Virus record (IMG/VR): IMGVR_UViG_3300014205_000177 | Span: 32,001-96,000 of that record | Reading direction: 5' to 3' (one strand) | DNA length: 64,000 nucleotides | Origin: a virus | Lineage: Duplodnaviria; Caudoviricetes | Notes under the pieces: model-generated | What the model was told of the DNA's origin: nothing | Databases searched by the model: none | What the model saw: only the letters and a program-made list of their open reading frames with translations | Position numbers and translations under genes: made by a program | Shown: positions 1 through 64,000 of the stretch, in pieces | Layout: every line of letters starts with the position of its first letter | Position numbering within the stretch: the first letter of the stretch is position 1

Positions 1-13
1 AGAAGTTAATTCC

Positions 14-415
14 TTGTTTAAAATATTTTATATCAATGACACCTCTAAAAAGAATAGATGTGTGGAAAGCATTTTATTGCATGGGTATTCGTGTATTAAT
101 ATATTTATTAATATTTGGAATAATACATACGGAAACGATTTTATATTTGGATTTGTATCCGAGGAATATTATACCACATATGGTATTAAAGTGTTTTCTT
201 TTTCTGAATTTCTGGGGGAGCAAGGTTTAATACCAGTTATTGGAGTAACATATTTTGTTATTTCACTATCAAGAGGGAAATGGGTAATAAAAAAGTTAAT
301 ATATAACGAAGAAAATAAACATTTGTTTGGATTTGAAAACTTTTATCTAACTAGAAAAGAAGCAGTTTATGAAAAAGAATGGATGTTGAGTATTATTGAG
401 TATTATAATGAATAA
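14..415 (+). CDS. hypothetical phage protein (may be 5'-truncated at window edge)
   Basis: ORF track; TTG start at window edge; no recognisable motif. Confidence 0.5.
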   Translation: MFKIFYINDTSKKNRCVESILLHGYSCINIFINIWNNTYGNDFIFGFVSEEYYTTYGIKVFSFSEFLGEQGLIPVIGVTYFVISLSRGKWVIKKLIYNEENKHLFGFENFYLTRKEAVYEKEWMLSIIEYYNE

Positions 416-453
416 AAATGATAATTAAAATATAAATAATAAGGAGATTTAAA

Positions 454-1524
454 ATGTCATTTTTCGGAGTAACTAAAGAGGTATTAGAATTTGTAAACAC
501 TCATCCAAACGCAGACAGATTGGATATTGGAAAACTTGAAGGTTCTAATTTTCAATTTGTAATACCAAAAGATAAATTTAAAGCCGGTGATGTAGTCCTT
601 TATTTTCCAATAGATTCTTTAATCCCAGAAAAAGTTCTTCAAGAAATCGGACTATTAGGACTTCTCTGTGGAAAAAACCAAAATAGAGTTAAAACCAAAT
701 GTATAAGGGGAGAAATATCTCAGGGGTTAGTTGAACCTATTGATTTACTTGATAGGTTGTCTTTTCCAAAAACAAACGAAATGTCTCCGGAAATTCTCAC
801 TGAGTTTCTAGGTGTAGAAAAGTACGAACCAGAAGCTATTCTAGAAGGAGGAGCTAATCTTTTACCGTTGCCAAATTTTCTTTCGGTTTATGACATTGAA
901 GGTTGTGAAAGATATCCAGATGTAGTAGAAGAATTGATGGATGTTGGAGTTTTTATATCGGAAAAAATAGAAGGAACGAATGTATCGTTTTCTGCCAATG
1001 TTGAGAAGGATGGAAAAATTACCTTTTTTACTAATCAAAGAAACTATACTCTTTTGGAAATAGATGGACGCAAGCATTCTTTATGGGAAATGTTTAGAAA
1101 GCTCAAGATGGACAATATTCTTACAATGTTAATATCAACGGAAGGTGCTAGTAATGTAACAATCTATGGGGAGTTTATTGGTCCTAAAGTTCAAGGTAAT
1201 CCATATAAATTAAAATCTCATGAATTTTTAGTTTTTGATATCAAGATAGATGGAAGATTTATGTCATTCTCTGAGATGTTCCTTACCACACTTCACTATC
1301 GACTAGGGGCTGTTCCAACTATATCTTGTAGCGAAACGTTAAGGGATGTTTTGAATGGTAAGACCATAACTGAATACTCTAATGGTAAATCTTTACTTAA
1401 TCCTAGTGTTTTAAGAGAGGGTATTGTTATTAAACCTCTTACAGAAAAGTACTCAGAGAGTCTCAAAGGAAGGCTTATTATTAAAAAAAGAGACCCCATA
1501 TATTTATCGAAAGGAGAATATTAA
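454..1524 (+). CDS. ATP-dependent RNA ligase, DRB0094/Rnl2-like, with N-terminal OB domain
   Basis: HPNADRLD N-terminus, motif I EKIEGTN, IYGEFIG, FLVFDI, REGIVIK; SD AAGGAG. Confidence 0.88.
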   Translation: MSFFGVTKEVLEFVNTHPNADRLDIGKLEGSNFQFVIPKDKFKAGDVVLYFPIDSLIPEKVLQEIGLLGLLCGKNQNRVKTKCIRGEISQGLVEPIDLLDRLSFPKTNEMSPEILTEFLGVEKYEPEAILEGGANLLPLPNFLSVYDIEGCERYPDVVEELMDVGVFISEKIEGTNVSFSANVEKDGKITFFTNQRNYTLLEIDGRKHSLWEMFRKLKMDNILTMLISTEGASNVTIYGEFIGPKVQGNPYKLKSHEFLVFDIKIDGRFMSFSEMFLTTLHYRLGAVPTISCSETLRDVLNGKTITEYSNGKSLLNPSVLREGIVIKPLTEKYSESLKGRLIIKKRDPIYLSKGEY

Positions 1525-1591
1525 TTTTTATTTATATCAGGTTATATAAGTTTCAATAATTTTAAAACAACAAAAACAAAGGGATGATAAA

Positions 1592-1882
1592 ATGAAATTT
1601 CTCGTAACTTATACTGGATTTTTAAAAGATGAAGTTGAATTGTGGGGATATAAGATATATTCAGAAGACGAATTTAATGAAGAAGACATTAAGGAAGCCA
1701 TTTTAAAACAAGATGGAGAAATGTATAGACTGAAGGATGGAAATTCTATAGAAATGAGTTTTGAGGATTTTCAAGTAAAGAAAATAGACGAAAATCAACA
1801 TAACCATATTATAAGTATTTTTGGTGGAATAAGTTGCGGACACTTCCCTGAATTGTTTTCTTCAGGTGAAATATGTTTTTAA
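1592..1882 (+). CDS. hypothetical protein
   Basis: ORF with upstream purine-rich SD, operon packing. Confidence 0.6.
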   Translation: MKFLVTYTGFLKDEVELWGYKIYSEDEFNEEDIKEAILKQDGEMYRLKDGNSIEMSFEDFQVKKIDENQHNHIISIFGGISCGHFPELFSSGEICF

Positions 1883-2166
1883 ATAGATTCAGAATGTTAT
1901 TAATTATTTTTGCGTTAATTTTATTCATAACTGTTTCTTTTATGAATTTTTTATCAAAAAAGACTACGCATAATACAAAATACTATTTGATAGAGATATT
2001 TATTTCAAATAATACATATAAATACATATATGTTCAAGGTGGAGACTTGACTTATATAAATAGATGTGTTATTATAAAAGATGATTGTTATCCTTTCAAT
2101 GATAAAATAGTAATATCTGGAGATTTTATAATAACTTTGGTTAAGGAAGAACCGTGTAAAAAATAA
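1873..2166 (+). CDS. small membrane-anchored protein
   Basis: N-terminal hydrophobic helix. Confidence 0.55.
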   Translation: MFLNRFRMLLIIFALILFITVSFMNFLSKKTTHNTKYYLIEIFISNNTYKYIYVQGGDLTYINRCVIIKDDCYPFNDKIVISGDFIITLVKEEPCKK

Positions 2167-2175
2167 GAGATAATA

Positions 2176-2670
2176 ATGGATAATAATTTTTTAGTTAATG
2201 GGGAAATATTTTATGTAAGAATTAATAATGTAAATGAATTTCATCAATATTTATACATTATGATGTTCATCTATAAATTTAAAACCATTGGAAATGTAAG
2301 TTTTGATAGTTATTTTGAAATGAAAAAAAATATGATAGAATGGATAGATGAAGATTCAGGATTATTTGGACATGTAAATAGATATCATCCCTTTTTTACA
2401 ATAGAACGTCGGCTTTTAGGAAACATACCTTATAATATGAAAGTTTTTACATTAAGCAATTTTAAAATATGGAAAAATTTAATGGGACACATCCCCCCAC
2501 TAAATAAATCAATATATTATTATATATCATTTAAAGAACCATATATTAACACAGAAGAATGGACTGAAAACTGTTTAGATAAACAAAGATTATTTTTCGG
2601 TAATGTTTTTATAGATGAAAGAGAAGCTAAATACTCAATTGAATTATTAAAAAAGGAGAAAATTATATGA
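2176..2670 (+). CDS. hypothetical protein
   Basis: ORF, ATGA overlap with next gene. Confidence 0.6.
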   Translation: MDNNFLVNGEIFYVRINNVNEFHQYLYIMMFIYKFKTIGNVSFDSYFEMKKNMIEWIDEDSGLFGHVNRYHPFFTIERRLLGNIPYNMKVFTLSNFKIWKNLMGHIPPLNKSIYYYISFKEPYINTEEWTENCLDKQRLFFGNVFIDEREAKYSIELLKKEKII

Positions 2671-3491
2671 AAAACTGGGAAGGTTCTGCAAAATATTGGG
2701 AAAAAGCTTTTAACCCAGTAATAGGGTGCAATAAGATTTCTGAAGGATGTTTAAACTGTTATGCCAAAGGAGTTGTTGAAAGATTCGGAATTAATGACGG
2801 TGATTTTAAACCTACTGTTATGACAAATGCAAAAGCTCCAAAATCTGGGATTGTTTTTGTTGGTAACATGACTGACATTTTTGGTGAGTGGGTTTCTCAT
2901 CATCAGCTTTTTGACATTCTTTACTCTTTAAATGATAAAGCAATCAACTTAATTTTAACCAAAAGAGCAAAAAGATTTAACGATTTTGCATGGCGTAAAG
3001 AAGAATGTTGGTTCGGAGTTACTTGCGAGAATCAGACAAGAGCAGACGAAAGAATACCAGAATTATTGAAAGCTGATGTATTACACAGATGGCTTTCACT
3101 GGAGCCTTTACTTGGTGAAATTGATTTACAACATATAACTAGAAGTTGCGAACGTGGGCTTGGTGAATATGTAGATTGTTTAACAGGAGAAGATTGGCAA
3201 GAATCTTCAATATTTGGTGGAAGTAGATGTGGGTTGGAGCCAGACGAATATTATGAAAAAAGAATTAAATTGGTTGTAATAGGAGCAGAATCACTGGGAA
3301 ACAATGCAGGACGTGAATGTAAAATTGAATGGATTGAAAAAGCAGTTAATGATTGCTTAAAGGCTGGTGTCCCTGTTTTTGTTAAACAAATACATATTGA
3401 TGGTAAATTAATAAAAGACATAAATAAGTTTCCTGAGCATTTAAGAATAAGACAAATACCAGATAAATTTAAAAATTATAAAGGAAATTAA
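2667..3491 (+). CDS. phage Gp37/Gp68 (DUF5131) radical-SAM-like protein
   Basis: NPVIGCNKISEGCLNCYA, FVGNMTDIF, LTKR, GVTCENQ, LSLEPLLG, GAES, FVKQ motifs. Confidence 0.88.
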   Translation: MKNWEGSAKYWEKAFNPVIGCNKISEGCLNCYAKGVVERFGINDGDFKPTVMTNAKAPKSGIVFVGNMTDIFGEWVSHHQLFDILYSLNDKAINLILTKRAKRFNDFAWRKEECWFGVTCENQTRADERIPELLKADVLHRWLSLEPLLGEIDLQHITRSCERGLGEYVDCLTGEDWQESSIFGGSRCGLEPDEYYEKRIKLVVIGAESLGNNAGRECKIEWIEKAVNDCLKAGVPVFVKQIHIDGKLIKDINKFPEHLRIRQIPDKFKNYKGN

Positions 3492-3492
3492 A

Positions 3493-3696
3493 ATGGCATT
3501 GTCAGGAAGAACAATAAACGAATTAGAAATAGAAATAGAGATCAAATCTGAAATAAAAATATTAAAAGAAACGGTTAAACGTTTAGAAGAAAGAATAAAA
3601 CGGTTAGAAAAACTTGAAAAAACTAAAATTGATGATAGGTTTACCAACAAATGGAACGAATTAGTAGATAGCAATCATCCAAAAATAAGGTATTAA
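3493..3696 (+). CDS. small coiled-coil protein
   Basis: heptad-like KRLEERIKRLEKLEK; SD AAGGA. Confidence 0.55.
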   Translation: MALSGRTINELEIEIEIKSEIKILKETVKRLEERIKRLEKLEKTKIDDRFTNKWNELVDSNHPKIRY

Positions 3697-3698
3697 AT

Positions 3699-5879
3699 AT
3701 GTTTATTTATCAAAATGGCGGTTTACCAATCAAAGTATGGGTTGACCAACAAGAATATTATGCTGATTCTGGATTGACTCAGCAAACAGAAGCACTAGCA
3801 AGACACCCATTCGCATTTAAACACGTTTCCTTGACCCCTGATGGACATTTAGGTAAAGGTATGCCTATTGGTGGAGTTTTAGCAATGAAGGGTGCTGTGT
3901 GTCCTAATGCTGTTGGAGTGGATATAGGTTGCGTTGATAAGGATACCGAATATCTAAGTGAAGAAGGCTGGGTGAAAATATCTGAATATAAAGGGGAGAA
4001 AATAGCAGAGTATAACGCAGAAGACAATTCTACGGTCTTTAGAACGCCAATCAACTATGTTGTGTTACCAGAGACTAAGTTTTATTACTTAAAAACCAAA
4101 TATGGTATTAATCAAATGCTTTCTGGTGAACATACTGTATTATTAGAAAAAGGAGTTCATCACAGGAAAGGTATGATTGGTAAGAAATATACAATGAAGA
4201 TGGAAGAATTATATAATTATCATCAAAATAGAGTTTTAGGAATGAGAGATTACTTTATTAATGAGATACCAAATTTGATAATAAACACATCAATTCCATT
4301 GACCGACGAAAAAATAAGAATTCAGGTTATGGTCATGGCGGATGGCTGTTTGGATACTAAATCAAGTTGCGTGTGTAGATTTAGAAAGTCAAGGAAAATA
4401 AAAAGGGCAGAAGAACTATTATCGGATTCAGAAATAAAGTACACTAAAGGCATATCTAAAAATGGAGATGTTTGGTTTCGATTTAAACCACCATTGATGG
4501 AAAAAAGAATCGGGGTATTTAAAAATGCCTCAGTAGAGCAATTGAAAATAATTGAAGATGAGATTATGCATTGGGATTTTGATACAACGCAAAATTCATT
4601 TTGCAGTAAATATAAAGAGGATGTTGATTTTGTACAATATGTATTTGCAACACAAGGGAAAAGAACATCCATTAACTACGATAACAGGTCGGATAAAGAG
4701 ACATACAGATGTTTATTATCCAAAGGTAAGCCTAGAGTACAACTAGGTGGAACCCCTAAAACAGACATAAAGATAGTAGATTCTGAAGATGGTTTAAAAT
4801 ACTGCTTCACCACGTCTACTGGTTTTTGGATTATGCGAAGAGGTGGCTGTATCTGTGTAACGGGCAATTGTGGAATGATGGCTGTTAAAACTGACTATAA
4901 AGCCAGTTCTTTTTCTAAAGAGGACCTGATTGAAATTATTCATTTAATCAAAGAAAAAATTCCAGTTGGATGCAATCATCAACAAACTAATAGGCATAGG
5001 AAAGAAGCTAGTAATCTATTCAATAATTACATAACATCTTGCTTTGAAAAAAAATTAACAATTAATCCTGATATTAATATAGAAGCTATTTATAGTCAAC
5101 TTGGAACTCTTGGTGGAGGAAACCATTTTGGAGAATTTCAATCAGATATTGAAGATAATCTTTGGATTATGTTGCATAGCGGTTCTCGTAATATTGGATT
5201 AAAAATTGCAAATCGTCATGCTGTAAAAGCCAAAGAAATATGTAAGAAATACAAAACTCCACTTCCAAATGATGACTTAGCTATATTGTTGACCGATTCA
5301 CAAGAGGGTTTAGAGTATTTGAATGATATGGAATTTGCTATTCAATTTTCTTTTATGAATAGAATGTTAATGTTGGCTGATATTAAAGCCGTGTTGGTTA
5401 AATATACTGGAAATGATTCCTTTATATGTACATCTAAGGATATAGACGACCCAAATTCTACAGTGTTTATTAATATCCATCATAATTTTGCTGCTCTTGA
5501 AAATCACTTCGGAGAAAATGTTTTTGTACATAGAAAAGGAGCTACAAGAGTAAGACCAAATATCGTTGGAATTATTCCTGGTTCCATGTCTTCTTCTTCT
5601 TATATAGTAAGGGGAAAAGATACGGAAGAATTAAAAAAATCATTCTCGTCTTGTTCTCATGGAGCAGGAAGAACAATGTCAAGAACTAAAGCCAAGGAAA
5701 ACCTGAGCATTGACAAGTTTCGAAAGGATATGGGAAATATAGCATCTGTAGATATTGACTTTTCCCATCTTGATGAATCTGGTGATGCTTATAAAAACAT
5801 TCAGAATGTTATGAGTAATCAATCAGAACTTGTTGAGATAATTCACGAGTTAAAACCAATAATGAATTTCAAAGGGTGA
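3699..5879 (+). CDS. rtcB: RtcB RNA 3'-phosphate/5'-OH ligase containing an intein
   Basis: PDGHLGKGMPIG, VGVDIG/CGM, GTLGGGNHF, HSGSR, HRKGA, PGSM, SHGAGR, DESGDAYK. Confidence 0.95.
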   Translation: MFIYQNGGLPIKVWVDQQEYYADSGLTQQTEALARHPFAFKHVSLTPDGHLGKGMPIGGVLAMKGAVCPNAVGVDIGCVDKDTEYLSEEGWVKISEYKGEKIAEYNAEDNSTVFRTPINYVVLPETKFYYLKTKYGINQMLSGEHTVLLEKGVHHRKGMIGKKYTMKMEELYNYHQNRVLGMRDYFINEIPNLIINTSIPLTDEKIRIQVMVMADGCLDTKSSCVCRFRKSRKIKRAEELLSDSEIKYTKGISKNGDVWFRFKPPLMEKRIGVFKNASVEQLKIIEDEIMHWDFDTTQNSFCSKYKEDVDFVQYVFATQGKRTSINYDNRSDKETYRCLLSKGKPRVQLGGTPKTDIKIVDSEDGLKYCFTTSTGFWIMRRGGCICVTGNCGMMAVKTDYKASSFSKEDLIEIIHLIKEKIPVGCNHQQTNRHRKEASNLFNNYITSCFEKKLTINPDINIEAIYSQLGTLGGGNHFGEFQSDIEDNLWIMLHSGSRNIGLKIANRHAVKAKEICKKYKTPLPNDDLAILLTDSQEGLEYLNDMEFAIQFSFMNRMLMLADIKAVLVKYTGNDSFICTSKDIDDPNSTVFINIHHNFAALENHFGENVFVHRKGATRVRPNIVGIIPGSMSSSSYIVRGKDTEELKKSFSSCSHGAGRTMSRTKAKENLSIDKFRKDMGNIASVDIDFSHLDESGDAYKNIQNVMSNQSELVEIIHELKPIMNFKG
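3930..4868 (+). mobile_element. intein (313 aa) in RtcB with LAGLIDADG-type core
   Basis: begins CVDKDTEYL, block B SGEH, VMADG, ends YCFTTSTGFW...TGN followed by extein Cys; removal restores GVDIG-CGM. Confidence 0.9.
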
Positions 5880-5880
5880 T

Positions 5881-6060
5881 ATGACAATAGTAAAAACATT
5901 TAGAAGCAAAAGGGAAATACTTAAAGAACTAAACGCAGAAAAAATACTAAATAAACATCAATGCAAAGGCGGATAAAGAAATGAAAAAGAATGGAAACCA
6001 ACTATAGATAAAGACAGTGTAACGTTCGAACTTAAAAAAGTAAAAGAAGATAAACAATGA
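5881..6060 (+). pseudogene. interrupted small ORF (in-frame TAA at 5974-5976)
   Basis: distal part EKEWKPTIDKDSVTFELK resembles the C-terminus of ORF 9540..9884. Confidence 0.4.
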
Positions 6061-6362
6061 GAAATAAATTAATAAACATTACCTATGATTATACAAATTC
6101 AACAAATCTTTCATTCGCAGAAGTGGAAGAAGCAATAAAAGCTGGTGTTGAAAATATTCACACAACTTGCCTTAACTTCTTTGACTTCGCAGTTTTAGAA
6201 TTAGGTTATGATGTAATCGTAGTTAAGAAAAATCTTGACAGTATTATATTGGAGGATTTACTAGATTCTTCAACAAATGTGTATACAGAAAAGGAAATAC
6301 GGAGAGCTCATAATGTGAGTAAAATGCTAATAGCTGGGGCTTTTAAATTTAAAGAACTATAA
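6057..6362 (+). CDS. hypothetical phage protein
   Basis: ORF track, operon packing. Confidence 0.65.
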   Translation: MRNKLINITYDYTNSTNLSFAEVEEAIKAGVENIHTTCLNFFDFAVLELGYDVIVVKKNLDSIILEDLLDSSTNVYTEKEIRRAHNVSKMLIAGAFKFKEL

Positions 6363-6381
6363 TATAAAAAGGAAGGCGTAA

Positions 6382-6741
6382 ATGTGGAAATTTATGTTTA
6401 TTTACCCGTATTTGTTTCTTTCGGCTGTTTATTCAACTGGTAAAAAATTCTATATAGGTCTTGCGTGGTTATTATTATGGATTATAATTACCTTGTGTGG
6501 CTATAGACCTTGCCTTATTATAGGACAAATATTATTTGAAATATCTGGACAATCACTACCTAAAGGTACTCCAATATTACTTGATAATATTTATCTTTCA
6601 CTAATTGGGGCTGTGATAATAATGATAATAGGCTTAATATTAGTTTTATTTGCAAAACTTGTACATATTATTGGAGAGTATATTGAAAGAGTTGGAGCTG
6701 AATTTAAACAAAAAAGAGATAGATACTTAACAAAAAAATAA
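6382..6741 (+). CDS. membrane protein
   Basis: 2-3 hydrophobic segments, basic C-terminus. Confidence 0.6.
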   Translation: MWKFMFIYPYLFLSAVYSTGKKFYIGLAWLLLWIIITLCGYRPCLIIGQILFEISGQSLPKGTPILLDNIYLSLIGAVIIMIIGLILVLFAKLVHIIGEYIERVGAEFKQKRDRYLTKK

Positions 6742-6750
6742 GGTTAAATT

Positions 6751-7077
6751 ATGAATGAATTTTATTTAGTGTTTTTGATATATGCTATACCAACAATCAT
6801 AATGGCATGTACTCCTGTAGATAGATGGTTATTAACTTGCGACCAAGATAAAATAATTATTATAGTATCTTTATGTTCGGGAATAATTGGATATGTAGGA
6901 AGTAATATTTATTTTCTATTTAATGGAACTTGGAAGTTACAATCATTAATAGTTAGTTTCCAGTTTGGGTTGCTTTGCATTATTTTAGGGCTAATGGTTT
7001 TTGTCTGCTCATTAATGATGGGGTGTGCAATTAGATTATTTATTATATCGGTAATTGAAAAAATAAAAAAGGAGTAG
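6751..7077 (+). CDS. membrane protein (3 TM)
   Basis: three hydrophobic segments. Confidence 0.6.
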   Translation: MNEFYLVFLIYAIPTIIMACTPVDRWLLTCDQDKIIIIVSLCSGIIGYVGSNIYFLFNGTWKLQSLIVSFQFGLLCIILGLMVFVCSLMMGCAIRLFIISVIEKIKKE

Positions 7078-7081
7078 ATAA

Positions 7082-7345
7082 ATGAAATATTGCAAGGATT
7101 GCCGACATTTTATAAAAATAGATATTGGAGGATATAATCTATGTAAAAAATCAAGGCAGGTTTTAACTACAGAAGATGTGGTTAGTGGGAAAATAAGTAC
7201 CGTTTATTACAATGATTGTAAAGATTGCAGAACAGGAACTTACAGAACAATAAATATATGTGGAGAAGAGGCTAGATTGTTTAGTCATAAAAATATAATA
7301 ATTAGATTAGTACAGTGGATTAAATCAATACTAAAAGGAAAATAA
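7082..7345 (+). CDS. small Cys-rich protein
   Basis: CKDC twice plus further Cys; SD AAGGAG. Confidence 0.6.
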   Translation: MKYCKDCRHFIKIDIGGYNLCKKSRQVLTTEDVVSGKISTVYYNDCKDCRTGTYRTINICGEEARLFSHKNIIIRLVQWIKSILKGK

Positions 7346-7530
7346 TGTTTAAAAAAATATTAAAACTTTTTCACAAACATAAAATGGTTCACGATAAAGA
7401 ATTTGAATTACTTGGAACTAAATCGTGTAAATGCCATTGTTCTAAGTGTGGAGAAAAGATGTTCGGTTTTTTAATGCAAGGGGATTTTACCAAGGAATGG
7501 TATTGGATGTATGTTAAGGAGGAAAAATAA
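7345..7530 (+). CDS. small Zn-binding-like protein
   Basis: HKH...CSKC. Confidence 0.55.
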   Translation: MFKKILKLFHKHKMVHDKEFELLGTKSCKCHCSKCGEKMFGFLMQGDFTKEWYWMYVKEEK

Positions 7531-7866
7531 ATGATTAAAAATATATGGTTCGCTATAACAGCTTTTCTACAAGCTTCTTGGATAATGTGGCTATTCATAG
7601 CCCTTTTCATATTGTCCTATATAATAGGAAGGTTTGAAATGTCTTTATTTCCTTATAGTAATATAATAATGAATGATTGGATACTTAGACATGTGTTCCG
7701 CATATTGCTCGGTTTTTGGACCTTTGTTTCCTTGTATTTCCTTCATATTATAATTAATTTATTGCTTGCAGCTTCTGTGGATATTTGTAAGAATACGAAA
7801 ACCAACTACACCTATAAAAAATTCAAAGACTTTAAGGAAAGATACAACAAAGGAATAAAAAAATGA
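7531..7866 (+). CDS. membrane protein
   Basis: two hydrophobic segments; SD AAGGAGG. Confidence 0.6.
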   Translation: MIKNIWFAITAFLQASWIMWLFIALFILSYIIGRFEMSLFPYSNIIMNDWILRHVFRILLGFWTFVSLYFLHIIINLLLAASVDICKNTKTNYTYKKFKDFKERYNKGIKK

Positions 7867-8588
7867 AATATATGGGTAGTAAGTCTCGTATTGCAAAGTA
7901 CATAGTGCCAGTAATACAAAAATATATTGATATTAATAAAATACAATCTTACATAGAACCATTTGTCGGAGGTGCTAATGTTATTGATAAAATAAACTGT
8001 ACTAATAAAGTAGGATATGACTCAAACAAATACTTAATAGCTTTGTTCAGAGCACTTTTAGATGGGCTGGAATTACCAGAAACCATAGATAAAGAGTTGT
8101 ACAGTAGAGTAAGAAGTGATAAAGATTCACATCCAGATTGGTTTGTTGGTGCTGTTGGGTTTTTAGCAAGCTACAACGGAAGATTCTTTGATGGGGGATA
8201 CGCTCGACCAGGATATGAAAAGGTAAAAAACGGAACCAGATACAGAGATTATTACCGAGAATCCAAAGACAATATCCTCGCACAATTGCCGTTATTAAAA
8301 AATATTTCGTTTTATACAATTGATTTTAAAGATATTGTTGATATTAATAACTCTGTTATTTATTGTGACCCTCCATACCAAAATACAAAGCAATATGCTA
8401 ATGCTTTAAAATTTGACTATGAACTGTTTTGGAATAAAATTAGACAATGGAGCAATAATAATATTGTTTTAATTAGTGAAGAAAACGCCCCAGATGATTT
8501 TAAGTGTATCTGGGAACAAGAAGTAAGTAGGAGTATAAAAACTACAGATAAAAGTGTATCCGTTGAAAAACTCTTCATAAGGAAGTAA
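7863..8588 (+). CDS. DNA adenine methyltransferase (Dam/D12-class)
   Basis: KYMGSK, EPFVGG SAM motif, DPPY catalytic motif. Confidence 0.88.
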   Translation: MKYMGSKSRIAKYIVPVIQKYIDINKIQSYIEPFVGGANVIDKINCTNKVGYDSNKYLIALFRALLDGLELPETIDKELYSRVRSDKDSHPDWFVGAVGFLASYNGRFFDGGYARPGYEKVKNGTRYRDYYRESKDNILAQLPLLKNISFYTIDFKDIVDINNSVIYCDPPYQNTKQYANALKFDYELFWNKIRQWSNNNIVLISEENAPDDFKCIWEQEVSRSIKTTDKSVSVEKLFIRK

Positions 8589-8722
8589 TATGAACATTCA
8601 AGAAAAAACGAAATATTTGAAACAGCAGAACAAACTATTACTAGAGGATGGTTTGATACATTAAGCGAAGATAGTGAATTTATTAACAATTGCATTTATG
8701 CTAACAAAAGGATAAGTAACAA

Positions 8723-9076
8723 ATGAATCCAAGAGTAGAATATAAATTAACCGATGCAGATTTAAAAGAATTATTAGAAGCAAGCCGACCAACTCCAGTA
8801 ATGAGTATTGGAGGAAATACTTTTAGTTCACCGCAAGAAAATGCAAATAGAGCCTGGGCTAAATTAGGCGAAAGACTAAGATTTGACCCCATGTCTGTTC
8901 GTCCAATACAAGGAAAGGGGAATAAATTCTTTACGGCAATACCAAATGAGACTAAAGAACAAAAAGAAGAAAGACTTAAATTTGAATCTGAACAAAATAA
9001 AAAGGAAAAAATAGAAACTCTTAAAAAAGAGATAAAAGATAAAGAAGAAGAATTAAAGGAATTGACAAATGGATAA
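8723..9076 (+). CDS. hypothetical phage protein
   Basis: ORF, SD AAGGA, C-terminal coiled coil. Confidence 0.65.
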   Translation: MNPRVEYKLTDADLKELLEASRPTPVMSIGGNTFSSPQENANRAWAKLGERLRFDPMSVRPIQGKGNKFFTAIPNETKEQKEERLKFESEQNKKEKIETLKKEIKDKEEELKELTNG

Positions 9077-9365
9077 AGATATTTTAAAATTATTGAAAAA
9101 GCTCGAAAAATGTCTAAGAAATTATTCTAATGATGACAATTATACACTGGAAACCAGAACGTGTGAATTGATTGGAGCTAGAACACGAGTAGAAACATTT
9201 AATGACTTTAATGGTGATTCAAGAGCTGCAAAAAAGGGAATTAAAATAGTAAAAACAATAAAAAACAAACTTGGTAAAGGAAAGTGTTCTCACCCGTGCG
9301 AGGTATGCGGGAAAATAGCTTGTAAGGATATAAATAAACGAGAATTAGGAGATGGAAATGAATAA
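9069..9365 (+). CDS. hypothetical protein
   Basis: ORF overlap packing; CEVC motif. Confidence 0.55.
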   Translation: MDKDILKLLKKLEKCLRNYSNDDNYTLETRTCELIGARTRVETFNDFNGDSRAAKKGIKIVKTIKNKLGKGKCSHPCEVCGKIACKDINKRELGDGNE

Positions 9366-9543
9366 AGATAATTTTGATGGAATGATTCTTGGAATAATAA
9401 TCGGAATTATAATATGTATAGTTTCAATGGCTTCTATTATTCCTCGTATATATAAGAATGGACAAATTGACGCAATCAATGGGAATATTAAATATGAATT
9501 AAAAGCCATGCCAGATAATTCAATAGTATGGGTTAAAAAATGA
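9352..9543 (+). CDS. small membrane protein
   Basis: single TM followed by YKNGQIDAING. Confidence 0.6.
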   Translation: MEMNKDNFDGMILGIIIGIIICIVSMASIIPRIYKNGQIDAINGNIKYELKAMPDNSIVWVKK

Positions 9544-9884
9544 AAATTAAATTAATTATAAAATCTATATATGAAGAAAGTAAAGATGGAATACCTTTCA
9601 TCGCTTTTATAGCAATTTTGGCGTCGGTTTTGATTATTTGTGCTTTAATTGCTCATTATTTTAAATATGGTGTAGTTTTAATTGTTTCAATTCCTGTGTT
9701 GTGTTTCTTATATATGATTATTCATGAAGCAATCTGTTATTTTAAGCGTGTACGAGTAATTTATAAAAGAAAATTATATGAAACATATAAAAAAGAAAAC
9801 GAAGATAACCAAGTTGAAAAAGAATGGAAATCTACTAGAAATAAAAACAACGTGACTTTTGAACTTAAAAATAAAATGGATTGA
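9540..9884 (+). CDS. membrane protein
   Basis: two TM segments, charged tail. Confidence 0.6.
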   Translation: MKIKLIIKSIYEESKDGIPFIAFIAILASVLIICALIAHYFKYGVVLIVSIPVLCFLYMIIHEAICYFKRVRVIYKRKLYETYKKENEDNQVEKEWKSTRNKNNVTFELKNKMD

Positions 9885-10144
9885 AAATGAAAGTAAATGA
9901 AGAAGATATAAAAATGTTTTTATTTGGAAGATGGATAGCTACTTGTTATGCTGATGAACTAATGGATAAAAATGGTATGACAAATCATAATCCAGGATTT
10001 AAAAGAGAAGAAGCATTGTCAGTATTAAACATGACTGGCGGTTCATGGTGGAAGTCAAGAATAAGACACTTTAATAGCGTGGTTCTTCCAAACTATAAAA
10101 GCAATGGAAGTTATGAAGATGCTAAAAAGTTCTTAAATGAGTAA
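9881..10144 (+). CDS. hypothetical protein
   Basis: last ORF of the + block. Confidence 0.55.
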   Translation: MKMKVNEEDIKMFLFGRWIATCYADELMDKNGMTNHNPGFKREEALSVLNMTGGSWWKSRIRHFNSVVLPNYKSNGSYEDAKKFLNE

Positions 10145-10190
10145 AAATATACAAAGATTTATTCAATAGTAATAAAGGTATAACGAGAAT

Positions 10191-10236
10191 GGGCTGGCGT
10201 GTGTAATGCACGTCAGCCCTTTTTTTTGTTTTTTTT
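10191..10236 (+). terminator. rho-independent terminator at the convergence of + and - blocks
   Basis: GGGCTGGCGTGT-loop-GCACGTCAGCCC stem followed by a long T-tract. Confidence 0.85.
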
Positions 10237-10301
10237 ATTTATTTTTTTGTAAATATAATATATACGCATTAGCAGGCGACTTTTTTACCTTTTAATGTCA
10301 G

Positions 10302-10511
10302 TCATTTTTGTACTAGGGATATTTTAGTAATTGGGATTCTTATATAATTATCATTTTCATCTTTCACATTACTTAAAGTTACCCATCCTTTATATCCTAA
10401 AAATGTAAAAGACTCTTCTCTATTAACACTAATAATTTTATTTTCCTTACCCTCATAGATAACATCTAATCCAGTATGAATCCATTCTTGTGAAAATAAA
10501 GTATTAATCAT
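10302..10511 (-). CDS. hypothetical protein
   Basis: ORF track. Confidence 0.5.
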   Translation of the reverse strand: MINTLFSQEWIHTGLDVIYEGKENKIISVNREESFTFLGYKGWVTLSNVKDENDNYIRIPITKISLVQK

Positions 10512-10683
10512 TTTTTTCGCTAATATAAAAATCTTCTTCTTTATACTTCTTGTTTATTTCTTTCATAAGATAAACTTCTTTAATTTTTCTCGCTGGTCCC
10601 CATCCATTTTTGTGTGGCTTACAAAGTGCGCAACTACTTCCTTTCTTGTTTTTTGTTTTGGAAGCTCTATTTGGATGTCTCAT
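10504..10683 (-). CDS. small basic protein with CxxCxxH motif (not in ORF track)
   Basis: manual translation MRHPNRASKTKNKKGSSCALCKPHKNGW...; G-rich SD; fills the gap. Confidence 0.55.
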   Translation of the reverse strand: MRHPNRASKTKNKKGSSCALCKPHKNGWGPARKIKEVYLMKEINKKYKEEDFYISEKND

Positions 10684-10691
10684 TTATCCCC

Positions 10692-11342
10692 CTATACAAA
10701 TCTATTTATTATATTAGAATTAACATCTTCGTTTTCTCTTAATTTCTTCATAGCCCAAGCCAAGTCGTCACTGTAAAGTAATTCCTTACCTGTGTGTTTA
10801 TCCTTATATAGTCTTCCATCTGCTACCATTTGATTAAATCTAACCTGTGCTCTTTCTACATATACTTCAAGTGGCTGTGGTGAATAGTTATTTTCTGGAA
10901 CGTCAACCCCTACATCAAAGCTAAGATTTTGAGTATTCATTCTGCCGTGACTGTGGCCAAATAATGCTACACTACAATAATGACTTTTATCCCACGTCCG
11001 AGGACAACAATGTTGCATAACCCAATTATGACCCAATGCTTTTATATTCTTTATTTCACATACTTCTTGAAATTGCTCTAAATGTATTTTAGGCATTTTA
11101 TCGTGAGAACCTAAAATAAGAACCTTCTTTCCTTTGAGTTTATTTATAAAATAACCATGCCTTTGAAAAGCAAAATCACCTACTATATAAACTAAATCCT
11201 TTACTCCAACTACCTTATTCCAATTTTCAATTAGCCCTTCATCCATTTCTTCTACGTTCTTCCATGGTCTGTTATTATGCTTAATTATATTTGAATGACC
11301 AAGATGCCAATCCGCCCCTACCCACACCTGATTACAACTCAT
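10692..11342 (-). CDS. calcineurin-like metallophosphoesterase
   Basis: ADWHLGH, VGDF, GSHD, FGHSH, DVGVD. Confidence 0.88.
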   Translation of the reverse strand: MSCNQVWVGADWHLGHSNIIKHNNRPWKNVEEMDEGLIENWNKVVGVKDLVYIVGDFAFQRHGYFINKLKGKKVLILGSHDKMPKIHLEQFQEVCEIKNIKALGHNWVMQHCCPRTWDKSHYCSVALFGHSHGRMNTQNLSFDVGVDVPENNYSPQPLEVYVERAQVRFNQMVADGRLYKDKHTGKELLYSDDLAWAMKKLRENEDVNSNIINRFV

Positions 11343-11373
11343 TTTTTGTTTCCTTTTCTTATAATAATTCTAA

Positions 11374-11682
11374 TTAGAAATTTCTCTTATTTTTTTCATC
11401 TAGTGAATCTTGTGCCTCTTTGCGACTTTTTCTTTCTTCGTCAGTTAATCCGGCTAAATAATTTTCATGTTTTTTCTTTGAATATTCAACCAACTTATCG
11501 AATAATCTTTTGATTCTTTTGGGCATTTCTTCATCACATTCCCCTTGAACAAATCCACGAGATACAGAAATCCAAGCCATTTCAGTATACTCACCATCAG
11601 ATAAATATGTTTCAGGACATCCTACTTCGTTAAACCATTCTTGTAATTTATTTACACCCTTGTCAAATTCTTTTTCATTCAT
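11374..11682 (-). CDS. hypothetical protein
   Basis: ORF track. Confidence 0.55.
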   Translation of the reverse strand: MNEKEFDKGVNKLQEWFNEVGCPETYLSDGEYTEMAWISVSRGFVQGECDEEMPKRIKRLFDKLVEYSKKKHENYLAGLTDEERKSRKEAQDSLDEKNKRNF

Positions 11683-11684
11683 TT

Positions 11685-12386
11685 TTATTTAACTCCCAAT
11701 TTTTCTGCTTCTTCGATAAATAACGACTTTGTATATTGCATATCTAAACCTTTATATAGATAAATATTAAATAAATTACAAAGGTCTCCTTTATAATTTT
11801 TAAATATTAATATACAATAATCAGATGGTTCACCTTTAAACCACCCACCGTCAATTTTCATAGAATATAACATTTCAGATTCAATAAGACCCATTAAATT
11901 ATCTATTTCATCTACAATTTTAGTTATTTCATCAGTAATATAGATATTAAATGCTTCATTTATTTTTATTGCATATTTATTTTCGAATTCACCGTAGTCA
12001 AATCCAACAGATTTTAAATATGCTTTTATTGGTCTTGGCAAATCGCAAACATAAGCTTCATGTGCATCATGCATAAGAAAAGCTCTTTTTAAACATTCTT
12101 TAAAATTTTTGTTTTTTAATATGACTATAGGAAGAATTCCTTTTGAATCTAAAAAATCTATAATCATCATACCAATTATTGAATGCATTGCTACAGAAAA
12201 GAAAACACTTGAATGCCCATTATATCTACATATTTTAGATAATGAATGAGCTATGTCTTCTATTTCTATTTTATCTATACTAAGTTCTGGGTAAGTAATT
12301 TCTTTATTAGTAAAAGATTGAAGAAAACCATAGTCTTTAAGTGACATTTCTATCATTTTATTTACCTTAATCCTTATTTTTACCAT
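11685..12386 (-). CDS. HD-domain phosphohydrolase (YfbR/5'-deoxynucleotidase-like)
   Basis: DIAHSLSKICRYNGH, SVAMHS, LMHDAHEAY, DLPRPIK. Confidence 0.85.
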   Translation of the reverse strand: MVKIRIKVNKMIEMSLKDYGFLQSFTNKEITYPELSIDKIEIEDIAHSLSKICRYNGHSSVFFSVAMHSIIGMMIIDFLDSKGILPIVILKNKNFKECLKRAFLMHDAHEAYVCDLPRPIKAYLKSVGFDYGEFENKYAIKINEAFNIYITDEITKIVDEIDNLMGLIESEMLYSMKIDGGWFKGEPSDYCILIFKNYKGDLCNLFNIYLYKGLDMQYTKSLFIEEAEKLGVK

Positions 12387-12831
12387 TTAGAATGGCAATT
12401 TTAACAGATTCGTCAATCATCTGATATATCATAGCTCCAAGCGGATTGCCTTCTTTTTGACAATCATGTCTATCATCTAATTCTGCTGGTAACATTCCAC
12501 ACTTGATTGCATCCAATGTGTAATCTATACTAAAAGCATTCCATATTGCGGCAATTAAATGAGGTTCATCTGTCATTCCACTTTTCCATGCCAACAAATG
12601 TCTATCTAGAGACTCCATATACCTTGATATAGGCTGACCCTTAGCCCAATTCCAACTATCATATTTAAGAGAGCCATTCCCATAATGGAGAGCTAATTTA
12701 ACCAAAACAGATGGCGGAATTAATGCAGGTTTTGGCTTTCCAGCCTGAGTATCTCTTTGAGAACCCGTTTTCATTAATTCTCTAACACCGTGGTCTTTAA
12801 TCTGCCCAAATACTTTGTTATTTTTATCCAT
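12367..12831 (-). CDS. dATP/dGTP diphosphohydrolase N-terminal domain protein (DUF5664-like)
   Basis: KPKPALIP, GSLKYDSWNWAKG, SLDRHL, HLIAAIWN pattern. Confidence 0.78.
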   Translation of the reverse strand: MDKNNKVFGQIKDHGVRELMKTGSQRDTQAGKPKPALIPPSVLVKLALHYGNGSLKYDSWNWAKGQPISRYMESLDRHLLAWKSGMTDEPHLIAAIWNAFSIDYTLDAIKCGMLPAELDDRHDCQKEGNPLGAMIYQMIDESVKIAILNGKNKD

Positions 12832-12832
12832 T

Positions 12833-13096
12833 TTATTCCTTTTCCTTATGTGTTGATTCTTCTTTTACCATCTCCGCAAAACACTGGTCACAAAGATAAC
12901 ACCCCTCTATGTCTGTTGTGTAATGACTATCTTCAAGTATTGGGCATTCACACCCTTCACAATGAGAAATAACCATCTTTCCTCCTACTTCTATTGCCCT
13001 CCATCCTAGTGTTTTATGGTTTTTAATTGAATCAATGGTCTTGTTTTCGCTTACATCTACCACTCTAGTTTCTATCTTTTCAAATATTATTTTCAT
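12833..13096 (-). CDS. small Zn-finger protein (start revised to MKIIFEK)
   Basis: CEGC...CDQC; revised start removes overlap with the upstream gene. Confidence 0.6.
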   Translation of the reverse strand: MKIIFEKIETRVVDVSENKTIDSIKNHKTLGWRAIEVGGKMVISHCEGCECPILEDSHYTTDIEGCYLCDQCFAEMVKEESTHKEKE

Positions 13097-13097
13097 A

Positions 13098-13493
13098 TTA
13101 TTTCTTCTCTTGAGTTTTATTCTTATTAAATTGTTCTTTAAAATATTCTTTAGCAATATTATAAAGTTCTTCTGTTTCTTTTGGAAGTTTATTTTGGACA
13201 AACTCAGAATTAGCAACCATAGGAAGAATCTTAATGGTCGCCATTTCTTTTGTGGTTGGAATAAAAATTAAGATAGTAAACGAAGACAAAAAGATAATTA
13301 AAGTATAAGTCCATATTTTTTTACTTTTCCCTATATTTTCTTTTTCTATTTCTTCACTGGCTATTGATAATGAACAAACATATCCTATAGTTATTAGGAT
13401 AAATAATACCCCCGATATAATGCTCATTATTGAGAGATACATACAAATAGCATCCAGTCTAGTAATCCAATAAATCATGTTTTCAGTAATCAT
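13098..13493 (-). CDS. membrane protein
   Basis: IYWITRLD start, two TM, FIPT motif; SD AAGGAG. Confidence 0.65.
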   Translation of the reverse strand: MITENMIYWITRLDAICMYLSIMSIISGVLFILITIGYVCSLSIASEEIEKENIGKSKKIWTYTLIIFLSSFTILIFIPTTKEMATIKILPMVANSEFVQNKLPKETEELYNIAKEYFKEQFNKNKTQEKK

Positions 13494-13503
13494 TTTGTTC
13501 TCC

Positions 13504-13644
13504 TTAAAATGAAAATGCTAATATAATTAATGATAATACAATAAAAGATACCCAAAAGATAGTAAAAGCATCAATCCTTGATTTCTCTTTATATTTTACT
13601 CTACTATTTAATGTTTTCCTTGGAACGGTTCTGTTAATTGTCAT
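13504..13644 (-). CDS. small membrane protein (start revised to MTINR)
   Basis: SD AAGGA before ATG 13644; the track's TTG start coincides with a -35 box. Confidence 0.55.
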   Translation of the reverse strand: MTINRTVPRKTLNSRVKYKEKSRIDAFTIFWVSFIVLSLIILAFSF

Positions 13645-13676
13645 TTTTGTTTCCTTTTTTAGTTTAAGTTTAAAAT

Positions 13677-13704
13677 AATATAGCACGGTTCTATTGTTTT
13701 TCAA
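13677..13704 (-). promoter_or_regulatory. sigma70-like extended -10 promoter
   Basis: TTGAAA-N13-TGC-TATATT, same architecture as three other intergenic sites. Confidence 0.7.
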
Positions 13705-13802
13705 GTGTGCATTTATTAGAATATTCTCCTTTTAACTTCATCCACGTCAGGAGATTTAGTTTAAAACACGCTAAAGGGTGTATTATTTGTAATAATTGTG
13801 GG

Positions 13803-14930
13803 TCAGTTGCAGAAACTGTATCCACAACTTATACACTGAGCGCACCCATTTTCATATTTCATTTCCCCCCCACATTCCGGACAGCTCCCACTTGCTTTTT
13901 CTCCATCTGTAATGTATTTCTTTAATACCCTTGAGATAGATTTTTCAAAGCTGAACATGTCTGAATCACGATTTACCTTTAGTAATTGTTCGCAAATAAT
14001 CTTTATTGGTATCCCATGTCTTAGCATAGCAGAAATAATACGAGTATAAGAGCCAGCGTTTGGACTAAATACATTAGCAATATCTTTAATAAAAACCTTA
14101 TCTGGAATATCAAGGTCATATCTTCTTATTTTATCTATCTTTCCATTTTTAATAAGCTTTCCTGTTTTTGTTGTTTTGGCTATATCTATATTTCCTGCTA
14201 CTCCACCAAATATTTCATATGGCTTACCATCCATAAGTCCAACAAAGATAATCCAATTATCCATTCCTACAGCTGAGAAGTGAATGTCACAATCTAAAAT
14301 AATTGGTCTTTTTGGTGCATTATTTTCTACTATTCCACTTTTGTCTTCTTTTTTGTCAAACATTATTCCATCCCTAGAACCATCTCTATAAATAGTAAGT
14401 CCTTTACACCCCATTTCATGAGCTAATAAATAGATATTGGATATTTCTTCTTGTGTAATCTCTTTATTAAGATTAATAGTACTACTTATACTATGGGTTA
14501 TATACCTTTGAATTAAGGATTGAATTTCTACTCTGTACTTCCAGTTAATTTCTCCTGCTTCACTTTCCCAATATGGAGAATCTTCTATCTTTTTATCTGG
14601 ATTTAAAGATTTCCATTTTTCCAGTCCGTGATGTAAAACTTCATAATGAAGATATTTTATTCCATCAGAATCAATAGAGTCTGGTTTTATCCCATTTTCT
14701 ACCTCTTCTTTGTACATTTTTCTTTTTCTACTATAACCACGTTTAAATACCGGCTCAAGTCCAGATGTAGTTTGAGCTAATATTGATATGCTATTGTGTG
14801 AAATAATATTGTTTTCCAGTAGATATGAGTGGGTTCCTTCTACTTCAATGTCCATGTAAAAATTTTCGGTTTCAACTATTTCTTTAACCTTCAATTCTTT
14901 GTATTTCCCCAGGTCTTTTAATTTAATCAT
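13803..14930 (-). CDS. nrdJ: class II ribonucleotide reductase, C-terminal fragment with N-terminal split-intein C-part
   Basis: 46-aa IntC ending SHN, then SISILAQTTSGLEPVF, SISSTINL, GCKGLTIYRDGSR, terminal CPEC...CAQCISCGYSFC; SD GAAGGAG. Confidence 0.92.
   Translation of the reverse strand: MIKLKDLGKYKELKVKEIVETENFYMDIEVEGTHSYLLENNIISHNSISILAQTTSGLEPVFKRGYSRKRKMYKEEVENGIKPDSIDSDGIKYLHYEVLHHGLEKWKSLNPDKKIEDSPYWESEAGEINWKYRVEIQSLIQRYITHSISSTINLNKEITQEEISNIYLLAHEMGCKGLTIYRDGSRDGIMFDKKEDKSGIVENNAPKRPIILDCDIHFSAVGMDNWIIFVGLMDGKPYEIFGGVAGNIDIAKTTKTGKLIKNGKIDKIRRYDLDIPDKVFIKDIANVFSPNAGSYTRIISAMLRHGIPIKIICEQLLKVNRDSDMFSFEKSISRVLKKYITDGEKASGSCPECGGEMKYENGCAQCISCGYSFCN
14793..14930 (-). mobile_element. 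split intein C-fragment (IntC, 46 aa)
   Basis: YMDIEVEGTHSYLLENNIISHN/S = blocks F and G with Ser+1. Confidence 0.92.
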
Positions 14931-16170
14931 TTCTAACTCCTTCTAGTCTTTTTAAGATTTCATTTTTTATTATGTCTGTTGTTTTCTGTGGTTCTTTTCT
15001 GTAGTCGCTCTCCCATACTATTAAAACATCTTTTACTCCAATTGTTTTCATTATTTCGATTCTATCCTTGTCTCTTTCCCATATTCTTTTATTCTCTTCT
15101 GTGTCTTTGTATTCTTCTGGATTCTTATGAAAGTAATCTCCTTGAAATTCAACCACCAGCCCTATTTCTTTCATATAGAAATCTGGCATAATCATTTTAA
15201 TTTCTTTGTTTATTGCATTGTTTGCAACAAAAAACTTATACTCATTGTCTTTATAGAAAACATTCTCAAGTTTAAGGTCTTCTATTATCGCATCAAAGAA
15301 CGCAATTGAAACCTTAGAATATAAGACTACTTTCCCAAATCTGGCATTAAGCCATCCATCATAAATTAAACTGCCGTTTTCTAGTCCATATTTTTCAATA
15401 CACTTTTCCAGTGTAACAGCCTTATTTTTATTCCTTTCTTGCCACTTATTCTTGCCTTCTTCTCCATACTTCTCTATAAAATATTCCATGGAGTGGGCAT
15501 GTTTCATTTTGGCAATTTTTTCCTCCCACTTTTGTGCTCCATACTTCTCAATAAAAACATCCCTACATAAAGACTTACCCTCACACAAAGCCACCCATTT
15601 TTCTCTTCCATTTTCCTCCCCGTATTTTTCAATAAATTTAACTAGACTGCCACTATTACTTGACTGCATATTGCTAATCATTTCTACTGAATCATCGTAT
15701 GAATACCCCTTATTTGTCCAGAATTTAATTTGAGATGGAGTCACTGACTCCATATCACAATATGAATAAAATTTCTTAGATGCACCTGAACACTTAGACT
15801 TAAATATTTCCCACTTTTTAAGACCTTCAATCTCTCCGTGTCTTCTGATAAACTGCTCTAGCGTTCCAGAGCATCTTTCATTTTTATCTTTATATCTCAA
15901 CCATCCCTCCTCTCTCCCATATCTTTCAATAAACCCTTCAAGCGTGTTTTTATGTGAGTGTCTTCTGTGTATTTCTGCCCATTTTTCTTTCCCTTTTTCT
16001 TCTCCGTACTTTATAATACATTTTTTCTCACTTGAGCTTCTGCAAAAAACATAATATGCTTTTTCTTTATCTTCTGCTTTAATATCCTTGTTTTGTATAA
16101 TTTCTTCCCAAATATCCGGATAAGTATCGGTGTTCATTTTAGTTTTTCCATGACATATAATCATAACCAT
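14923..16170 (-). mobile_element. free-standing putative homing endonuclease: helical repeats plus C-terminal Vsr-like PD-(D/E)XK domain
   Basis: PDFY...VVEFQGDYFH...KDRIE...LIVWESDY; seven (F/C)IxxYG-type repeats; lies between IntN and IntC; likely true start 16164. Confidence 0.8.
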
Positions 16171-16209
16171 TGCTCCTATGTTGTTCTGTTATATAATAGG
16201 AGCAACAGT
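16166..16209 (-). promoter_or_regulatory. RBS-sequestering hairpin upstream of the endonuclease
   Basis: perfect 10-bp inverted repeat TTGCTCCTAT/ATAGGAGCAA (extendable to 14 bp with G-U pairs) covering AGGAG. Confidence 0.75.
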
Positions 16210-16215
16210 TGATGA

Positions 16216-18021
16216 CTAACACTGCTGAATGATAATATCATCTTTTTTTATTTCAGATACTTTTTTCCATTCGCAATTTTCATCGTCAACTTTAACCAAA
16301 AGTTTATGGTCATTTGACGAATTTAAAATATATCCATCCTCGAATACAGTCTTTCTTCCTATAGATAATCCCTTCCAGTATAGTTTAGTTATTTTTTTAT
16401 CGTTACCAAACATATCCTTAACGTAGATTTCTTCATTGACATTAAACCACATATTCATTACGCCTGATAGTTCGTCAATATCTACGCCATTCATTTTGAA
16501 AATATCACCAATAGAAGCCATTTGGTTATTTTCCAGTTTAATATTGGTATCTTTATGAACACAGCCAGCTGGAGCTATGGTTGTAGTAGAAATATTTCTT
16601 CTGCCGTACTTGCTTATTTCTTCCTGTAATTTTTCTGGAAGTATTTTTATATAATGACAATTTTTTTCTTTTTCCCAATTAAACACTGGAAAAGCTCCTC
16701 TTTCCTGAGATAATACGCAATTTTCTAACATATTCATTTCATGAAAAATTTTAAATAGATATTCTGAAAATTTAAAAGCTTCTTTACTACTATATTTAAT
16801 TCCTAGCATGGCTAACATATCTCCATATCCAGTAATACCCAATCCAGTTCTTCTTCCATTAATATAATTTATCCTTATCTTTTCCCACAGTTTTAGTTCG
16901 TTTCTTTTAAGGTCTTCATCTTCTGGGTCAGATTTAATTTTAGTTATAATCTTGTCAATTTTTTCTATTTCCAAATCTACTAAATTATCAATAAGTCTAG
17001 TAGCAATCCTAACATTCTTTGAGAAATCATCAAAATTAAAATTACTATTTTCTAGATATGGATTACATACAAATCCAGTTAAGTTTATAGCCATCAATAT
17101 ACAACTTGAATAGGGTGAAAGTACGAGTTCTCCGCATGGATTACTCAATTCTGTTTTGAAACCAACATCGGCATAACAATCACTTAGAGATTGAGAAATT
17201 ACCTTATCCCAATAAAAATTTCCAGGTTCTGCTGATAACCAATTAGACTCTACAAATAAATCCCATACTTCTTTAGCGTTTACTTCCTTTGTATATTTTG
17301 CTGTTTCTACAGGGGAATCTACTGGGAATCTTAGCACGTACTTACTATTAGATTTTACATGTTCAATAAAATCATTATTCCATTTAATCGAAATATTTGC
17401 ACCGTTTACTTTGTTTAAATCTCTTTTTATCTTTATAAACTCTATAATATCAGGATGCCTACAATCAAGACCCAACATTCCTGCACCCCTACGCCCATTT
17501 TGACATACCTCCTTAATTGTATTACTGTATCTATTCATAAAACAAGTTACACCATCAGAAGTATTTGCTGAATTATTTACAATAGAACCACTTGGTCTTA
17601 AAGAGCTTAGGTCTACTCCAACTCCGCCTCTTCTTTTACAGATACTTGCCAGTTCTTCATCTGTTTTTATAATTCCAGAATAAGAATCTTTTGGACTTTC
17701 AATTAAAAAACAATTTGCCAAACTAACAGTCTTAAAGTCATTACCTATTCCAGACAAAGGAGAACCTTGTGGGATAATCTTTTTAAAACCGTCCAGTGAA
17801 CCAATAATTTCTTCATAGCTCAACGGGTTGGGATATTTACTTTCAATTCTTGTAAACTCTCCGGCTACTCTTTTAAAAATGTCAGTTGGACTACTTTCAA
17901 CAAAATTCCCATCTCTATCTCTCAATAAATATTTATTTGCACAAATTCCACCGGCAAGTTCATCTCCGTTAAAATAGTCTACACAATTTTTAATAACTTC
18001 TGTTTTAGTTATTTGATTCAT
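16216..18021 (-). CDS. nrdJ: class II (AdoCbl-dependent) ribonucleotide reductase, N-terminal fragment ending in split-intein N-part
   Basis: PQGSP, SLANCF, RRGGVGVD, GRRGA, EPG, SNPCGE, RRTGLG, TTIAPAG followed by IntN. Confidence 0.92.
   Translation of the reverse strand: MNQITKTEVIKNCVDYFNGDELAGGICANKYLLRDRDGNFVESSPTDIFKRVAGEFTRIESKYPNPLSYEEIIGSLDGFKKIIPQGSPLSGIGNDFKTVSLANCFLIESPKDSYSGIIKTDEELASICKRRGGVGVDLSSLRPSGSIVNNSANTSDGVTCFMNRYSNTIKEVCQNGRRGAGMLGLDCRHPDIIEFIKIKRDLNKVNGANISIKWNNDFIEHVKSNSKYVLRFPVDSPVETAKYTKEVNAKEVWDLFVESNWLSAEPGNFYWDKVISQSLSDCYADVGFKTELSNPCGELVLSPYSSCILMAINLTGFVCNPYLENSNFNFDDFSKNVRIATRLIDNLVDLEIEKIDKIITKIKSDPEDEDLKRNELKLWEKIRINYINGRRTGLGITGYGDMLAMLGIKYSSKEAFKFSEYLFKIFHEMNMLENCVLSQERGAFPVFNWEKEKNCHYIKILPEKLQEEISKYGRRNISTTTIAPAGCVHKDTNIKLENNQMASIGDIFKMNGVDIDELSGVMNMWFNVNEEIYVKDMFGNDKKITKLYWKGLSIGRKTVFEDGYILNSSNDHKLLVKVDDENCEWKKVSEIKKDDIIIQQC
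16219..16563 (-). mobile_element. split intein N-fragment (IntN, 115 aa)
   Basis: CVHKDTNIKL block A; SSNDHKLLV block B; ends WKKVSEIKKDDIII then stop. Confidence 0.9.
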
Positions 18022-18547
18022 CTTTTCTCTCCTTAAATTTTAAAATTCCATTATTAGATATTTTTTGATAATTACTATTGTAAAAATCTTGATTTGAACT
18101 AGGAAGCCTCATTTCATAATCATCTTTAATTACTACTTGAGATAATGTTTCGTCATATTTACCGCATTTAGCTACGTGGAAATGAGTAATATGATTTTCT
18201 ATAAGATGAGTTATTTCATACCCTGTGTATATTATTATTTTATATCCATAGTAAAATAATATTTTGAGTAAAGCTCTACACACATCAATATTGTCTGGAT
18301 GAAGAGGTTCCCCACCAGAAATTACTACATGAGTTATTTGTTTTCTTTCTGAAAAATTAGCAATATGTCTAAACAACTCCCTTTCATCGAACTCTTTAAA
18401 TTCTTCTACATCATTCCTAAGTTTTTCATTACAACATCCAACACAAGTCCCATTACATTTTGTAAAATACACAACTGTGGCAATATCGTTACTTGGAAAA
18501 TCCTTACTTAAAAATGGTTTACTAGCCCTTACCTTTTTAATTGTCAT
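18005..18547 (-). CDS. NrdG-like radical SAM activase
   Basis: CNGTCVGC, SGGEPL, IYTGY, GKYD, SSNQ. Confidence 0.82.
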   Translation of the reverse strand: MTIKKVRASKPFLSKDFPSNDIATVVYFTKCNGTCVGCCNEKLRNDVEEFKEFDERELFRHIANFSERKQITHVVISGGEPLHPDNIDVCRALLKILFYYGYKIIIYTGYEITHLIENHITHFHVAKCGKYDETLSQVVIKDDYEMRLPSSNQDFYNSNYQKISNNGILKFKERKDESNN

Positions 18548-18574
18548 GAATGATTCCTTTTAATTTAGGCTTAT

Positions 18575-18602
18575 AACCTAGCATAATTTACTTATTTTTC
18601 AA
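18575..18602 (-). promoter_or_regulatory. sigma70-like extended -10 promoter for the nrdG-like/nrdJ operon
   Basis: TTGAAA-N13-TGC-TAGGTT just downstream of a terminator. Confidence 0.65.
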
Positions 18603-18614
18603 TAGTCATTAGAC

Positions 18615-18638
18615 AAAAAATACGGATTTCTCCGTATT
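18615..18638 (-). terminator. rho-independent terminator
   Basis: AATACGGA-GAAA-TCCGTATT followed by T-tract on - strand. Confidence 0.8.
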
Positions 18639-18667
18639 ATTTTTATTGTTTAATTTTTTGTTAAATA

Positions 18668-19600
18668 TTATAATTCCTTTAAATCCATTTTTGAGAAAAC
18701 AGAATCTTTTAAAACTTCCCAAGCAGTATTTTGAAACCATTTTATAGATTCCTGAAATTTAAACCAATCAGAATTTTCAAAACAATCTTTCTTTTTATAG
18801 GAACTAAACATCCACCCATTTGTAATTACTGCATCATTAAACCATTTTTTACTATCATACTTGGGAAGTGCAACTCCACCATAGCTTGGGATTAATGCCA
18901 TTTTTTCAAAGTATTGTAATCTATCAAGTTTATTTGGTAAATCAAATGCAATACTTAAATGAAGCATTAATTCTATTAAAGATTTACGAGTTCCCCCTAG
19001 TTCTAAAAATAAACTCTTTGCCGCTTCAAGAAATATTTTATTATTATCTCTATGTTCTTCCATTAATCTAGTATCCTTCCACACCCTTCCTATCTCATCT
19101 GGTAACGTCTTTGCGTCTGCATGACCGATGTTGGGACTTACGGACTCAAGGGGACCTGACATTGAATTAAACGACTCATAGTATCCTACGAAGTTAGAAT
19201 GAGCCCAAGTGTCTGCAAACACATGACAGGCTATTCCTAATTTATACAAACACTTTTTATCCTTTGCTCTTTTAAATAGCATTTGTGCGTTTTTACTATT
19301 TGGGGTGGTGTTTAATAAATGAAATTTACCATCTTTTCTAAGTGCTTTTTTGCTGGAAAAATTACCAGGCACAAAATGAAAAAGGGGATATATTCTGAAT
19401 AGTTTCTTTTTAGGATTAAAAATATTCATCGTCTGACTAATGTAATTATGATACTCATTAATTCCTTTATTTATTAGGTATTCATTTACATTATCATCAA
19501 CCATCTGTGAAGAATAAGCTATTATCTCAGCTTCGGCTGGAGAATATCCAGCCTTAGTTGCAATTAAATAAGTTACGCTGTGATGAAATTCAATATCCAT
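18668..19600 (-). CDS. putative Zn-dependent phospholipase C/P1-nuclease-fold protein (DUF6765-like)
   Basis: N-terminal DIEFHH, SQMVDDN, FHF, CHVFADTWAH, GHADA...PD. Confidence 0.6.
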   Translation of the reverse strand: MDIEFHHSVTYLIATKAGYSPAEAEIIAYSSQMVDDNVNEYLINKGINEYHNYISQTMNIFNPKKKLFRIYPLFHFVPGNFSSKKALRKDGKFHLLNTTPNSKNAQMLFKRAKDKKCLYKLGIACHVFADTWAHSNFVGYYESFNSMSGPLESVSPNIGHADAKTLPDEIGRVWKDTRLMEEHRDNNKIFLEAAKSLFLELGGTRKSLIELMLHLSIAFDLPNKLDRLQYFEKMALIPSYGGVALPKYDSKKWFNDAVITNGWMFSSYKKKDCFENSDWFKFQESIKWFQNTAWEVLKDSVFSKMDLKEL

Positions 19601-20389
19601 TTATATATCTTCTTTGGAAGTGGTTGTTGAATCAGTTTCTACTTCTGGAATATTTGCATCAAGAGTTACCAATCCCTTTAACCCGTTTTTGCTACGAATA
19701 GTACTAACCAACTTACGAGTTTCATTACTTTGTATTACTTTTGCCAAGGTATTAGCCTGAGCTGTATCTTTTACATTTTTATAGACTTCGCTAGTTTGTA
19801 CTACTTCTAGTAATGATTTATTATCTTTAATAGCTTTTACTATAAGAAGTATTATAAATACTCCTACTATTATGGCAATACCAGTTATTGCCATCCAAAA
19901 ATAATAATAAGCAGCCCCTGAAAACAAGGCTATACTTGCACCAAATAAAGTAAGTTGCAATGCTAATCCAGCTAAATTTGGAACTCCAGCCGCATAACAT
20001 ACAATAATAAAGGCTATTCCTCCAGCAAATATAACAGAACCAACTATAATACCCCAATAGAAAAAATTCTCTACTCTTTTAGTTTTATCATTCATTAGTT
20101 TTTCAACTTTAGATTCAAGGTCTTCTGTATATGCTTTCATTTTTTTTGCAATAATATCTTTATCTGCTAACCCATTGGCTACCATAATAACTTTTGTTGC
20201 TTCTTGTTTTACCTTTACCTCTTTGCTTGTTGAATCTATAATGTTTGCTGATGTTTTAAGTTTTTCTGAATCCTCCTTTAATAAAAGATTCATTCCAGAA
20301 AGAGCATCATCTGTTCTAATTGGGGTGTATAAAGAACTACATCCTGTAATTAAAAATATAGTCATGATTGGTATTAGTTTTTTGTACAT
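19601..20389 (-). CDS. membrane lipoprotein with three further TM segments (start revised)
   Basis: MYKKLIPIMTIFLITG/C lipobox, SD GAGGAG, coiled coil, three hydrophobic helices. Confidence 0.65.
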   Translation of the reverse strand: MYKKLIPIMTIFLITGCSSLYTPIRTDDALSGMNLLLKEDSEKLKTSANIIDSTSKEVKVKQEATKVIMVANGLADKDIIAKKMKAYTEDLESKVEKLMNDKTKRVENFFYWGIIVGSVIFAGGIAFIIVCYAAGVPNLAGLALQLTLFGASIALFSGAAYYYFWMAITGIAIIVGVFIILLIVKAIKDNKSLLEVVQTSEVYKNVKDTAQANTLAKVIQSNETRKLVSTIRSKNGLKGLVTLDANIPEVETDSTTTSKEDI

Positions 20390-20498
20390 TTTTCTTCTCC
20401 TCTTTAAAATTTGGTGCATTTAAAATATAATCTAAAATAATTAGTAATAAATAAAACAAAATAATCGTAAATATAAATAAAACAACTTTTAATTTCAT
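20337..20498 (-). CDS. small single-TM protein (not in ORF track)
   Basis: manual translation MKLKVVLFIFTIILFYLLLIILDY..., ATGA overlap with upstream ORF. Confidence 0.45.
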   Translation of the reverse strand: MKLKVVLFIFTIILFYLLLIILDYILNAPNFKEEKKNVQKTNTNHDYIFNYRM

Positions 20499-20611
20499 TT
20501 CTTAATAATTCTCTCATAATTACAGTTATGATTAGAACATATGTATATCCCAAGAAAAACATCATCAGGGACAAATATTAAATAACATTTACATCTTGGA
20601 CATATATCCAT
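20495..20611 (-). CDS. 38-aa zinc-ribbon protein (not in ORF track)
   Basis: MDICPRCK...YICSNHNCNY; SD AGGA. Confidence 0.5.
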   Translation of the reverse strand: MDICPRCKCYLIFVPDDVFLGIYICSNHNCNYERIIKK

Positions 20612-20633
20612 TTTAACTTTCCTATAATTAATA

Positions 20634-20801
20634 TTAGTTTATAGGTATCGGGAAACGGCAAATAATAAAGTCATTTGGGTTCATTGCTTCATCAAACCCT
20701 ATCAAAAATAAGTATTGAATATCATCAATAGTTTTTAATTCTCCGATTGTTCTCCAATTAACATCTTTTTTGTTTTTTACTTTATAAAATCCGTCTTTCA
20801 T
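20634..20801 (-). CDS. small hypothetical protein (not in ORF track)
   Basis: MKDGFYKVK... 55 aa, TAATG junction with upstream gene. Confidence 0.55.
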   Translation of the reverse strand: MKDGFYKVKNKKDVNWRTIGELKTIDDIQYLFLIGFDEAMNPNDFIICRFPIPIN

Positions 20802-21052
20802 TATTCAACCTCTTCTTGTTTTGGTATCATGTCAAATAAATCAGCATGTAATATATCCATTTTATTTGCGATGTATGGGTCTGAGGTTTTTATATAGTCA
20901 GAATAAGCTTTTAGTGCAGCTAAAACTGCCATAGATTTATCCAGTTTTCCAATATCAAAAGAAACTGGAAGAGAAAATGGTTTTTGAGTACTTTCAATTA
21001 ACCCATTTATAAAATAAGACTTTACTTCGTTAGCGTTTTCAAAATTAAACAT
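20801..21052 (-). CDS. hypothetical protein
   Basis: ORF with SD AAGGAG. Confidence 0.6.
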   Translation of the reverse strand: MFNFENANEVKSYFINGLIESTQKPFSLPVSFDIGKLDKSMAVLAALKAYSDYIKTSDPYIANKMDILHADLFDMIPKQEEVE

Positions 21053-21068
21053 TTATAATCTCCTTTTT

Positions 21069-24000
21069 TTATTGTGGTGTACAAGTTTTTGTTCCAGGAT
21101 AGCCATAATAATCCCAATTAGGATTCAATATTACATTAACACCTTGTGTGTTTGGAGCCGTTGAAATTATTGCATATTCAATTACTGATTCACTTTCATA
21201 AGTAGTTAATATTGATGTTCCAATAACCCATAAATAATCACTTCCAGATGGAGTTACGGTAATGTATCCATCATAACTCCCATAAAAGGCTAAATTAGAT
21301 TTATAAACAACACTACCTTCAGGAACATCCACTCCATAATATCTAGTATATAATCCACCACCATAACTAGAATCATAATCATCAGTTACTAAATATTCCA
21401 AATCAATGATTGCACCTCCTGTTATATTCACTGTCCATCCTACTGCTTCTAATTCTGTTTTATCTGTCAAACCTTGACCAGTTGGAAGAGTTGTTATCAA
21501 GCCACTAAATGTCCCATTAGTTGTTCCTGTAGATACTAGCATTGAAAGTAAATAATTAATTTTTGAAGCACCTAATAAAGTATTATCTACATTTATATTA
21601 GTTAATATAGTTCCAAAAGGTATTGTAAATAATGAAATTTGCTCTCCATTTAAATCAATTGAACTAAGAGATGTTACTGCACCAGAAATATAAATAGTAT
21701 AAGTTCCTACAGTTGAATAAGTATGAGATAATGTTACAGTACTTCCTGTCATAGATTCATTAACTATATTACCATCACCATAATCAACAACAAGTGCAGT
21801 TCCGTTAGCTCCTATTACATCTATATAGACTTGATTATCTAATAATAAAACAATTTTAATTGGGTCTCCAGTATGTAATGGTACAGTTGCAAAATCAGCA
21901 GTATATAAACAATTACCTTTGTATGATACTAAACTATCTATTAAGAAGTCTTCACTTGAAGAATATCCCATGTAATAACCACTACCAATTATTAATTGAT
22001 TAGAAGTGCTTGGGAATGTTCCAGCAATTTCTGTTTCAAGAACTTTTGTTCCATCCATAAACATACGAACAATGTTACTATTATCACGAGTTAATGTTAT
22101 TTCTTTCCATTCATTAACAGGTAATGAAACCGAAGAACCATACCAGGTTGAACCAAACATCACTCCAAGAGTAGCTCCAGAAGTAAGGATGGACCAACAA
22201 TCATCGTAATAAGAACCAGCTATTAATAAAATTTGGTCATAGGCATATTTTCTTTTTACTCTAAATTTAACAGTAAACACTCCATCAAACGAAACAAAAG
22301 AAGTAGTTGCTGAATTTATCCATGTATTTTGATAAAGAGAAGCACTTGATTTTCCAAAAGCAGAATCATAAGTAGTTAATTTTGCCCCATAATTAGCTGT
22401 AAACGAAATATTATTAGAGCCTGAATCAGAAATTGTTGTAGATGCATCAGCTCCTTCAAAATTTAATATAATGTCAGGAACAATAACGATTCCAATAGTG
22501 ATAGTCCAACCGTCATTCTCTAATGTAGCTTTATCTGTTAATCCTTGACCAGTTGGTTGTGAAGTTGCATAAATGCTAATTGTTCCATTAGAATTACCAA
22601 TATTTGATAACATACTTAATAAAGTATTAACTTGATACTCATTTAATGTTGAATCAGTACCTGATATATTAACCAAATTACAATCTGTTGGAATTATAAT
22701 ATTTGATACAGTAGAATCTTTAAAATCTATGGAAGTAATTTCAGAAATATATTGTCCATGTAATTTAAAATTACAATTTGAACCAGAATAAGAATGTGTT
22801 AATGTAACTATAGAGCCAGTCATTTCGACAGAAGTTAATGTTCCATCTCCATAATCAACATCAATGATAGCACCATTAGTACCTATAATGTCAATCTCAA
22901 AAGAACTTGGTGTTGTTAGTGATAATGTAATTCCATCCCATAAATGTTTGCTATCGTTAAAATAAGAATCAAAAGCACGAATTACTCTTGCTCTTTGAAA
23001 ATCATTTAAATTAAAATCAAATCCTAAAATTGCACCATAATAACCATTAGTAACTGATTCTCCATTGTTATAATTTGCACCAATAATAACATCTCCAGTA
23101 TTATCTGTTATGGAAGTGGTTAATAAAGAAGAACTTTCTATATTATCAATAGTTATTTTAGAGATAGTATTAGATGCAGAACTCGCATCCGTATTCATCC
23201 ATTCAATAATTTCCATTTTATTTCCAGCATATAAAGTAGAATCAGTATCTCTGACTAGAGAAGCACGATTACAATAACGACCATCAGGATGAATATCTAA
23301 ACAGTTACCACCATTCCATGCTTGACCTATAATTTGTTGCCATGCTCCATTATTTACGAATTTACCAACAATAAAAATATCATAAGGAGTATTTGAAAAC
23401 TTCATATTTGAAATCTTCATATTTTGACTACCTTGAAAATTAACAACAGATTTATCATTAAATGAAGAGTTAGAAGATTGAAATACAGGATAAGTTTCAC
23501 CATATCTCAAAGCGTTTAATGATTCATTATTTTTATCTTTCCATTTTCTTAAATATCCATCAGTTTCACCAGTAAGATTATTAGAAGAAAAATAAAATAA
23601 TGGTTCTAAATCAGCAAAAACATCTTCTAAATAAATATCAGTGATACTAATCGTCCATCCAGCAGAAATTAAAGTTGTTTTGTCAGTTAAACCTTGACCT
23701 GTTGGCAAGTAATTATTTTCAATAGTTAAAATTCCGTTAACAACAGAACTTGCAACTAAATTTGCCAATAAACGATTAAGTCCAGAAGAACTTAATTCTT
23801 TAATTCCTGTAGCTATAAAACTATTAATAGAAGTAACACTAGAAGCTAAAATAATGTTTGTAATTGTATTGTTACTTACATTGATTTCAGTTATGGCATT
23901 ACTTGTTACACTCTTCATGCAAACGTTATATTTACCATTTGATGAATAAGTATGATTAATAGAAACACTGTTTCCTGTCATGGTATAAGAAATAAAAGAA

Positions 24001-24965
24001 CCGTCACCATAATCTAAAATAACTACTGTCCCATTTGGACCAATAATAGAACCATTAAATTGTGAAGATTCATTAACAAAATATATTAATGTTGGATAAG
24101 ACAAAACTGTTTCAGAAGTTCTAAAATTAAATTCATAAATATAAGGACTTGTACTTGCAGTTCCATAAACACCTTTCAATCTCAAATATCTATAAGGGCT
24201 TGTATTATTAGGATAAGTAGTTAATACTCCAGCAGTAGAACCACCAATAACTTTATCAAGTGATAAATCCAACCAATTAGAATCATCAATACTACCTTGA
24301 ATAATCCAATATCCATGAGTTGAAGTATTGTTTTGTAATAATTGTATCATATCAGTTTGATATAATCCGCCAAAATTAAATTTAATCCAATTATCAGTTA
24401 CATTAATTGCTTGAAAATAAATATCATTAGCAGAAGAACCGTCAACTAATTTAGAATAAGTTGTATTAGTAAACATTGAAGATGAAGAAGTTGTAACTGT
24501 AATATTAGAAGTTCTATTGCCAAAACTCATAGCATTAGTCCATTTTGTAGGACTTTCATCATAAGAATAAGAATTGTTATATTTACTACTATCTACTATG
24601 GTATCATTAAATAAGTTTTCTTCTAAAACAGGATAATCTACAATCATTGAAATTAATAAACCATCTGTATAACCACCAGAATTTTGAACAATATTTTGTT
24701 GATAAGAAGAATTCATTAAAGATAAAGATGAAGGTGGTGTTGTATCCTCAATAAAAGTACCAGTACCAGAACTTTCAATGACATCCCAATATGGAACATT
24801 ATTGCTTATGTATAGTGCTTTATTATCACTTGATTCTGGCGGTGTTAATGCATATAAAACTCCACTTACAGTATAGAATAAGGTTCCATCAGCAGGTTCT
24901 GAACCTCCTATGTATATCTTTGTTTGCCCTCTAAATTCTGGATTTACTATTAAACTTTTTATCAT
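21069..24965 (-). CDS. multidomain virion/receptor-binding protein (F5/8C-like, two LamG-like, three PKD-containing repeat modules)
   Basis: WIIQGSIDDSNW/YRYLRL discoidin motif; FTVKFRVK/WKEITLTR/MFMDG LamG motif; three DYGDG...PTGQGLTDK...GWT modules. Confidence 0.75.
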   Translation of the reverse strand: MIKSLIVNPEFRGQTKIYIGGSEPADGTLFYTVSGVLYALTPPESSDNKALYISNNVPYWDVIESSGTGTFIEDTTPPSSLSLMNSSYQQNIVQNSGGYTDGLLISMIVDYPVLEENLFNDTIVDSSKYNNSYSYDESPTKWTNAMSFGNRTSNITVTTSSSSMFTNTTYSKLVDGSSANDIYFQAINVTDNWIKFNFGGLYQTDMIQLLQNNTSTHGYWIIQGSIDDSNWLDLSLDKVIGGSTAGVLTTYPNNTSPYRYLRLKGVYGTASTSPYIYEFNFRTSETVLSYPTLIYFVNESSQFNGSIIGPNGTVVILDYGDGSFISYTMTGNSVSINHTYSSNGKYNVCMKSVTSNAITEINVSNNTITNIILASSVTSINSFIATGIKELSSSGLNRLLANLVASSVVNGILTIENNYLPTGQGLTDKTTLISAGWTISITDIYLEDVFADLEPLFYFSSNNLTGETDGYLRKWKDKNNESLNALRYGETYPVFQSSNSSFNDKSVVNFQGSQNMKISNMKFSNTPYDIFIVGKFVNNGAWQQIIGQAWNGGNCLDIHPDGRYCNRASLVRDTDSTLYAGNKMEIIEWMNTDASSASNTISKITIDNIESSSLLTTSITDNTGDVIIGANYNNGESVTNGYYGAILGFDFNLNDFQRARVIRAFDSYFNDSKHLWDGITLSLTTPSSFEIDIIGTNGAIIDVDYGDGTLTSVEMTGSIVTLTHSYSGSNCNFKLHGQYISEITSIDFKDSTVSNIIIPTDCNLVNISGTDSTLNEYQVNTLLSMLSNIGNSNGTISIYATSQPTGQGLTDKATLENDGWTITIGIVIVPDIILNFEGADASTTISDSGSNNISFTANYGAKLTTYDSAFGKSSASLYQNTWINSATTSFVSFDGVFTVKFRVKRKYAYDQILLIAGSYYDDCWSILTSGATLGVMFGSTWYGSSVSLPVNEWKEITLTRDNSNIVRMFMDGTKVLETEIAGTFPSTSNQLIIGSGYYMGYSSSEDFLIDSLVSYKGNCLYTADFATVPLHTGDPIKIVLLLDNQVYIDVIGANGTALVVDYGDGNIVNESMTGSTVTLSHTYSTVGTYTIYISGAVTSLSSIDLNGEQISLFTIPFGTILTNINVDNTLLGASKINYLLSMLVSTGTTNGTFSGLITTLPTGQGLTDKTELEAVGWTVNITGGAIIDLEYLVTDDYDSSYGGGLYTRYYGVDVPEGSVVYKSNLAFYGSYDGYITVTPSGSDYLWVIGTSILTTYESESVIEYAIISTAPNTQGVNVILNPNWDYYGYPGTKTCTPQ

Positions 24966-25132
24966 TGTGTACTCACTGTGTTTATTGTTCCATTATTTAT
25001 TACTATTAACCCATCATTCAATACAGTAGGTTTCAACTCACCATCTTTTTTAACTAATATACCATTAGTAGCAGACTTATTAGGGAAAGATATAGCCCCT
25101 ACTATTTTTGTATTCACATTTTTACTCTTCAT
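24962..25132 (-). CDS. 56-aa small tail-associated protein (not in ORF track)
   Basis: SD AGGAG, MKSKNVNTKIVGAISFP..., ATGA overlap with next gene. Confidence 0.55.
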   Translation of the reverse strand: MKSKNVNTKIVGAISFPNKSATNGILVKKDGELKPTVLNDGLIVINNGTINTVSTQ

Positions 25133-25146
25133 GAATACTCCTATTG

Positions 25147-27402
25147 TTAAGCACTAACCAATTCATGTAACGGGTCTAATAAAAATTTACATCCAGCAGC
25201 ACCGTACCAATTAAATTCAAATTCAACAGATAATGGATTAGTGGTAGGACAATCAATATAAGTATCAATTCTCCACATTGTTAATCCAGTTTCATTATTC
25301 CATTCCGAAGTAGCATCCGTTTTATAAACACCACAAGTATTAGAATAATAATCGTTATAAAAATCACCATCGACATCTTGTGGAACTCTTACTTTGATTT
25401 TAAATCTAGTGCCAATGTAATTATTAACTGTACCTTGTGCAGTTAAATTAGCATAGCCTTTAGCGGCAACGTAGTAAGACAATCTATATCTTCCAGGGGT
25501 TTCAACCGTTATTTGTGGTCCAAGTAAAGGACTTCTTCCTAAAATCATAGGAGTTACATTATCTCTATATTGATTAATAAACATTATAGAAGCAGGTGAA
25601 CCACCAGTTCTGTAAATATTTGAAGAACGAGCATATTGATTATATGAATCTGCCATAAAATAATTTATATTTCCAGAATACTCCATAGCAGATTTACAAA
25701 TTTGTAAATAATCAAAATTAGAATAACTTTCATTGGCAGATGTTTTATTATCACCAAGTAAATATGTATTACAATGGTCAACAATTATAGTTGTACCATA
25801 ACCTGTTCCCCAAATACAACCAGTTGAACCATCATAGGGATAAGAAACATTATTAACATTAGCTGTTACTGTATCAATATGAATAGTACATCCATTATCA
25901 TAGCGAATGAAATTACTTGGTCTCCACGAAGAAATAGTATCTACGTCAGCTCTAGTTAAATTTCCAAAATGAACTTGACCTTTAAAACTAGCATTAGTAA
26001 CTTGTGCTCCACCAATAAATGCAGCTTTACCTCTTTCGTTATTTACGATTATATTATCAACCGTAATTGGACAAGCACCATGATAATGACCACCAATATC
26101 AGAATTATTACAGTCGAGATAAAATACATTATAATAACTTGGAGTAGCATCGTTATTATTATAATTTGCTGTGCCGTATGCTACAGCAGGGTCTTCTCCC
26201 ATTTGAATAGTAATGTTTTTAAGTTTTCTTATTGCTCCAGCAACATATCCTACAGTTCCATAAACATTCAATCTAAATGGCATTCCATTTTGATTCATGT
26301 AATACCAAACTTTGTTTAAATCTAAATCAATGTCTTGAATATCACAATAACGAATCCAACAATCGAAACTGAGTAAACCATTATAGATAAACAAATTATT
26401 ACCAGTTCTATTTGGCGTACCAAGAACACGAGGCATATCAATATTTATATTTTTAAGCGTTAAATAATCAATTGTTTGATTTACAAAAGCAATTGAAAAT
26501 GGGATATGATTACAACTTGTAGCTGTTCCATTAACAATAATATGTTCGGTATAATTGATTACATTACAACTTAATAATTTATGTTCATTAGCATCATTTA
26601 AATAAAATACGCCAATATCGTCACATCCAGTAACTTTATTAACTACTGTATTAACAAGATTAAACTTCCATAAAGCTTGAAACCAAAAACCATAACCACC
26701 TGTAGAACTACCTGCTCCATAATTTATCAAATTATTTTCAAATGATGCTTGAGCACAATCTCTAACTTTCAGATATTGAAATAATCCGTCATTAGCAATT
26801 TGGGTTGAAAATACAGTTGCATTATTATCATTTAATCTACCAAGAGAATCTGTACCATCGTTATCTACATCTTCACCATATCTACCGAACGAACATTCAC
26901 CAGTATAAACTTCTGTATGAATATTTGAATAAGTTCCTGAACCGTTATTATTGGTAATATTTACTATATAATTAGTTGTTGCGGAAGTACCAGCAGTACG
27001 TTGAACTTTTAATCCAGACCATGCGAATGAATAACAAGAACTTAAATTAATATTATTTCCACCAGAAGTAAAATAAGCCCATAATGCAGCATCATTTCCC
27101 CATGCAGATATAACCTCAGTTGGAACTATATCATAAAATTTATCTTTTTTACCAAAAGGAGATTGTAAAGCAGCCCTTGGACAACCAATAATCATAAATG
27201 AGGTTGCAGCTGAAGAAATAGAAGGAATTACTTTTGCTGCATTATAAGCAGTTCTTCTTAAAATCCAAGCATCACCAGTTGAGATTGTTGTAGGATATAC
27301 GTTTCTTGGAGTTGCTGGTGATACACCATTTCCATCTGAACCTGCACTTATATCTACATAAATTGCTGTGTAAGTGTTTCCACCATATTGAAATGTTGAC
27401 AT
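25147..27402 (-). CDS. tailspike-like, probable beta-helix protein
   Basis: YVDISAGSDGNGVSPATP N-terminus, Asn/Gly/Tyr-rich beta repeats; SD AGGAG; structural context. Confidence 0.6.
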   Translation of the reverse strand: MSTFQYGGNTYTAIYVDISAGSDGNGVSPATPRNVYPTTISTGDAWILRRTAYNAAKVIPSISSAATSFMIIGCPRAALQSPFGKKDKFYDIVPTEVISAWGNDAALWAYFTSGGNNINLSSCYSFAWSGLKVQRTAGTSATTNYIVNITNNNGSGTYSNIHTEVYTGECSFGRYGEDVDNDGTDSLGRLNDNNATVFSTQIANDGLFQYLKVRDCAQASFENNLINYGAGSSTGGYGFWFQALWKFNLVNTVVNKVTGCDDIGVFYLNDANEHKLLSCNVINYTEHIIVNGTATSCNHIPFSIAFVNQTIDYLTLKNINIDMPRVLGTPNRTGNNLFIYNGLLSFDCWIRYCDIQDIDLDLNKVWYYMNQNGMPFRLNVYGTVGYVAGAIRKLKNITIQMGEDPAVAYGTANYNNNDATPSYYNVFYLDCNNSDIGGHYHGACPITVDNIIVNNERGKAAFIGGAQVTNASFKGQVHFGNLTRADVDTISSWRPSNFIRYDNGCTIHIDTVTANVNNVSYPYDGSTGCIWGTGYGTTIIVDHCNTYLLGDNKTSANESYSNFDYLQICKSAMEYSGNINYFMADSYNQYARSSNIYRTGGSPASIMFINQYRDNVTPMILGRSPLLGPQITVETPGRYRLSYYVAAKGYANLTAQGTVNNYIGTRFKIKVRVPQDVDGDFYNDYYSNTCGVYKTDATSEWNNETGLTMWRIDTYIDCPTTNPLSVEFEFNWYGAAGCKFLLDPLHELVSA

Positions 27403-27414
27403 GTTTTATCTCCT

Positions 27415-27990
27415 CTATTTTCTTATTTTAAAATTAAATGTTAATCCACTGCATCCTGAAAAGTCAAAATTTATATTATTAGCATCAATTATTTCAAATG
27501 GAATACTACCACATGAGTCATACAGTCCAGTTACACTATTTAAAACACTAACAACAACCGAAGGGTTTAATTCGTCCAGAGAATGTTTAACGGAAAGAAT
27601 ATTACTTGTCCATTTACATCTATAATCTGAAAGACCCTCATCATAACCAGCATCTGTTCCATAAATAATTTCAGGAACTGAATAATTAGAAGCTTCACCA
27701 GAGCCAAAAGAATAAATTATAGCCCAAGAACTTTCTCCTCTTTTATATAATTCACCAGTGTCAATATTTATGTGATGGTCTCCGTTTTTACCACCACTAG
27801 GAGCTGCGTTACTTGATGTAACAATCGCTATTTCACCAGTAATATCAACCAACTCATAAGTCTCTGTTGTAGAGTTATATCTTAACGTTTGCCCATTAGA
27901 CGGAACTGTATCTGTTATTACAACCCCTCTTAATTTTATGGCATCAATCGGTCTAGTTGCCGGATGTATGGTCGATAAGTTTATAGTCAT
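27415..27990 (-). CDS. tail fibre-associated protein
   Basis: PSNGQTLRYNSTT and GKNGDHHINIDTGELYKR fibre motifs. Confidence 0.65.
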   Translation of the reverse strand: MTINLSTIHPATRPIDAIKLRGVVITDTVPSNGQTLRYNSTTETYELVDITGEIAIVTSSNAAPSGGKNGDHHINIDTGELYKRGESSWAIIYSFGSGEASNYSVPEIIYGTDAGYDEGLSDYRCKWTSNILSVKHSLDELNPSVVVSVLNSVTGLYDSCGSIPFEIIDANNINFDFSGCSGLTFNFKIRK

Positions 27991-28066
27991 TAAAATCTCC
28001 TTATTATGTATATTATATTAATTAAGCCCTATTTTAAACACTTGTCTATTTTATAAAAGGTCAACG

Positions 28067-31000
28067 TTATGTTGTAACCGATGGTGCTGGGTTTACTCCA
28101 GAACCAATAGTCATAACACTCGGATTGTCAAAGCCATCATCCATTGACCAGAAATAATAAACAGTCCCTGGTGTATATATGTTAGAGTCATTGCTTATAA
28201 CATAAGAATCAGTTGATGGATAATCCATCATAGTCTTTATATAATATCCACTTGTTTCATGTTTTATTATTCCATTTAGTTGATAATATCTTCCATTAAT
28301 TGCTGTCGTTCCAGCTCCAGATACAGTACAAATAAGAACACCAAGTGGAGAATCTTCCTCTACTCCTATAATCCAATTAGCTATAACAATAGAACCATCT
28401 GGACTATAAAGAGAAATTACATCAATACCAGAATCTACTAATACTGGAAGTGTTTTACCAACCCATTTAAAAGAATTACTCCATGAAATATAATTTCCTG
28501 CGCTGTGTGTTATTAACATTCCTCCTTGACCAGCTTGAAAGCTACCTGGAGCTAAGGTTAAATTAGAGGTTGGGCTTATTATATTTCGTTTACCAGCTAA
28601 TACTGTCTGATTGCCAGATACATTCATTGTGTTTACCGGATAGTCATATAACCAGGTTGGCACTGAGTTTATCATTTTTAAAGATTGTCCCTCTATTCCC
28701 TTTGCTAATCTCGCAGGTTCTCCATTAGCTCCACCATAAATAATATCTCCGACCGCAGTCATCGGATTTGTGATTCCGGTATTTAGTGATGGTTTATTTG
28801 TTAAATCGTTATAATTTCCACTAAATAACGTTGGTTTATTTGTAAGGTCTGCATAATTTCCACTAAAAGAAGAGACAATTGGCTTATTTGTTAAATCGTT
28901 ATAATTCCCACTAAATAACGTTGGTTTGTTCATGATGTCATTATATGAAATAGTAGTGATAAAACCAATGTCATTAGTGTAACTAGATAGATTTTTAGAT
29001 ATATTATCAAGAGATGACTGCAATGCGAAAATAGAAAGGTCTGGTTTATTAGTTAAGTCTAGATATGAAAAAGCACCTTGACTTTCGTCTATTATAAAAT
29101 TCAAGTCTTCAACCCCTAAGTCTAGAGTTATAATCCATCCTATAGTCCCACCAGCATATACTAAAATGAAAGTATCTAGCGAGTCTATGTTTATTATTTG
29201 AGACTCTCCTTCTATGTTTTTACCATTTCCGTATATGTATAACTCGTGTGATAAATTAAGTGCCTTGATAGCCACTCTGTCTCTTATGTTTGGATTTTGT
29301 GGCATATTTAAGAGAACAGCATTGTTTGTTGTATTTGCCCTATATCCATGATTATCTACCATTGTTAACTCTGAGGTAGAAACTTCCTCCCATGTTATTT
29401 TCGTATTTGGAATAACATCTATGGAAATAACACCGTCTGTTATTATCGGGTATCTTCCATCATGGTCGTGAGTAATAGTAGAATATACCCCGTCGTGAGT
29501 ATGACCCATTACAGAATATACTCCGGCATGATTATGAGAAACAAGAGAATACTCAGAAAGGTCTGGTTTATTGGTTAAATCGTTATAGTTACCTTCAAAA
29601 TATCCAGATGGTAAAATTGGAGTATTTGATAAGTCATTATAATTTCCACTGAACAATGTTGGAATATTTATTAAATCATTATAATTTCCTGAAAATAAAT
29701 TAGGAATATTCAATAAATCTAAATAGTTACCAGAAAACAATGATGGGAGATTGGCTAAATCTGAATATTCCCCACTAAAATAAGAAGATGGCAGAGACGG
29801 AGCATCTATAAGGTCTGAATAATTTCCACTAAATAATACTGGCTTATTTACTATATCCTCATACGAAACAACAGTAATATATCCTACATCATTTAAAAAA
29901 CTAGAAATTCCAGATGGGATTATCTGAATATCCTCATTTCTTGCATATATAGATAAATCTGGTTTATTAATCAAATCAGTATAGTCTCCACTGAATCCAC
30001 TTGGGATTATAGGTTTATCTGTTAAATCATTATAACTCACGCTTAACCCAGATGGAAGTATTGGAATTTCAGTCTTCAATGCGTACTGAGAAAGGTCTGG
30101 TTTGTCTTCTAATTCATTATATGACGTTATAAAAATTCCAGACGGAAATAATGGCTTATTGATTAGGTCTTCATAGTCACCGCTAAAATAATTACTTGGA
30201 AGTGTAGGTTTATCTGTCAAGTCAATATATGAGCCAGAAAACAAAGTTGGTTTATCAACTAAGTCGGTATATGAACCGCTAAATCCAGATGGAACAACTG
30301 GAATCTCTGTCTTTAAGGCATATCCAGAAAGGTCTAATTGGTCTTCTAGTTGATTATAAGATGTTATAAACACACCAGAGGGGATAATCGGTTTTTCTAA
30401 AAGGTCATTATAACTACCTGAAAAAGTAGACTTTCCATTCCAGCTTTCTCTTTCCTGTATGGTTATATGTATATTGCTATCTTCTGCGTGTGATATTGAA
30501 TTGCCAATAGCAATAGATTGTTCTTGTGTAATTCCTTGACCAATAATTACTAACGAATCAAGAAAGTCCTGCTCGGTTCCTGCGTTTCCATTTCTTAACC
30601 ATACATCATAAGCAGATGCTCCGTCACTTAATTCTATAGCGGAACCATATGTCTCACCGCTGTCTACTGACATTCTTATAAATCTGGTTCCACTTAATAC
30701 ATCGTCGCTCCACGTTTCTCCGTCCATAGAATACTGAACCATATATCTTTTAACATCTATAACCGGAGCTGGTTCTAAGGTCTCGTCATAAGGGTTATTT
30801 TTTATGTTTAAATATCCATTGAAAATTATAGTATCACTAACACTATCCCATAATAATGCTCCAAATACTTTTGAAGAGCTACTTCTCACAGTTGAAAAAA
30901 CAGTTTCTAAAACATCACTTCTCAATATCAAATTACCAACAACAACATCTCCTGATAAACTAAATCCTGTAGCTATTATTGCTTGAACTTTTGTTTTAGT

Positions 31001-31144
31001 GAATAATGATAATACTAAATTAGAAGGGTTAACATCTGAAATATTATTTATTTCTAAATCTATAATTTCTTTATAAGATGGCATTCCTACATATCTAAAA
31101 GTTTTTGTTGTTCTATTTACATTTATTACTAATTTGTTATTCAT
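28067..31144 (-). CDS. long tail fibre protein
   Basis: GASAYDVW...GTEQDFL, about 20 SG.Y.DL.NKP repeats, three HxH motifs, MTAVGDIIYGG. Confidence 0.82.
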   Translation of the reverse strand: MNNKLVINVNRTTKTFRYVGMPSYKEIIDLEINNISDVNPSNLVLSLFTKTKVQAIIATGFSLSGDVVVGNLILRSDVLETVFSTVRSSSSKVFGALLWDSVSDTIIFNGYLNIKNNPYDETLEPAPVIDVKRYMVQYSMDGETWSDDVLSGTRFIRMSVDSGETYGSAIELSDGASAYDVWLRNGNAGTEQDFLDSLVIIGQGITQEQSIAIGNSISHAEDSNIHITIQERESWNGKSTFSGSYNDLLEKPIIPSGVFITSYNQLEDQLDLSGYALKTEIPVVPSGFSGSYTDLVDKPTLFSGSYIDLTDKPTLPSNYFSGDYEDLINKPLFPSGIFITSYNELEDKPDLSQYALKTEIPILPSGLSVSYNDLTDKPIIPSGFSGDYTDLINKPDLSIYARNEDIQIIPSGISSFLNDVGYITVVSYEDIVNKPVLFSGNYSDLIDAPSLPSSYFSGEYSDLANLPSLFSGNYLDLLNIPNLFSGNYNDLINIPTLFSGNYNDLSNTPILPSGYFEGNYNDLTNKPDLSEYSLVSHNHAGVYSVMGHTHDGVYSTITHDHDGRYPIITDGVISIDVIPNTKITWEEVSTSELTMVDNHGYRANTTNNAVLLNMPQNPNIRDRVAIKALNLSHELYIYGNGKNIEGESQIINIDSLDTFILVYAGGTIGWIITLDLGVEDLNFIIDESQGAFSYLDLTNKPDLSIFALQSSLDNISKNLSSYTNDIGFITTISYNDIMNKPTLFSGNYNDLTNKPIVSSFSGNYADLTNKPTLFSGNYNDLTNKPSLNTGITNPMTAVGDIIYGGANGEPARLAKGIEGQSLKMINSVPTWLYDYPVNTMNVSGNQTVLAGKRNIISPTSNLTLAPGSFQAGQGGMLITHSAGNYISWSNSFKWVGKTLPVLVDSGIDVISLYSPDGSIVIANWIIGVEEDSPLGVLICTVSGAGTTAINGRYYQLNGIIKHETSGYYIKTMMDYPSTDSYVISNDSNIYTPGTVYYFWSMDDGFDNPSVMTIGSGVNPAPSVTT
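28785..30425 (-). repeat. degenerate FSGxYxDLxNKP coding repeats; near-identical DNA copies at about 28793 and 28883
   Basis: visible in translation and DNA (ttatttgttaaatcgttataattYccactaaataacgttggttt occurs twice). Confidence 0.85.
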
Positions 31145-31204
31145 TAATCCCTCCGGTTCTTCCTTATAATAGTATTAAAATATGTAAAAAAACACCTGTA
31201 AAAT

Positions 31205-31229
31205 AAAAAAGCCTCATTAAGAGGCTTTT
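31205..31229 (-). terminator. rho-independent terminator ending the replication block (possibly bidirectional)
   Basis: AAAAGCCTC-ATTAA-GAGGCTTTT with flanking A/T tracts. Confidence 0.8.
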
Positions 31230-31255
31230 AATAATTATTTAATATTTTTATCTAT

Positions 31256-31975
31256 TTATTGTTTATCTTTATTTGCAAACTCTTGCCAAAATTTATGTCT
31301 TTGTATTAAAAATTTAGCAGCTTCTGAAGATGTCAAACTTTCAAACTTATCAACCAATAAATATTTTTTTACTTCTTCTTCATCAAAACCATGTTCTTGA
31401 ATTATTTTTTTAATACCTTCAATTTGTACAGCAGAAATAGGGTCTGATTTTTCACCATCTTTGGTAGTTTCAGAGACCTCTACTATTGGCAACTTAATAT
31501 TATCAAGTTCATTATCTTGGTCATATAAATAGAGACCAACACCTAAAAGTGTAGCACATTTCTTTAATGCATCAGTAGTAGCTATTTTAAGGTCGTCTCC
31601 AAGACAAACTACTCTCCCATTATTATATGTGTTGATGGAAACCCCACCCCATTGCTGTTTTTCAATCCATTCACTTTTCTGCTCTCCTGGTTCACTTGGA
31701 ACTTTTAACATCCCACATACAGCAACTTGCTTTTGAGAAAAATCTACTATCCTATCAATTATATTAAAACTCCAATTAGTTCCATATACTTCATTAAGTC
31801 TCGCTATAATGTGAGAACCAGGAACATATTCTATTTCTTTTACTTCCTCTCCTCTCATTATCATTCTTTTTTTAACAAGTTCACTAGGAAATTCTTTTTT
31901 TAAGACTTCTATATCACTATATTTTTCTTCAACCTGTGCTGTTTCTTCAACTACTTCTTCTTCTTTTTTATCCAT
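31256..31975 (-). CDS. Rad52/Rad22-family (Sak-like) single-strand annealing protein
   Basis: YVPGSHIIARLNEVYGTNWS, KQQWGG, KIATTDALKKCATLLGVGLYLY. Confidence 0.85.
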   Translation of the reverse strand: MDKKEEEVVEETAQVEEKYSDIEVLKKEFPSELVKKRMIMRGEEVKEIEYVPGSHIIARLNEVYGTNWSFNIIDRIVDFSQKQVAVCGMLKVPSEPGEQKSEWIEKQQWGGVSINTYNNGRVVCLGDDLKIATTDALKKCATLLGVGLYLYDQDNELDNIKLPIVEVSETTKDGEKSDPISAVQIEGIKKIIQEHGFDEEEVKKYLLVDKFESLTSSEAAKFLIQRHKFWQEFANKDKQ

Positions 31976-32546
31976 TTTCTACTCCTATAAATATTCGTTT
32001 AAAATTAGATAATACCATATTATCTCTTTTATACATTAACTCTTTTCTGTCAAATAGTAAATTAGTTTTAAACCCATCAAATATAATATCTGATGGAAAA
32101 TAAGCATAATTGACATCTACTTTAAAACTCCAAAACTTCTTGACCATTTGATATATTAAAAAATCAACCATTGGAGAAGATTTTTTTGTACATAAAAATT
32201 TTCCATACATTTCCTCGGGTAAAGATATATAATTTTTAAAACAACAGTCTTCAAAAATAGTTGAATCTATTATTAAATCATTATCATTACACTTGTTATT
32301 TACTATTTCTAATATTTTACCTCTGTCATTTAAAACCGGTGAATAGATGTAAAATATTCTTTTAATACACCCAAACTCTGGACGTACAAATTCTTTATAT
32401 TTATTAAATGGGAGTTTATATATAACCCCATTAAAAAATACAAAAATTTTTAATTGACATTTGGGGCAAACTATAACATTATCTCCTATTTTAAGACAAT
32501 GACTACTATTCACCCCACAGTCACATTTTATAACATTTTTATTCAT
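31968..32546 (-). CDS. hypothetical protein with N-terminal Zn ribbon
   Basis: CDCG...CPKC. Confidence 0.55.
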   Translation of the reverse strand: MNKNVIKCDCGVNSSHCLKIGDNVIVCPKCQLKIFVFFNGVIYKLPFNKYKEFVRPEFGCIKRIFYIYSPVLNDRGKILEIVNNKCNDNDLIIDSTIFEDCCFKNYISLPEEMYGKFLCTKKSSPMVDFLIYQMVKKFWSFKVDVNYAYFPSDIIFDGFKTNLLFDRKELMYKRDNMVLSNFKRIFIGVENG

Positions 32547-32745
32547 TTACCTTTTTGCTTGCTATTTTAGTAAATATTAATGCTTTTTGTTCATCACTAA
32601 GAGTTATTTTAGATAGCCAGTTATTCAAACTTCCTTTTGAAACATTTACACCTTCCCTTGCAAGTTCATCAATAATTTCTGAATAACTCTTACCAGCACG
32701 ACGCAATTCAATTGCTAATTTTCTAGCCTCTCTTTTCATCTTCAC
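32539..32745 (-). CDS. small HTH DNA-binding protein
   Basis: AIELRRAGKSYSEI...VSKGSLNNW. Confidence 0.75.
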   Translation of the reverse strand: MKMKREARKLAIELRRAGKSYSEIIDELAREGVNVSKGSLNNWLSKITLSDEQKALIFTKIASKKVNE

Positions 32746-33061
32746 CTTCCTTTGTCATTGATTTATACATTTCTTCGCCTTCCTTTCTAAACTCTTCTTG
32801 AGTTAGAACTTTTTTATCTATTAATATTTTAATTAAAACATTTAAAGATAAATCTACATCCATAATCCTAGAATGAGCTTTGTTAGCAAAATCAACAAGT
32901 GATTTAATTGATTCTTTGTCTTTTGAAGCAAGTGTTAGTGAAGTAATTATAGAATCCATCTTTATACATTCGTTTTCTGCAATCTGCAAAGAATTTTCTA
33001 AAGACTTATTCACTTCTTCTAGTTCTGCAATCCTAGATTGCATTTTTTCTATTTCACTCAT
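32723..33061 (-). CDS. coiled-coil hypothetical protein
   Basis: heptad pattern; LIDKKVLTQEEF; SD AAGGAG. Confidence 0.6.
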   Translation of the reverse strand: MSEIEKMQSRIAELEEVNKSLENSLQIAENECIKMDSIITSLTLASKDKESIKSLVDFANKAHSRIMDVDLSLNVLIKILIDKKVLTQEEFRKEGEEMYKSMTKEGEDEKRG

Positions 33062-33097
33062 TTTTATCTCCTTTTTTTGTAACTGATATATTACCAG

Positions 33098-33535
33098 TTA
33101 TTTTCTAATTTTAACCTTTTGATTGACGTTTTTTGTTATACTTTCTATAGTACTATTCCTTTTTGAGCGTTCTAATGCACCAAGAGGGTCTGGAATACTA
33201 GAAGCTATACGAACTACCGGTCTACCAGTCTTCTCATCTATAGATGCACCAGGAATGCTTTTAAGTAAACTATTATTTTGAATTGTTCTATTCCCATGGT
33301 CTATAAAGTTAAGCATAACCGGTTTACCATCAACATTGATTAGTTTTTGATGTGGTTTAACTTGAATCCCTGGATTGTTAGTCTTTATGACGGAACTAGT
33401 TGCATTAAAAACCCTCCTTAATTTTGATGAACATTTTTCACATTTAGCATTTTTCCTTCCATCTTCGTCTTTCATGGAAAAAACTAATACTACATCTTCA
33501 TTACACTTTTCACAATGAAAATCATAACTTGGCAT
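33098..33535 (-). CDS. FmdB-family zinc-ribbon protein
   Basis: MPSYDFHCEKC...CEKCSSKLRRVF. Confidence 0.78.
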   Translation of the reverse strand: MPSYDFHCEKCNEDVVLVFSMKDEDGRKNAKCEKCSSKLRRVFNATSSVIKTNNPGIQVKPHQKLINVDGKPVMLNFIDHGNRTIQNNSLLKSIPGASIDEKTGRPVVRIASSIPDPLGALERSKRNSTIESITKNVNQKVKIRK

Positions 33536-33546
33536 AAATCCTCCTT

Positions 33547-35886
33547 TTATATTGAACTTAACATTTTCATGTCTTTAATTAAAAACGTTCCATCTTTATA
33601 TCTACCAGTAAATAAATATATTTTATTATTATTAAGATTATTTTTTAAAGCATCATATACATCTGGAAAAAGAATAGCATCCATATTTTGTCTTTTATCA
33701 TAAATATCTAAGAAAGCCATAGTTCTTCCATCGTTTTTACTATTTAATTTACTAATAGAATGTAGCTTAATTTCACTAACCATAGCCACTATCTTTAAAT
33801 CACTATCTGATGGGAAAAATCCGTCAATCATATCAAGTATATCTGTATTGGTTTCTTCTTCTATTATTTTTTTGAATGGCTCTGTAGGGTCTGCTGTAAC
33901 ATAATAATTACAAAGGACAAACTCTTCTCCAAGCATTTCTTCAAGAGTTCTTTTTTCTCCACTATATTCAAAATCTCTTTCTTCTTGTGCAATTTCTGAA
34001 ATACTGTATTCAACTCTTAATTTAACCCCAGAGGCTTTTCTTTTTTGTTGGTCTTTATATTTTACTATTTTCTCTTTTACAAATTCATATTTTGCTAATA
34101 AAATATCTCTGTGCTCTCCCATGAAATCAAAAACCCCAACATTAATCATATTCCTCATAACATCAGCACTTAATACCCCCATATCTGAGTTATACAAAAA
34201 TTCAGTAAAACTTTTTAAATATTCTCTATTTTTTATTAATTCTTTTACTGTTGGAGGAGTAACATTTTTTATAAAAGATAGTCCAAATTCTACAGTTTCA
34301 TCATCTCTTATTTCAAAATAAGCACCACTTGTTAAAGCACTAGGAGGAATTAGTTTTACACCAAGTGTTTTAATTTCATTAATATATGTACCTATTTTTT
34401 CTTTTTCATCTTCTCCATTTATTAATTCACACATAAATTCAGTTGGGAAATGAGCCTTAAACCACGCTGCTTGAAAAGCAATTTTACCATAAGCTACGCT
34501 ATGAGATTTATTGAAAGAATATTTCTGGGCTGTTTCAATTTGTGAAAATATTTCTTCTGTAACACTGTCAGGTCTGCCAAGAGACTTTGACTTTTCATAA
34601 AATAGAGTTTTTGCTTCTGCCATTTTTTCAGGAATTTTCTTGCCAATAGCTTTCCTAAGATTATCAGCTTCTGTCATATTAAATCCAGCATAGTCTTTAG
34701 CAATTTGCATTGCAGTTTCCTGATACAATACAGTATTAAGAGTTTCTTTCATTGAATGCTCTAAAGATGGATGTAAATATTCTATCGGAGATTCACCCTT
34801 TTTGCGCTTAATATAAAGTTCAGTTACACCTGCATGAAGAGTACCAGGTCTAATAAGTGCAGTAAGAGCAAATACATCTTCAAAACAATTGACTTTCATA
34901 CTCTTACACATATTTTGAACATATTTACGTTCTAACTGAAACACTCCTGTAGTTTCTCCTCTTGCAAAAAGTGCTAATGTTCTTTTATCATCCATTTTTA
35001 TATCTACTTCTGCATTTATTTTAATTCCACGTCTTTCATATATCCTATCCATAACCCTTTTCATAATATCAAGAGTATTTAGTCCAAGAACATCTACTTT
35101 TAAAAATCCACCATCTTCCATGTCATACATATCCCATTGAGTAATAGATGAGAATTTATCGGTTTTTGGAGATTTAAATAATGGCATATAATCTGTAATT
35201 GGTTTAGGCGTAATTACAATACCAGAAGCATGTACTCCTGTTGATTTTGATTTACCTGCTAAATCTCTAGCTATATTAAATATCTCAGGATATTTTTTAG
35301 CTTCTTCTTGTAATTCAGGAGAATCTGCAATAGCATCTTCAAAATCTATATCAGCAGATGCTGGAAATTTTTTAGCTATTCTATCTGCAACTTTAGCATG
35401 GTCTGGAATCTGTAAAGCCATAGCTATATTTCTAATTATTGCACGAGACCACATTTTACCAAATGTTATAATGTTAGCAACTCTATCGTTCCCATATTTT
35501 TCTTGTAAGTGAGTAATAACTTCGTCTCTTCTATCTTTACTAATGTCCATATCAACATCAGGCATACTTATACGGCTAGGATTAAGAAAACGTTCAAAAT
35601 ACAAACCATATTTAATAGGGTCAATAGTTGTAATTCCTACAGCATAAGCAATTAGCGAACCGCAAGCACTTCCACGACCTGGGCCTACTGGAATATTATT
35701 ATCTCTACAAAAATCAAGAATGTCTGCAATAATAAGAAAATAATCAACAAATCCCATTTTACTGACTACTTCTAACTCAAATTTTGCTCTATCGAAATAT
35801 TCTTTAGTTTCTGGAATATTTTTTTCTTTCCATCCTTTTTTCATTTTCCAACGAAGAAAGTCTAAATTATTGAATTGTCTGGACAT
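33547..35886 (-). CDS. dnaE: DNA polymerase III alpha catalytic fragment (palm, thumb, fingers, HhH, OB; no PHP)
   Basis: GPGRGSACGS, FERFLNPSR, PDVDMD, GVHASG, KVDVLGL, GVFQLE, RPG, FNKSHS. Confidence 0.93.
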   Translation of the reverse strand: MSRQFNNLDFLRWKMKKGWKEKNIPETKEYFDRAKFELEVVSKMGFVDYFLIIADILDFCRDNNIPVGPGRGSACGSLIAYAVGITTIDPIKYGLYFERFLNPSRISMPDVDMDISKDRRDEVITHLQEKYGNDRVANIITFGKMWSRAIIRNIAMALQIPDHAKVADRIAKKFPASADIDFEDAIADSPELQEEAKKYPEIFNIARDLAGKSKSTGVHASGIVITPKPITDYMPLFKSPKTDKFSSITQWDMYDMEDGGFLKVDVLGLNTLDIMKRVMDRIYERRGIKINAEVDIKMDDKRTLALFARGETTGVFQLERKYVQNMCKSMKVNCFEDVFALTALIRPGTLHAGVTELYIKRKKGESPIEYLHPSLEHSMKETLNTVLYQETAMQIAKDYAGFNMTEADNLRKAIGKKIPEKMAEAKTLFYEKSKSLGRPDSVTEEIFSQIETAQKYSFNKSHSVAYGKIAFQAAWFKAHFPTEFMCELINGEDEKEKIGTYINEIKTLGVKLIPPSALTSGAYFEIRDDETVEFGLSFIKNVTPPTVKELIKNREYLKSFTEFLYNSDMGVLSADVMRNMINVGVFDFMGEHRDILLAKYEFVKEKIVKYKDQQKRKASGVKLRVEYSISEIAQEERDFEYSGEKRTLEEMLGEEFVLCNYYVTADPTEPFKKIIEEETNTDILDMIDGFFPSDSDLKIVAMVSEIKLHSISKLNSKNDGRTMAFLDIYDKRQNMDAILFPDVYDALKNNLNNNKIYLFTGRYKDGTFLIKDMKMLSSI

Positions 35887-38267
35887 TTTTTGTCGCCTTC
35901 CATTATTGGTTTTAATTTCATTCTTGAATAATCTACAAGCGGAGTAGAAAGAGGATTTTTAATATCTACATATTTCTTTTTTATGCCACTATTAGGTTTC
36001 CAATAACTTTTAGAAATACTATCCATAATAGCACTAGCTTCTTCAAATGGCATATCTATACATTTAGATACAATACCCATTTTTGCTAAAAAGAAAAGTT
36101 GCTTAGGAGTACACAATCCTTTTTCACGCCTCTTTATAATAGCATCAACTATCCTGTTTGCAAATCCTTTGTTCATTTTTTTATCCATAAAAATTCCAAC
36201 TTTTGTTAGAAACTCTATTTGCTTTTCACTAATAGGTTGAAATTCCCAATGAAATATAGGTTCATAATTTAATAATGAATCATTTTTAGACAAAAATGCA
36301 AATGTTTTAAAATTCTTTAAATTCTTTTTAAATAAATCAACTTGCGCAATTTTTCTAGCCTCTTCCATTTTAGCTTGAAAAAGAATACAATCAATAATAT
36401 AATGTAAGTCAACTAAATTATAACTATTATTACAATTAGAAATGAGAAAATCACGCATTGCATTAGCTACAGCTTCGTTTTCTGCAATTAGTTTAGATGG
36501 ATGAAATATCTCTTTATTTGATTTCCATATTAAATCAAATAATAATAAGTTTTCTTTACCATTCATCAACCTTGTTCCTCTTCCCATTGCTTGTTTATAA
36601 AAATTAAAAGATTGAGTTGGTCTTAAATTTACAATACAATCAACTGATGGCTCATCCCAGCCCTCATTAAGAAGCAAACTACAAGTTAAAACTTTAATTT
36701 TATTATTAGAAAATGCTTCTAGTTTTTCTTTTCTATCCTTATCTTTACCTGAAATATGAGTAACGTTAAAACCACAAGTAGACATTGCTTTTGCAACTTC
36801 TATAGCTCCATCAATTCTAGGTGTAAATACCACTATTTTTCTATTTGGAGTGTGTTTCATTAAATATTTTGATACAGCTGAAAAATAAGGAGAAATAGCA
36901 TCTTCAAGTTCCCCAACTGAAAAATCTCCAGAAGAGTTTTTAACTTTTGAAATATCTACAGATATATTTGCAGTACGTGCTATTATATTAGACAACCAAC
37001 CATCTTTAATGGCATCTGGAAGTTCATATTCAAATGCTTTTATTTCAAATACTTCGCTTAATTTTTTCTGGTCAGCACGGTCTGGAGTTGCTGTAACACC
37101 TAATAATTTAGATTCAGAAAAATGATTAACTATACGCATATATGTATCTGAAACAATATGATGTGCCTCATCAACTATTATTAAATCAAAAAAATCTTTA
37201 GGATACCTATTAAGCCTTTTTTCTATACATAAAGAATCTTTACTTGCAAAAATTAATTGATGATTTAAATCACCAATAGAACTTTCTTTCTCTAAACTAA
37301 AATCAATACCAGAATCAATTTTTAAAAACTTTTCTATTGCTTGATTTATTAATTCTTCTCTATGAGCAATTATTAATACTTTTCCACCATCTTTTATAAT
37401 ATCAGAAGCTATGGAGTTAAATACTATAGTCTTACCACAATTATGAGTAATTATATTACCTTCCATTAAATATCTTCTATCACCACTTACATGAAATCCA
37501 TAACACGTTCCTACTGCTTCTTTTTCTATAGATTTTATAATTCTAAGAAAAGGTTTTTCTCTAAAACCCTTTATTATTAACCCTGCATCGCAAATGACAC
37601 CATGATTTAAAAATACCGAATCGCACAGTCTGCCTAAATCTTTTCTTATATTAACATTCTTTTTTGGAAAAAAACAAGAAGGATTTCCTTTGTTATTTTT
37701 TAAATGAACCATAAAACCTTTGATAAATTCAATTCTATCTTCGAAAGACATTCTAAAATACTCTTCTTTAATATCCATATCTTTTCTTGCTTTTATACCT
37801 AACATATAAGGTTCAAGGAGTTTATTTTTATAAGGATTCCCAACTCTCAAAATAGGAGCCATTATCATTTTTATATGGTTATTTAAAAGATACTTTGAAT
37901 AAAAACTCATATGCCTAATTGGTACATCTTTTATTACGTCTTTATTGTTACTAGTATCAATAATTGAAAATAAATGATTTCCACCAAGAAGAAATTCGTT
38001 TCTATCTCTTGTAGATTTAACTCTATATATATCATCTTCACTTACAATTACTTCTAATACTGTCCTTGGTGTAGAATCTGCCCCCATTAATTGGTCTCCA
38101 GCCTTGATGTCTTCTACTTTAACTAAATGACCAGTATATTTTAAAACTCTTTGTCCTTTTGCATGACATCCCGTTGGTAAAACTAATAAAACTTTTTTAA
38201 ACCCACTTAACCAAGCTTCTTTTATTGATGATATTGCTTCTTTTTGATAAGGTCTCAAATTTATCAT
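35862..38267 (-). CDS. SF2 DEAH helicase with an intein in Walker A
   Basis: LRPYQ, LPTG/CGKT, DEAHH, TATPDR, EGWD, QAMGRGTR. Confidence 0.92.
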   Translation of the reverse strand: MINLRPYQKEAISSIKEAWLSGFKKVLLVLPTGCHAKGQRVLKYTGHLVKVEDIKAGDQLMGADSTPRTVLEVIVSEDDIYRVKSTRDRNEFLLGGNHLFSIIDTSNNKDVIKDVPIRHMSFYSKYLLNNHIKMIMAPILRVGNPYKNKLLEPYMLGIKARKDMDIKEEYFRMSFEDRIEFIKGFMVHLKNNKGNPSCFFPKKNVNIRKDLGRLCDSVFLNHGVICDAGLIIKGFREKPFLRIIKSIEKEAVGTCYGFHVSGDRRYLMEGNIITHNCGKTIVFNSIASDIIKDGGKVLIIAHREELINQAIEKFLKIDSGIDFSLEKESSIGDLNHQLIFASKDSLCIEKRLNRYPKDFFDLIIVDEAHHIVSDTYMRIVNHFSESKLLGVTATPDRADQKKLSEVFEIKAFEYELPDAIKDGWLSNIIARTANISVDISKVKNSSGDFSVGELEDAISPYFSAVSKYLMKHTPNRKIVVFTPRIDGAIEVAKAMSTCGFNVTHISGKDKDRKEKLEAFSNNKIKVLTCSLLLNEGWDEPSVDCIVNLRPTQSFNFYKQAMGRGTRLMNGKENLLLFDLIWKSNKEIFHPSKLIAENEAVANAMRDFLISNCNNSYNLVDLHYIIDCILFQAKMEEARKIAQVDLFKKNLKNFKTFAFLSKNDSLLNYEPIFHWEFQPISEKQIEFLTKVGIFMDKKMNKGFANRIVDAIIKRREKGLCTPKQLFFLAKMGIVSKCIDMPFEEASAIMDSISKSYWKPNSGIKKKYVDIKNPLSTPLVDYSRMKLKPIMEGDKKCPDNSII
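37440..38168 (-). mobile_element. intein (243 aa) with degenerate endonuclease
   Basis: CHAKGQRVL start, GGNH, CYGFHV...ITHN/C end; removal restores PTG-CGKT. Confidence 0.9.
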
Positions 38268-38827
38268 TTAAAAATCCTTGTTTCTAAAATATTTTTCCCT
38301 ACATTATACTTTAATAATTTTTCCAAAAGAAATAAAGAACTTCTAGCATCACCAAGAGCATCGTGATTACCATATTCTATATTAAAATATTCACACAATG
38401 TTGAAAGTTTCATATCATCAACATCTACTTTTGCTAAAGATGCCATAGTACAGGTATCTATGAATCTAACTGTTCCGAGTGATTTTCCACAAAAATTAAT
38501 TCTCTTATTGATAATAGGGAGGTCACTTTTTCTTATATTATGACCAACAATAATAGCCCCTGAAAAAAAAGATAATATCTTTTCGTGTCTTTCTTCAAAA
38601 CTTTCTTCTCCTAATCTTCTATCATCTGATATTTTATGAGTTTTTAATGCGTAATATGTACTCTTTCCGCCTCCAAACATCCTAGAATATTCATTTATTT
38701 TACCAGATAAAAATTCTACTATTCCAAGTTGTATTATCCTATTATTATCTCCAGATTCACCTGTTGTCTCTATATCAACAGCTATTAATCTCTCAGTGGG
38801 AAATTTTTCAATTATTTGTTTAAACAT
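38264..38827 (-). CDS. DEDDh 3'-5' exonuclease (DnaQ/epsilon-like)
   Basis: DIETTG, GHN...D, IDT, HDALGD. Confidence 0.88.
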   Translation of the reverse strand: MFKQIIEKFPTERLIAVDIETTGESGDNNRIIQLGIVEFLSGKINEYSRMFGGGKSTYYALKTHKISDDRRLGEESFEERHEKILSFFSGAIIVGHNIRKSDLPIINKRINFCGKSLGTVRFIDTCTMASLAKVDVDDMKLSTLCEYFNIEYGNHDALGDARSSLFLLEKLLKYNVGKNILETRIFK

Positions 38828-39315
38828 TTATTAACCTTTCCGCAAGGTTTAAACTCTCCACAAATTCCATTTCTAAATTCACACATTGGACACATTAAAC
38901 ATGCCAACTCTGGGTCAACTTCTGAAATTTTAGACTTTAATTCATCAAAAAACTCACGAGTATAAATCTCGGCTTTAGAACACATTCTTTTATGAGACCA
39001 GTCAATAATATGTTGAGCATTGCACATTATAAAAAAATTACGAGGAGCTAGACGACCATGAACTACAGCAGAACCTATATCAGGTCTACCGCTTTGAACT
39101 AGGAATAATGCTCCATTTTTATCATGAGTTCTCATTTGCATTACTACGCAGTATGGAATATCAGTACAATAGATAGCAAACATTTGGGTTCTGATTGGAG
39201 AATGACCGCTTTTATACCACTTACTCAATGAAGCTTTGGATTTAACTCCGAAAGAATGTTCCATACAACGTTCTAATAATCCTCTGTCTGTTATCTTTTC
39301 TATATTAATTTCCAT
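38812..39315 (-). CDS. short ThyX-like flavin-dependent thymidylate synthase homologue
   Basis: GHSPIR, QMRTH, QSGR, NAQ...KRMCSKA, PMCEFRNGICGEFKPCG; ThyX motif is divergent. Confidence 0.65.
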   Translation of the reverse strand: MEINIEKITDRGLLERCMEHSFGVKSKASLSKWYKSGHSPIRTQMFAIYCTDIPYCVVMQMRTHDKNGALFLVQSGRPDIGSAVVHGRLAPRNFFIMCNAQHIIDWSHKRMCSKAEIYTREFFDELKSKISEVDPELACLMCPMCEFRNGICGEFKPCGKVNKCLNK

Positions 39316-39500
39316 TATTTGTTATCCTTAGTTATTTTTTCATATTCTAATTTATTGATATATACATTTATCCTAGATAAATCCTTTAGGCAAACTCCAC
39401 CAGAGCTGTCTTCTCCAAGGTGTTTGCACATGACACCCTCTAAATGCCCCCATTGTTCTCCTCTTTTAAAACATTTTTCCTTGCATCCACACTTCTTCAT
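39315..39500 (-). CDS. small Cys-rich protein
   Basis: ORF packing. Confidence 0.45.
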   Translation of the reverse strand: MKKCGCKEKCFKRGEQWGHLEGVMCKHLGEDSSGGVCLKDLSRINVYINKLEYEKITKDNK

Positions 39501-39504
39501 TTTA

Positions 39505-41316
39505 TTATCCTTTTAGCTTAAATCCTTCGTTTACATCTTTTATAAAATCATTATAATCTTTTTCTTTTGAGATATCAAAAGCTGGAAACTTATAACCCTC
39601 AAAATTAAGTTTAAATTCTATTCTGTTAGCTATCTCAACTGTCATATCTGCCATTTCTGGAGTTATATAATTCCTAATCATTTGTTCTCTTGTTTTCATA
39701 AATAAACCAGCTGTTTCAAAACCTTCCATTTTACCACCAGTAGCTATTTTTAAAAGAATATTCTGTAACTTATGGTCTCCGTCATTCAAATAATGGCAGT
39801 CATTTGTTACTACACTTTTAACATTATATTTATTAGCTAAAGATATAAATTCAGGAACAATTTTATCATAATCTGGAAAATCAATACACATTACTTCATT
39901 ATAAAACCTGTCTCCAAAATTATCAACAAAAAACTTTATGTTTTCCTCTGCCTTTTTAGGGTCATAGCCTTCTTGGGAAAAATGAAAAGATACTGGACTT
40001 TTATAACATCCAGATAATATTATTAGACCTTCACCATATTTTTGTAAATTTTTTCTATCTGTTCTTGGTTTATAATAAAAACCCTCTCTATTTGCATTAG
40101 TTACAATTTGGCATACGTTTTTCCACCCCGTATCGTTCATTACAAGAATTATTATATGATAATTACTTCTTTGCTCTTTATCTGTAGCATCATCTACATA
40201 ATAAGCTTCTATTCCATGTATTGGCTTAATCCCATTTTTAATACATTCCTTTTGAAACTTATATAAACCAAACATATTGCCATGGTCTGTCAGTGCAAGG
40301 GCTTTAAAACCCATTTCTTTTGCTTTTTTTGCTAATTTATCAACATCAGCTACTCCATCTAACAAACTGTGTGAAGAGTGAACGTGAAGATGAACAAAAC
40401 TATCACTCGGAATAATTATTTTTTCCTCTGTTTTCTTTTCCTGCTTTTTAACCTCAATAACAGCATCTTTCCTAACTTCTTCTTTTTTCGGATATATTTC
40501 TTTAATATTTTTAAGTTTAAAAATAAAACTTCTAGGAAGGTATACATTGGAAGGAACAAATTCTCCACTAAACAAGTTCCCAATTTCCTGAGTAGAATAT
40601 CCAGCAAGTTTACATCCTATTTCACAGACGAGAAATCTATTTTCTGGATGAGAAACAGCATATTTTAAGAAATCTATAATTTCAGACTTGATTTCTTCTA
40701 GGGTTGATGAACGCTCTACAGCCCAATCCTTTTTTGTTACAATAGCATAAGACCTACCCTGTATTCCTCTTGGATTATTCCATTTAGCACCAAAAAACTG
40801 TCTTGCAAATAACGCCGCACCTTTGCCGTGTTTACCGCCAGCATTAGAACCAAAAACAAAAATATCATTATTCTGAGCCAATGAAGCAACTAAAAAATTT
40901 CTAGTTCTATTTTGTATTCCAGGAGAAATACTTTCTCTATTACCTGCAACATTAAGAACTTTTATATTGTTATTAATAAGCCATTCTAAAAACTGATTTT
41001 TTGATTTTACTAGTATATACGGTTTATTATATTTTTCACATACATTAATTGTATATCTAGTTCCAACAGATTTTTCATTAGTTGCAAATATTGCAGTACC
41101 ATCTGATTCTATAACATTTTTTAATGTTCTTTCTTTATAATCACCATCTATCTCTACCAAATTAAATCTATCTCTTAATTCTATACATTGACCATTCTCT
41201 GTTTTAAATTCACTAGGTGCAAAACCACCAACATCTAATCCAAGCAATTCTCCTGCTTCAAGACCTCCTCTGTCACCACCAGATTGACCACCAGAAATAA
41301 TTTTATCAATAATCAT
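39505..41316 (-). CDS. fusion of SLOG (MoCo-carrier-like), Macro-like and DnaE PHP domains
   Basis: IISGGQSGGDRGGL...RTLKNVIESDGT...LNVAGNRES; IFVFGSNAGGKHGKGAA...IGCKLAG; FVHLHVHSSHSLLDG...TDHGN...GIEAY...YYKPR...TNDCHY. Confidence 0.85.
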   Translation of the reverse strand: MIIDKIISGGQSGGDRGGLEAGELLGLDVGGFAPSEFKTENGQCIELRDRFNLVEIDGDYKERTLKNVIESDGTAIFATNEKSVGTRYTINVCEKYNKPYILVKSKNQFLEWLINNNIKVLNVAGNRESISPGIQNRTRNFLVASLAQNNDIFVFGSNAGGKHGKGAALFARQFFGAKWNNPRGIQGRSYAIVTKKDWAVERSSTLEEIKSEIIDFLKYAVSHPENRFLVCEIGCKLAGYSTQEIGNLFSGEFVPSNVYLPRSFIFKLKNIKEIYPKKEEVRKDAVIEVKKQEKKTEEKIIIPSDSFVHLHVHSSHSLLDGVADVDKLAKKAKEMGFKALALTDHGNMFGLYKFQKECIKNGIKPIHGIEAYYVDDATDKEQRSNYHIIILVMNDTGWKNVCQIVTNANREGFYYKPRTDRKNLQKYGEGLIILSGCYKSPVSFHFSQEGYDPKKAEENIKFFVDNFGDRFYNEVMCIDFPDYDKIVPEFISLANKYNVKSVVTNDCHYLNDGDHKLQNILLKIATGGKMEGFETAGLFMKTREQMIRNYITPEMADMTVEIANRIEFKLNFEGYKFPAFDISKEKDYNDFIKDVNEGFKLKG

Positions 41317-41341
41317 TTAATACCCCATTATTATTTATAGT

Positions 41342-41369
41342 AAAATAGCATGTTTTGAACAAAAGTCAA
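41342..41369 (-). promoter_or_regulatory. sigma70-like extended -10 promoter for the polymerase block
   Basis: TTGACT-N13-TGC-TATTTT. Confidence 0.7.
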
Positions 41370-41370
41370 G

Positions 41371-41754
41371 TTAAGAAGAAATATTTTTATAAGAACATAC
41401 ATGACATCTTAGGTTTAAAACTTTTTCTGTTTGTAAATGTAACATAGTATTTTTTACTGCATCTATTAAATTTGCAGAATCAAGACATTTTTTACATTGC
41501 AAAATACTTTCTTTCCTAATTTCTTTTAATTCTGAAATTGGTATTTTAAACATTTCATCTTCTGGAACATAAGATATACCTGAATTTATAGCATTTTTTA
41601 ATAAATTTTCAGCGTTAACTAAATCTTTTTCATAATCTATAAATAATGTTTCTGAACCTTTATTTTTAGAAGTATTAGCAGATAGAAAAAAGCTACTTCT
41701 AAGAGCCAAAAGTTCTTGACTTATTGCATAAAGAACTTCATATTGAGGAGACAT
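41371..41754 (-). CDS. hypothetical protein
   Basis: ORF overlap packing. Confidence 0.5.
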   Translation of the reverse strand: MSPQYEVLYAISQELLALRSSFFLSANTSKNKGSETLFIDYEKDLVNAENLLKNAINSGISYVPEDEMFKIPISELKEIRKESILQCKKCLDSANLIDAVKNTMLHLQTEKVLNLRCHVCSYKNISS

Positions 41755-42316
41755 TTAAAGTATTCCTTTCAAACGGTAAGCGTGTTTCACCTTCAGAAAG
41801 ATTGTATATTTTAAAATCTTTTTCTTCAGAAAGTTTTTTAACCAAGTTTAATTCTCTAATTAACCATTCATCTCCCATTCTTAGTGGGTCTGCTGTACCT
41901 TCCCCATAAAAATGATTAGTATCTTTATTATACATTAAATCACACCCTATAATATAAATGTTAAACATTACACCATGGATATAACATAAATTGATTATAT
42001 GATAAATAGAATTTAATAACATAGTACCTGAACCATCTTCGCATTTATACCAATACGGTTTATTTAAAAAAGAAGTAGTAATTCCTCCCCTAAGACATCT
42101 TAAACTTTGTCTAAAATCATCATGACTTGGAAGAACCTTCCCTGTACAAAAAAAATCGTTAGGAATAAGCCAATAATCTGTTCTTTCTTTAGTTAATGAC
42201 CAAGAATTATTCATTGCACAAACATATATGTTTTTATCAATATTTTTACTATTATTATTCCACCAATCTTTAATGTATGGAGCAGAACCAACTATTAAAA
42301 AATTTTTCATAAACAC
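41738..42316 (-). CDS. sialyltransferase/Maf-like (GT29/DUF115-type) Rossmann protein
   Basis: FLIVGSAP, VCAMNN, SGT, IYIIGCD, HFYG pattern. Confidence 0.55.
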   Translation of the reverse strand: MFMKNFLIVGSAPYIKDWWNNNSKNIDKNIYVCAMNNSWSLTKERTDYWLIPNDFFCTGKVLPSHDDFRQSLRCLRGGITTSFLNKPYWYKCEDGSGTMLLNSIYHIINLCYIHGVMFNIYIIGCDLMYNKDTNHFYGEGTADPLRMGDEWLIRELNLVKKLSEEKDFKIYNLSEGETRLPFERNTLNVSSI

Positions 42317-42331
42317 CCCCTTATAATTATA

Positions 42332-42910
42332 TTAAACTGCTTTAGATTCCATTATCACAGTAAAATGTTCTTCTTTTATTTTTTCCCATGATTTTTGTTC
42401 TTCTTCTTTTGAAAGAAATCTAAAATATTTATCAACTGGAACTAATACAGGACCGGCTCCATAGTCAAGATATGACCTTGAACTAAGATATAGAAATTTA
42501 GTCATTTTAGATAAGCTCTTTAAATATTCTTCTAAAACGTCTACTGGTATATGTTGAAAAACTAATGAAGCAACTACTATATCAAACTTTCTTTGTTTTA
42601 AATCATCCCATTGATTAACAGTAAAAAGTTCTAAATTTTTTGTTTCAGAATATCTTTTATCTTTTTTTAATAATTCTATCATATTGGGAAAATCATAACC
42701 TACTACATTGTTTGCTATATTTGTAAGCGCAAAAGTATTTCTACCCATCCCACAACCAAAATCAAGAACATTTTTATGTTCAACAGTAGAAACTAACTTT
42801 AACATTTCGGTTGAAGCAATTAAATCTTCCCGTGTCTTAGCTACACTAATAATTAAGTGTGGAGCAGTTTCTTCGTTAGCTTTTCCCCAATCGTTTTTAT
42901 AAATTCTCAT
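42332..42910 (-). CDS. class I SAM-dependent methyltransferase
   Basis: VLDFGCGMGR, FDIVVASLVFQH. Confidence 0.88.
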   Translation of the reverse strand: MRIYKNDWGKANEETAPHLIISVAKTREDLIASTEMLKLVSTVEHKNVLDFGCGMGRNTFALTNIANNVVGYDFPNMIELLKKDKRYSETKNLELFTVNQWDDLKQRKFDIVVASLVFQHIPVDVLEEYLKSLSKMTKFLYLSSRSYLDYGAGPVLVPVDKYFRFLSKEEEQKSWEKIKEEHFTVIMESKAV

Positions 42911-43526
42911 TTTTATTTCCTTTTATTGCTACAAAAAATATTGCATTTCCTCTTGAAAACATTACCATTTCAGTATGCGTAAGTTTATATCCTATGCCAT
43001 TAAATAGTTCTTCTAAGTCTTTAACTTCAAACTCCCTATAGTGCCACTTGTCAACATGCTGTGCTGACTTTTCAGGAACAGTGCCAATGATAAGACGAGG
43101 GTTTAATAATTTAATATTCTGCATTACAACTTCAGGATTAGGAAAGTGCTCAAGTATTTCACAGGCAACTACAACAGTTTTAGTATTATATATGTTTGGC
43201 TCAAAGCAGTCTTCTTTTCCTATGTCTACAATAAAAAATCCTATATCTGATACACGATTATCTTGTGCAAACTCTATTGTTTCTATGGAATCATCTATTC
43301 CAACTACAGCACAACCGCAAAGTTCATATAGTAATTCACTTCCAAATCCAGAACCGCATCCAATATCATAAACTCTATCATCTTTATTTATATACTTAGC
43401 CGCCATCCTATAACGTGTAGATGGTAATCCTAAGAATTCATCCTTTTTTATAATTCTTTCACCCGAAGTGAATGACTTACTTCTATTTCTATTTTCTTCG
43501 TTCATTTTCCTCCTAACATATCTCAT
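42897..43526 (-). CDS. class I SAM-dependent methyltransferase
   Basis: RY...VYDIGCGSGFG, GID, EILEH, GTVP, HYREF. Confidence 0.88.
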   Translation of the reverse strand: MRYVRRKMNEENRNRSKSFTSGERIIKKDEFLGLPSTRYRMAAKYINKDDRVYDIGCGSGFGSELLYELCGCAVVGIDDSIETIEFAQDNRVSDIGFFIVDIGKEDCFEPNIYNTKTVVVACEILEHFPNPEVVMQNIKLLNPRLIIGTVPEKSAQHVDKWHYREFEVKDLEELFNGIGYKLTHTEMVMFSRGNAIFFVAIKGNKNENL

Positions 43527-44628
43527 TTATTATTTTTGTCATTTTTTCACATGCTATTTTCCAAGTCCATTTATTAATCATGTCTCTTCTTGCATTAATT
43601 CCTTTCATGTTCTTATCTGACCTATTATTATAAACAAATCTCATAGTTTCAATTAAATGGTCTTTATCTATCTCTGCCCAATTTTGACCAGCATAATGAG
43701 GAAATTTAGCACATTGTTCATCTGAAACTGGAACTATTTTACAATCCACTAAGTACCCATTATCTTTATTTATAAATTCAGTATGTGAACTCCAGTTTGT
43801 TGCTATACATGGTACTCCACACCCCATGCTTTCACTAAAACATAGCCCCCATCCTTCTCCTCTTGTAGGAGAAACATAACAGTCTATACTGTTATAAAAT
43901 CCAGCCATATCATCGGCATTAATCATTTGCGGCATCAACATTATTTCTGAATCTTTATTTCCAACAAAATTACGTATTTCTTTTATTTTTTCTTTAACTG
44001 TTTCTGTAAATTTATTTGAATATTCATAATGAGCATATATTTTTAACAATAAAGAAACATCTTTTCTACCTTTAAAAGCCCTAAGATAACATTCAATTAA
44101 AGCATTTGGATTTTTTCTTGGAGTCCAATCAAAATTAGAACCAAAAACAAATTTATTTGGTATTTTTTTTATTAATGGTTTTTTTTCAGGGCTAAACCTA
44201 TCAGTGTCAACTCCGTGAGGAATTACAAAAATAGGGTTTCTTATTCCTGAATTATAAAACGTATTTTTATTAAATTCACTATATGTAAAAACATAATCCA
44301 TAGCCCTTATTGGCATTACCCATGATTTTGGGATGCCATCTGTTTCAAAAGTTGTCATACAAGAATGGAAGCTCTTACCTTTATTAATTATTTGATAATT
44401 TTCTGGTGTTACATTAAAAATTACAATATCAAAATCTTCACTATCCTTATTCATTAATGGATTCAATTTATTAAAAAATTCTTTACCTAAACCAACAGTA
44501 CCACCCTTATAAAATTTTAAAGATTTTAATTGTAGATTAACACCATTCATATTATATACATAATTTCTTGATGCTTCACCATATCCGCTTGGGTCGTGAA
44601 AAGACCCTACCCATAATACGTTTTTCAT
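43513..44628 (-). CDS. GT-B (GT4-like) glycosyltransferase
   Basis: SGYG, IPHGVD, RKN, EGWGLCFSESMGCGVP. Confidence 0.9.
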   Translation of the reverse strand: MKNVLWVGSFHDPSGYGEASRNYVYNMNGVNLQLKSLKFYKGGTVGLGKEFFNKLNPLMNKDSEDFDIVIFNVTPENYQIINKGKSFHSCMTTFETDGIPKSWVMPIRAMDYVFTYSEFNKNTFYNSGIRNPIFVIPHGVDTDRFSPEKKPLIKKIPNKFVFGSNFDWTPRKNPNALIECYLRAFKGRKDVSLLLKIYAHYEYSNKFTETVKEKIKEIRNFVGNKDSEIMLMPQMINADDMAGFYNSIDCYVSPTRGEGWGLCFSESMGCGVPCIATNWSSHTEFINKDNGYLVDCKIVPVSDEQCAKFPHYAGQNWAEIDKDHLIETMRFVYNNRSDKNMKGINARRDMINKWTWKIACEKMTKIINEIC

Positions 44629-45989
44629 GCTTTCACCAATTCAATCTTTTCTTCATTTTTGTTTTTATTAATCATACGAGATATTAAAACATCCCACTGT
44701 GGGATAATTTTATCCCAAGAATATTTTTCTATTTGCATTCTACCGGCAATACTTAACATTTTTCTTGCTTTATCACCTGTTATTTCTGGCTTTTTAGATT
44801 CTGGATAAGCTTGTTTTAAATAACTACCCCATTTTTCATAAAATACACTATTATCATTATAATATAATTTATCTAATCTCATAGCATAATCATAAACATC
44901 AACAATGGCTCTTTCTATATTAGAATTTGTTTCTGTAAAATAATCTGAAACACTAATTAATTCTGAACATGGAGCACAAAAGTCAATATGACCTGAATAA
45001 TTAGTGACAACGGTAGGAGTTCCACAAGCCATAGCTTCTGCAATAGGGAGACCAAATCCTTCTCCAGTTGTTGGGAGTGTAAATATATCGAACAGGTTAT
45101 AGAGTTCGCACAATGTTTCTGAAGTTACACCTGCACCTACGTTCATTTTTGGTGGAATTATTACATTACCGAATAACTTGTAAGTATTTATTAGTTCTGG
45201 TATATTCCAACCAAAGTCTTCTCCTCCAGGAGTATGAAGGTAAAGGCGAGCTTCTTTTTTACCATCACGAACTTCAATTTTTTCGCTACCACAAAATTCA
45301 CATTTTTTTTCAGAAAATGACATTTCTCCACATTCACAACAAATACAATAAGGTCTACAAAACAAAGAAAAAGCTTGCATTAATTTAGGGATATTTTTTC
45401 TTGGTTGATTTCTACATACAGTCCCGATTACAAACAAATCTTTAGACTTGTATTTTATACGTAGTGATTCTTTATTACAAATAGGTTTAAATATATCTAT
45501 ATCAACACCATGTGGTATTGCAACTATTTTATTAAGATTTATCCCTAATTTTATAATTTCATTAAACCCAAAATTACCATATGCAACAACCATATCAATG
45601 TTTTCAAGTAAATTTTTCCATCTTATTGAAAATGGAACACCATCAACAGGGACATACGATATTAATTTATAACTATTTCTATAAGGGCTCTTTATCATTG
45701 ACTCTATCATCCATATATCTCCAACTGTCAATACTATTTCTGGCTTATAAACAGATACAACTTCATTAAACGTTATACCAGAATACATATCATCTTTAGT
45801 TGCTTTTGTAGATATAATTTCATAAGGAACCATTTCTTGGTTTTTTTGTCCATGCCAATTAAACCACCCTATTGTCTTTATTTCATACTTTTCCATATTA
45901 AAAAGACCAATAGCCATTTCTTTAACAACTCTTCCGAATCCTGTATGAATCAAACTTGAATCACCTACAATTAATATTTTTGGTTTCAT
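44625..45989 (-). CDS. GT-B (GT4-like) glycosyltransferase with inserted Zn ribbon
   Basis: TGFG, IPHGVD, RNQPRKN, CCECG...CEFCGS insert, EGFGLPIAEAMACG. Confidence 0.9.
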   Translation of the reverse strand: MKPKILIVGDSSLIHTGFGRVVKEMAIGLFNMEKYEIKTIGWFNWHGQKNQEMVPYEIISTKATKDDMYSGITFNEVVSVYKPEIVLTVGDIWMIESMIKSPYRNSYKLISYVPVDGVPFSIRWKNLLENIDMVVAYGNFGFNEIIKLGINLNKIVAIPHGVDIDIFKPICNKESLRIKYKSKDLFVIGTVCRNQPRKNIPKLMQAFSLFCRPYCICCECGEMSFSEKKCEFCGSEKIEVRDGKKEARLYLHTPGGEDFGWNIPELINTYKLFGNVIIPPKMNVGAGVTSETLCELYNLFDIFTLPTTGEGFGLPIAEAMACGTPTVVTNYSGHIDFCAPCSELISVSDYFTETNSNIERAIVDVYDYAMRLDKLYYNDNSVFYEKWGSYLKQAYPESKKPEITGDKARKMLSIAGRMQIEKYSWDKIIPQWDVLISRMINKNKNEEKIELVKA

Positions 45990-47152
45990 TATTTCCCCTT
46001 TTTTATTATTGGATATGGATTACCATCTTCCTCTATGGTTATTTCTTCAAAGTCTTTCATTGCAACTTTATTTTTAGATATTATTTTTTCAATATCTCCA
46101 ACTCTTATCATTGACAAGGCTTCTTCAATAAGATTGTGTTTTAAGATAAGTTCTTTACCTGCATTTTTAGAGATAAGCCTAGTATTTTTTCTTGATGTTA
46201 ATTTTGCCACTTTACCATCTTCTGTTTTAATTTCTCTATCGCTATGACTATTAATCAAATCAACTACCCATGAACTTAAATTTTTCTTTTCTTTATCAAT
46301 ACATGTTGCTATAGTAGACATAGAATCATAAATTCTTATTATTTCAGATGGAGATAAATCTTTTACCTCGTCAATTGTTTTCACCTTTGTATTAATTACT
46401 CCAACAGCAGAACCAATCATGGCTACAATAGTTATAAAATTAGCATATTCATAACATGTAGAACGGCACTCACAATTCCAACAAAATGAATTTAATACTG
46501 GTTTTGGATTATTATTTTTTAATATCGAATGAAATAAATGGTCAAAATATTCTAAATACTCAGGGATATCAGCCCTATAAACATATATATTTTTTTGCCT
46601 ATTTAAACGTAAATATTTATAATTAAATATCACCGTATCAAAATTATCATACTTTGGGTTAGTAAAAAAATATGCTGAATATAACTTTGTTTGATGGGAG
46701 TTTTCAAGTTCTTCTGAAGTGGGCATAAAAGCACCTGTTTTATAATCTACTATTCTTAAAGTATGATTATCTATAAAATCTACTCTATCAATGAACCCCC
46801 TTGCTGAAGCTCCTGATTCAAGATATAATTTAAACCCTATTTCTGTCCCTATAACATCTAAAGAATCTCTAGGTTCTAGAGAAACTTGATTAAAAAACAT
46901 TTCTTTAGCATCTTTAAAATATTGTTGGTTAGCACATTCGTTTTCTTTAGAAGCCTTTAAAAAACACTCTTCTGGTGTTTCTTTATTACCAACCTTATAA
47001 TATAACTCTAATGAATTATGTGTTAATAATCCAGAATCTATTTGAGGGGTTGAACCACCTCTATCTGAACTCAATTCATATCTATTATAATATCTATAAG
47101 AACATTGTTCATACAAAGTTCCACCTGAAGCACTTAAAAATTCACATTTCAT
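45989..47152 (-). CDS. PD-(D/E)XK exonuclease, Cas4/RecB-like with probable Fe-S cluster
   Basis: N-terminal Cys, GFIDRVD, IVDYKTG, QTKLY, CWNCECRSTC. Confidence 0.85.
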   Translation of the reverse strand: MKCEFLSASGGTLYEQCSYRYYNRYELSSDRGGSTPQIDSGLLTHNSLELYYKVGNKETPEECFLKASKENECANQQYFKDAKEMFFNQVSLEPRDSLDVIGTEIGFKLYLESGASARGFIDRVDFIDNHTLRIVDYKTGAFMPTSEELENSHQTKLYSAYFFTNPKYDNFDTVIFNYKYLRLNRQKNIYVYRADIPEYLEYFDHLFHSILKNNNPKPVLNSFCWNCECRSTCYEYANFITIVAMIGSAVGVINTKVKTIDEVKDLSPSEIIRIYDSMSTIATCIDKEKKNLSSWVVDLINSHSDREIKTEDGKVAKLTSRKNTRLISKNAGKELILKHNLIEEALSMIRVGDIEKIISKNKVAMKDFEEITIEEDGNPYPIIKKGK

Positions 47153-47805
47153 TACATTCTCCTTAATCCACTAATAGTTATATTAATTAATTCAAAAAGT
47201 AATTTATTATCAATTTTTTTTATATTAGTTTTTGTTATTTTGTTTTTTTTGCGTAATTTAGGTGAAATAAGAGAATATTTTTGATTTTCATTTAAAGAAG
47301 ATATATCAACTCCCATTATTGATTTAATAGATTTAGCCAACATATAAGAGTCTGCTATATTATCATCAATAAATCTTTTTCCTGTTAATTCCTGAACCTT
47401 TAGTAAATAACTAGTATCTTTTTTTACAGAACCATCTCCAAAAATCATTAATTTCCATGTTGACGGAGGTATTATATACATATATATGTTTCTATCAGAC
47501 CATATACTATTTTTATTACAATAAAACAACATGTCTATTACACCTCCCAATTCACCCAATTCAAATATAGAATTTGTATCTAAAAGACTACCATAGGAAT
47601 AACCTTCTCTTACAACTATAATCTCTTCCCCTTGAGACGTATGTTCTTCAACCACATTAGCAAGAAATTTACATATATAATCGAGTCTTTCTATTCCTCT
47701 AAGCTCTGCGGTTTTGATTACGTTAGAATAGAAAATCTCTTCTTCTTTCAAAACAGAAACTCCTGTGCTAGTAAGAGATTGGTCAATTCCTATGATAGTT
47801 TCCAT
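47152..47805 (-). CDS. RuvC-like Holliday junction resolvase
   Basis: IIGIDQSLTSTG, REGYS, LGELGG, PSTWK, DDNIADS. Confidence 0.82.
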   Translation of the reverse strand: METIIGIDQSLTSTGVSVLKEEEIFYSNVIKTAELRGIERLDYICKFLANVVEEHTSQGEEIIVVREGYSYGSLLDTNSIFELGELGGVIDMLFYCNKNSIWSDRNIYMYIIPPSTWKLMIFGDGSVKKDTSYLLKVQELTGKRFIDDNIADSYMLAKSIKSIMGVDISSLNENQKYSLISPKLRKKNKITKTNIKKIDNKLLFELINITISGLRRM

Positions 47806-47843
47806 ATTATACTCCTTTTATATTGTTTTAAAACAACTCTTCC

Positions 47844-48506
47844 TTAAAAAGGAATATCATCACCGAATTCTTCTTCAGCATTAAAATCTCTATTATCAAT
47901 TTCACCTTTAGTCATTCTTGTATCTTGACGAGGACCTCTTTCGTAATCTACACTGGGGATTTGTTGTTCTCTTGAATCATTTCTGCTTTGATATTGTCTG
48001 TTTTGATAACCAGGTCTACGTCCAGAATCATCTCTTACAGTTTCAGTTCTTTGTCTTTCAATAGGTATATCTCCATTTCTTTCATTAAAATTTCCTCTAT
48101 CATCTCTACGCTTATTATCACTTCCTCCTCCAGATTGACGTGCATTTTCAATAGAAGTTGCTACTAACTCTACTTCACTGAATCCTGTTTTTTCGTTTCT
48201 TCTTGTTACAAGATAACCTTTAATTTTAACCAACATATGAGCTCTCATAAAATCAGCAGTTGAATCAGCCAATTCATTCCACCCACTTACTCTGAAAAAC
48301 GTAGCATTTTCTCCGTTTTTTACTAATACTGAGAATGTTATCTTTCTATTCCCAGTGTTAAATTCTTTGTATTCAAAACCTTCATTGTTATTTTTGTTTT
48401 TAGTTACAACACCTTGAATCCAAAAACGATTTATAAAATCATTTTTACCGTTTTGCTCACTTCCATTACCTCTTTGCTCTTGTTGAGTTCTTTGTTCTCT
48501 TTGCAT
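47844..48506 (-). CDS. ssb: single-stranded DNA-binding protein
   Basis: OB fold (FFRVSGWNELA, VKIKGYL), disordered linker, DDIPF acidic tip. Confidence 0.88.
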   Translation of the reverse strand: MQREQRTQQEQRGNGSEQNGKNDFINRFWIQGVVTKNKNNNEGFEYKEFNTGNRKITFSVLVKNGENATFFRVSGWNELADSTADFMRAHMLVKIKGYLVTRRNEKTGFSEVELVATSIENARQSGGGSDNKRRDDRGNFNERNGDIPIERQRTETVRDDSGRRPGYQNRQYQSRNDSREQQIPSVDYERGPRQDTRMTKGEIDNRDFNAEEEFGDDIPF

Positions 48507-48543
48507 TTTTAGTCTCCGTTGTTATTATTTTATTAACTTCTAT

Positions 48544-48571
48544 ACAATAGCATTTTTTTTGTATTTTTCAA
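48544..48571 (-). promoter_or_regulatory. sigma70-like extended -10 promoter for the ssb-ruvC-exo-GT operon
   Basis: TTGAAA-N13-TGC-TATTGT. Confidence 0.7.
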
Positions 48572-49704
48572 ATCTGAATATTATTATTTTTGAACATTTT
48601 TCTAACTTCAAAAATTGGCATTTCTCCTATGTCTTTTACGCCTCCAAATTTAATTTGCTTTACAGTAATTATATCTTTAAGTAATAGGTTTAATTTGTCC
48701 CTCCCTATAATACCATTTACATCTTCATCGAGAGCATTGACTATAGAATGGCACATTGATAGTAATTTATAAATATGAAATTCAAGAATGTCCTTTCCGC
48801 AAATAGCTACAACGTTTCTAATTCCTGATTCCCAACATCTCCAAAAATCTGCAAACCCCTCTACTACAATAGCTTCTCTTTTTTCTATTATATAAGGTTT
48901 TGAAAAATACAATCCATATAAAATATCCTTTTTATTACTACCTTTAACTATTTTATATTTAGGAACAGATTCATGTTCTTTAAGAACCCTGCCTGAAATA
49001 CCAACAAGCTTAAAGTTTTCATCTCTTAGTGGTATGGTAACTCTTTCTGGTCTAAATAAGCTTTTTTTCCAAGGACTATCATATGCAGGGCAAAAACCAA
49101 CCTCAAATAATTCTAATGTTTCATTAAGAAAACCCCTTTTTAAAAAATAATCATTTCTCCTATCAATACATCTCTGAACAAATTCTTCATTAATATATTC
49201 ACCTGGAGTAAATTCTATATTGTTATGCATTTTATTAATAGATAATACTTCATTATGAAAATTTATTAAGTCTTTCCTTGTCTCTATAATTTCAGGAGCC
49301 ACTATTTCCTTTTCTAAATCTTCTAAATTAACACCATACATTTCAGATAAAAAATTACAAGACTCTTCAAAACTACAAGATTTTATTTTCATTATAAAAT
49401 CTATAATATCACCATTATCTTGACAGTCTGTTCTACACATCCAATGGAATATAGGAGTTTCATCTTTAGACTTATAAAGAATAGAAAAAGCATCTCTTCT
49501 TTTACCGTGATGTATTGGACAACATGAACGTATTTGTTTTCCATCATTATGGAAAATTTTTATATCTAAAGAGTTACAAAAATCTTCTATATTCATACTT
49601 TCTGTAATTATCTTTTTAAATGCATATATGTCATACTTGGGATTACTTTTAACTACATTTACATTACATCCAATATTAGAGTGGTGTTGCAAATTTTTTG
49701 TCAT
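48568..49704 (-). CDS. dnaG: DNA primase (CHC2 Zn finger plus TOPRIM)
   Basis: CPIH...CRTDC, RVTIP, GISGR, PKY, VVEGFAD, LDEDVNG, KDIGE. Confidence 0.9.
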   Translation of the reverse strand: MTKNLQHHSNIGCNVNVVKSNPKYDIYAFKKIITESMNIEDFCNSLDIKIFHNDGKQIRSCCPIHHGKRRDAFSILYKSKDETPIFHWMCRTDCQDNGDIIDFIMKIKSCSFEESCNFLSEMYGVNLEDLEKEIVAPEIIETRKDLINFHNEVLSINKMHNNIEFTPGEYINEEFVQRCIDRRNDYFLKRGFLNETLELFEVGFCPAYDSPWKKSLFRPERVTIPLRDENFKLVGISGRVLKEHESVPKYKIVKGSNKKDILYGLYFSKPYIIEKREAIVVEGFADFWRCWESGIRNVVAICGKDILEFHIYKLLSMCHSIVNALDEDVNGIIGRDKLNLLLKDIITVKQIKFGGVKDIGEMPIFEVRKMFKNNNIQI

Positions 49705-51301
49705 TTTCTTCCTTTTTTTTCTTTATAGCCTCATCCTTTTCTTCTTCAGTTCTTCTTTTATTATGAGATGTTAAATCTATTTTATCTTTTTCTTCGTATG
49801 TTAAAGTGTCTCCATGAAAATTTAACCCTATCCCATCAATACATATTGGGCCGCCACGTTGGTCAACAACATGAATCATTTGATTATAGAATTGTTCAGT
49901 CTTTGAATATTTGTCAAGCATAACCGTCATTTCTTGACTATTAAGTCTTCTTAACCAAATAAGACATGTACAAAATCTTAAAAGACGGTCAGAGTCAGCC
50001 AAAAAATTTTGAGCATTAAAAGCTGCATTTGTACCTACATCTTTATCATTACCTAATCTATTTGCTTGTGCTCCAGCAATAATAGGTACATCTAATTCTC
50101 TTCTTGCGTCGTTTAATTTTGTAGCTATAAAACCAAGTTCTTGATATTCTTTTACCTTTTGTAATGAGTCAGAATCTGCTACTTTCAACCAATCATAAAC
50201 AATAAGACATGGTTTAGTTTTCTTTTTACCATTTGGCATTATTTCATACCCAACATACTTTTCTACAAACTCTCTGATAAGAGCTATAATACCATCTATA
50301 TCCATAGCCTTCGCCGCACAATAATAAAACTCTTGTTCTGATAAGGTTTTACCAAATTCATTTATTGATTTTGTTTTTTCTTCATCGTCCATAAAAGACC
50401 CATCCATAATATCCCATTCTTTAATTGCTGACATTCTTGATAAAGCTCTAGAAGCTTGTTCTTTTTGAGACATTTCAGTGTCAATATAGAATACTGGTAT
50501 ATTTTGTTTGGCAGTTTCTATTCCAAAGTTTAATAACAAACTTGATTTACCTGTTTTTGGTCTTGCAAATAATATTATAAACTGAGTTCTTCTTATTCCA
50601 TTGATTACTTTCATTAATCTCGGCATTACAGGGATATAAATACCAACCCTACCTTTATTAGCTTTATTAAAAATTGAATCTTGAATTAATTCTTCTATAC
50701 AATCTCCAAGTTTTACTATATTCCCCGTACTTCTTTCTTTTTTTATAGATGAAAAAATATCATCAACATCTTGAATTATTTTATCTCCATTATCTTTAAA
50801 GCTAGATTGAAAAGCCCTATCTTGAATTATAAAACTCATTCTAAATGATTTAATACGGATAGAGACCTCTTTTAATATTTCGATATATTTATCAAAAGAT
50901 TCTTTATTAGTGTCTGGTGCTCTTAAAATACTATCAACATATTCAATTTTACCAATATATATATTAAAATCATTTTTCAAATCTTCTCTAGTTTCCATCC
51001 ACTTATATATTAGACATGGATTAAAATCATAATCCTGATGCATTATGTCATATCTTTCTTTCATTTGTAATATAGTTCTATAAATAACATTAAAATTTAA
51101 TGAATAAACATCATCAACTGAAACTTTAGAATATGCTATTCTTACTAATTCTGGACTTTTTAAAATACATGAGATAAAAGCTCTCTCAATCCCTACATTA
51201 TATAAATTTTTTTCTCCGTCAACTCTTATTTTTAGAAGTTGTTCATAATCCATATTATGCTCCATTCCTAGATTTATCCATTTCAAATTTACGTGTATCA
51301 A
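49676..51301 (-). CDS. dnaB: replicative DnaB-like helicase
   Basis: ARPKTGKS, DTEM, VYDWL, AQANR. Confidence 0.88.
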   Translation of the reverse strand: MIHVNLKWINLGMEHNMDYEQLLKIRVDGEKNLYNVGIERAFISCILKSPELVRIAYSKVSVDDVYSLNFNVIYRTILQMKERYDIMHQDYDFNPCLIYKWMETREDLKNDFNIYIGKIEYVDSILRAPDTNKESFDKYIEILKEVSIRIKSFRMSFIIQDRAFQSSFKDNGDKIIQDVDDIFSSIKKERSTGNIVKLGDCIEELIQDSIFNKANKGRVGIYIPVMPRLMKVINGIRRTQFIILFARPKTGKSSLLLNFGIETAKQNIPVFYIDTEMSQKEQASRALSRMSAIKEWDIMDGSFMDDEEKTKSINEFGKTLSEQEFYYCAAKAMDIDGIIALIREFVEKYVGYEIMPNGKKKTKPCLIVYDWLKVADSDSLQKVKEYQELGFIATKLNDARRELDVPIIAGAQANRLGNDKDVGTNAAFNAQNFLADSDRLLRFCTCLIWLRRLNSQEMTVMLDKYSKTEQFYNQMIHVVDQRGGPICIDGIGLNFHGDTLTYEEKDKIDLTSHNKRRTEEEKDEAIKKKKEENDKKFATPL

Positions 51302-51857
51302 TTATTCTTTTCAAACAATTATCCATCTGAACAAATGATTCAGCTAAACCATTACATTGTTCTGAATATAAATTATGAACATCTTGTATATTTTCTGCCG
51401 TTCTTAAATCCTCAAATTTATCCATTGCCATAGCTTCACGCTCTTTTATCGTTTTACCTATACAATGTTTTGCCGCAAGCATTAATGCCCTATTCAAACT
51501 TCTTTCTGACATTTTCTTGGCACAATTCCATTTATTTTCCCTAGCTCTTACCCATAATACGTGAGCAACTAAAACTGATTCATACTCTAATAATTTTTGT
51601 AATGTACACTCAAATAGAACTTCAGGTTCCCATTTCATGGCGTGTATAAGTTCTTCAAGTGTATTTTCTGGTTTATATTTTTTTTCTTCAAGAGCTATTA
51701 ATCCTAAATTTTTTCTAGCCTTAGTTAATGATGCGTTTGCTTTTTTTCTTAGTTCATCATTCTTTATAGCATTACATATTTGACTCTTTACTTCTTCTTC
51801 TGTAACTGACAAAGTTTCTTCTTCTTTCTCTTCTTTGTTTTTTAATTCTTCACTCAT
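51255..51857 (-). CDS. helical hypothetical protein
   Basis: coiled-coil character; between recA and dnaB. Confidence 0.55.
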   Translation of the reverse strand: MSEELKNKEEKEEETLSVTEEEVKSQICNAIKNDELRKKANASLTKARKNLGLIALEEKKYKPENTLEELIHAMKWEPEVLFECTLQKLLEYESVLVAHVLWVRARENKWNCAKKMSERSLNRALMLAAKHCIGKTIKEREAMAMDKFEDLRTAENIQDVHNLYSEQCNGLAESFVQMDNCLKRIIDTRKFEMDKSRNGA

Positions 51858-52255
51858 GATTTTAATGCCTTTTTAATTTTATTTTTTAACATTTTTTCAG
51901 AAACATCTTCATCATAATCAACCTCAATTAAAGAAATACCATTTGATTCACACCATTCTTTTTTTATTTTATCGTTTTTTTTAGATTTATTAAAACCTTC
52001 AACCCCATTATGAAAAAATCCTACCGGTTTAAAATGTTGAATACCATTACACTCTATTGCAAGATTCAACTCTTTTATAAATATGTCTAAATAAAGAGTT
52101 AACTGTTTTCCATAGTCATTAGTAATTTTTATAGAATACTCCTGAACAACCCTAAACGTTGGATACATTTGACGTATTGTTTCAAACACTTTTTTGTGCA
52201 GGTTCGACGCATTGCTCTTGGGGTTCAGTGACGACATCTTCCTCGACGTTTCCAT
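51854..52255 (-). CDS. Vsr/DUF559-like PD-(D/E)XK endonuclease
   Basis: QEY, LYLDIFI, AIECNGIQHF, DKIKKEWC, LIEV. Confidence 0.78.
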   Translation of the reverse strand: METSRKMSSLNPKSNASNLHKKVFETIRQMYPTFRVVQEYSIKITNDYGKQLTLYLDIFIKELNLAIECNGIQHFKPVGFFHNGVEGFNKSKKNDKIKKEWCESNGISLIEVDYDEDVSEKMLKNKIKKALKS

Positions 52256-53315
52256 GAATTTCCTCGTATATTTTTTTAATTAATTCTTTATTAATAGTAT
52301 CAAAAAGAGTTTTATTGCTCTTTAAAAGAGAAACAGAACCAGCTCTGCCTTGAGCTAATTTTTCACCACAATAAGCATACCAAGAACCTTTTTTCTCTAC
52401 AATTCCCATATCAACACCAGCATCTAATACTGCTCCATACATATCCATTCCGCTACCATACATGATGTCAAACTCAGCCTTTCTAAAAGGCGGTGCTATT
52501 TTATTCTTTATTATTTTAACAACACATCTATTCCCTATAATATCTCCCGATGAATCTTTTAACTTTGCAATTATTCTTATATCCATACGTACAGATGTAT
52601 AGAACTTCAATGCATTACCACCTGTAGTTACCTCTGGACTTCCATAAACAATCCCAATTTTATCTCTTATCTGATTAGTAAATATTATCATTGTATTTGT
52701 TTTATTTGCTATTCCTACTATCTTGCGGAAAAATTGAGACATTAGACGAGCCTGTAAACCCATGTGAGAACTCCCCATTTCACCTTCTATTTCTGCTTTT
52801 GGTACTAAAGCTGCAACAGAATCTACAACTATTACATCAAGACCACCACTACGAATAAGTTTTTCAGCCATATCAAGAGCTTCTTCGGCATTAGCAGGTT
52901 GTGAAAATATTAATTTATTAATATCAACACCTAAATTTTGAGCATATGTTCCATCCCAAGAATGCTCCATATCAATAAAAGCACAATAACCACCTTTTGC
53001 TTGAGCACTGGCAATAATACTATTACAAAGAGTTGTTTTACCACTTGATTCGGGGCCGAATATTTCTATAACCCTTCCACCTGGAAGTCCATAAAAATAT
53101 TCATCTTCAACCTTCGTTATTATCCCTATAGCCTTGTCAATAGTTATACATCCTGTAGAAATAGTCTTACCATGCCAATGAAGACCATCTACGTCACCAA
53201 GTACACAAATAGATTCATTGTTTTCTTTCTGCAAACTTAATATTGTAGCCTGTAGTGCTTCTGGGAAAAACGATAATGCTGTTGCTCTTTTTTGAGTCTT
53301 TTTTTCCTTAACCAT
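52182..53315 (-). CDS. recA: recombinase RecA
   Basis: GPESSGKTT, IVVDSVAAL, QARLMSQ, GGNALKFY, KNKIAPPF. Confidence 0.97.
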   Translation of the reverse strand: MVKEKKTQKRATALSFFPEALQATILSLQKENNESICVLGDVDGLHWHGKTISTGCITIDKAIGIITKVEDEYFYGLPGGRVIEIFGPESSGKTTLCNSIIASAQAKGGYCAFIDMEHSWDGTYAQNLGVDINKLIFSQPANAEEALDMAEKLIRSGGLDVIVVDSVAALVPKAEIEGEMGSSHMGLQARLMSQFFRKIVGIANKTNTMIIFTNQIRDKIGIVYGSPEVTTGGNALKFYTSVRMDIRIIAKLKDSSGDIIGNRCVVKIIKNKIAPPFRKAEFDIMYGSGMDMYGAVLDAGVDMGIVEKKGSWYAYCGEKLAQGRAGSVSLLKSNKTLFDTINKELIKKIYEEIHGNVEEDVVTEPQEQCVEPAQKSV

Positions 53316-53318
53316 TTA

Positions 53319-54734
53319 TTAATCTCCATTATTTATATTGTTTCTTAATGTTGCTAAAATAGCATCTTTTTTTTCTTTTTCAAGTTCTCCTACTTCTTCT
53401 TTTGTTTCTTTTTGCATTTCTCTAATTCTAAAATCAATATCTTGAGATAGTTCTAGTTCATGTTTATATTTCATATAAGATTCTATTCTTGACACAATCC
53501 ATTCTATTCCAAATATACCTATGTGAATATTTAAATCCTTTATTTTATATTTATATTTTATATTTTCATAATCAAGAATCAACGTTTTTATCATTTCTGA
53601 TAATTTTTTATTGCCGTATCTTTCTATATTCTTCTTCATTATAGAACAATCTTTGATAAAATTAGGAAATTTAATATCTTCTATTATATTTTCCTCTTTA
53701 TTTTTCAACATTGTTAATTTAGCCATCCCACAATAAAAATAAGAAACAAAATCTCTAGAAGTCCATTCTCTTATTGGTTTTTTCATTGATGTAGAAATTT
53801 TCATATACTTGCAAAAACTTTCATAATTTGTACGAGCCATTTCTTTTAAACTTTCTTCCTTTAACTCTGTTACCGTTTCTACTTCTTCTACTTCTTCTAC
53901 TTCTTCTTCTATAATATCTTGTTGCTTTCCATAAGGTATTAGTTTTGATGATATTTTTATTTTACCAAGATTATTAATCTCATATATACCATTATATAGA
54001 TGTGAAAATTGAATAATTTTTAAATTATCAATTAAAGCAGTTATATCACATGGTAATATAAGACTACTTATATATTTTGGTGTTTTATCTTCTAATAATT
54101 TTGATTTAGAAAAATCTATTATAAATTCACCATTAGATTCTATAACATATTTATTTAGATTATTTACATCTATTTTATAAATTGAATATATTATTTCCTT
54201 AATAAATTTTTTTGATTGTATTTTATTCATACTATATAAAGGAATATCCCCAATTGTAGAAGCTTTTAATTCTTTTATGTCTGAAGTTTTTACAATACTT
54301 TCAAATAAATCAACATCTACAAGATTTGCCTCATACGTTTTACCGGTTACAGGTGTTATTATATCAAAATATTTTTCATGTAATATTTCAAATAACATTA
54401 GATTAAGAATATTTACAGAATAAATACTGGTTTTTTTACCAGACCTTAAAAGCCTTATAACAAAACCTTTCTTATATAGATTATCTAATCCTACTTTTAT
54501 TTGCTCATCGCTTAAAAACCCTATTTTGGAATTATTTAAAGATGATAATTGTGCTTTAGTCCATTTTGAACCTCTTATTTCTAACATGTTAATATTACTA
54601 TTTATCATTTCAGTTAATAAAAAAGTTGCTTCAAATCCTATACTATTAGCTATTAAAACTGGGAAAAATATAAAGTCCATACTTGAATTCCTTAATTTAG
54701 ATGCTCTATTATTACGTAAATTACAATAGCTCAT
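53319..54734 (-). CDS. hypothetical protein, possible replication initiator (N-terminal winged-helix-like)
   Basis: IANSIGFEATFLL...SDEQIKVGLDNLYKKGFV; first gene of the replication block. Confidence 0.45.
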   Translation of the reverse strand: MSYCNLRNNRASKLRNSSMDFIFFPVLIANSIGFEATFLLTEMINSNINMLEIRGSKWTKAQLSSLNNSKIGFLSDEQIKVGLDNLYKKGFVIRLLRSGKKTSIYSVNILNLMLFEILHEKYFDIITPVTGKTYEANLVDVDLFESIVKTSDIKELKASTIGDIPLYSMNKIQSKKFIKEIIYSIYKIDVNNLNKYVIESNGEFIIDFSKSKLLEDKTPKYISSLILPCDITALIDNLKIIQFSHLYNGIYEINNLGKIKISSKLIPYGKQQDIIEEEVEEVEEVETVTELKEESLKEMARTNYESFCKYMKISTSMKKPIREWTSRDFVSYFYCGMAKLTMLKNKEENIIEDIKFPNFIKDCSIMKKNIERYGNKKLSEMIKTLILDYENIKYKYKIKDLNIHIGIFGIEWIVSRIESYMKYKHELELSQDIDFRIREMQKETKEEVGELEKEKKDAILATLRNNINNGD

Positions 54735-54831
54735 AATCTTGTTTTTTCAAGCATGATTATAAACAAATGTGTTTTATAAGTGTTTCAATTTGTATAATAA
54801 GTTAATATACAACTAAAAAAGGAAATTTCAA

Positions 54832-56073
54832 ATGGTAGAAAAAAAATTCGAAGAATGCCGTAGTCTATTAATTGATTTAGTATCTTCTGGTTATGGGAGA
54901 TATACAGTTGCTAGAGAATTTGGGATTCACCCAAGCAAGGCAAGAAGGTGGATTGACAAAATTAGGAATGAAAAACAACCAACAACCAACACAGAAGATG
55001 CTGAAGTAATCATAAAATTGAGTAAAACTACTCAAAACCTAATGGATAAAAATAGAATAGAAAGAAAAAAGACTAGAGAAAATTACAGAATAACAAACTC
55101 CCTAGAAGAACTTACAGAAAAAATGATAGAACTGTTAAATGAGAAAAGTTTTTCAATAAACACTGTAACCCATAAAGAAAAACCAGATGATGTTGTAGCT
55201 ATAATACAATTATCAGACCTTCATTTAAATGAATTAATTGATAATGTAGGAGGTAATAGCTTCTCCTTTGAAATAGCATCTTCTCGATTAAAAATGTTCG
55301 CACAAAAAATAAAACAATATTTGATTCCAGTCGGAGTGACGCATGTTCTTATAGCCATGACTGGAGATATTATAAATTCAGACAGAAGACTAGATGAGGT
55401 TCTTAATCAAGCTACAAATAGAACAAAAGCTATGTTTTTAGCAATTGATATTTTAGTTCAATTTATAAAAGATTTAAACGAAAATTTCAATATTTCAATA
55501 TCTTCTGTTTCTGGTAATGAATCAAGAGTTGGGTTAGAATATGGTTCTTCAGATGCTGTTATGAGTGATAACTATGATTATGCGATTCATAATATGTTGA
55601 AATATTTATTTGTTAATTCTCCTGGAATTTCTTTTGTTACTGGAAATTGCGTAGAATGTTTAGTAAATATGAATGGTCAAAATGTTCTTCTTATTCATGG
55701 TAATGGATGTATTCAATCTGGGGCAACAGAAAAAAGCGTTGCCCAAATAAAAGGTAGATATGCAAGTAGAGGTGTCATTGTTAATTATGTTATTTTTGGA
55801 CATACTCACAGTGCTCAAATTGGAGACCAATACTCAAGGAGTTCTTCATTATGTGGTTCTAATGCCTATAGTGAAAAAAGTCTCAACTTGGCAGGAAGAG
55901 CATCTCAAAATATTTATCTATTTTATAGCAATGGACTGAGAGACGGAATAAAAATAGACCTTCAAGTAAATACCGAAGACGGATACCCTTTCGATAAAGA
56001 ATTAATTAGCTATAATAGTAAGAGTGACAAGAAAACTCATCTTCAAGAGTCAGTATTTTCTGTTGTTATTTAA
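54832..56073 (+). CDS. HTH plus calcineurin-like metallophosphoesterase
   Basis: VAREFGIHPSKARRW; SDLH, GD, GNE, HG, GHTH; SD AAGGA; TATAAT upstream. Confidence 0.82.
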   Translation: MVEKKFEECRSLLIDLVSSGYGRYTVAREFGIHPSKARRWIDKIRNEKQPTTNTEDAEVIIKLSKTTQNLMDKNRIERKKTRENYRITNSLEELTEKMIELLNEKSFSINTVTHKEKPDDVVAIIQLSDLHLNELIDNVGGNSFSFEIASSRLKMFAQKIKQYLIPVGVTHVLIAMTGDIINSDRRLDEVLNQATNRTKAMFLAIDILVQFIKDLNENFNISISSVSGNESRVGLEYGSSDAVMSDNYDYAIHNMLKYLFVNSPGISFVTGNCVECLVNMNGQNVLLIHGNGCIQSGATEKSVAQIKGRYASRGVIVNYVIFGHTHSAQIGDQYSRSSSLCGSNAYSEKSLNLAGRASQNIYLFYSNGLRDGIKIDLQVNTEDGYPFDKELISYNSKSDKKTHLQESVFSVVI

Positions 56074-56086
56074 TCTATTTTAAGAT

Positions 56087-56129
56087 ACCCCCGAAGCCTC
56101 TTTTAAATGCTCAAATGTCGGGGGTTTTT
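56087..56129 (+). terminator. possible terminator at gene convergence
   Basis: ACCCCCGA...TCGGGGGT followed by TTTT; loop is long (23 nt). Confidence 0.45.
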
Positions 56130-56776
56130 CTTTTTAATAAAGAAATAAATTTTCCCCTATTCATCGTTTTGTCATAAGACCTTGCTAATGCAACTATTCC
56201 AGAAACCATAGCACACGACATACTATGACCAGTTAGTTCACCATATCTATTATTTGGTAATGTAGATACTATTTTTTCTTCTGTATATATATCAGCTTTA
56301 CTTTTATCATTAAAAGATGTAACAGATAAAACTTCTTTATAATTTGCAGGGTAATATGTTTTTCCATCATTTGAAACAGCACCTACTACTATTATATTAT
56401 TTTCAAATGCTCTTTTTATAGAATCTCTTACACAAGTAAAATCTTGACTTAAAGAAATACTTAAATTTATTACATCAACACCATCATCTACTGCATTATT
56501 AATAGCATTAGATATTCCTTTGGCAGTTCCTACACTCTTTACAAAAATTACTTGGTAAATATTTAATTTGCACAAAGGAGCTACTTTTAGAATAATTCCA
56601 GCAATATGAGTACAATGTTCTTTCCCATATTCTCTTGCTCTCATACATGTAGAATATTTATTTATACTTTTACTTATATCTTTATGAGAAATATCACAAT
56701 GAGTATCTATTATAGCTACAATAGTATTTTTACCCTGAGTATATATCCAATCAAAGGGTATCTCAACTATTTTCAT
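56111..56776 (-). CDS. S8 subtilisin-like serine protease
   Basis: AIIDT (Asp), HCTHIAG (His), VINLS, AVSN, GHSMS (Ser). Confidence 0.85.
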   Translation of the reverse strand: MKIVEIPFDWIYTQGKNTIVAIIDTHCDISHKDISKSINKYSTCMRAREYGKEHCTHIAGIILKVAPLCKLNIYQVIFVKSVGTAKGISNAINNAVDDGVDVINLSISLSQDFTCVRDSIKRAFENNIIVVGAVSNDGKTYYPANYKEVLSVTSFNDKSKADIYTEEKIVSTLPNNRYGELTGHSMSCAMVSGIVALARSYDKTMNRGKFISLLKRKTPDI

Positions 56777-58172
56777 TTAAAGGTTCTCCTTGGTCTATTC
56801 CTGAAAAATTTTCGTTAACTATAAAATTATTTGCAGTTATCCATACTTCTTTTTTACCTCCAAAATTATCTTGAATAGTAACTAATGCTTTAGCTCTTAC
56901 AATTCCACCTAAACATTGTTCTACCCACATACCATCTAGCTTAGATGAAATATTAGAAGGAATACTCCAAACAACTTTTTGCCCCTTTAATTCATCAGGT
57001 ATTCTCCATTTATCATTAACAGGATTGGTATCTTTTTTTAATATAGACACTGAATATGTTCCAGGTTCTGAATAGATATGTTCTATTTCTCCACTTGTAG
57101 TAATATTTTCAGAAGAACCATCGCCCCAATTAACAATAGTCAATTCTACATCAACAAGTATTATTGATTTAACTTCATTAGAGTCTTCAGTAATTAATGT
57201 TTCATAAGTTAAAGAATCAACCTCATCAATTGTTGGATATTTTAATACTCTGTCTGGATTATTTTCTTCAAAATTATGAAAGTAAGAACCTACCGGATAA
57301 ACATTACCATCATCATCACTAAAAGGAGATTGAATTTTACCATCTATTTTATAAGGAATTGAAACTTGAACTTCCAATCCATCTCCAAATATATTTTCAT
57401 CTATATCCCTGTCTTGCCATCCATATAATCTTTCCCAATTTAAATGATTAACAACCTGATATTCTATAGTTGGATATATATAATAAGAATCTTGGTATCC
57501 AAAATCTCTTCCTTTTATTTCATCAATAGGTCCATCAATTAAGCCATTATCCCCTCCACACCAAAAATTTCTAGGAATAATAAAATCAGTATCTCCATTT
57601 TTAGTAAAATCATCAATATTCCATTTATTATTACCACCCTTTAAATAATGGTCTCTTTCTGTTTTAAGTTCATTAGAATAATATTCAATAGAAATTGTTC
57701 TAGCCATATTATTAAAAAAGAAAAAATTACCCTTGCATTCACGAAAAGGTCCAAACGTATGAGCATTGCTACTTGCATCATATTTTATACCAGTTTTACC
57801 AATATCTCCATTTATATATTTATTCTTTCTACTATCCCACGGTTGGATATAAACTCTTCTCCAATATTCCTCAATATAAAAATACCATTTTGGCGTTCCT
57901 AATATAACAACGTTATCTGTTTTATTTGGGTCTTTAGACCTTATAGACCATTCGTCTTCAATAGAAAAATTATAACTTTGAGAACCACTAAAAGCCCTAG
58001 AAGCACCATCTAATTCTGGTTCATGACCAAGCATAAAAAAATGACAATGACCTCTATGTGGTCTTTGATTAGATGGTATCCACCCCCCTTGATTATAAAA
58101 ATTCCAATCTCTAAACCCCCACTGGTCATGATATATTACATATAATGGATAAAATTCTAAATTATCTGACAT
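56763..58172 (-). CDS. putative virion protein with PKD-like domain
   Basis: VNWGDG...EHIYSEPGTYSV. Confidence 0.55.
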   Translation of the reverse strand: MSDNLEFYPLYVIYHDQWGFRDWNFYNQGGWIPSNQRPHRGHCHFFMLGHEPELDGASRAFSGSQSYNFSIEDEWSIRSKDPNKTDNVVILGTPKWYFYIEEYWRRVYIQPWDSRKNKYINGDIGKTGIKYDASSNAHTFGPFRECKGNFFFFNNMARTISIEYYSNELKTERDHYLKGGNNKWNIDDFTKNGDTDFIIPRNFWCGGDNGLIDGPIDEIKGRDFGYQDSYYIYPTIEYQVVNHLNWERLYGWQDRDIDENIFGDGLEVQVSIPYKIDGKIQSPFSDDDGNVYPVGSYFHNFEENNPDRVLKYPTIDEVDSLTYETLITEDSNEVKSIILVDVELTIVNWGDGSSENITTSGEIEHIYSEPGTYSVSILKKDTNPVNDKWRIPDELKGQKVVWSIPSNISSKLDGMWVEQCLGGIVRAKALVTIQDNFGGKKEVWITANNFIVNENFSGIDQGEPLNENS

Positions 58173-58173
58173 T

Positions 58174-58554
58174 TTAAGCTCCTGTAGATGGTGGTTTTGG
58201 TTTTGGTGTTTTAACTCTTGTTTTTATAAACCCAGCGTATCTAGGAGCTATATACAAATCAACACTTCTCAATAACCCAATAATACTAACTTCTGAAATA
58301 AAATCAGGCTTATTAGATGGTCTTCCAGTATGAACAGATACTCCTTCAAATCTAGGTTCTACAATTTTTTCAAAATTCCAAGTAGGATATATTTGTTGTC
58401 CAGCTCCCTTTCCACTAAATATACCAGTCTTATCTATTACTGGAGGATTAACCATACCCTTATATAATTTTGAAAGGTTTCCATAATTATGCATTTGATA
58501 ATCTTCGGCAGTTATTATAATTTTAGGAGAAACTCCAGTAGCAGTCAAACTCAT
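58174..58554 (-). CDS. hypothetical (probably structural) protein
   Basis: ORF, SD GGAGG. Confidence 0.55.
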   Translation of the reverse strand: MSLTATGVSPKIIITAEDYQMHNYGNLSKLYKGMVNPPVIDKTGIFSGKGAGQQIYPTWNFEKIVEPRFEGVSVHTGRPSNKPDFISEVSIIGLLRSVDLYIAPRYAGFIKTRVKTPKPKPPSTGA

Positions 58555-61500
58555 AATAACCTCCAGTAATCAATTTCTTTTACAATTGGGTCATATTTAA
58601 GTAAAATAGGATTCATTTCAGAATTTGTTGCTTCTTTATTACTTGAAGAAAGCCACTCTGACTGAATTAAATATTCTCTTTCACTTAAATCATTAATCAA
58701 TAAAATTCTAATATCATCTATACTAAAATCTGTTTTATTTCTAAACCATTCATATACTCTTCCATCATTCAAATTTATATTTATTTCGTGCAAAGGAGAA
58801 CCATAAACACTACTAGATATATTTTCCAAATCTCCGGTAACAACATAATCAAGTCCACTACTTATTATATTATTCCAATTAATATCATTCCATACAGATG
58901 TTTTTATTTTCCATATATTATCTACTTTTTTATTATAATAAATTCTAATTACTTCTTTACCGTTTATTATATCATTTAATATATATGGATTCTCTGCATT
59001 TTCTATATCTGAATATGAATCATTTAAACAAATTATTTTTGAAGTACTTGAAATTTCTGTACAAAAAACAATTTCATTATTATTCTTCAAAAATACACAA
59101 GGAGTATTAAGGTCATTTTCTCTATGTTCATATAAACTATCATTTGTAAAATTTACACCATCAACGGACACAGCTCTTCTTATAGAACTTGTACCATTAT
59201 ATAATGCACAATAATATATTATAAATTCATTGTTATTATAAATTACAGAAGGATTATAAGAACCATTATTTACACCTAATATTTTTTCTGGATTAGACCA
59301 CTCCCAAGCATTAGATGAAATAGAATGATAAATAGCGTTGCCCTCTTCATTTTTATAACCAGTGTACCAAAGATGCCATATATCACCTATTTTTGCAACA
59401 GATGGGCTGTAAACCGCATAGAATCCCATTCCGTATAAACTATTGTCTCCATGAGGTATTGATACATCATATTCTCCAAATGTTAAACTATCTTTCCCTC
59501 TAGCATGTACTATAGAATTTTCTTTATAAAAATTGCTTTTAGTATACCACATATAGTAATTATTTTCCTCAATAATAACAGCTGGTCTGATTCTCTCTTC
59601 TCCGTATGGGACCCATGACATATTATTACCAGAAGAATTTTCTATACCATCTGGTACATCTGTAGGAAAAGAAACAGAATCCTCTTCCCATTCTCCAATA
59701 TTCTCACTTGCACATTCAATAGAAAATACAGAAACGTTCTGAATTCCTATATCTCCAAACACTTTAAAACTTATTTTTAGATTATTACTATCTTTTGTTA
59801 TAGAGTCAATTATAGCATTAGGTTTTTCTAATGGGGCAGATTTTACTATATTATAAGAAGCAACTCTCCATTTATAGCTGTAAGAAAAGCTTTCTATTCC
59901 ATCAGGAATAATATCTGTAACTGAGTATGTATTATCTATTTTATGATTAATCCACTCTCCAGGTAAATCCTCTTTTTGAATAATAAATTGTGAAAATACT
60001 CTTCTTGAAGAACTGCCTATTGAACTATCAACCCCCTGAGCTACATTCATATTAGAAATTTCTCCACTTGCATCTACAGAATCCCATCTATTATTATTCA
60101 CTTGAATATCACTAAAAGAACCATCACTTGTAGTAAAACTACTAGAATATTCATTAGAACCTTGAATTTTATTACCAAATGAATCATACATAAAATCCCT
60201 TAATGGCTTGCCGTTTTGAGAATCAAATGTATTAAAAAAGTCAATTTGAACTCTATTATATACTTCATATCTCTCTTTATAAATAATAGAAAATTCACCA
60301 TTTATAAAACTATCACTATCAGAAGCATTAGAGATTACCATAAACATAAATCTTCCATCTTCTACATTATTATTATTATATCCATTACAATAAAATCCTT
60401 GGTCTATAAGCCCTCTTCTAACAGCTTTTTCTGTCTCTTTTATTTTTTCTATATGATATGGAAGTTCTACGTCTCTTTTATTATTTAAATCATCTGACAT
60501 AGATAATAATAAATCACCCTTAGTCATACCATTACCCAAAACGGTATTCATCCATATTTGATAACCACTAGGGCTTATCAATATATTATCTTCATAGCAA
60601 GAATAAAGACCAGAAGGAAGAGGTAATGGGCTACTTTTTAAATAATCTATTTCTTGTTCTATTTCTTGTATTTCACCAATATTTACTATTGGATTTTCTA
60701 GTTTTTCAATATTACCTTCTTCATCAATTATAATGGTTTGAACACTTCCATTTAATTCTGTAATCCTTAAATCTGAAATACTTCTTTCTGGGTTATTTTC
60801 TTTAGACCATGATAACACTGGATAAGTTAATCCATCTACAAATTTTGAAGGAATAACTTCCATTTTAACCCTATAATCATTACCAGCTATAAGGTCATAA
60901 CTTGAAGTATCCCAAATTATACTATGTAGATTCTCATCATTTTCTCTATTAGAGGAAAGTTCTTTTTTTATTCCATAAATAGCATCTTCATAAATTTCAT
61001 GAAATACATTACCATCTACACTATACCACATTTTTAATAATTCATAATAATCGTTATTAGAGCTATCAATTCTGTAATTTATTTTTAACTGTTTTGTCCA
61101 CTTATCATATTCTGTAGATATTATATTAGCCGGATTTGGAATACCTTTACTTATATAAAATTTAACACTATAAATCCATTGAGAAGAAGTTTTAGATACA
61201 ATATCAAATTGTCTTATTCTTAACCTATAGTCATATCCACTATCTAATATTTCTTGTTTTGTACTATCCCAAAAAGTATGCCATGAATTTGGTTGAACTA
61301 AATATCCATCAATACTTATATTATATTCCGACATTTCACTCATTACATCAACATATTCCGTATGAGAACCATCTTCAAAAAATTTACATATCTGTAAATG
61401 TATTCTTGTAGTTCTACTCATAGTTGATTGCCAGTGAATAGTATTATAAGAATCCCAACCATTTTGTAAATAAATAATTTTTAATGGTTCGAGAATTTCT

Positions 61501-63557
61501 TTTTTACCAATATTTGTTTTTATTACCCACATTCCTCTTTCCCACCTATTAGTAGGCTGGTCTCTATCTGAGAAAAAATCATTTTCCCATGAACCATATC
61601 CAGGAACATAATTAGATTTTTCTGGAGCTGTATCTTCTATAACAGGAGAAATATGATATTTATCTAAAATATATTCTGGAAAAGGTTTCATTTTTATAGG
61701 GAAGGTTATTTCTGAATCACCTATTATTTTTTTACCAAATGATATACTTCCGCCAAAGAATGGATATATTCCTTTTATATTATATTTATCGTTTACAATA
61801 GTTTCTGCATCTTTTTGAAGAAATGAATCAGAGCCTCTATATTCAATAGATTTGCAATATGGTCCATAGAAAAATTTCTTTCTGCTTTCAAAACTACTAA
61901 TATCTAATCTAAAAAAATTATTTGAATCTACATCGTTTGGAGCAAAAAAATCTTCTAATATTTTATAATCTGAAATTATATATTTATAAGATTTGTGACC
62001 TATTAAATCCTTAAAAATATCAGAAAATCTTGTTCCTTTACAAAGAGAACATGGAGTTCTATGAAAATTATTTCCATCGTTATATAATTCATTTATATTC
62101 CACCCTTTACCGCCACATAAAAGACATAAGTTTTTATCAGAAATTATATGTTTAATAAATCTTACAAAACCATATCTTCTATTATTATCCATATTAATTT
62201 CTCTATTTGTCAACTTTGGGTATCTTCCATTTTCTAATACATAGTGAGTTGTAATCACTAAGTTATCATCCATAGTATCTAAATCAGTTCCTGAAATATC
62301 AGTTTTATTACTTCCAAATTTGACTCCTTGAGGATAAAATATATTTTTAAGACCATAAGAATCCCAATAACTATAAGAAGAAAATCCATTTTCTAAGTTT
62401 CCGTTATAAAATGAAGAGAATGTAGAAAAATCACCTTTTAGTGCAAAACATTTTTCGTTCATTAAATTCTTTTCGTCTCTTAAATTTAATTTTAATGGTA
62501 TTTGAGGAATGCTTATTGAATTTTCTATTTTTTTACCTATATTTAAAAAAGAAGGAAAACTTATATCTATAGCACCTATTCCACCGCTATCTTCTCCCGA
62601 AGTGCTATTATCCATATGAAAATAACCAAAATCTTTAGAATCTGTAAATCCACTATTATCTATAACTTCAAGTGTTATTAAATACTCTCCCTCTACTAGT
62701 TTTTCATCTCTTGAACTTCTCCATGTTATTGAATGTTCTCCCATATTCATAATAACTATTGGGTTTAATAAACTCATTCTACTTTTAGAAAAAGCATTAC
62801 CACCTATATAATAACAATTAATTTGAAATTCTTCATCATCAATATCAGTAATTGTAAAATTAATAATTACATCTTTATACTGATTATTCGTAACATATAC
62901 ACTGTTAATAATTAATACAGGTGGACTGTTGGCACTATTTATAAATCCATTTACTTTCGAATATATACTATAATCCATTCCATCAAAAGATTTTACTCTC
63001 CAATAATATGTCATTTCGTTTTGTATATTTATTATTTTTGATGTTTTTTGAGAGCTTGAATTTCCATTAACATCTTCGTCTACTATTATATCTTCTTGAT
63101 TAAAAAGTGGATTAGTAGATACTTGAATATGATATGACAACGATTGACCGTCTGGGTCATATGAATTATCCCATTGAAGAGTCACACTATCTCTATTGTA
63201 CATTATTTCAACTACATCATCATAAACAAAATAAAAATATCCTGAAGTATATTCAAAGTTTCCATAAGTATTGCTAGATATTGCTATTTCACACCTGCAT
63301 AATCCTAAAAATCTATCTGTCATAGGATTACCTTTTGGGTATTCGAAAAAATTATCTGAAGAACTTACTTCTCCCAAAATAAACAAACCATCACCATTAT
63401 CAATATTTTCAATTTTTATATTATATCTTTTTTGGGTAATATTTTCAGGAAGAGTCCATGTAAAAACAGGAGTACTGGTAGCTATTATATTTGGACAATA
63501 TTTACCACTAGATATGTCATTACCAACCTTTACCTTTAAATCAATAACAGTTGCCAC
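58551..63557 (-). CDS. large multidomain virion-type protein (FN3/Ig, DnaJ-type Zn finger, five-bladed GH-like propeller)
   Basis: YHIQVS...YYWRVKSFDG FN3; CLLCGGKG/CSLCKGT; five xPxV...xxYT blades. Confidence 0.65.
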   Translation of the reverse strand: MATVIDLKVKVGNDISSGKYCPNIIATSTPVFTWTLPENITQKRYNIKIENIDNGDGLFILGEVSSSDNFFEYPKGNPMTDRFLGLCRCEIAISSNTYGNFEYTSGYFYFVYDDVVEIMYNRDSVTLQWDNSYDPDGQSLSYHIQVSTNPLFNQEDIIVDEDVNGNSSSQKTSKIINIQNEMTYYWRVKSFDGMDYSIYSKVNGFINSANSPPVLIINSVYVTNNQYKDVIINFTITDIDDEEFQINCYYIGGNAFSKSRMSLLNPIVIMNMGEHSITWRSSRDEKLVEGEYLITLEVIDNSGFTDSKDFGYFHMDNSTSGEDSGGIGAIDISFPSFLNIGKKIENSISIPQIPLKLNLRDEKNLMNEKCFALKGDFSTFSSFYNGNLENGFSSYSYWDSYGLKNIFYPQGVKFGSNKTDISGTDLDTMDDNLVITTHYVLENGRYPKLTNREINMDNNRRYGFVRFIKHIISDKNLCLLCGGKGWNINELYNDGNNFHRTPCSLCKGTRFSDIFKDLIGHKSYKYIISDYKILEDFFAPNDVDSNNFFRLDISSFESRKKFFYGPYCKSIEYRGSDSFLQKDAETIVNDKYNIKGIYPFFGGSISFGKKIIGDSEITFPIKMKPFPEYILDKYHISPVIEDTAPEKSNYVPGYGSWENDFFSDRDQPTNRWERGMWVIKTNIGKKEILEPLKIIYLQNGWDSYNTIHWQSTMSRTTRIHLQICKFFEDGSHTEYVDVMSEMSEYNISIDGYLVQPNSWHTFWDSTKQEILDSGYDYRLRIRQFDIVSKTSSQWIYSVKFYISKGIPNPANIISTEYDKWTKQLKINYRIDSSNNDYYELLKMWYSVDGNVFHEIYEDAIYGIKKELSSNRENDENLHSIIWDTSSYDLIAGNDYRVKMEVIPSKFVDGLTYPVLSWSKENNPERSISDLRITELNGSVQTIIIDEEGNIEKLENPIVNIGEIQEIEQEIDYLKSSPLPLPSGLYSCYEDNILISPSGYQIWMNTVLGNGMTKGDLLLSMSDDLNNKRDVELPYHIEKIKETEKAVRRGLIDQGFYCNGYNNNNVEDGRFMFMVISNASDSDSFINGEFSIIYKERYEVYNRVQIDFFNTFDSQNGKPLRDFMYDSFGNKIQGSNEYSSSFTTSDGSFSDIQVNNNRWDSVDASGEISNMNVAQGVDSSIGSSSRRVFSQFIIQKEDLPGEWINHKIDNTYSVTDIIPDGIESFSYSYKWRVASYNIVKSAPLEKPNAIIDSITKDSNNLKISFKVFGDIGIQNVSVFSIECASENIGEWEEDSVSFPTDVPDGIENSSGNNMSWVPYGEERIRPAVIIEENNYYMWYTKSNFYKENSIVHARGKDSLTFGEYDVSIPHGDNSLYGMGFYAVYSPSVAKIGDIWHLWYTGYKNEEGNAIYHSISSNAWEWSNPEKILGVNNGSYNPSVIYNNNEFIIYYCALYNGTSSIRRAVSVDGVNFTNDSLYEHRENDLNTPCVFLKNNNEIVFCTEISSTSKIICLNDSYSDIENAENPYILNDIINGKEVIRIYYNKKVDNIWKIKTSVWNDINWNNIISSGLDYVVTGDLENISSSVYGSPLHEININLNDGRVYEWFRNKTDFSIDDIRILLINDLSEREYLIQSEWLSSSNKEATNSEMNPILLKYDPIVKEIDYWRLL

Positions 63558-63617
63558 AGTTATTTCCCCTTACTCTAAAATATAGTTTACAATATCTATC
63601 TCCCCACGATGTACAGC

Positions 63618-64000
63618 TTATTGGTCAATACTATAAAATTTCCCACTTATTTCACTAGAAAAAGTTTTTGAGCCAACACTTGTTGCTGATGGATAATCAT
63701 TCCCAGAAGTTCCACATAAAACATAACACACTCTACCATAGAATCTACTTCTTGGAGACACATCAAAACCAAATGGCTGATTTTTCCAATTAGATAATAT
63801 TGTCCTGGCTTCAGTCCTTGTTGGTTTCAGAGAAAATGTATAATTACTCCTTACTTCCATAGCAACTTTATTATAGGTTTCATCTGGAGTACCTTCTTGA
63901 ATATCCCATGGACGATTTACATCAAGAACTTGGTCTATAGTTCCATCACTATTAGTATCATATCCCCTCATTGTAAATGTTATTTGACCCCCTTCAAGAA
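63618..64000 (-). CDS. C-terminal end of a probable structural gene running off the window
   Basis: frame stays open upstream of the track's ATG to the window edge. Confidence 0.5.
   Translation of the reverse strand, partial: LEGGQITFTMRGYDTNSDGTIDQVLDVNRPWDIQEGTPDETYNKVAMEVRSNYTFSLKPTRTEARTILSNWKNQPFGFDVSPRSRFYGRVCYVLCGTSGNDYPSATSVGSKTFSSEISGKFYSIDQ

What the first reader, a model, noticed from the sequence alone, without database searches (positions are those of the whole stretch)
39505..41316. SLOG and Macro-like domains fused to the replicase PHP subunit: candidate fork-tethered ADP-ribose eraser or sensor
Seen: one ORF with a MoCo-carrier-type SLOG domain (aa 1-147), an IFVFGSN..G.HG.GAA domain (about aa 150-265), a Lys/Glu linker lacking any Met, then the DnaE PHP domain (from aa 307). 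Established: SLOG and Macro domains bind or process NAD+/ADP-ribose derivatives, and DarT toxins block phage replication by ADP-ribosylating ssDNA. Inference: the phage carries ADP-ribose-processing domains on its polymerase to clear lesions at the fork or to counter NAD-based defences, and the dnaE split may have enabled this. I know of no characterised example. The Macro assignment is from motif recall.
Basis: partly seen in the sequence, partly recalled or inferred. Interest (0 to 1): 0.85.

Follow-up and report, generated by a model that had tools for sequence, protein, structure and literature searches.

The report
DarG-like macro domain on phage replicase
A complete 178-kb phage makes the PHP subunit of its split DNA polymerase III only as a fusion to a SLOG domain and a DarG/TARG1-like ADP-ribose-removing domain, so the replicase probably carries its own eraser of the ADP-ribose marks that bacterial DarT toxins put on phage DNA; no activity has been measured.

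Summary
It has four parts:
- a cpYpsA SLOG domain (aa 6-144);
- a domain of the A1S_2505/phrog_2072 family, which has no Pfam model (aa 152-264);
- a Lys/Glu tether with no internal start codon;
- the PHP/N-terminal part of a split DnaE.

The fold matches TARG1 and DarG (Z 11.7 and 11.3). A profile comparison with DarG macro domains gives E 3e-7. The DarG catalytic Thr-Lys, Asn22 and Trp83 equivalents are present.

The fusion is not an assembly artefact: eight further protein clusters from independent metagenomes share it, and the gene order was the same in the two relatives examined. The same macro family is also fused to an unsplit DnaE and to SF1 helicases, so the dnaE split is not needed.

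Best reading (about 0.45): a replisome-tethered DNA de-ADP-ribosylase against DarT2-type defence. Main rival: processing or sensing of soluble ADP-ribose signals.

Stand-alone phage anti-DarT macro proteins (AdfM) and phage SLOG-Macro fusions are already published. This is therefore a new variant of a known kind. This scan had already noted the same stretch in another reading of this window.

The parts
39505..41316 (-). Whole ORF, 603 aa (P0001): SLOG - macro - tether - PHP/DnaE N-terminal part
40885..41301 (-). cpYpsA SLOG domain, aa 6-144 (Gly-rich loop GGQSGGDRGG; NVAGNRES motif)
   Evidence: PF12694 E 3.2e-33. PDB 3imk E 5.9e-15. Residues invariant among the 9 fusion proteins.
40525..40863 (-). 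TARG1/DarG-like macro domain of the A1S_2505/phrog_2072 family, aa 152-264
   Evidence: NF049995 E 4e-35. AF2 model pLDDT 93.5. Foldseek top hits TARG1 and DarG. VIA-align Z 11.7 and 11.3. hhalign against DarG macro domains: probability 93%, E 3e-7.
40732..40734 (-). Codon of Lys195, which aligns with the catalytic Lys of TARG1 (K84) and DarG (K80); it lies in the motif T194-K195-K-D-W198
   Evidence: the roles of K80 and K84 are from PMC5179494 and PMC8501950
40399..40521 (-). Lys/Glu-rich tether, aa 266-306, predicted disordered or a lone helix; no internal start codon
   Evidence: pLDDT below 50 over aa 266-304; composition and start-codon scan
39508..40398 (-). PHP domain plus the rest of the DnaE N-terminal region, aa 307-603; the nine residues I take to be the PHP metal ligands are present (H309 H311 D320 H345 E370 H387 C437 D506 H508)
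   Evidence: PF02811 E 6.5e-47 and TIGR00594 positions 1-301; these residues are invariant in alignment A3
33547..35886 (-). Second half of the split dnaE: polymerase core, 779 aa (P0305), starting at the palm
   Evidence: PF07733 E 1.6e-83 at window 35083-35856; translation; predicted to bind the PHP fragment
35862..38267 (-). SF2 helicase with an intein-like Hint insert, lying between the two dnaE halves
   Evidence: ResIII, Helicase_C and Hom_end_hint hits; orthologue without the insert is 551 aa
38264..38827 (-). DEDDh (DnaQ-like) 3'-5' exonuclease
   Evidence: PF00929 E 2.2e-15
38812..39500 (-). Two small ORFs (61 and 167 aa) of unknown function directly downstream of the fusion gene; small ORFs sit at the same position in relatives

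Best explanation
The gene encodes the PHP subunit of a two-piece phage DnaE replicase. This subunit carries a compact SLOG-macro module on a flexible tether of about 40 residues. The macro domain is an orphan DarG/TARG1-like ADP-ribosyl glycohydrolase. Its likely mechanism uses Lys195, with Asn158 and Trp198 positioning the adduct, to cleave the ribose-base bond of ADP-ribosylated thymidine in single-stranded DNA. That is the lesion DarT2-type toxins place on phage DNA to stall replication. Because the PHP fragment docks on the polymerase core, the eraser sits at the fork, where the template is single-stranded and where the lesion blocks synthesis. The SLOG domain most likely binds an ADP-ribose or nucleotide moiety; it could act as a second glycosidase for another linkage or as a ligand or ssDNA grip.

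Shown here: domain identities, conserved catalytic residues, the obligate fusion, its conservation, and predicted docking on the core.

Inferred: the DNA substrate, DarT as the opponent, and what the SLOG domain does.
For: 1. Fold. The AF2 model of aa 148-270 has pLDDT 93.5. Its best PDB matches are TARG1 and DarG macro domains: Foldseek probability 1.0; VIA-align Z 11.7 for TARG1 (rmsd 2.5 A over 113 residues) and Z 11.3 and 10.9 for DarG.

2. Sequence. A profile of the family aligns with DarG macro domains taken from beside darT in genomes of the MAG's own bacterial family: hhalign probability 93.2%, E 3e-7, 114 columns.

3. Catalytic residues.
- T194-K195 aligns with DarG T79-K80 and TARG1 T83-K84. 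Thr is present in 69 of 69 family members and Lys in 64 of 69.
- N158 aligns with DarG N22 and is invariant.
- W198 aligns with DarG W83. An aromatic residue is present here in all 9 fusion proteins.
- DarG K80A and TARG1 K84A abolish removal of ADP-ribose from DNA and rescue from DarT (PMC5179494, PMC8501950).

4. Tethering to the replicase.
- No internal start codon exists for a free PHP protein.
- The linker is disordered.
- PHP fragment plus DnaE core give a complex prediction score of 0.87 against a best control of 0.01. That mark was reached by 58 of 80 solved complexes and 2 of 110 mismatched pairs. The runs agree in at least 94% of contacts and the partner's pLDDT is at least 88. This pass is expected from likeness to solved intact DnaE structures.

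5. Recurrent fusion to DNA-handling enzymes.
- SLOG-macro-PHP is found in 9 clusters.
- The macro domain is fused to an unsplit DnaE in an unrelated ~100-kb phage (P0212).
- The macro domain is fused to SF1/PIF1 helicases (P0027) and lies beside SF1 helicases in giant phage proteins.
- The SLOG domain sits at the C-terminus of a DnaE fragment (P0026) and is fused to an SF1 helicase (P0020).

6. The fusion holds the only SLOG copy and the only macro copy of this family in the phage and the MAG.

7. Precedent. Phage orphan macro (AdfM) and NADAR (AdfN) enzymes remove DarT marks from DNA, and polymerase mutations let a phage escape DarTG2 (PMC13309987, PMC13716836, PMC11825919).

8. DarT occurs in 9 of 165 genomes of the putative host's family.
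Against: - No biochemical data exist for any member of this macro family.
- Sequence similarity to solved macro domains alone is below threshold (E about 0.8). The Z scores for TARG1 and DarG are only about 1.5 above those of alphavirus macro domains.
- This copy has Lys236 where DarG has G119. The G119E change strongly reduces DarG activity. The family mostly has Gly here (47 of 69) but tolerates S, D, K and H.
- The TARG1 D125 equivalent is Ala. DarG also lacks this Asp.
- No DarT was found in the MAG (93% complete) or in 3 genomes of the same genus. The MAG is only a presumed host, because the phage contig was binned with it.
- SLOG-macro modules also occur with NADAR, DUF4326 phosphatase-like and IF-2B-like (ribose-phosphate isomerase family) partners. 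Iyer et al. read that pattern as processing of soluble ADP-ribose derivatives (PMC9503650).
- The two characterised AdfM proteins belong to a different macro family. The family profile finds nothing in phiKZ or T4, while positive controls do match.
Confidence: 0.45

Rival explanations
1. The SLOG-macro module works on soluble NAD-derived molecules, not on DNA. It would bind or degrade immune signals or toxic metabolites such as cyclic ADP-ribose isomers, His-ADPR, ADPr-1''-phosphate or O-acetyl-ADP-ribose. Fusion to the polymerase subunit would then only ensure early, stoichiometric co-expression, or would let the ligand-bound SLOG domain tune replication.
For: - Iyer et al. 2022 found phage SLOG domains fused to Macro, NADAR and DUF4326 domains. 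They predicted division of labour on soluble ADP-ribose derivatives, and SLOG sensor fusions to exonuclease and helicase domains (PMC9503650).
- Relatives found here pair cpYpsA with NADAR, DUF4326, DSPc and IF-2B-like domains.
- The TARG1/DarG structural neighbourhood also contains Poa1p, an ADPr-1''-phosphate phosphatase.
Against: - The catalytic Thr-Lys, Asn and Trp pattern matches the DNA-acting DarG.
- Both domains are repeatedly fused to DnaE and SF1 helicases in different architectures.
- A sponge or scavenger for a diffusible molecule gains nothing obvious from being limited to replisome copy number.
Confidence: 0.27
2. The macro domain removes ADP-ribose from proteins, as TARG1 does on Glu/Asp. 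It would protect the phage replisome itself, or neighbouring proteins, from a host ADP-ribosyltransferase defence, or reverse a phage-made modification.
For: TARG1, the top structural match, was first characterised as a protein Glu/Asp-ADP-ribose hydrolase with the Lys84/Asp125 dyad. Tethering to a target protein would make sense for self-protection.
Against: The Asp of the TARG1 dyad is Ala here. Alignment and motif details (TKK-x-W, Asn158) follow DarG rather than TARG1. I did not search the phage for ADP-ribosyltransferase genes, so nothing here links the domain to a phage-made protein modification.
Confidence: 0.1
3. The macro and/or SLOG domains are non-catalytic readers. They would bind ADP-ribosylated template DNA, or a nucleotide, and recruit, stall or switch the polymerase; for example they could signal lesion bypass or hand the template to the PHP or DEDDh exonuclease.
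For: Many macro domains are binders only. This copy carries Lys at the DarG G119-equivalent position, where G119E cripples DarG. The SLOG superfamily includes the ssDNA-binding protein DprA.
Against: Invariance of N158, H163, T194 and N257 and near-invariance of K195 across 69 diverse members looks like an enzyme active site.
Confidence: 0.1

Closest known systems
DarG2 antitoxin macro domain (Thermus aquaticus and M. tuberculosis DarG; PDB 5m3e, 5m3i)
   Same: Macro fold (Z 11.3 and 10.9). Profile homology (E 3e-7). Thr-Lys catalytic motif, Asn22 and Trp83 equivalents, Gly-rich loop, and no TARG1-type Asp.
   Different: No adjacent darT and no C-terminal DarT-binding domain. It is fused instead to a SLOG domain and a polymerase PHP domain. 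Lys236 replaces the DarG G119 equivalent. It falls in a separate sequence family (NF049995/phrog_2072) with no Pfam model.
AdfM, phage anti-DarT2 macrodomain proteins (phiKZ gp104, T4 Tk.4; PMC13309987, PMC13716836)
   Same: Phage-encoded orphan DarG-like macro domain. In phiKZ the protein is also concentrated where phage DNA replicates (the phage nucleus).
   Different: AdfM is a stand-alone protein of a different macro family: the family profile finds nothing in the phiKZ or T4 genomes, and a tk.4 protein (Acinetobacter phage 133) appears only as a distant structural neighbour. Here localisation would come from covalent fusion to the replicase. No activity has been shown.
Human TARG1/OARD1 (PDB 4j5s, 2l8r)
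   Same: Best structural match (Z 11.7, rmsd 2.5 A over 113 residues). Lys84 equivalent conserved. TARG1 also removes DarT-made thymidine ADP-ribose (PMC8501950).
   Different: The Asp125 equivalent is Ala. Only 13-15% identity in the structural alignments.
Viral SLOG-Macro/NADAR/DUF4326 modules and SLOG sensor fusions (Iyer, Burroughs, Anantharaman, Aravind 2022; PMC9503650)
   Same: YpsA-clade SLOG joined to a Macro domain in a large phage. SLOG fusions to nucleic-acid enzymes (exonuclease, SF1 helicase) are listed there.
   Different: That paper does not mention fusion to PHP or DnaE (0 occurrences of 'PHP' or 'DnaE'). It favours soluble ADP-ribose substrates.
PHP domain of DnaE1-type Pol III alpha with intrinsic proofreading (e.g. 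mycobacterial DnaE1)
   Same: The nine residues I take to be the PHP metal ligands are conserved, and the domain matches positions 1-301 of DnaE models.
   Different: It is encoded as a separate polypeptide, cut at the PHP/palm boundary. The core lies 3.6 kb downstream, beyond four intervening genes.

Membership tests
Macro domain superfamily, TARG1/DarG-like class | Macro fold (mixed beta-sheet between helices) superposable on TARG1 and DarG | tested here: met
   AF2 pLDDT 93.5. Foldseek probability 1.0 for TARG1 and DarG. VIA-align Z 11.7 (rmsd 2.5 A, 113 aligned residues) and Z 11.3; 190 chains, the listed ones nearly all macro domains, reach Z 8 or more.
Macro domain superfamily, TARG1/DarG-like class | Sequence or profile homology to DarG/TARG1 macro domains | tested here: met
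   hhalign of A1 against three DarG macro domains: probability 93.2%, E 3e-7, 114 columns. The HMM search against PDB is only sub-threshold (E 0.8-1.3 to TARG1 and BT1257). No Pfam Macro hit.
Macro domain superfamily, TARG1/DarG-like class | Catalytic lysine after a conserved Thr (TARG1 K84, DarG K80) | tested here: met
   T194-K195 aligns with TK in both TARG1 and DarG. Thr is present in 69/69 and Lys in 64/69 family members.
Macro domain superfamily, TARG1/DarG-like class | Asn equivalent to DarG N22 and the Gly-rich diphosphate loop (DarG G117-x-G119) | tested here: inconclusive
   N158 is invariant and aligned to the DarG Asn. G234 is present, but this copy has K236 at the G119 position. 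The family has G in 47/69 members, with S, D, K, A and E also seen there (H in two of the fusion proteins). DarG G119E is strongly impaired.
Macro domain superfamily, TARG1/DarG-like class | TARG1 Asp125 of the Lys/Asp dyad | tested here: not met
   Ala238 at that column (60/69 Ala). DarG also lacks the Asp (Gly), so this argues against TARG1-type chemistry on Glu esters, not against DarG-type activity.
Macro domain superfamily, TARG1/DarG-like class | Binds ADP-ribose and hydrolyses ADP-ribosyl adducts | not testable with these tools
   Needs biochemistry.
DarTG2 toxin-antitoxin system (DarG antitoxin) | Encoded next to a darT toxin gene | tested here: not met
   No PF14487 match anywhere in the phage contig or the MAG. 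The neighbours are replication genes.
DarTG2 toxin-antitoxin system (DarG antitoxin) | C-terminal DarT-binding domain after the macro domain | tested here: not met
   The macro domain is followed by a K/E linker and a PHP domain.
AdfM (phage anti-DarT factor, macro) | Same sequence family as phiKZ gp104 or T4 Tk.4 | tested here: inconclusive
   Profile A1 finds no match (E up to 10) in the phiKZ or T4 genomes, while it matches two control phages at E 1e-48 to 1e-53. A tk.4 protein (Acinetobacter phage 133) is a distant structural neighbour (E 6.7e-3).
AdfM (phage anti-DarT factor, macro) | Protects the phage from DarTG2 by removing ADP-ribose from DNA | not testable with these tools
   Needs plaque assays and de-ADP-ribosylation assays.
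cpYpsA SLOG family (PF12694) | Match above Pfam's gathering score over the whole model, with the Gly-rich nucleotide loop | tested here: met
   115 bits against a cut-off of 26.2, model positions 1-143 of 145. PDB 3imk E 5.9e-15 with GGQ(S/T)G(G/A)DR aligned. G9, G10, Q11, G13 and D15 are invariant in the fusion family.
DNA polymerase III alpha (DnaE), PHP domain | PHP domain with the nine metal-binding residues | tested here: met
   PF02811 scores 160 bits. H309, H311, D320, H345, E370, H387, C437, D506 and H508 are invariant in A3. Their assignment as ligands comes from established knowledge of DnaE1-type PHP domains, not from a structure here.
DNA polymerase III alpha (DnaE), PHP domain | Contiguous polymerase core (palm, thumb, fingers) in the same polypeptide | tested here: not met
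   DnaE models are matched only over positions 1 to about 305. The core is a separate ORF at 33547..35886. Docking is predicted with a score of 0.87 against a best control of 0.01.

The most novel reading that the evidence does not exclude
A replicative DNA polymerase with a built-in base-adduct eraser. The SLOG-macro module, tethered to the PHP subunit, would remove ADP-ribose from template bases in cis just ahead of synthesis, making replication itself resistant to DarT-type immunity. The SLOG domain would widen the range of linkages removed, or sense the adduct. On this reading, the wider A1S_2505/phrog_2072 family is a large unrecognised class of phage DNA de-ADP-ribosylases that work alongside helicases and polymerases. 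That family has about 4,000 clusters at 50% identity and occurs in 431 deposited phage genomes and in giant phage proteins of up to about 5,800 aa.
Probability: 0.35. Interest if true: 0.8.

Novelty: new variant of a known kind. Interest (0 to 1): 0.62.

Why it matters
DarT toxins stop phages by ADP-ribosylating single-stranded DNA. Three counter-measures are known: free erasers (AdfN, AdfM), DarT inhibitors (AdfA, AdfB), and polymerase mutations that read through the lesion.

A polymerase subunit that carries a DarG-like eraser would combine the first and third routes in one protein. It would also be an unusual case of direct damage reversal physically coupled to a replicase.

The finding also gives a testable function to a very large phage protein family that has no Pfam model and is mostly annotated 'hypothetical'. 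In addition, it offers a natural construct for asking what cpYpsA SLOG domains bind.

Tried and rejected
- **Assembly artefact or chimeric ORF: rejected.** The fusion recurs in nine clusters, the gene order was conserved in the relatives examined, and there is no internal start codon.
- **'Split enabled the fusion': rejected.** P0212 is a macro domain fused to an unsplit DnaE. Its N-terminal 145 aa are not SLOG (hhalign probability 0.3).
- **Membership in the characterised AdfM family.** The family profile found nothing in phiKZ or T4, while positive controls matched.
- **Poly(A) polymerase.** The profile search of PDB gave top hits to poly(A) polymerase (E 0.34) through a short FGS..G.H.KGA motif. 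I dismissed these as a local motif match because the fold is macro.
- **Pfam scan of ten multi-domain family members.** No partner domains came up except one LRR, so this was uninformative.
- **Other ADP-ribose genes.** No DarT, no NADAR, and no second SLOG or macro copy was found in the phage or MAG.
- **Burroughs et al. 2015 (the SLOG classification).** The paper could not be retrieved, so statements about cpYpsA rest on Pfam and PMC9503650.
- **A1S_2505 literature search.** It returned only unrelated Acinetobacter papers.
- **Full-length AF2 model.** pTM is 0.47 and no inter-domain error map is available, so I make no claim about how SLOG and macro pack against each other.
- **Net charge of the macro domain.** It is +5 here against a family median of +2. 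This is too weak to use as evidence for DNA binding.
Full report
**Observation**

The stated coordinates hold one open reading frame, but on the minus strand (41316 to 39505, 603 aa). The plus strand is closed in that frame.
- The cpYpsA SLOG domain (PF12694) covers aa 6-144 with E 3.2e-33. Its nearest solved relative is 3imk, deposited as a 'putative molybdenum carrier protein', at E 5.9e-15.
- The middle domain, aa 152-264, has no Pfam model. It matches NCBIfam NF049995 'A1S_2505 family phage non-structural protein' at E 4e-35 and phrog_2072 at E 6e-31.
- The PHP domain (PF02811) covers aa 309-476 at E 6.5e-47. DnaE models are matched only over their first ~300 positions.
- The linker, aa 266-306, has 11 Lys, 7 Glu and no Met. 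There is no in-frame ATG, GTG or TTG between aa 256 and 316, so the PHP part can only be made as the fusion.

**Setting**

The window lies on contig C2 of a 4.0-Mb MAG. C2 is 177,804 bp. Its first 123 bases recur at its end, its GC content is 30.4% against a median of 33.6% for the MAG, and it is a tetranucleotide outlier. It is therefore a complete phage genome binned with a presumed host.

The gene sits in the replication module. On the minus strand the order is: DnaB-like helicase, primase, an unassigned 220-aa ORF, RuvC-like resolvase, PD-(D/E)XK nuclease, two glycosyltransferases, two methyltransferases, two unknown ORFs, the fusion gene, two small ORFs, a DEDDh exonuclease, an SF2 helicase with a Hint insert, the DnaE polymerase core (33547..35886, PF07733 E 1.6e-83), and a zinc-ribbon protein.

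dnaE is thus split exactly at the PHP/palm boundary, with four genes between the halves.

**Is the fusion real?**

Eight further 90%-identity clusters (P0005-P0012, 48-68% identical over the full length) have the same SLOG-macro-PHP order. The contigs I examined for P0005 and P0008, from ENA and Logan assemblies of different samples, show the same neighbouring genes, including the split core. Five of the clusters carry an extra domain of about 130 aa between macro and PHP. An assembly artefact is excluded.

**What the middle domain is**

The domain family is large. It has 3,990 clusters at 50% identity and occurs in 431 deposited phage genomes, mostly annotated as 'hypothetical protein' and occasionally as 'macro domain-containing protein'.

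With an alignment of 69 members, AlphaFold2 gives a confident model (pLDDT 93.5, pTM 0.87).
- Foldseek against PDB returns almost only macro domains among its leading hits, led by TARG1/C6orf130 and the DarG macro domains, at probability 1.0 but modest E-values of 2e-3 and weaker.
- VIA-align gives Z 11.7 for TARG1 (rmsd 2.5 A over 113 residues) and Z 11.3 and 10.9 for DarG. Alphavirus and other macro domains follow at Z 9-10.
- The family HMM against PDB sequences reaches TARG1 only below threshold (E 0.8). The alignment is nevertheless meaningful: 'YAIVTK' falls on TARG1 'YLITK84' and 'IGCGLAGY' on 'IGCGLD125R'.

For an independent sequence test, I took three DarG genes lying directly after darT in genomes of the MAG's own bacterial family. 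I compared their macro domains with the family profile. The result was hhalign probability 93.2%, E 3e-7, over 114 columns. In that alignment:
- N158 falls on the DarG Asn22 equivalent.
- T194-K195 falls on T79-K80.
- W198 falls on W83.
- G234 falls on G117.

Across the 69 family members N158, H163, T194 and N257 are invariant, and Lys195 is present in 64. All nine polymerase fusions have an aromatic residue at the Trp198 position.

In DarG, K80A abolishes DNA de-ADP-ribosylation and antitoxin function, N22A is the next most damaging change, and W83 was proposed to stack on the modified thymine (PMC5179494). TARG1 K84A likewise loses the ability to reverse DarT (PMC8501950).

There are two caveats. 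The TARG1 Asp125 position is Ala, although DarG also lacks that Asp. This particular copy has Lys236 where DarG has G119; G119E is strongly impaired in DarG, but the family tolerates S, D, K and H at this position.

More specifically, the domain belongs with the TARG1/DarG class.

**Is it tethered to the replicase?**

The nine residues I take to be the PHP metal ligands (H309, H311, D320, H345, E370, H387, C437, D506, H508) are invariant among the fusion proteins. Their assignment as ligands rests on established knowledge of DnaE1-type PHP domains.

A full-length model shows folded domains joined by a low-confidence stretch at aa 266-304 (pLDDT 76.3 overall, pTM 0.47).

Co-folding aa 300-603 with residues 1-650 of the separately encoded core gave a score of 0.87 against a best control of 0.01. 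That mark was reached by 58 of 80 solved complexes and 2 of 110 mismatched pairs. The three runs agree in at least 94% of contacts and the partner's pLDDT is at least 88. Intact DnaE structures are solved, so this pass shows likeness to the normal intramolecular PHP-palm packing rather than proving binding. It is still the expected result for a functional split.

**Wider pattern**

Within the sequences retrieved, both accessory domains are repeatedly joined to DNA replication enzymes.
- P0212 (1,455 aa, from a ~100-kb phage contig with DnaB, ThyX, RNR and tail genes) has an unknown 145-aa domain, then the macro domain (NF049995 E 1.8e-36), then a complete unsplit DnaE. The split is therefore not a precondition for the fusion.
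- P0026 is PHP plus the Pol III alpha domain with cpYpsA at its C-terminus. A DUF4326 gene lies nearby.
- P0027 is the macro domain fused to an SF1/PIF1-type helicase, and P0020 is SLOG fused to the same helicase type.
- In several giant phage proteins of 1,700-5,100 aa, and in the 4,775-aa 'DNA helicase' of crAss-like phage cr50_1, the macro domain occurs too. In the four of these checked (not cr50_1) the same protein also carries an SF1 helicase domain, directly adjoining the macro domain in two of them.

The same domains also occur with NADAR, DUF4326, DSPc and IF-2B-like partners.

In this phage and MAG the fusion holds the only copy of either domain, and there is no NADAR.

**Comparison with what is known**

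DarT toxins ADP-ribosylate ssDNA and block phage replication. The published counter-measures are:
- AdfA and AdfB, which inhibit DarT;
- AdfN, a NADAR eraser;
- AdfM, a macro-domain eraser, shown biochemically for phiKZ gp104 and genetically for T4 Tk.4;
- polymerase mutations that allow escape from DarTG2.

These come from PMC11481870, PMC11825919, PMC13309987 and PMC13716836.

Iyer et al. 2022 catalogued SLOG-Macro/NADAR/DUF4326 fusions in large phages. They also listed sporadic SLOG fusions to exonuclease and SF1 helicase domains, and they favoured soluble ADP-ribose substrates or a sensor role. The paper does not mention PHP or DnaE (PMC9503650). A literature search for PHP, macrodomain and DnaE together found nothing relevant.

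The family profile finds no match in the phiKZ or T4 genomes, while it matches control phages at E 1e-48 or better. The characterised AdfM proteins therefore belong to another macro family, and I found no tested member of this one.

**Mechanism and odds**

I consider a replisome-tethered DNA de-ADP-ribosylase directed at DarT2-type lesions the most likely reading, at about 0.45. Three lines support it: the DarG-like active-site pattern, the obligate and conserved tether to the replicase, and the recurrent helicase and polymerase partners. DarT is present in 9 of 165 genomes of the presumed host's family, though not in the MAG or its genus.

The rivals are:
- processing or sensing of soluble ADP-ribose-derived signals, as Iyer et al. 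proposed (about 0.27);
- removal of protein ADP-ribosylation (about 0.10);
- a non-catalytic reader role (about 0.10).

What the SLOG domain does is not resolved by anything here.

**Verdict**

This is a new variant of known kinds (phage orphan DarG-like macro domains and phage SLOG-Macro modules). The new feature is covalent attachment to a replicative polymerase subunit. All functional statements remain predictions.

Noticed in passing
window 33547-41316 (-): dnaE is split exactly at the PHP/palm boundary into two genes. They are separated by 3.6 kb holding two small ORFs, a DEDDh exonuclease and an SF2 helicase. Relatives have the same arrangement apart from the exonuclease, which has no detected counterpart there, and no intein flanks the split.
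   Followed up: partly
window 35862-38267 (-): The SF2 (ResIII/Helicase_C) helicase is 801 aa and has a Hom_end-associated Hint hit at aa 34-89. The orthologue in a related phage is 551 aa with no Hint hit, so the gene probably carries an intein of about 250 aa.
   Followed up: partly
L004:11623-15084 and L005:7721-11182: In a related phage lineage the DnaE core is itself interrupted: a 141-aa Pol III alpha fragment, a 275-aa ORF with no Pfam hit, then a 745-aa remainder. This looks like insertion of a mobile element or homing endonuclease.
   Followed up: no
window 42332-45989 (-): Two SAM-methyltransferase genes and two GT4 glycosyltransferase genes (one also matching the 'GT4-conflict' family) sit inside the replication module. 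P0005's phage has a similar block. They may be a DNA hypermodification cassette.
   Followed up: no
contig C2 of G000 (window = C2:32001-96000): C2 is 177,804 bp and its first 123 bases recur at its end. Its GC content is 30.4% against 33.6% for the MAG, and it is a tetranucleotide outlier. It is a complete phage genome binned with a bacterial MAG, so the MAG is only a presumed host.
   Followed up: yes
P0006, P0007, P0008, P0009, P0011 (e.g. L004:7254-9452): Five of the fusion clusters carry an extra conserved domain of about 130 aa with no family assignment between the macro domain and the PHP linker.
   Followed up: no
L006 (MT774375.1, crAss-like phage cr50_1, 65825-80149): The same macro family lies inside a 4,775-aa protein annotated 'DNA helicase'. 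Among the 150 best representatives of the family, 33 are proteins longer than 1,500 aa, which suggests frequent use in giant multi-domain phage proteins.
   Followed up: partly
window 38264-38827 (-): A separate DnaQ-like DEDDh exonuclease is encoded even though the PHP domain keeps the nine residues I take to be its metal ligands. The phage replicase may therefore have two proofreading activities.
   Followed up: no

Follow-up and report, generated by a model that had tools for sequence, protein, structure and literature searches.

A probable soluble glycan-assembly cassette among the replication genes of an uncultured phage and its candidate acceptors

A compact set of glycosyltransferases and methyltransferases lies amid the DNA replication and recombination genes of an uncultured 178-kb phage with a complete genome, and the locus raises the question of what these enzymes build and on which molecule they build it. 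An earlier note on the window (the 64,000-nucleotide stretch that was analysed) had proposed the stepwise assembly of a methylated oligosaccharide on phage DNA. We conclude that the genes at 41371-45989 form a cassette of soluble enzymes for glycan assembly in the cytoplasm, which most probably act on virion proteins of the phage itself and not on DNA, a reading to which we give a probability of roughly 0.55.

Layout of the locus

All ORFs between 41371 and 48506 are on the minus strand, and the eight genes from 41371 to 47805 are tightly packed, with gaps of -17 to +15 nt. Listed from the upstream end, the features of the locus are:

47844..48506, minus strand: SSB-like OB-fold protein, 220 aa (PF00436 and TIGR00621, weak)
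47152..47805, minus strand: RuvC-like Holliday junction resolvase, 217 aa (phrog_159, E 3.1e-22)
45989..47152, minus strand: PD-(D/E)XK (Cas4/RecB-type) exonuclease, 387 aa (PF12705, E 1.1e-20; phrog_69, E 6.2e-24)
44625..45989, minus strand: GTa, GT4 (GT-B) glycosyltransferase, 454 aa (PF00534, E 1.5e-13; phrog_2170, E 6.5e-37)
43513..44628, minus strand: GTb, GT4 (GT-B) glycosyltransferase, 371 aa (phrog_2170, E 1.9e-39; PF13692, PF00534, PF20706)
42897..43526, minus strand: MT209, class-I SAM methyltransferase, 209 aa (PF13847, PF13489 and PF08241 above cut-off)
42332..42910, minus strand: MT192, class-I SAM methyltransferase, 192 aa (PF13649, PF08242 and PF08241 above cut-off)
41738..42316, minus strand: orf192, compact Maf/Cst-I-fold (MptE-like) protein, 192 aa (by predicted structure)
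41371..41754, minus strand: orf127, ORF with two C-terminal CxxC pairs, 127 aa
39505..41316, minus strand: cpYpsA-SLOG, A1S_2505-type domain and PHP domain protein (PF12694, E 3.2e-33; PF02811, E 6.5e-47)

The ORFs and families thus confirm the gene content and layout described in the earlier note (ssb, RuvC-like, Cas4-type, two GT4, two methyltransferases and a Maf-like protein), although its list omitted the 127-aa ORF at 41371-41754. The polymerase block that it placed downstream is also present, as a split Pol III alpha at 33547-41316; the product of 39505..41316 (NF049995, E 4e-35) is the N-terminal part of this enzyme and forms the downstream border of the cassette. Orthologues of this border gene flank the cassette in two relatives (L014, L017); in a third (L019) the orthologue is found downstream of GTb, about 1.6 kb away. 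The single promoter that had been read at 48571 is not confirmed: promoter-like matches, of which the site (TTGAAA-16-TATTGT, 9/12) is one, number 97 in 15.5 kb where shuffled sequence would give 87.8 +/- 8.8, no better than chance.

On the upstream side, the primase, DnaB and RecA genes run in the same direction, several of them overlapping. The SSB-like gene is part of this replication/recombination backbone and outside the glycan cassette. Its PF00436 match (E 3.5e-4, 21 bits) falls under the 26-bit cut-off and its TIGR00621 match has an E of 1.8e-4, while the positional homologue in L018 matches PF00436 at E 1e-10; the C-terminus, read from the sequence, is ...GDDIPF, which we take to be the SSB tail motif. 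The RuvC-like protein, which gave no match in the Pfam search, has orthologues at the equivalent position in L013 and L014. The exonuclease carries a CxxCxCxxxC cysteine cluster, likewise read from the sequence, and its orthologues stand immediately upstream of GTa in L013, L014 and L018, with a PF12705 protein in L017.

Enzymes of the cassette

GTb is the conserved core enzyme of the cassette, with 132 homologues at E<=1e-10, the best of them on contigs of 145-193 kb; its PF20706 match scores 35.3 bits against a cut-off of 26. The best PDB match of the AF2 model (pLDDT 95.2) is 3oy2_A, a glycosyltransferase of chlorovirus NY2A (E 2.8e-20, TM 0.72, 18% identity), and the top PDB matches include PimB', BshA, MshA, TarM and HepE. 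Among viral structures, the best matches are glycosyltransferases from giant viruses, from archaeal filamentous viruses and from Arthrobacter phages. GTa and GTb are paralogues (30% identity over 236 aa, E 2e-21). GTa has a PF00534 score of 51.1 bits against a cut-off of 26.4 and an E-x7-E motif. It contains the Zn ribbon noticed earlier, a CxxC-x10-CxxC insert at about residues 212-235 that GTb lacks. A Cys-rich insert at this position occurs in GTa and the L013, L014 and L017 proteins only, and was not found in eight more distant GTa-like proteins or in gp89 of phage immuto.

MT209 is probably a sugar O-methyltransferase. Two weak matches of MT192 stay below threshold, one to TIGR04371 (‘putative sugar O-methyltransferase’; 33.5 bits where 44 are required) and one to TIGR03587 (‘pseudaminic acid biosynthesis-associated methylase’). 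The motifs [DNS]PP[YFW], PCQ and ENV of DNA methylases are absent from both sequences, in agreement with the earlier description of the pair as non-DNA-type.

The sialyltransferase/Maf-like assignment of orf192 is borne out by structure matching, the Pfam, PHROG and NCBIfam searches having given no match (none to PF01973 at E<=0.01) and PDB no sequence match. VIA-align placed the AF2 model (pLDDT 93.6) closest to the Maf glycosyltransferase 5mu5_A (Z 10.6, rmsd 3.5, 157 residues aligned), with Cst-I (2p56_A) at Z 9.2; Atlas structure rows with PF01973/Maf gave TM 0.71-0.75, and other rows include MptE-like and WaaZ_KDO_III clusters. On the strength of these models orf192 is a candidate CMP-ulosonic-acid (Kdo or sialic-acid-like) transferase. 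Its family counts 272 representative clusters at E<=1e-3, and in 16 of 28 members scanned the domain is fused to GT32, GT8, GT2, Caps_synth, FkbM or a class-I methyltransferase; one protein (P0258) carries an orf192-like domain together with an N-terminal domain homologous to MT209 (E 2.3e-27). These fusions tie the cassette genes into one glycan pathway. The neighbouring orf127, which overlaps orf192 by 17 nt, found no family in Pfam, PHROG or NCBIfam, no informative structural neighbour for its poor Atlas model (pLDDT 0.43) and, across the 1710 ORFs from 83 loci, no homologue.

A crude 19-residue hydropathy scan gave maxima of 0.46-1.72 across the cassette proteins and no clear membrane helix, as the earlier note had held; the maximum of orf192 (1.64, residues 107-125) coincides with a β-strand in its model. 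Pfam scans of the whole contig, in which 229 of the 230 ORFs were compared (17 of them with a threshold of E<=0.01, 212 with one of E<=1e-5), found no priming transferase, flippase or exporter at E<=1e-5. The system therefore looks cytoplasmic.

Taken with the paralogous GT4 pair, the methyltransferases, the Maf/Cst-fold transferase and the fusions, this supports the proposal that soluble enzymes assemble a methylated glycan step by step. The sugar donors, step order and acceptor that we infer are as follows. GTb and its Zn-ribbon paralogue GTa would transfer sugars from NDP-sugars by retaining GT4 chemistry, orf192 would add an ulosonic acid, either Kdo or a sugar resembling sialic acid, whose CMP-sugar donor would have to come from the host, MT209 and MT192 would O-methylate the sugars, and the acceptor would be a protein of the head or another part of the particle, synthesized in the same cytoplasm. 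NeuB (C13, 319 bits) and MptE-like genes occur on contigs in the same bin as the phage, which makes a donor source plausible. Placement in the replication operon would then be a matter of when the genes are expressed and of the shuffling of modules, and would not imply action on DNA.

Gene context and the choice of acceptor

The structural neighbours of GTb and orf192 (3oy2, viral glycosyltransferases and Maf 5mu5) point to virus glycosylation enzymes, and some relatives place such genes beside virion genes. In the six closest viral loci, where GTb is 40-46% identical, it lies in the replication module in four (L013, L014, L017, L019); in the other two (L015, L016) an ERCC4 nuclease, the large terminase and head genes follow it directly. 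These two carry genes for making sialic-acid-like sugars beside it: NeuB, DegT aminotransferase and radical-SAM genes lie upstream of GTb, with SDR, PIG-L and epimerase genes also ahead of it in L016, and a methyltransferase lies downstream. Judged by gene order, the core glycosyltransferase shifts between modules of the genome. Homologues of orf192 lie within head modules in six of seven viral loci, four assigned by PHROG annotation (L101, L102, L105, L107) and two (L103, L104) with a layout inferred from gene order and capsid-protein alignment; the closest (L101, 46% identical) sits between terminase and portal, and in three of the seven a phrog_2170 glycosyltransferase of the GTa/GTb family shares the head module. 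A prophage-like locus (L169) has scaffold, P22-type coat, GT4, a 90-aa ORF, a GTb homologue, GT1 and a methyltransferase in order.

Several observations nevertheless count against virion proteins as acceptor. About 55 kb separate the cassette from the recognisable capsid gene (C2:136725-137606); the cassette is itself embedded in replication/recombination genes and adjoins a nuclease, and the nuclease-GT-GT linkage recurs in immuto, a Flavobacterium phage with an unrelated replicon. Across 55 viral loci the GT family is flanked about equally by recognisable virion genes (12) and replication genes (13). No Ser/Thr-rich extension is obvious in the capsid protein, and Ser/Thr tracts in the giant proteins are not extreme (0.40 in the best 60-aa window). 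The evidence drawn from gene context is throughout of the guilt-by-association kind.

An acceptor in the host is the stronger of two competing explanations, though an unlikely one. The substrates would be glycoconjugates of the host at the cytoplasmic face (intermediates of undecaprenyl-linked O-antigen, capsule or S-layer glycan, for instance) or proteins of the host, among them flagellin or pilin. Their modification would alter the cell surface during infection and could, for example, block superinfection or keep progeny from sticking to debris. GT4 enzymes typically use lipid-linked or small acceptors, as the matches of GTb to PimB', BshA and their like illustrate, and for the relatives of orf192, Maf and Cst, the acceptors are flagellin and lipooligosaccharide. 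Bacterial GTb homologues, six of eight examined being GT2-GT4 fusions, reside in polysaccharide-type clusters with GT2, GT4, methyltransferases, GDP-mannose dehydratase, pyruvyl transferase and an ABC transporter, so that the GT family is not protein-specific by descent; annotations in the immuto cluster include a pilin-glycosylation protein and WecE-type enzymes. However, no membrane protein, priming phosphoglycosyltransferase, flippase, polymerase or ligase was present in the cassette or detected elsewhere on the contig, and conversion of the host surface hardly accounts for homologues inside head operons. Phage glycosyltransferases known to convert the surface are mostly encoded by prophages, whereas this phage looks lytic; the Pfam scans at E<=1e-5 showed no integrase or repressor.

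DNA, the acceptor first proposed, is less probable still. The methylated oligosaccharide would sit on a phage base and shield it from restriction or CRISPR nucleases, and the neighbouring PD-(D/E)XK nuclease might degrade unmodified DNA. The tight overlaps within a replication/recombination operon favour this, as does the recurrence of nuclease-GT linkage across relatives and immuto, with PD-(D/E)XK (L013, L014, L017, L018, immuto), ERCC4 (L015, L016) or PDDEXK_15 (a cluster of four loci). DNA glycosylation by GT-B enzymes is known; in passages of Pyle et al. (bioRxiv 10.1101/2023.12.21.572611), 5hmC is reported to bear mono- to trisaccharides, and Kdo and heptose are considered as bulkier candidates for sugars on DNA, and part of the literature on phage YerA41 describes an oligosaccharide-like addition of ~1 kDa on thymidine. 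A phage-encoded C5-cytosine methylase (C2:27606-28802) could, with an oxygenase, in principle feed a 5hmC route, but it lies ~45 kb off and six of its neighbour genes have no PHROG match. The suggested genome search for a hydroxymethylase or TET/JBP enzyme returned neither: no match to the ThyA family (PF00303) or PF12851 was found in the whole assembly holding the complete phage contig or in any of five related phage records, four of them at least 97% complete, and the whole-contig Pfam scans gave no such match either. In the complete genome and these four relatives, then, no enzyme known to make a glycosylatable base was found. According to the same passages of Pyle et al., the genes of an intact hypermodification pathway usually form a cluster, and action on DNA is less likely for a GT contig that lacks 5mYOX or ThyS, both of which count against a DNA acceptor here, as do the methyltransferase sequences and the homologues of orf192 and the GTs in or beside the head and packaging modules of other phages. 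No T4 β-glucosyltransferase or other T4-type DNA glucosyltransferase is among the best 50 GTb matches listed in PDB or in BFVD. Immuto, with its syntenic nuclease-GT-GT cluster, yielded dA, dC, dT and fdPreQ1 only by LC-UV-MS, the part of its description given to nucleosides reporting no sugar-modified base. Virion-protein glycosylation, which the earlier note had named as its alternative, fits better than DNA.

Comparison with known glycosylation systems

Like the T4 α- and β-glucosyltransferases and the MT/5mYOX/ThyS-linked GT clusters, among which multi-step DNA glycans with secondary glycosyltransferases are described in passages of Pyle et al. (bioRxiv 10.1101/2023.12.21.572611), the cassette has phage GT-B enzymes near replication genes; it differs in having non-DNA-type methyltransferases and a Maf-like enzyme, with no hydroxymethylase or dioxygenase found. 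Immuto shares the order of PD-(D/E)XK nuclease, a GT resembling GTa (21% over 374 aa, E 2.6e-10) and a GT resembling GTb (27% over 306 aa, E 5.4e-20), and its cluster continues with more GT, methyltransferase and sugar-nucleotide genes. It is unlike the present phage in its Pol A replication, ThyA, 7-deazaguanine pathway and own sugar-nucleotide enzymes.

To Maf, a flagellin nonulosonic-acid glycosyltransferase, and the Campylobacter sialyltransferase Cst-I, orf192 aligns over 157-162 residues, and the relatives L015 and L016 carry NeuB; Maf has 632 residues, in contrast to the 192-aa bare core of orf192. Chloroviruses possess cytoplasmic virus-encoded glycosyltransferases and sugar methyltransferases that act on the capsid protein, and the best solved match of GTb is a putative glycosyltransferase from one of them (PBCV NY2A), although this comes from a eukaryotic virus with a different gene context and a PDB title that names no acceptor.

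Actinobacteriophage glycosyltransferases, together with methyltransferases, reportedly glycosylate capsid and tail-tube proteins. The present phage, whose composition (30-33% GC) suggests that its host is not an actinobacterium, differs from them in its paralogous GT4 pair, one member with a Zn ribbon, in its Maf/Cst-fold enzyme and in its replication-module setting. The likeness lies in phage-encoded soluble glycosyltransferases: GTa and GTb, although just 21-26% identical to the Arthrobacter and Streptomyces phage enzymes, share phrog_2170 with them. Glycans on capsid and tail-tube C-termini, described for mycobacteriophages in part of PMC12619734 with reference to Freeman et al. (2023, Cell Host Microbe), provide a precedent for virion proteins as the acceptor.

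Genome and gene layout

The window corresponds to bases 32001-96000 of contig C2 (177,804 bp), one of 177 contigs in a 4.04-Mb assembly; C2 has a GC content of 30.4%, against 33.3% for the whole assembly. C2 begins and ends with the same 123 bases and is therefore read as a complete phage genome, either terminally redundant or circularly permuted, whose contig was placed in a bacterial bin. Simple ORF calling yields 230 genes that take up 93% of its length, and 229 of these were scanned against Pfam, the one left out being a single 5587-aa ORF (C2:113032-129795, minus strand) that is too long; the other long ORFs (2449, 1668, 1298, 1058, 1051 and 1025 aa) are almost without family matches. The replication set is of bacterial type, with DnaB, a DnaG-type primase, RecA, Rad52 and a split Pol III alpha plus DEDDh exonuclease, and the genome holds several inteins and homing endonucleases. 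Of its very divergent structural genes just two were recognised, those for the large terminase (C2:142120-145149) and for a capsid protein (C2:136725-137606; phrog_2522, E 7.8e-17). An intein that carries a LAGLIDADG endonuclease splits the terminase (1009 aa), whose homologues in two related viral loci, L015 and L016, are likewise long. When 50,697 phage records were searched by megablast, none matched the 7.2-kb region, and tblastn with the Pol III alpha core found no cultured phage above 35% identity. The moraphages (PMC12619734), considered as a published counterpart of this clade, have genomes exceeding 200 kb, and no link to the present phage was made. Among the public sequencing runs listed as matches, one DNA run contains the stretch, as contigs, and may be its source; no RNA run does.

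The genes named in the earlier note are all present where it placed them, on the minus strand, and their identities stand, as does the tight packing (spacing of -17 to +15 nt across 41371-47805).

Genes in and around the cassette (minus strand throughout)
Upstream of the RuvC-like gene, minus strand: SSB-like protein; PF00436 at E 3.5e-4, below threshold, the weakest identity call
Next gene after the SSB-like gene, minus strand: RuvC-like resolvase; phrog_159, E 3.1e-22
Next gene after the RuvC-like gene, minus strand: nuclease; PF12705, E 1.1e-20, with a CxxCxCxxxC cluster
Window 41371-45989, minus strand: the cassette, namely GTa and GTb (predicted glycosyltransferases of 454 and 371 aa), MT209 and MT192 (class-I SAM methyltransferases), orf192 and orf127 (proteins of 192 and 127 aa)
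Overlapping orf192, minus strand: orf127, a ninth gene absent from the earlier note; no informative Atlas match
Window 39505-41316, minus strand: one gene with cpYpsA-SLOG, A1S_2505-type and PHP domains, part of Pol III alpha
Window 33547-41316, minus strand: split Pol III alpha, with the polymerase core at 33547-35886

The SSB-like protein ends in GDDIPF, which we take to be the SSB tail motif, and its positional homologue in the viral locus L018 matches PF00436 at E 1e-10. The proposal that everything is read from a single promoter at 48571 is not supported, the 97 promoter-like sites found being no better than the chance expectation (87.8 +/- 8.8); the co-directional run reaches further upstream, through the primase, DnaB and RecA. 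Between the SLOG-PHP gene and the polymerase core lie a 167-aa ORF, the DEDDh exonuclease and a helicase with a Hint/intein segment, and the SLOG-PHP fusion is also found in the viral loci L014, L017 and L019.

Several other regions of the genome deserve mention in their own right. Close neighbours in the early region (C2:12067-17146, L002) are the genes of a ThiF-family protein, of a reverse transcriptase (PF00078, E 9e-20) and of a RuvB-like AAA+ protein, which may serve together in anti-defence or as something like a retron. Window 12367-12831 and L007:5872-6342 encode a MazZ-like dATP/dGTP diphosphohydrolase N-terminal domain and a dCMP deaminase; the Pfam scans gave no adenylosuccinate-synthetase (PurZ-type) match, and the phage itself lacks a thymidylate synthase. 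The ribonucleotide reductase (window 13803-18021) is encoded as two genes with a 415-aa ORF in between. A 726-aa RtcB ligase (L003:16699-18879) is matched in two stretches, so that an insertion is possible; adjoining it is a gene resembling DUF5131 and 'radical SAM mobile pair protein A' (L003:15667-16491), and an RNA ligase gene is near.

Enzymes of a glycan-assembly module

The cassette is a glycan-assembly module, whose functional unit runs from GTa through orf192. Both GTa and GTb match Glycos_transf_1 (PF00534; 51.1 and 41.9 bits, cut-off 26.4) and phrog_2170, and they are paralogues (30% identity over 236 aa, E 2e-21). Each carries an E-x7-E sequence by inspection, EGFGLPIAE in GTa and EGWGLCFSE in GTb, the GT4 motif of the C-terminal domain; in GTb, E258 is invariant in both alignments of the family, while E266 is invariant in one and nearly so in the other. 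Modelled with a pLDDT of 95.2, GTb resembles GT4 structures (E 1e-13 to 1e-20), and domain together with fold, the latter modelled for GTb, places the pair among predicted GT4-type GT-B enzymes. The closest fold is that of a chlorovirus glycosyltransferase (3oy2, E 2.8e-20), followed by the ordinary GT4 enzymes GlgM, PimB', HepE, BshA, MshA, TarM, GtfA and SdgB, and the viral models that neighbour GTb are glycosyltransferases from giant viruses, archaeal filamentous viruses and Arthrobacter phages. Alignment places the Zn ribbon of GTa in an insert at residues ~212-235; a Cys-rich insert at this position is found only in the closest relatives (L013, L014 and L017), and the alignment shows none in eight more distant GTa-like proteins or in gp89 of the Flavobacterium phage immuto.

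The description of the two methyltransferases as not of the DNA type is upheld. MT209 and MT192 match generic class-I Pfam families only, and a regular-expression search of both found none of the motifs (D/N/S)PP(Y/F/W), PCQ or ENV. The phage encodes its true DNA methylases elsewhere (PF00145, PF02086); a C5-cytosine methylase (C2:27606-28802) and a D12 (Dam-like) adenine methylase (window 7863-8588) are the sole DNA-modifying enzymes recognised in it.

orf192 has no family match in three libraries and no Pfam family at E<=0.01, so that PF01973 is not matched at the level of sequence; five standalone or short members of its family (P0124, P0125, P0128, P0129 and P0131) likewise have no Pfam family, and a 60-member profile gave only chance-level matches to PDB sequences (E >1). 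The label 'sialyltransferase/Maf-like' is nevertheless borne out by the fold. The AlphaFold model, built from a 60-sequence alignment (pLDDT 93.6), aligns in VIA-align with the Maf flagellin glycosyltransferase 5mu5_A (Z 10.6, rmsd 3.5, 157 aligned) and with Cst-I 2p56_A (Z 9.2, rmsd 4.1, 162 aligned), ahead of thiamin/HPPK pyrophosphokinases, which share the fold class (Z 7-8). Foldseek against the PDB gives a probability of 0.96 for 5mu5, yet no match at E<=0.001, and the Atlas structure matches (TM 0.71-0.80) agree with a Maf/Cst fold. By its modelled fold, orf192 is thus a candidate Maf/Cst ulosonic-acid transferase. G8, S9 and D141 are invariant in 60 family members. NeuB is encoded on contigs binned with the phage as well as in the related phages L015 and L016, an indirect hint that the donor would be a CMP-ulosonic acid.

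A profile search of 1.84 billion representative proteins recovers 272 clusters of the orf192 family at E<=1e-3, a family without a Pfam model. In 16 of the 28 members scanned with Pfam the domain is fused, its partners being GT32-type DXD, GT8, GT2, Caps_synth, nucleotide-sugar transferase, FkbM and class-I methyltransferase domains; beyond these, one member is fused to an endonuclease/exonuclease/phosphatase domain and one has a weak Stealth match. In the family member P0258 a homologue of MT209 (residues 7-181, E 2.3e-27) is joined to an orf192-like domain (residues 234-402). Methyltransferase, Maf-like enzyme and glycosyltransferases therefore share one glycan-building context, and these fusions back the earlier suggestion that a methylated oligosaccharide is assembled stepwise.

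Gene neighbourhoods of the relatives

A locus search with the single GTb sequence returned no relatives, which were retrieved only through an alignment: with 20 GTb homologues, 80 viral loci were fetched. Homologues of GTb number 132 at E<=1e-10, the best ~35 of them (35-62% identical) lying mostly on contigs of 145-193 kb. The six closest viral loci (40-46% identity) fall into two layouts. L013 and L014 have the order RecA, orf200, DnaB, primase, SSB, RuvC, PD-(D/E)XK, GTa, GTb. In L014, nine cargo genes (GT9-like, GT1_2-like, methyltransferase, DegT aminotransferase, B12 radical-SAM, Methyltransf_24 and three unknowns) separate GTb from the SLOG-PHP gene; L017 has just the nuclease, GTa and GTb and then SLOG-PHP, and in L019 GTb is flanked by the primase and SLOG-PHP genes. 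In L015 and L016, GTb lies away from the replication genes, downstream of DegT, radical-SAM and NeuB, preceded in L016 by additional SDR, PIG-L and NDP-sugar epimerase/dehydratase genes, and is followed by genes for a methyltransferase, an ERCC4 nuclease and the large terminase with its intein, as well as by homologues of the head genes of the present phage. GTb is thus a core enzyme that travels with variable sugar-making cargo and whose address shifts between replication and packaging/head modules. orf192, MT209 and orf127 are lineage-specific cargo, because no homologue of any of them occurs among 1710 ORFs of 83 loci and the orf192 family is absent from five related phage records (positive control on the phage's own genome, E 1.5e-68).

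Neighbours of GTb relatives in 55 loci, counting genes within six of the GT gene and only those in multi-locus clusters
Sugar-metabolism or further GT genes: 30/55 loci
Replication genes: 13/55 loci
Recognisable virion genes: 12/55 loci
Large LamG-type proteins: 10/55 loci
DNA methylases: 4/55 loci

Six loci from bacterial genomes (L161, L172, L119, L130, L159 and L135) carry GTb relatives that are mostly two-domain GT2-GT4 proteins of 615-826 aa adjoining methyltransferases, and DUF4214 and DUF1796 genes adjoin those of Paenibacillus.

The acceptor of the glycan

Of the possible acceptors we favour virion proteins, with a probability of about 0.55. Homologues of orf192 were found in seven viral loci. 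In L101 (46% identical) PHROGs annotation gives the order terminase, two small ORFs, orf192 homologue, portal, phrog_2170 GT, protease and major head protein; in L102 and L105 it gives terminase, portal, protease, major head protein, orf192 homologue, a radical-SAM-like gene, a small ORF, phrog_2170 GT and head-tail adaptor, a pattern that recurs in L103 and L104 by gene order and capsid-protein alignment. L107 has portal, orf192 homologue, scaffold and major head protein (PHROGs) and then a weak sialyltransferase-like gene, and in L106 a fused form of orf192 adjoins a DEDDh exonuclease. L169, a locus of a bacterial genome that resembles a prophage, encodes scaffold, P22-type coat, GT4, a small ORF, a GTb homologue, GT1 and Methyltransf_24. 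Because the same enzyme families recur inside head operons, this wiring is the strongest pointer to the acceptor. GT genes lie in or beside the structural module in L015, L016, L101-L105, L107 and L169; in the present phage they do not, the cassette being in the replication module ~55 kb from the capsid gene. No Ser/Thr-rich acceptor tracts stood out in the giant proteins or the capsid protein, and the capsid proteins of the head-module loci have no common C-terminal extension. The major head proteins of L103 (6574-7929), L104 (5346-6626) and L105 (5667-7046) start with a CxxC...CxxC Zn-ribbon-like segment before a coiled N-terminal part, a segment that the homologue in L102 does not have.

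Unlikely, though next in order, is an acceptor among host or other cytoplasmic glycoconjugates. It draws on the bacterial homologues of GTb (113 relatives, 28-37% identity), which are GT2-GT4 fusions in six of the eight loci examined and lie in polysaccharide-type clusters, with methyltransferases in five of the eight, for which reason the GTb family is read as descending from glycan-polymer enzymes. The phage, however, has no membrane component, primer transferase, flippase or exporter among the cassette proteins or in the whole-contig Pfam scans, and a role at the host surface leaves the placement in head operons unexplained.

Glycosylation of DNA, the hypermodification pathway proposed in the earlier note, has lost ground and we now regard it as very unlikely, since no hydroxymethylase or TET/JBP-type dioxygenase (5mYOX) was found and homologous genes are wired into head operons elsewhere. 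To our knowledge, the starting point of every phage DNA glycosylation is a base, 5hmC or 5hmU, that a ThyA-family hydroxymethylase or a TET/JBP dioxygenase has produced. In pathways of the T4 type and of the type described by Pyle et al., the gene for this enzyme is carried by the phage and as a rule clusters with the GT gene. PF00303 and PF12851 have no match in the whole assembly, C2 included, in a search run with no divergent phage 5mYOX as a control, nor in five related phage records, four of them >=97% complete, and the Pfam scans of 229 of the 230 ORFs gave no match to either enzyme type; thymidylate synthase is represented in the assembly solely by a ThyX, on contig C34. The C5-cytosine methylase of the phage is ~45 kb from the cassette, PHROGs being blank for six of its neighbour genes. 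The fold neighbours of GTb are the chlorovirus enzyme and ordinary GT4 proteins, with neither T4 beta-GT nor JGT in the best 50 of at least 500 Foldseek matches (PDB, BFVD). Adjacency of nuclease and GT genes does recur among phages, and large glycans on thymidine exist, according to the account of YerA41. In phage immuto a PD-(D/E)XK, GT, GT cluster is syntenic (21-27% identity) and includes genes of methyltransferases and of sugar-nucleotide enzymes, and its published account gives dA, dC, dT and a formylated 7-deazaguanine by LC-UV-MS of its DNA and reports no sugar adduct, a kind of product that digestion-based LC-MS can miss. In the most novel form of the DNA reading, the cassette would act without 5hmC or 5hmU, placing a methylated, ulosonic-acid-bearing oligosaccharide on a base or an unrecognised modified base, with the Zn-ribbon GT binding DNA and the Cas4-type nuclease sparing the modified DNA, a combination whose odds are slim indeed. 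It would represent new DNA chemistry and a new hypermodification class, of interest for restriction evasion and as an enzyme source. Glycosylation of tRNA or of queuosine, as by GTDC1-type GT4 enzymes, is rejected because the Pfam lists of the eukaryotic GTb homologues hold only PF00534, PF20706, PF13692 and PF13524.

For genome mining, virion proteins as the acceptor would carry the caution that a GT cassette within a replication operon is insufficient to call DNA modification. In that case the particles of a whole clade of uncultured 145-195-kb phages, and of many smaller phages, would bear a coat of methylated and possibly sialic-acid-like glycans, with consequences for phage stability, host range, receptor masking and recognition by antibodies and lectins. 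No phage-encoded Maf-like enzyme or nonulosonate virion glycosylation appears among the literature matches listed, and the enzyme set, a GT4 pair with a bare Maf/Cst-fold transferase, would differ from that of the mycobacteriophages.
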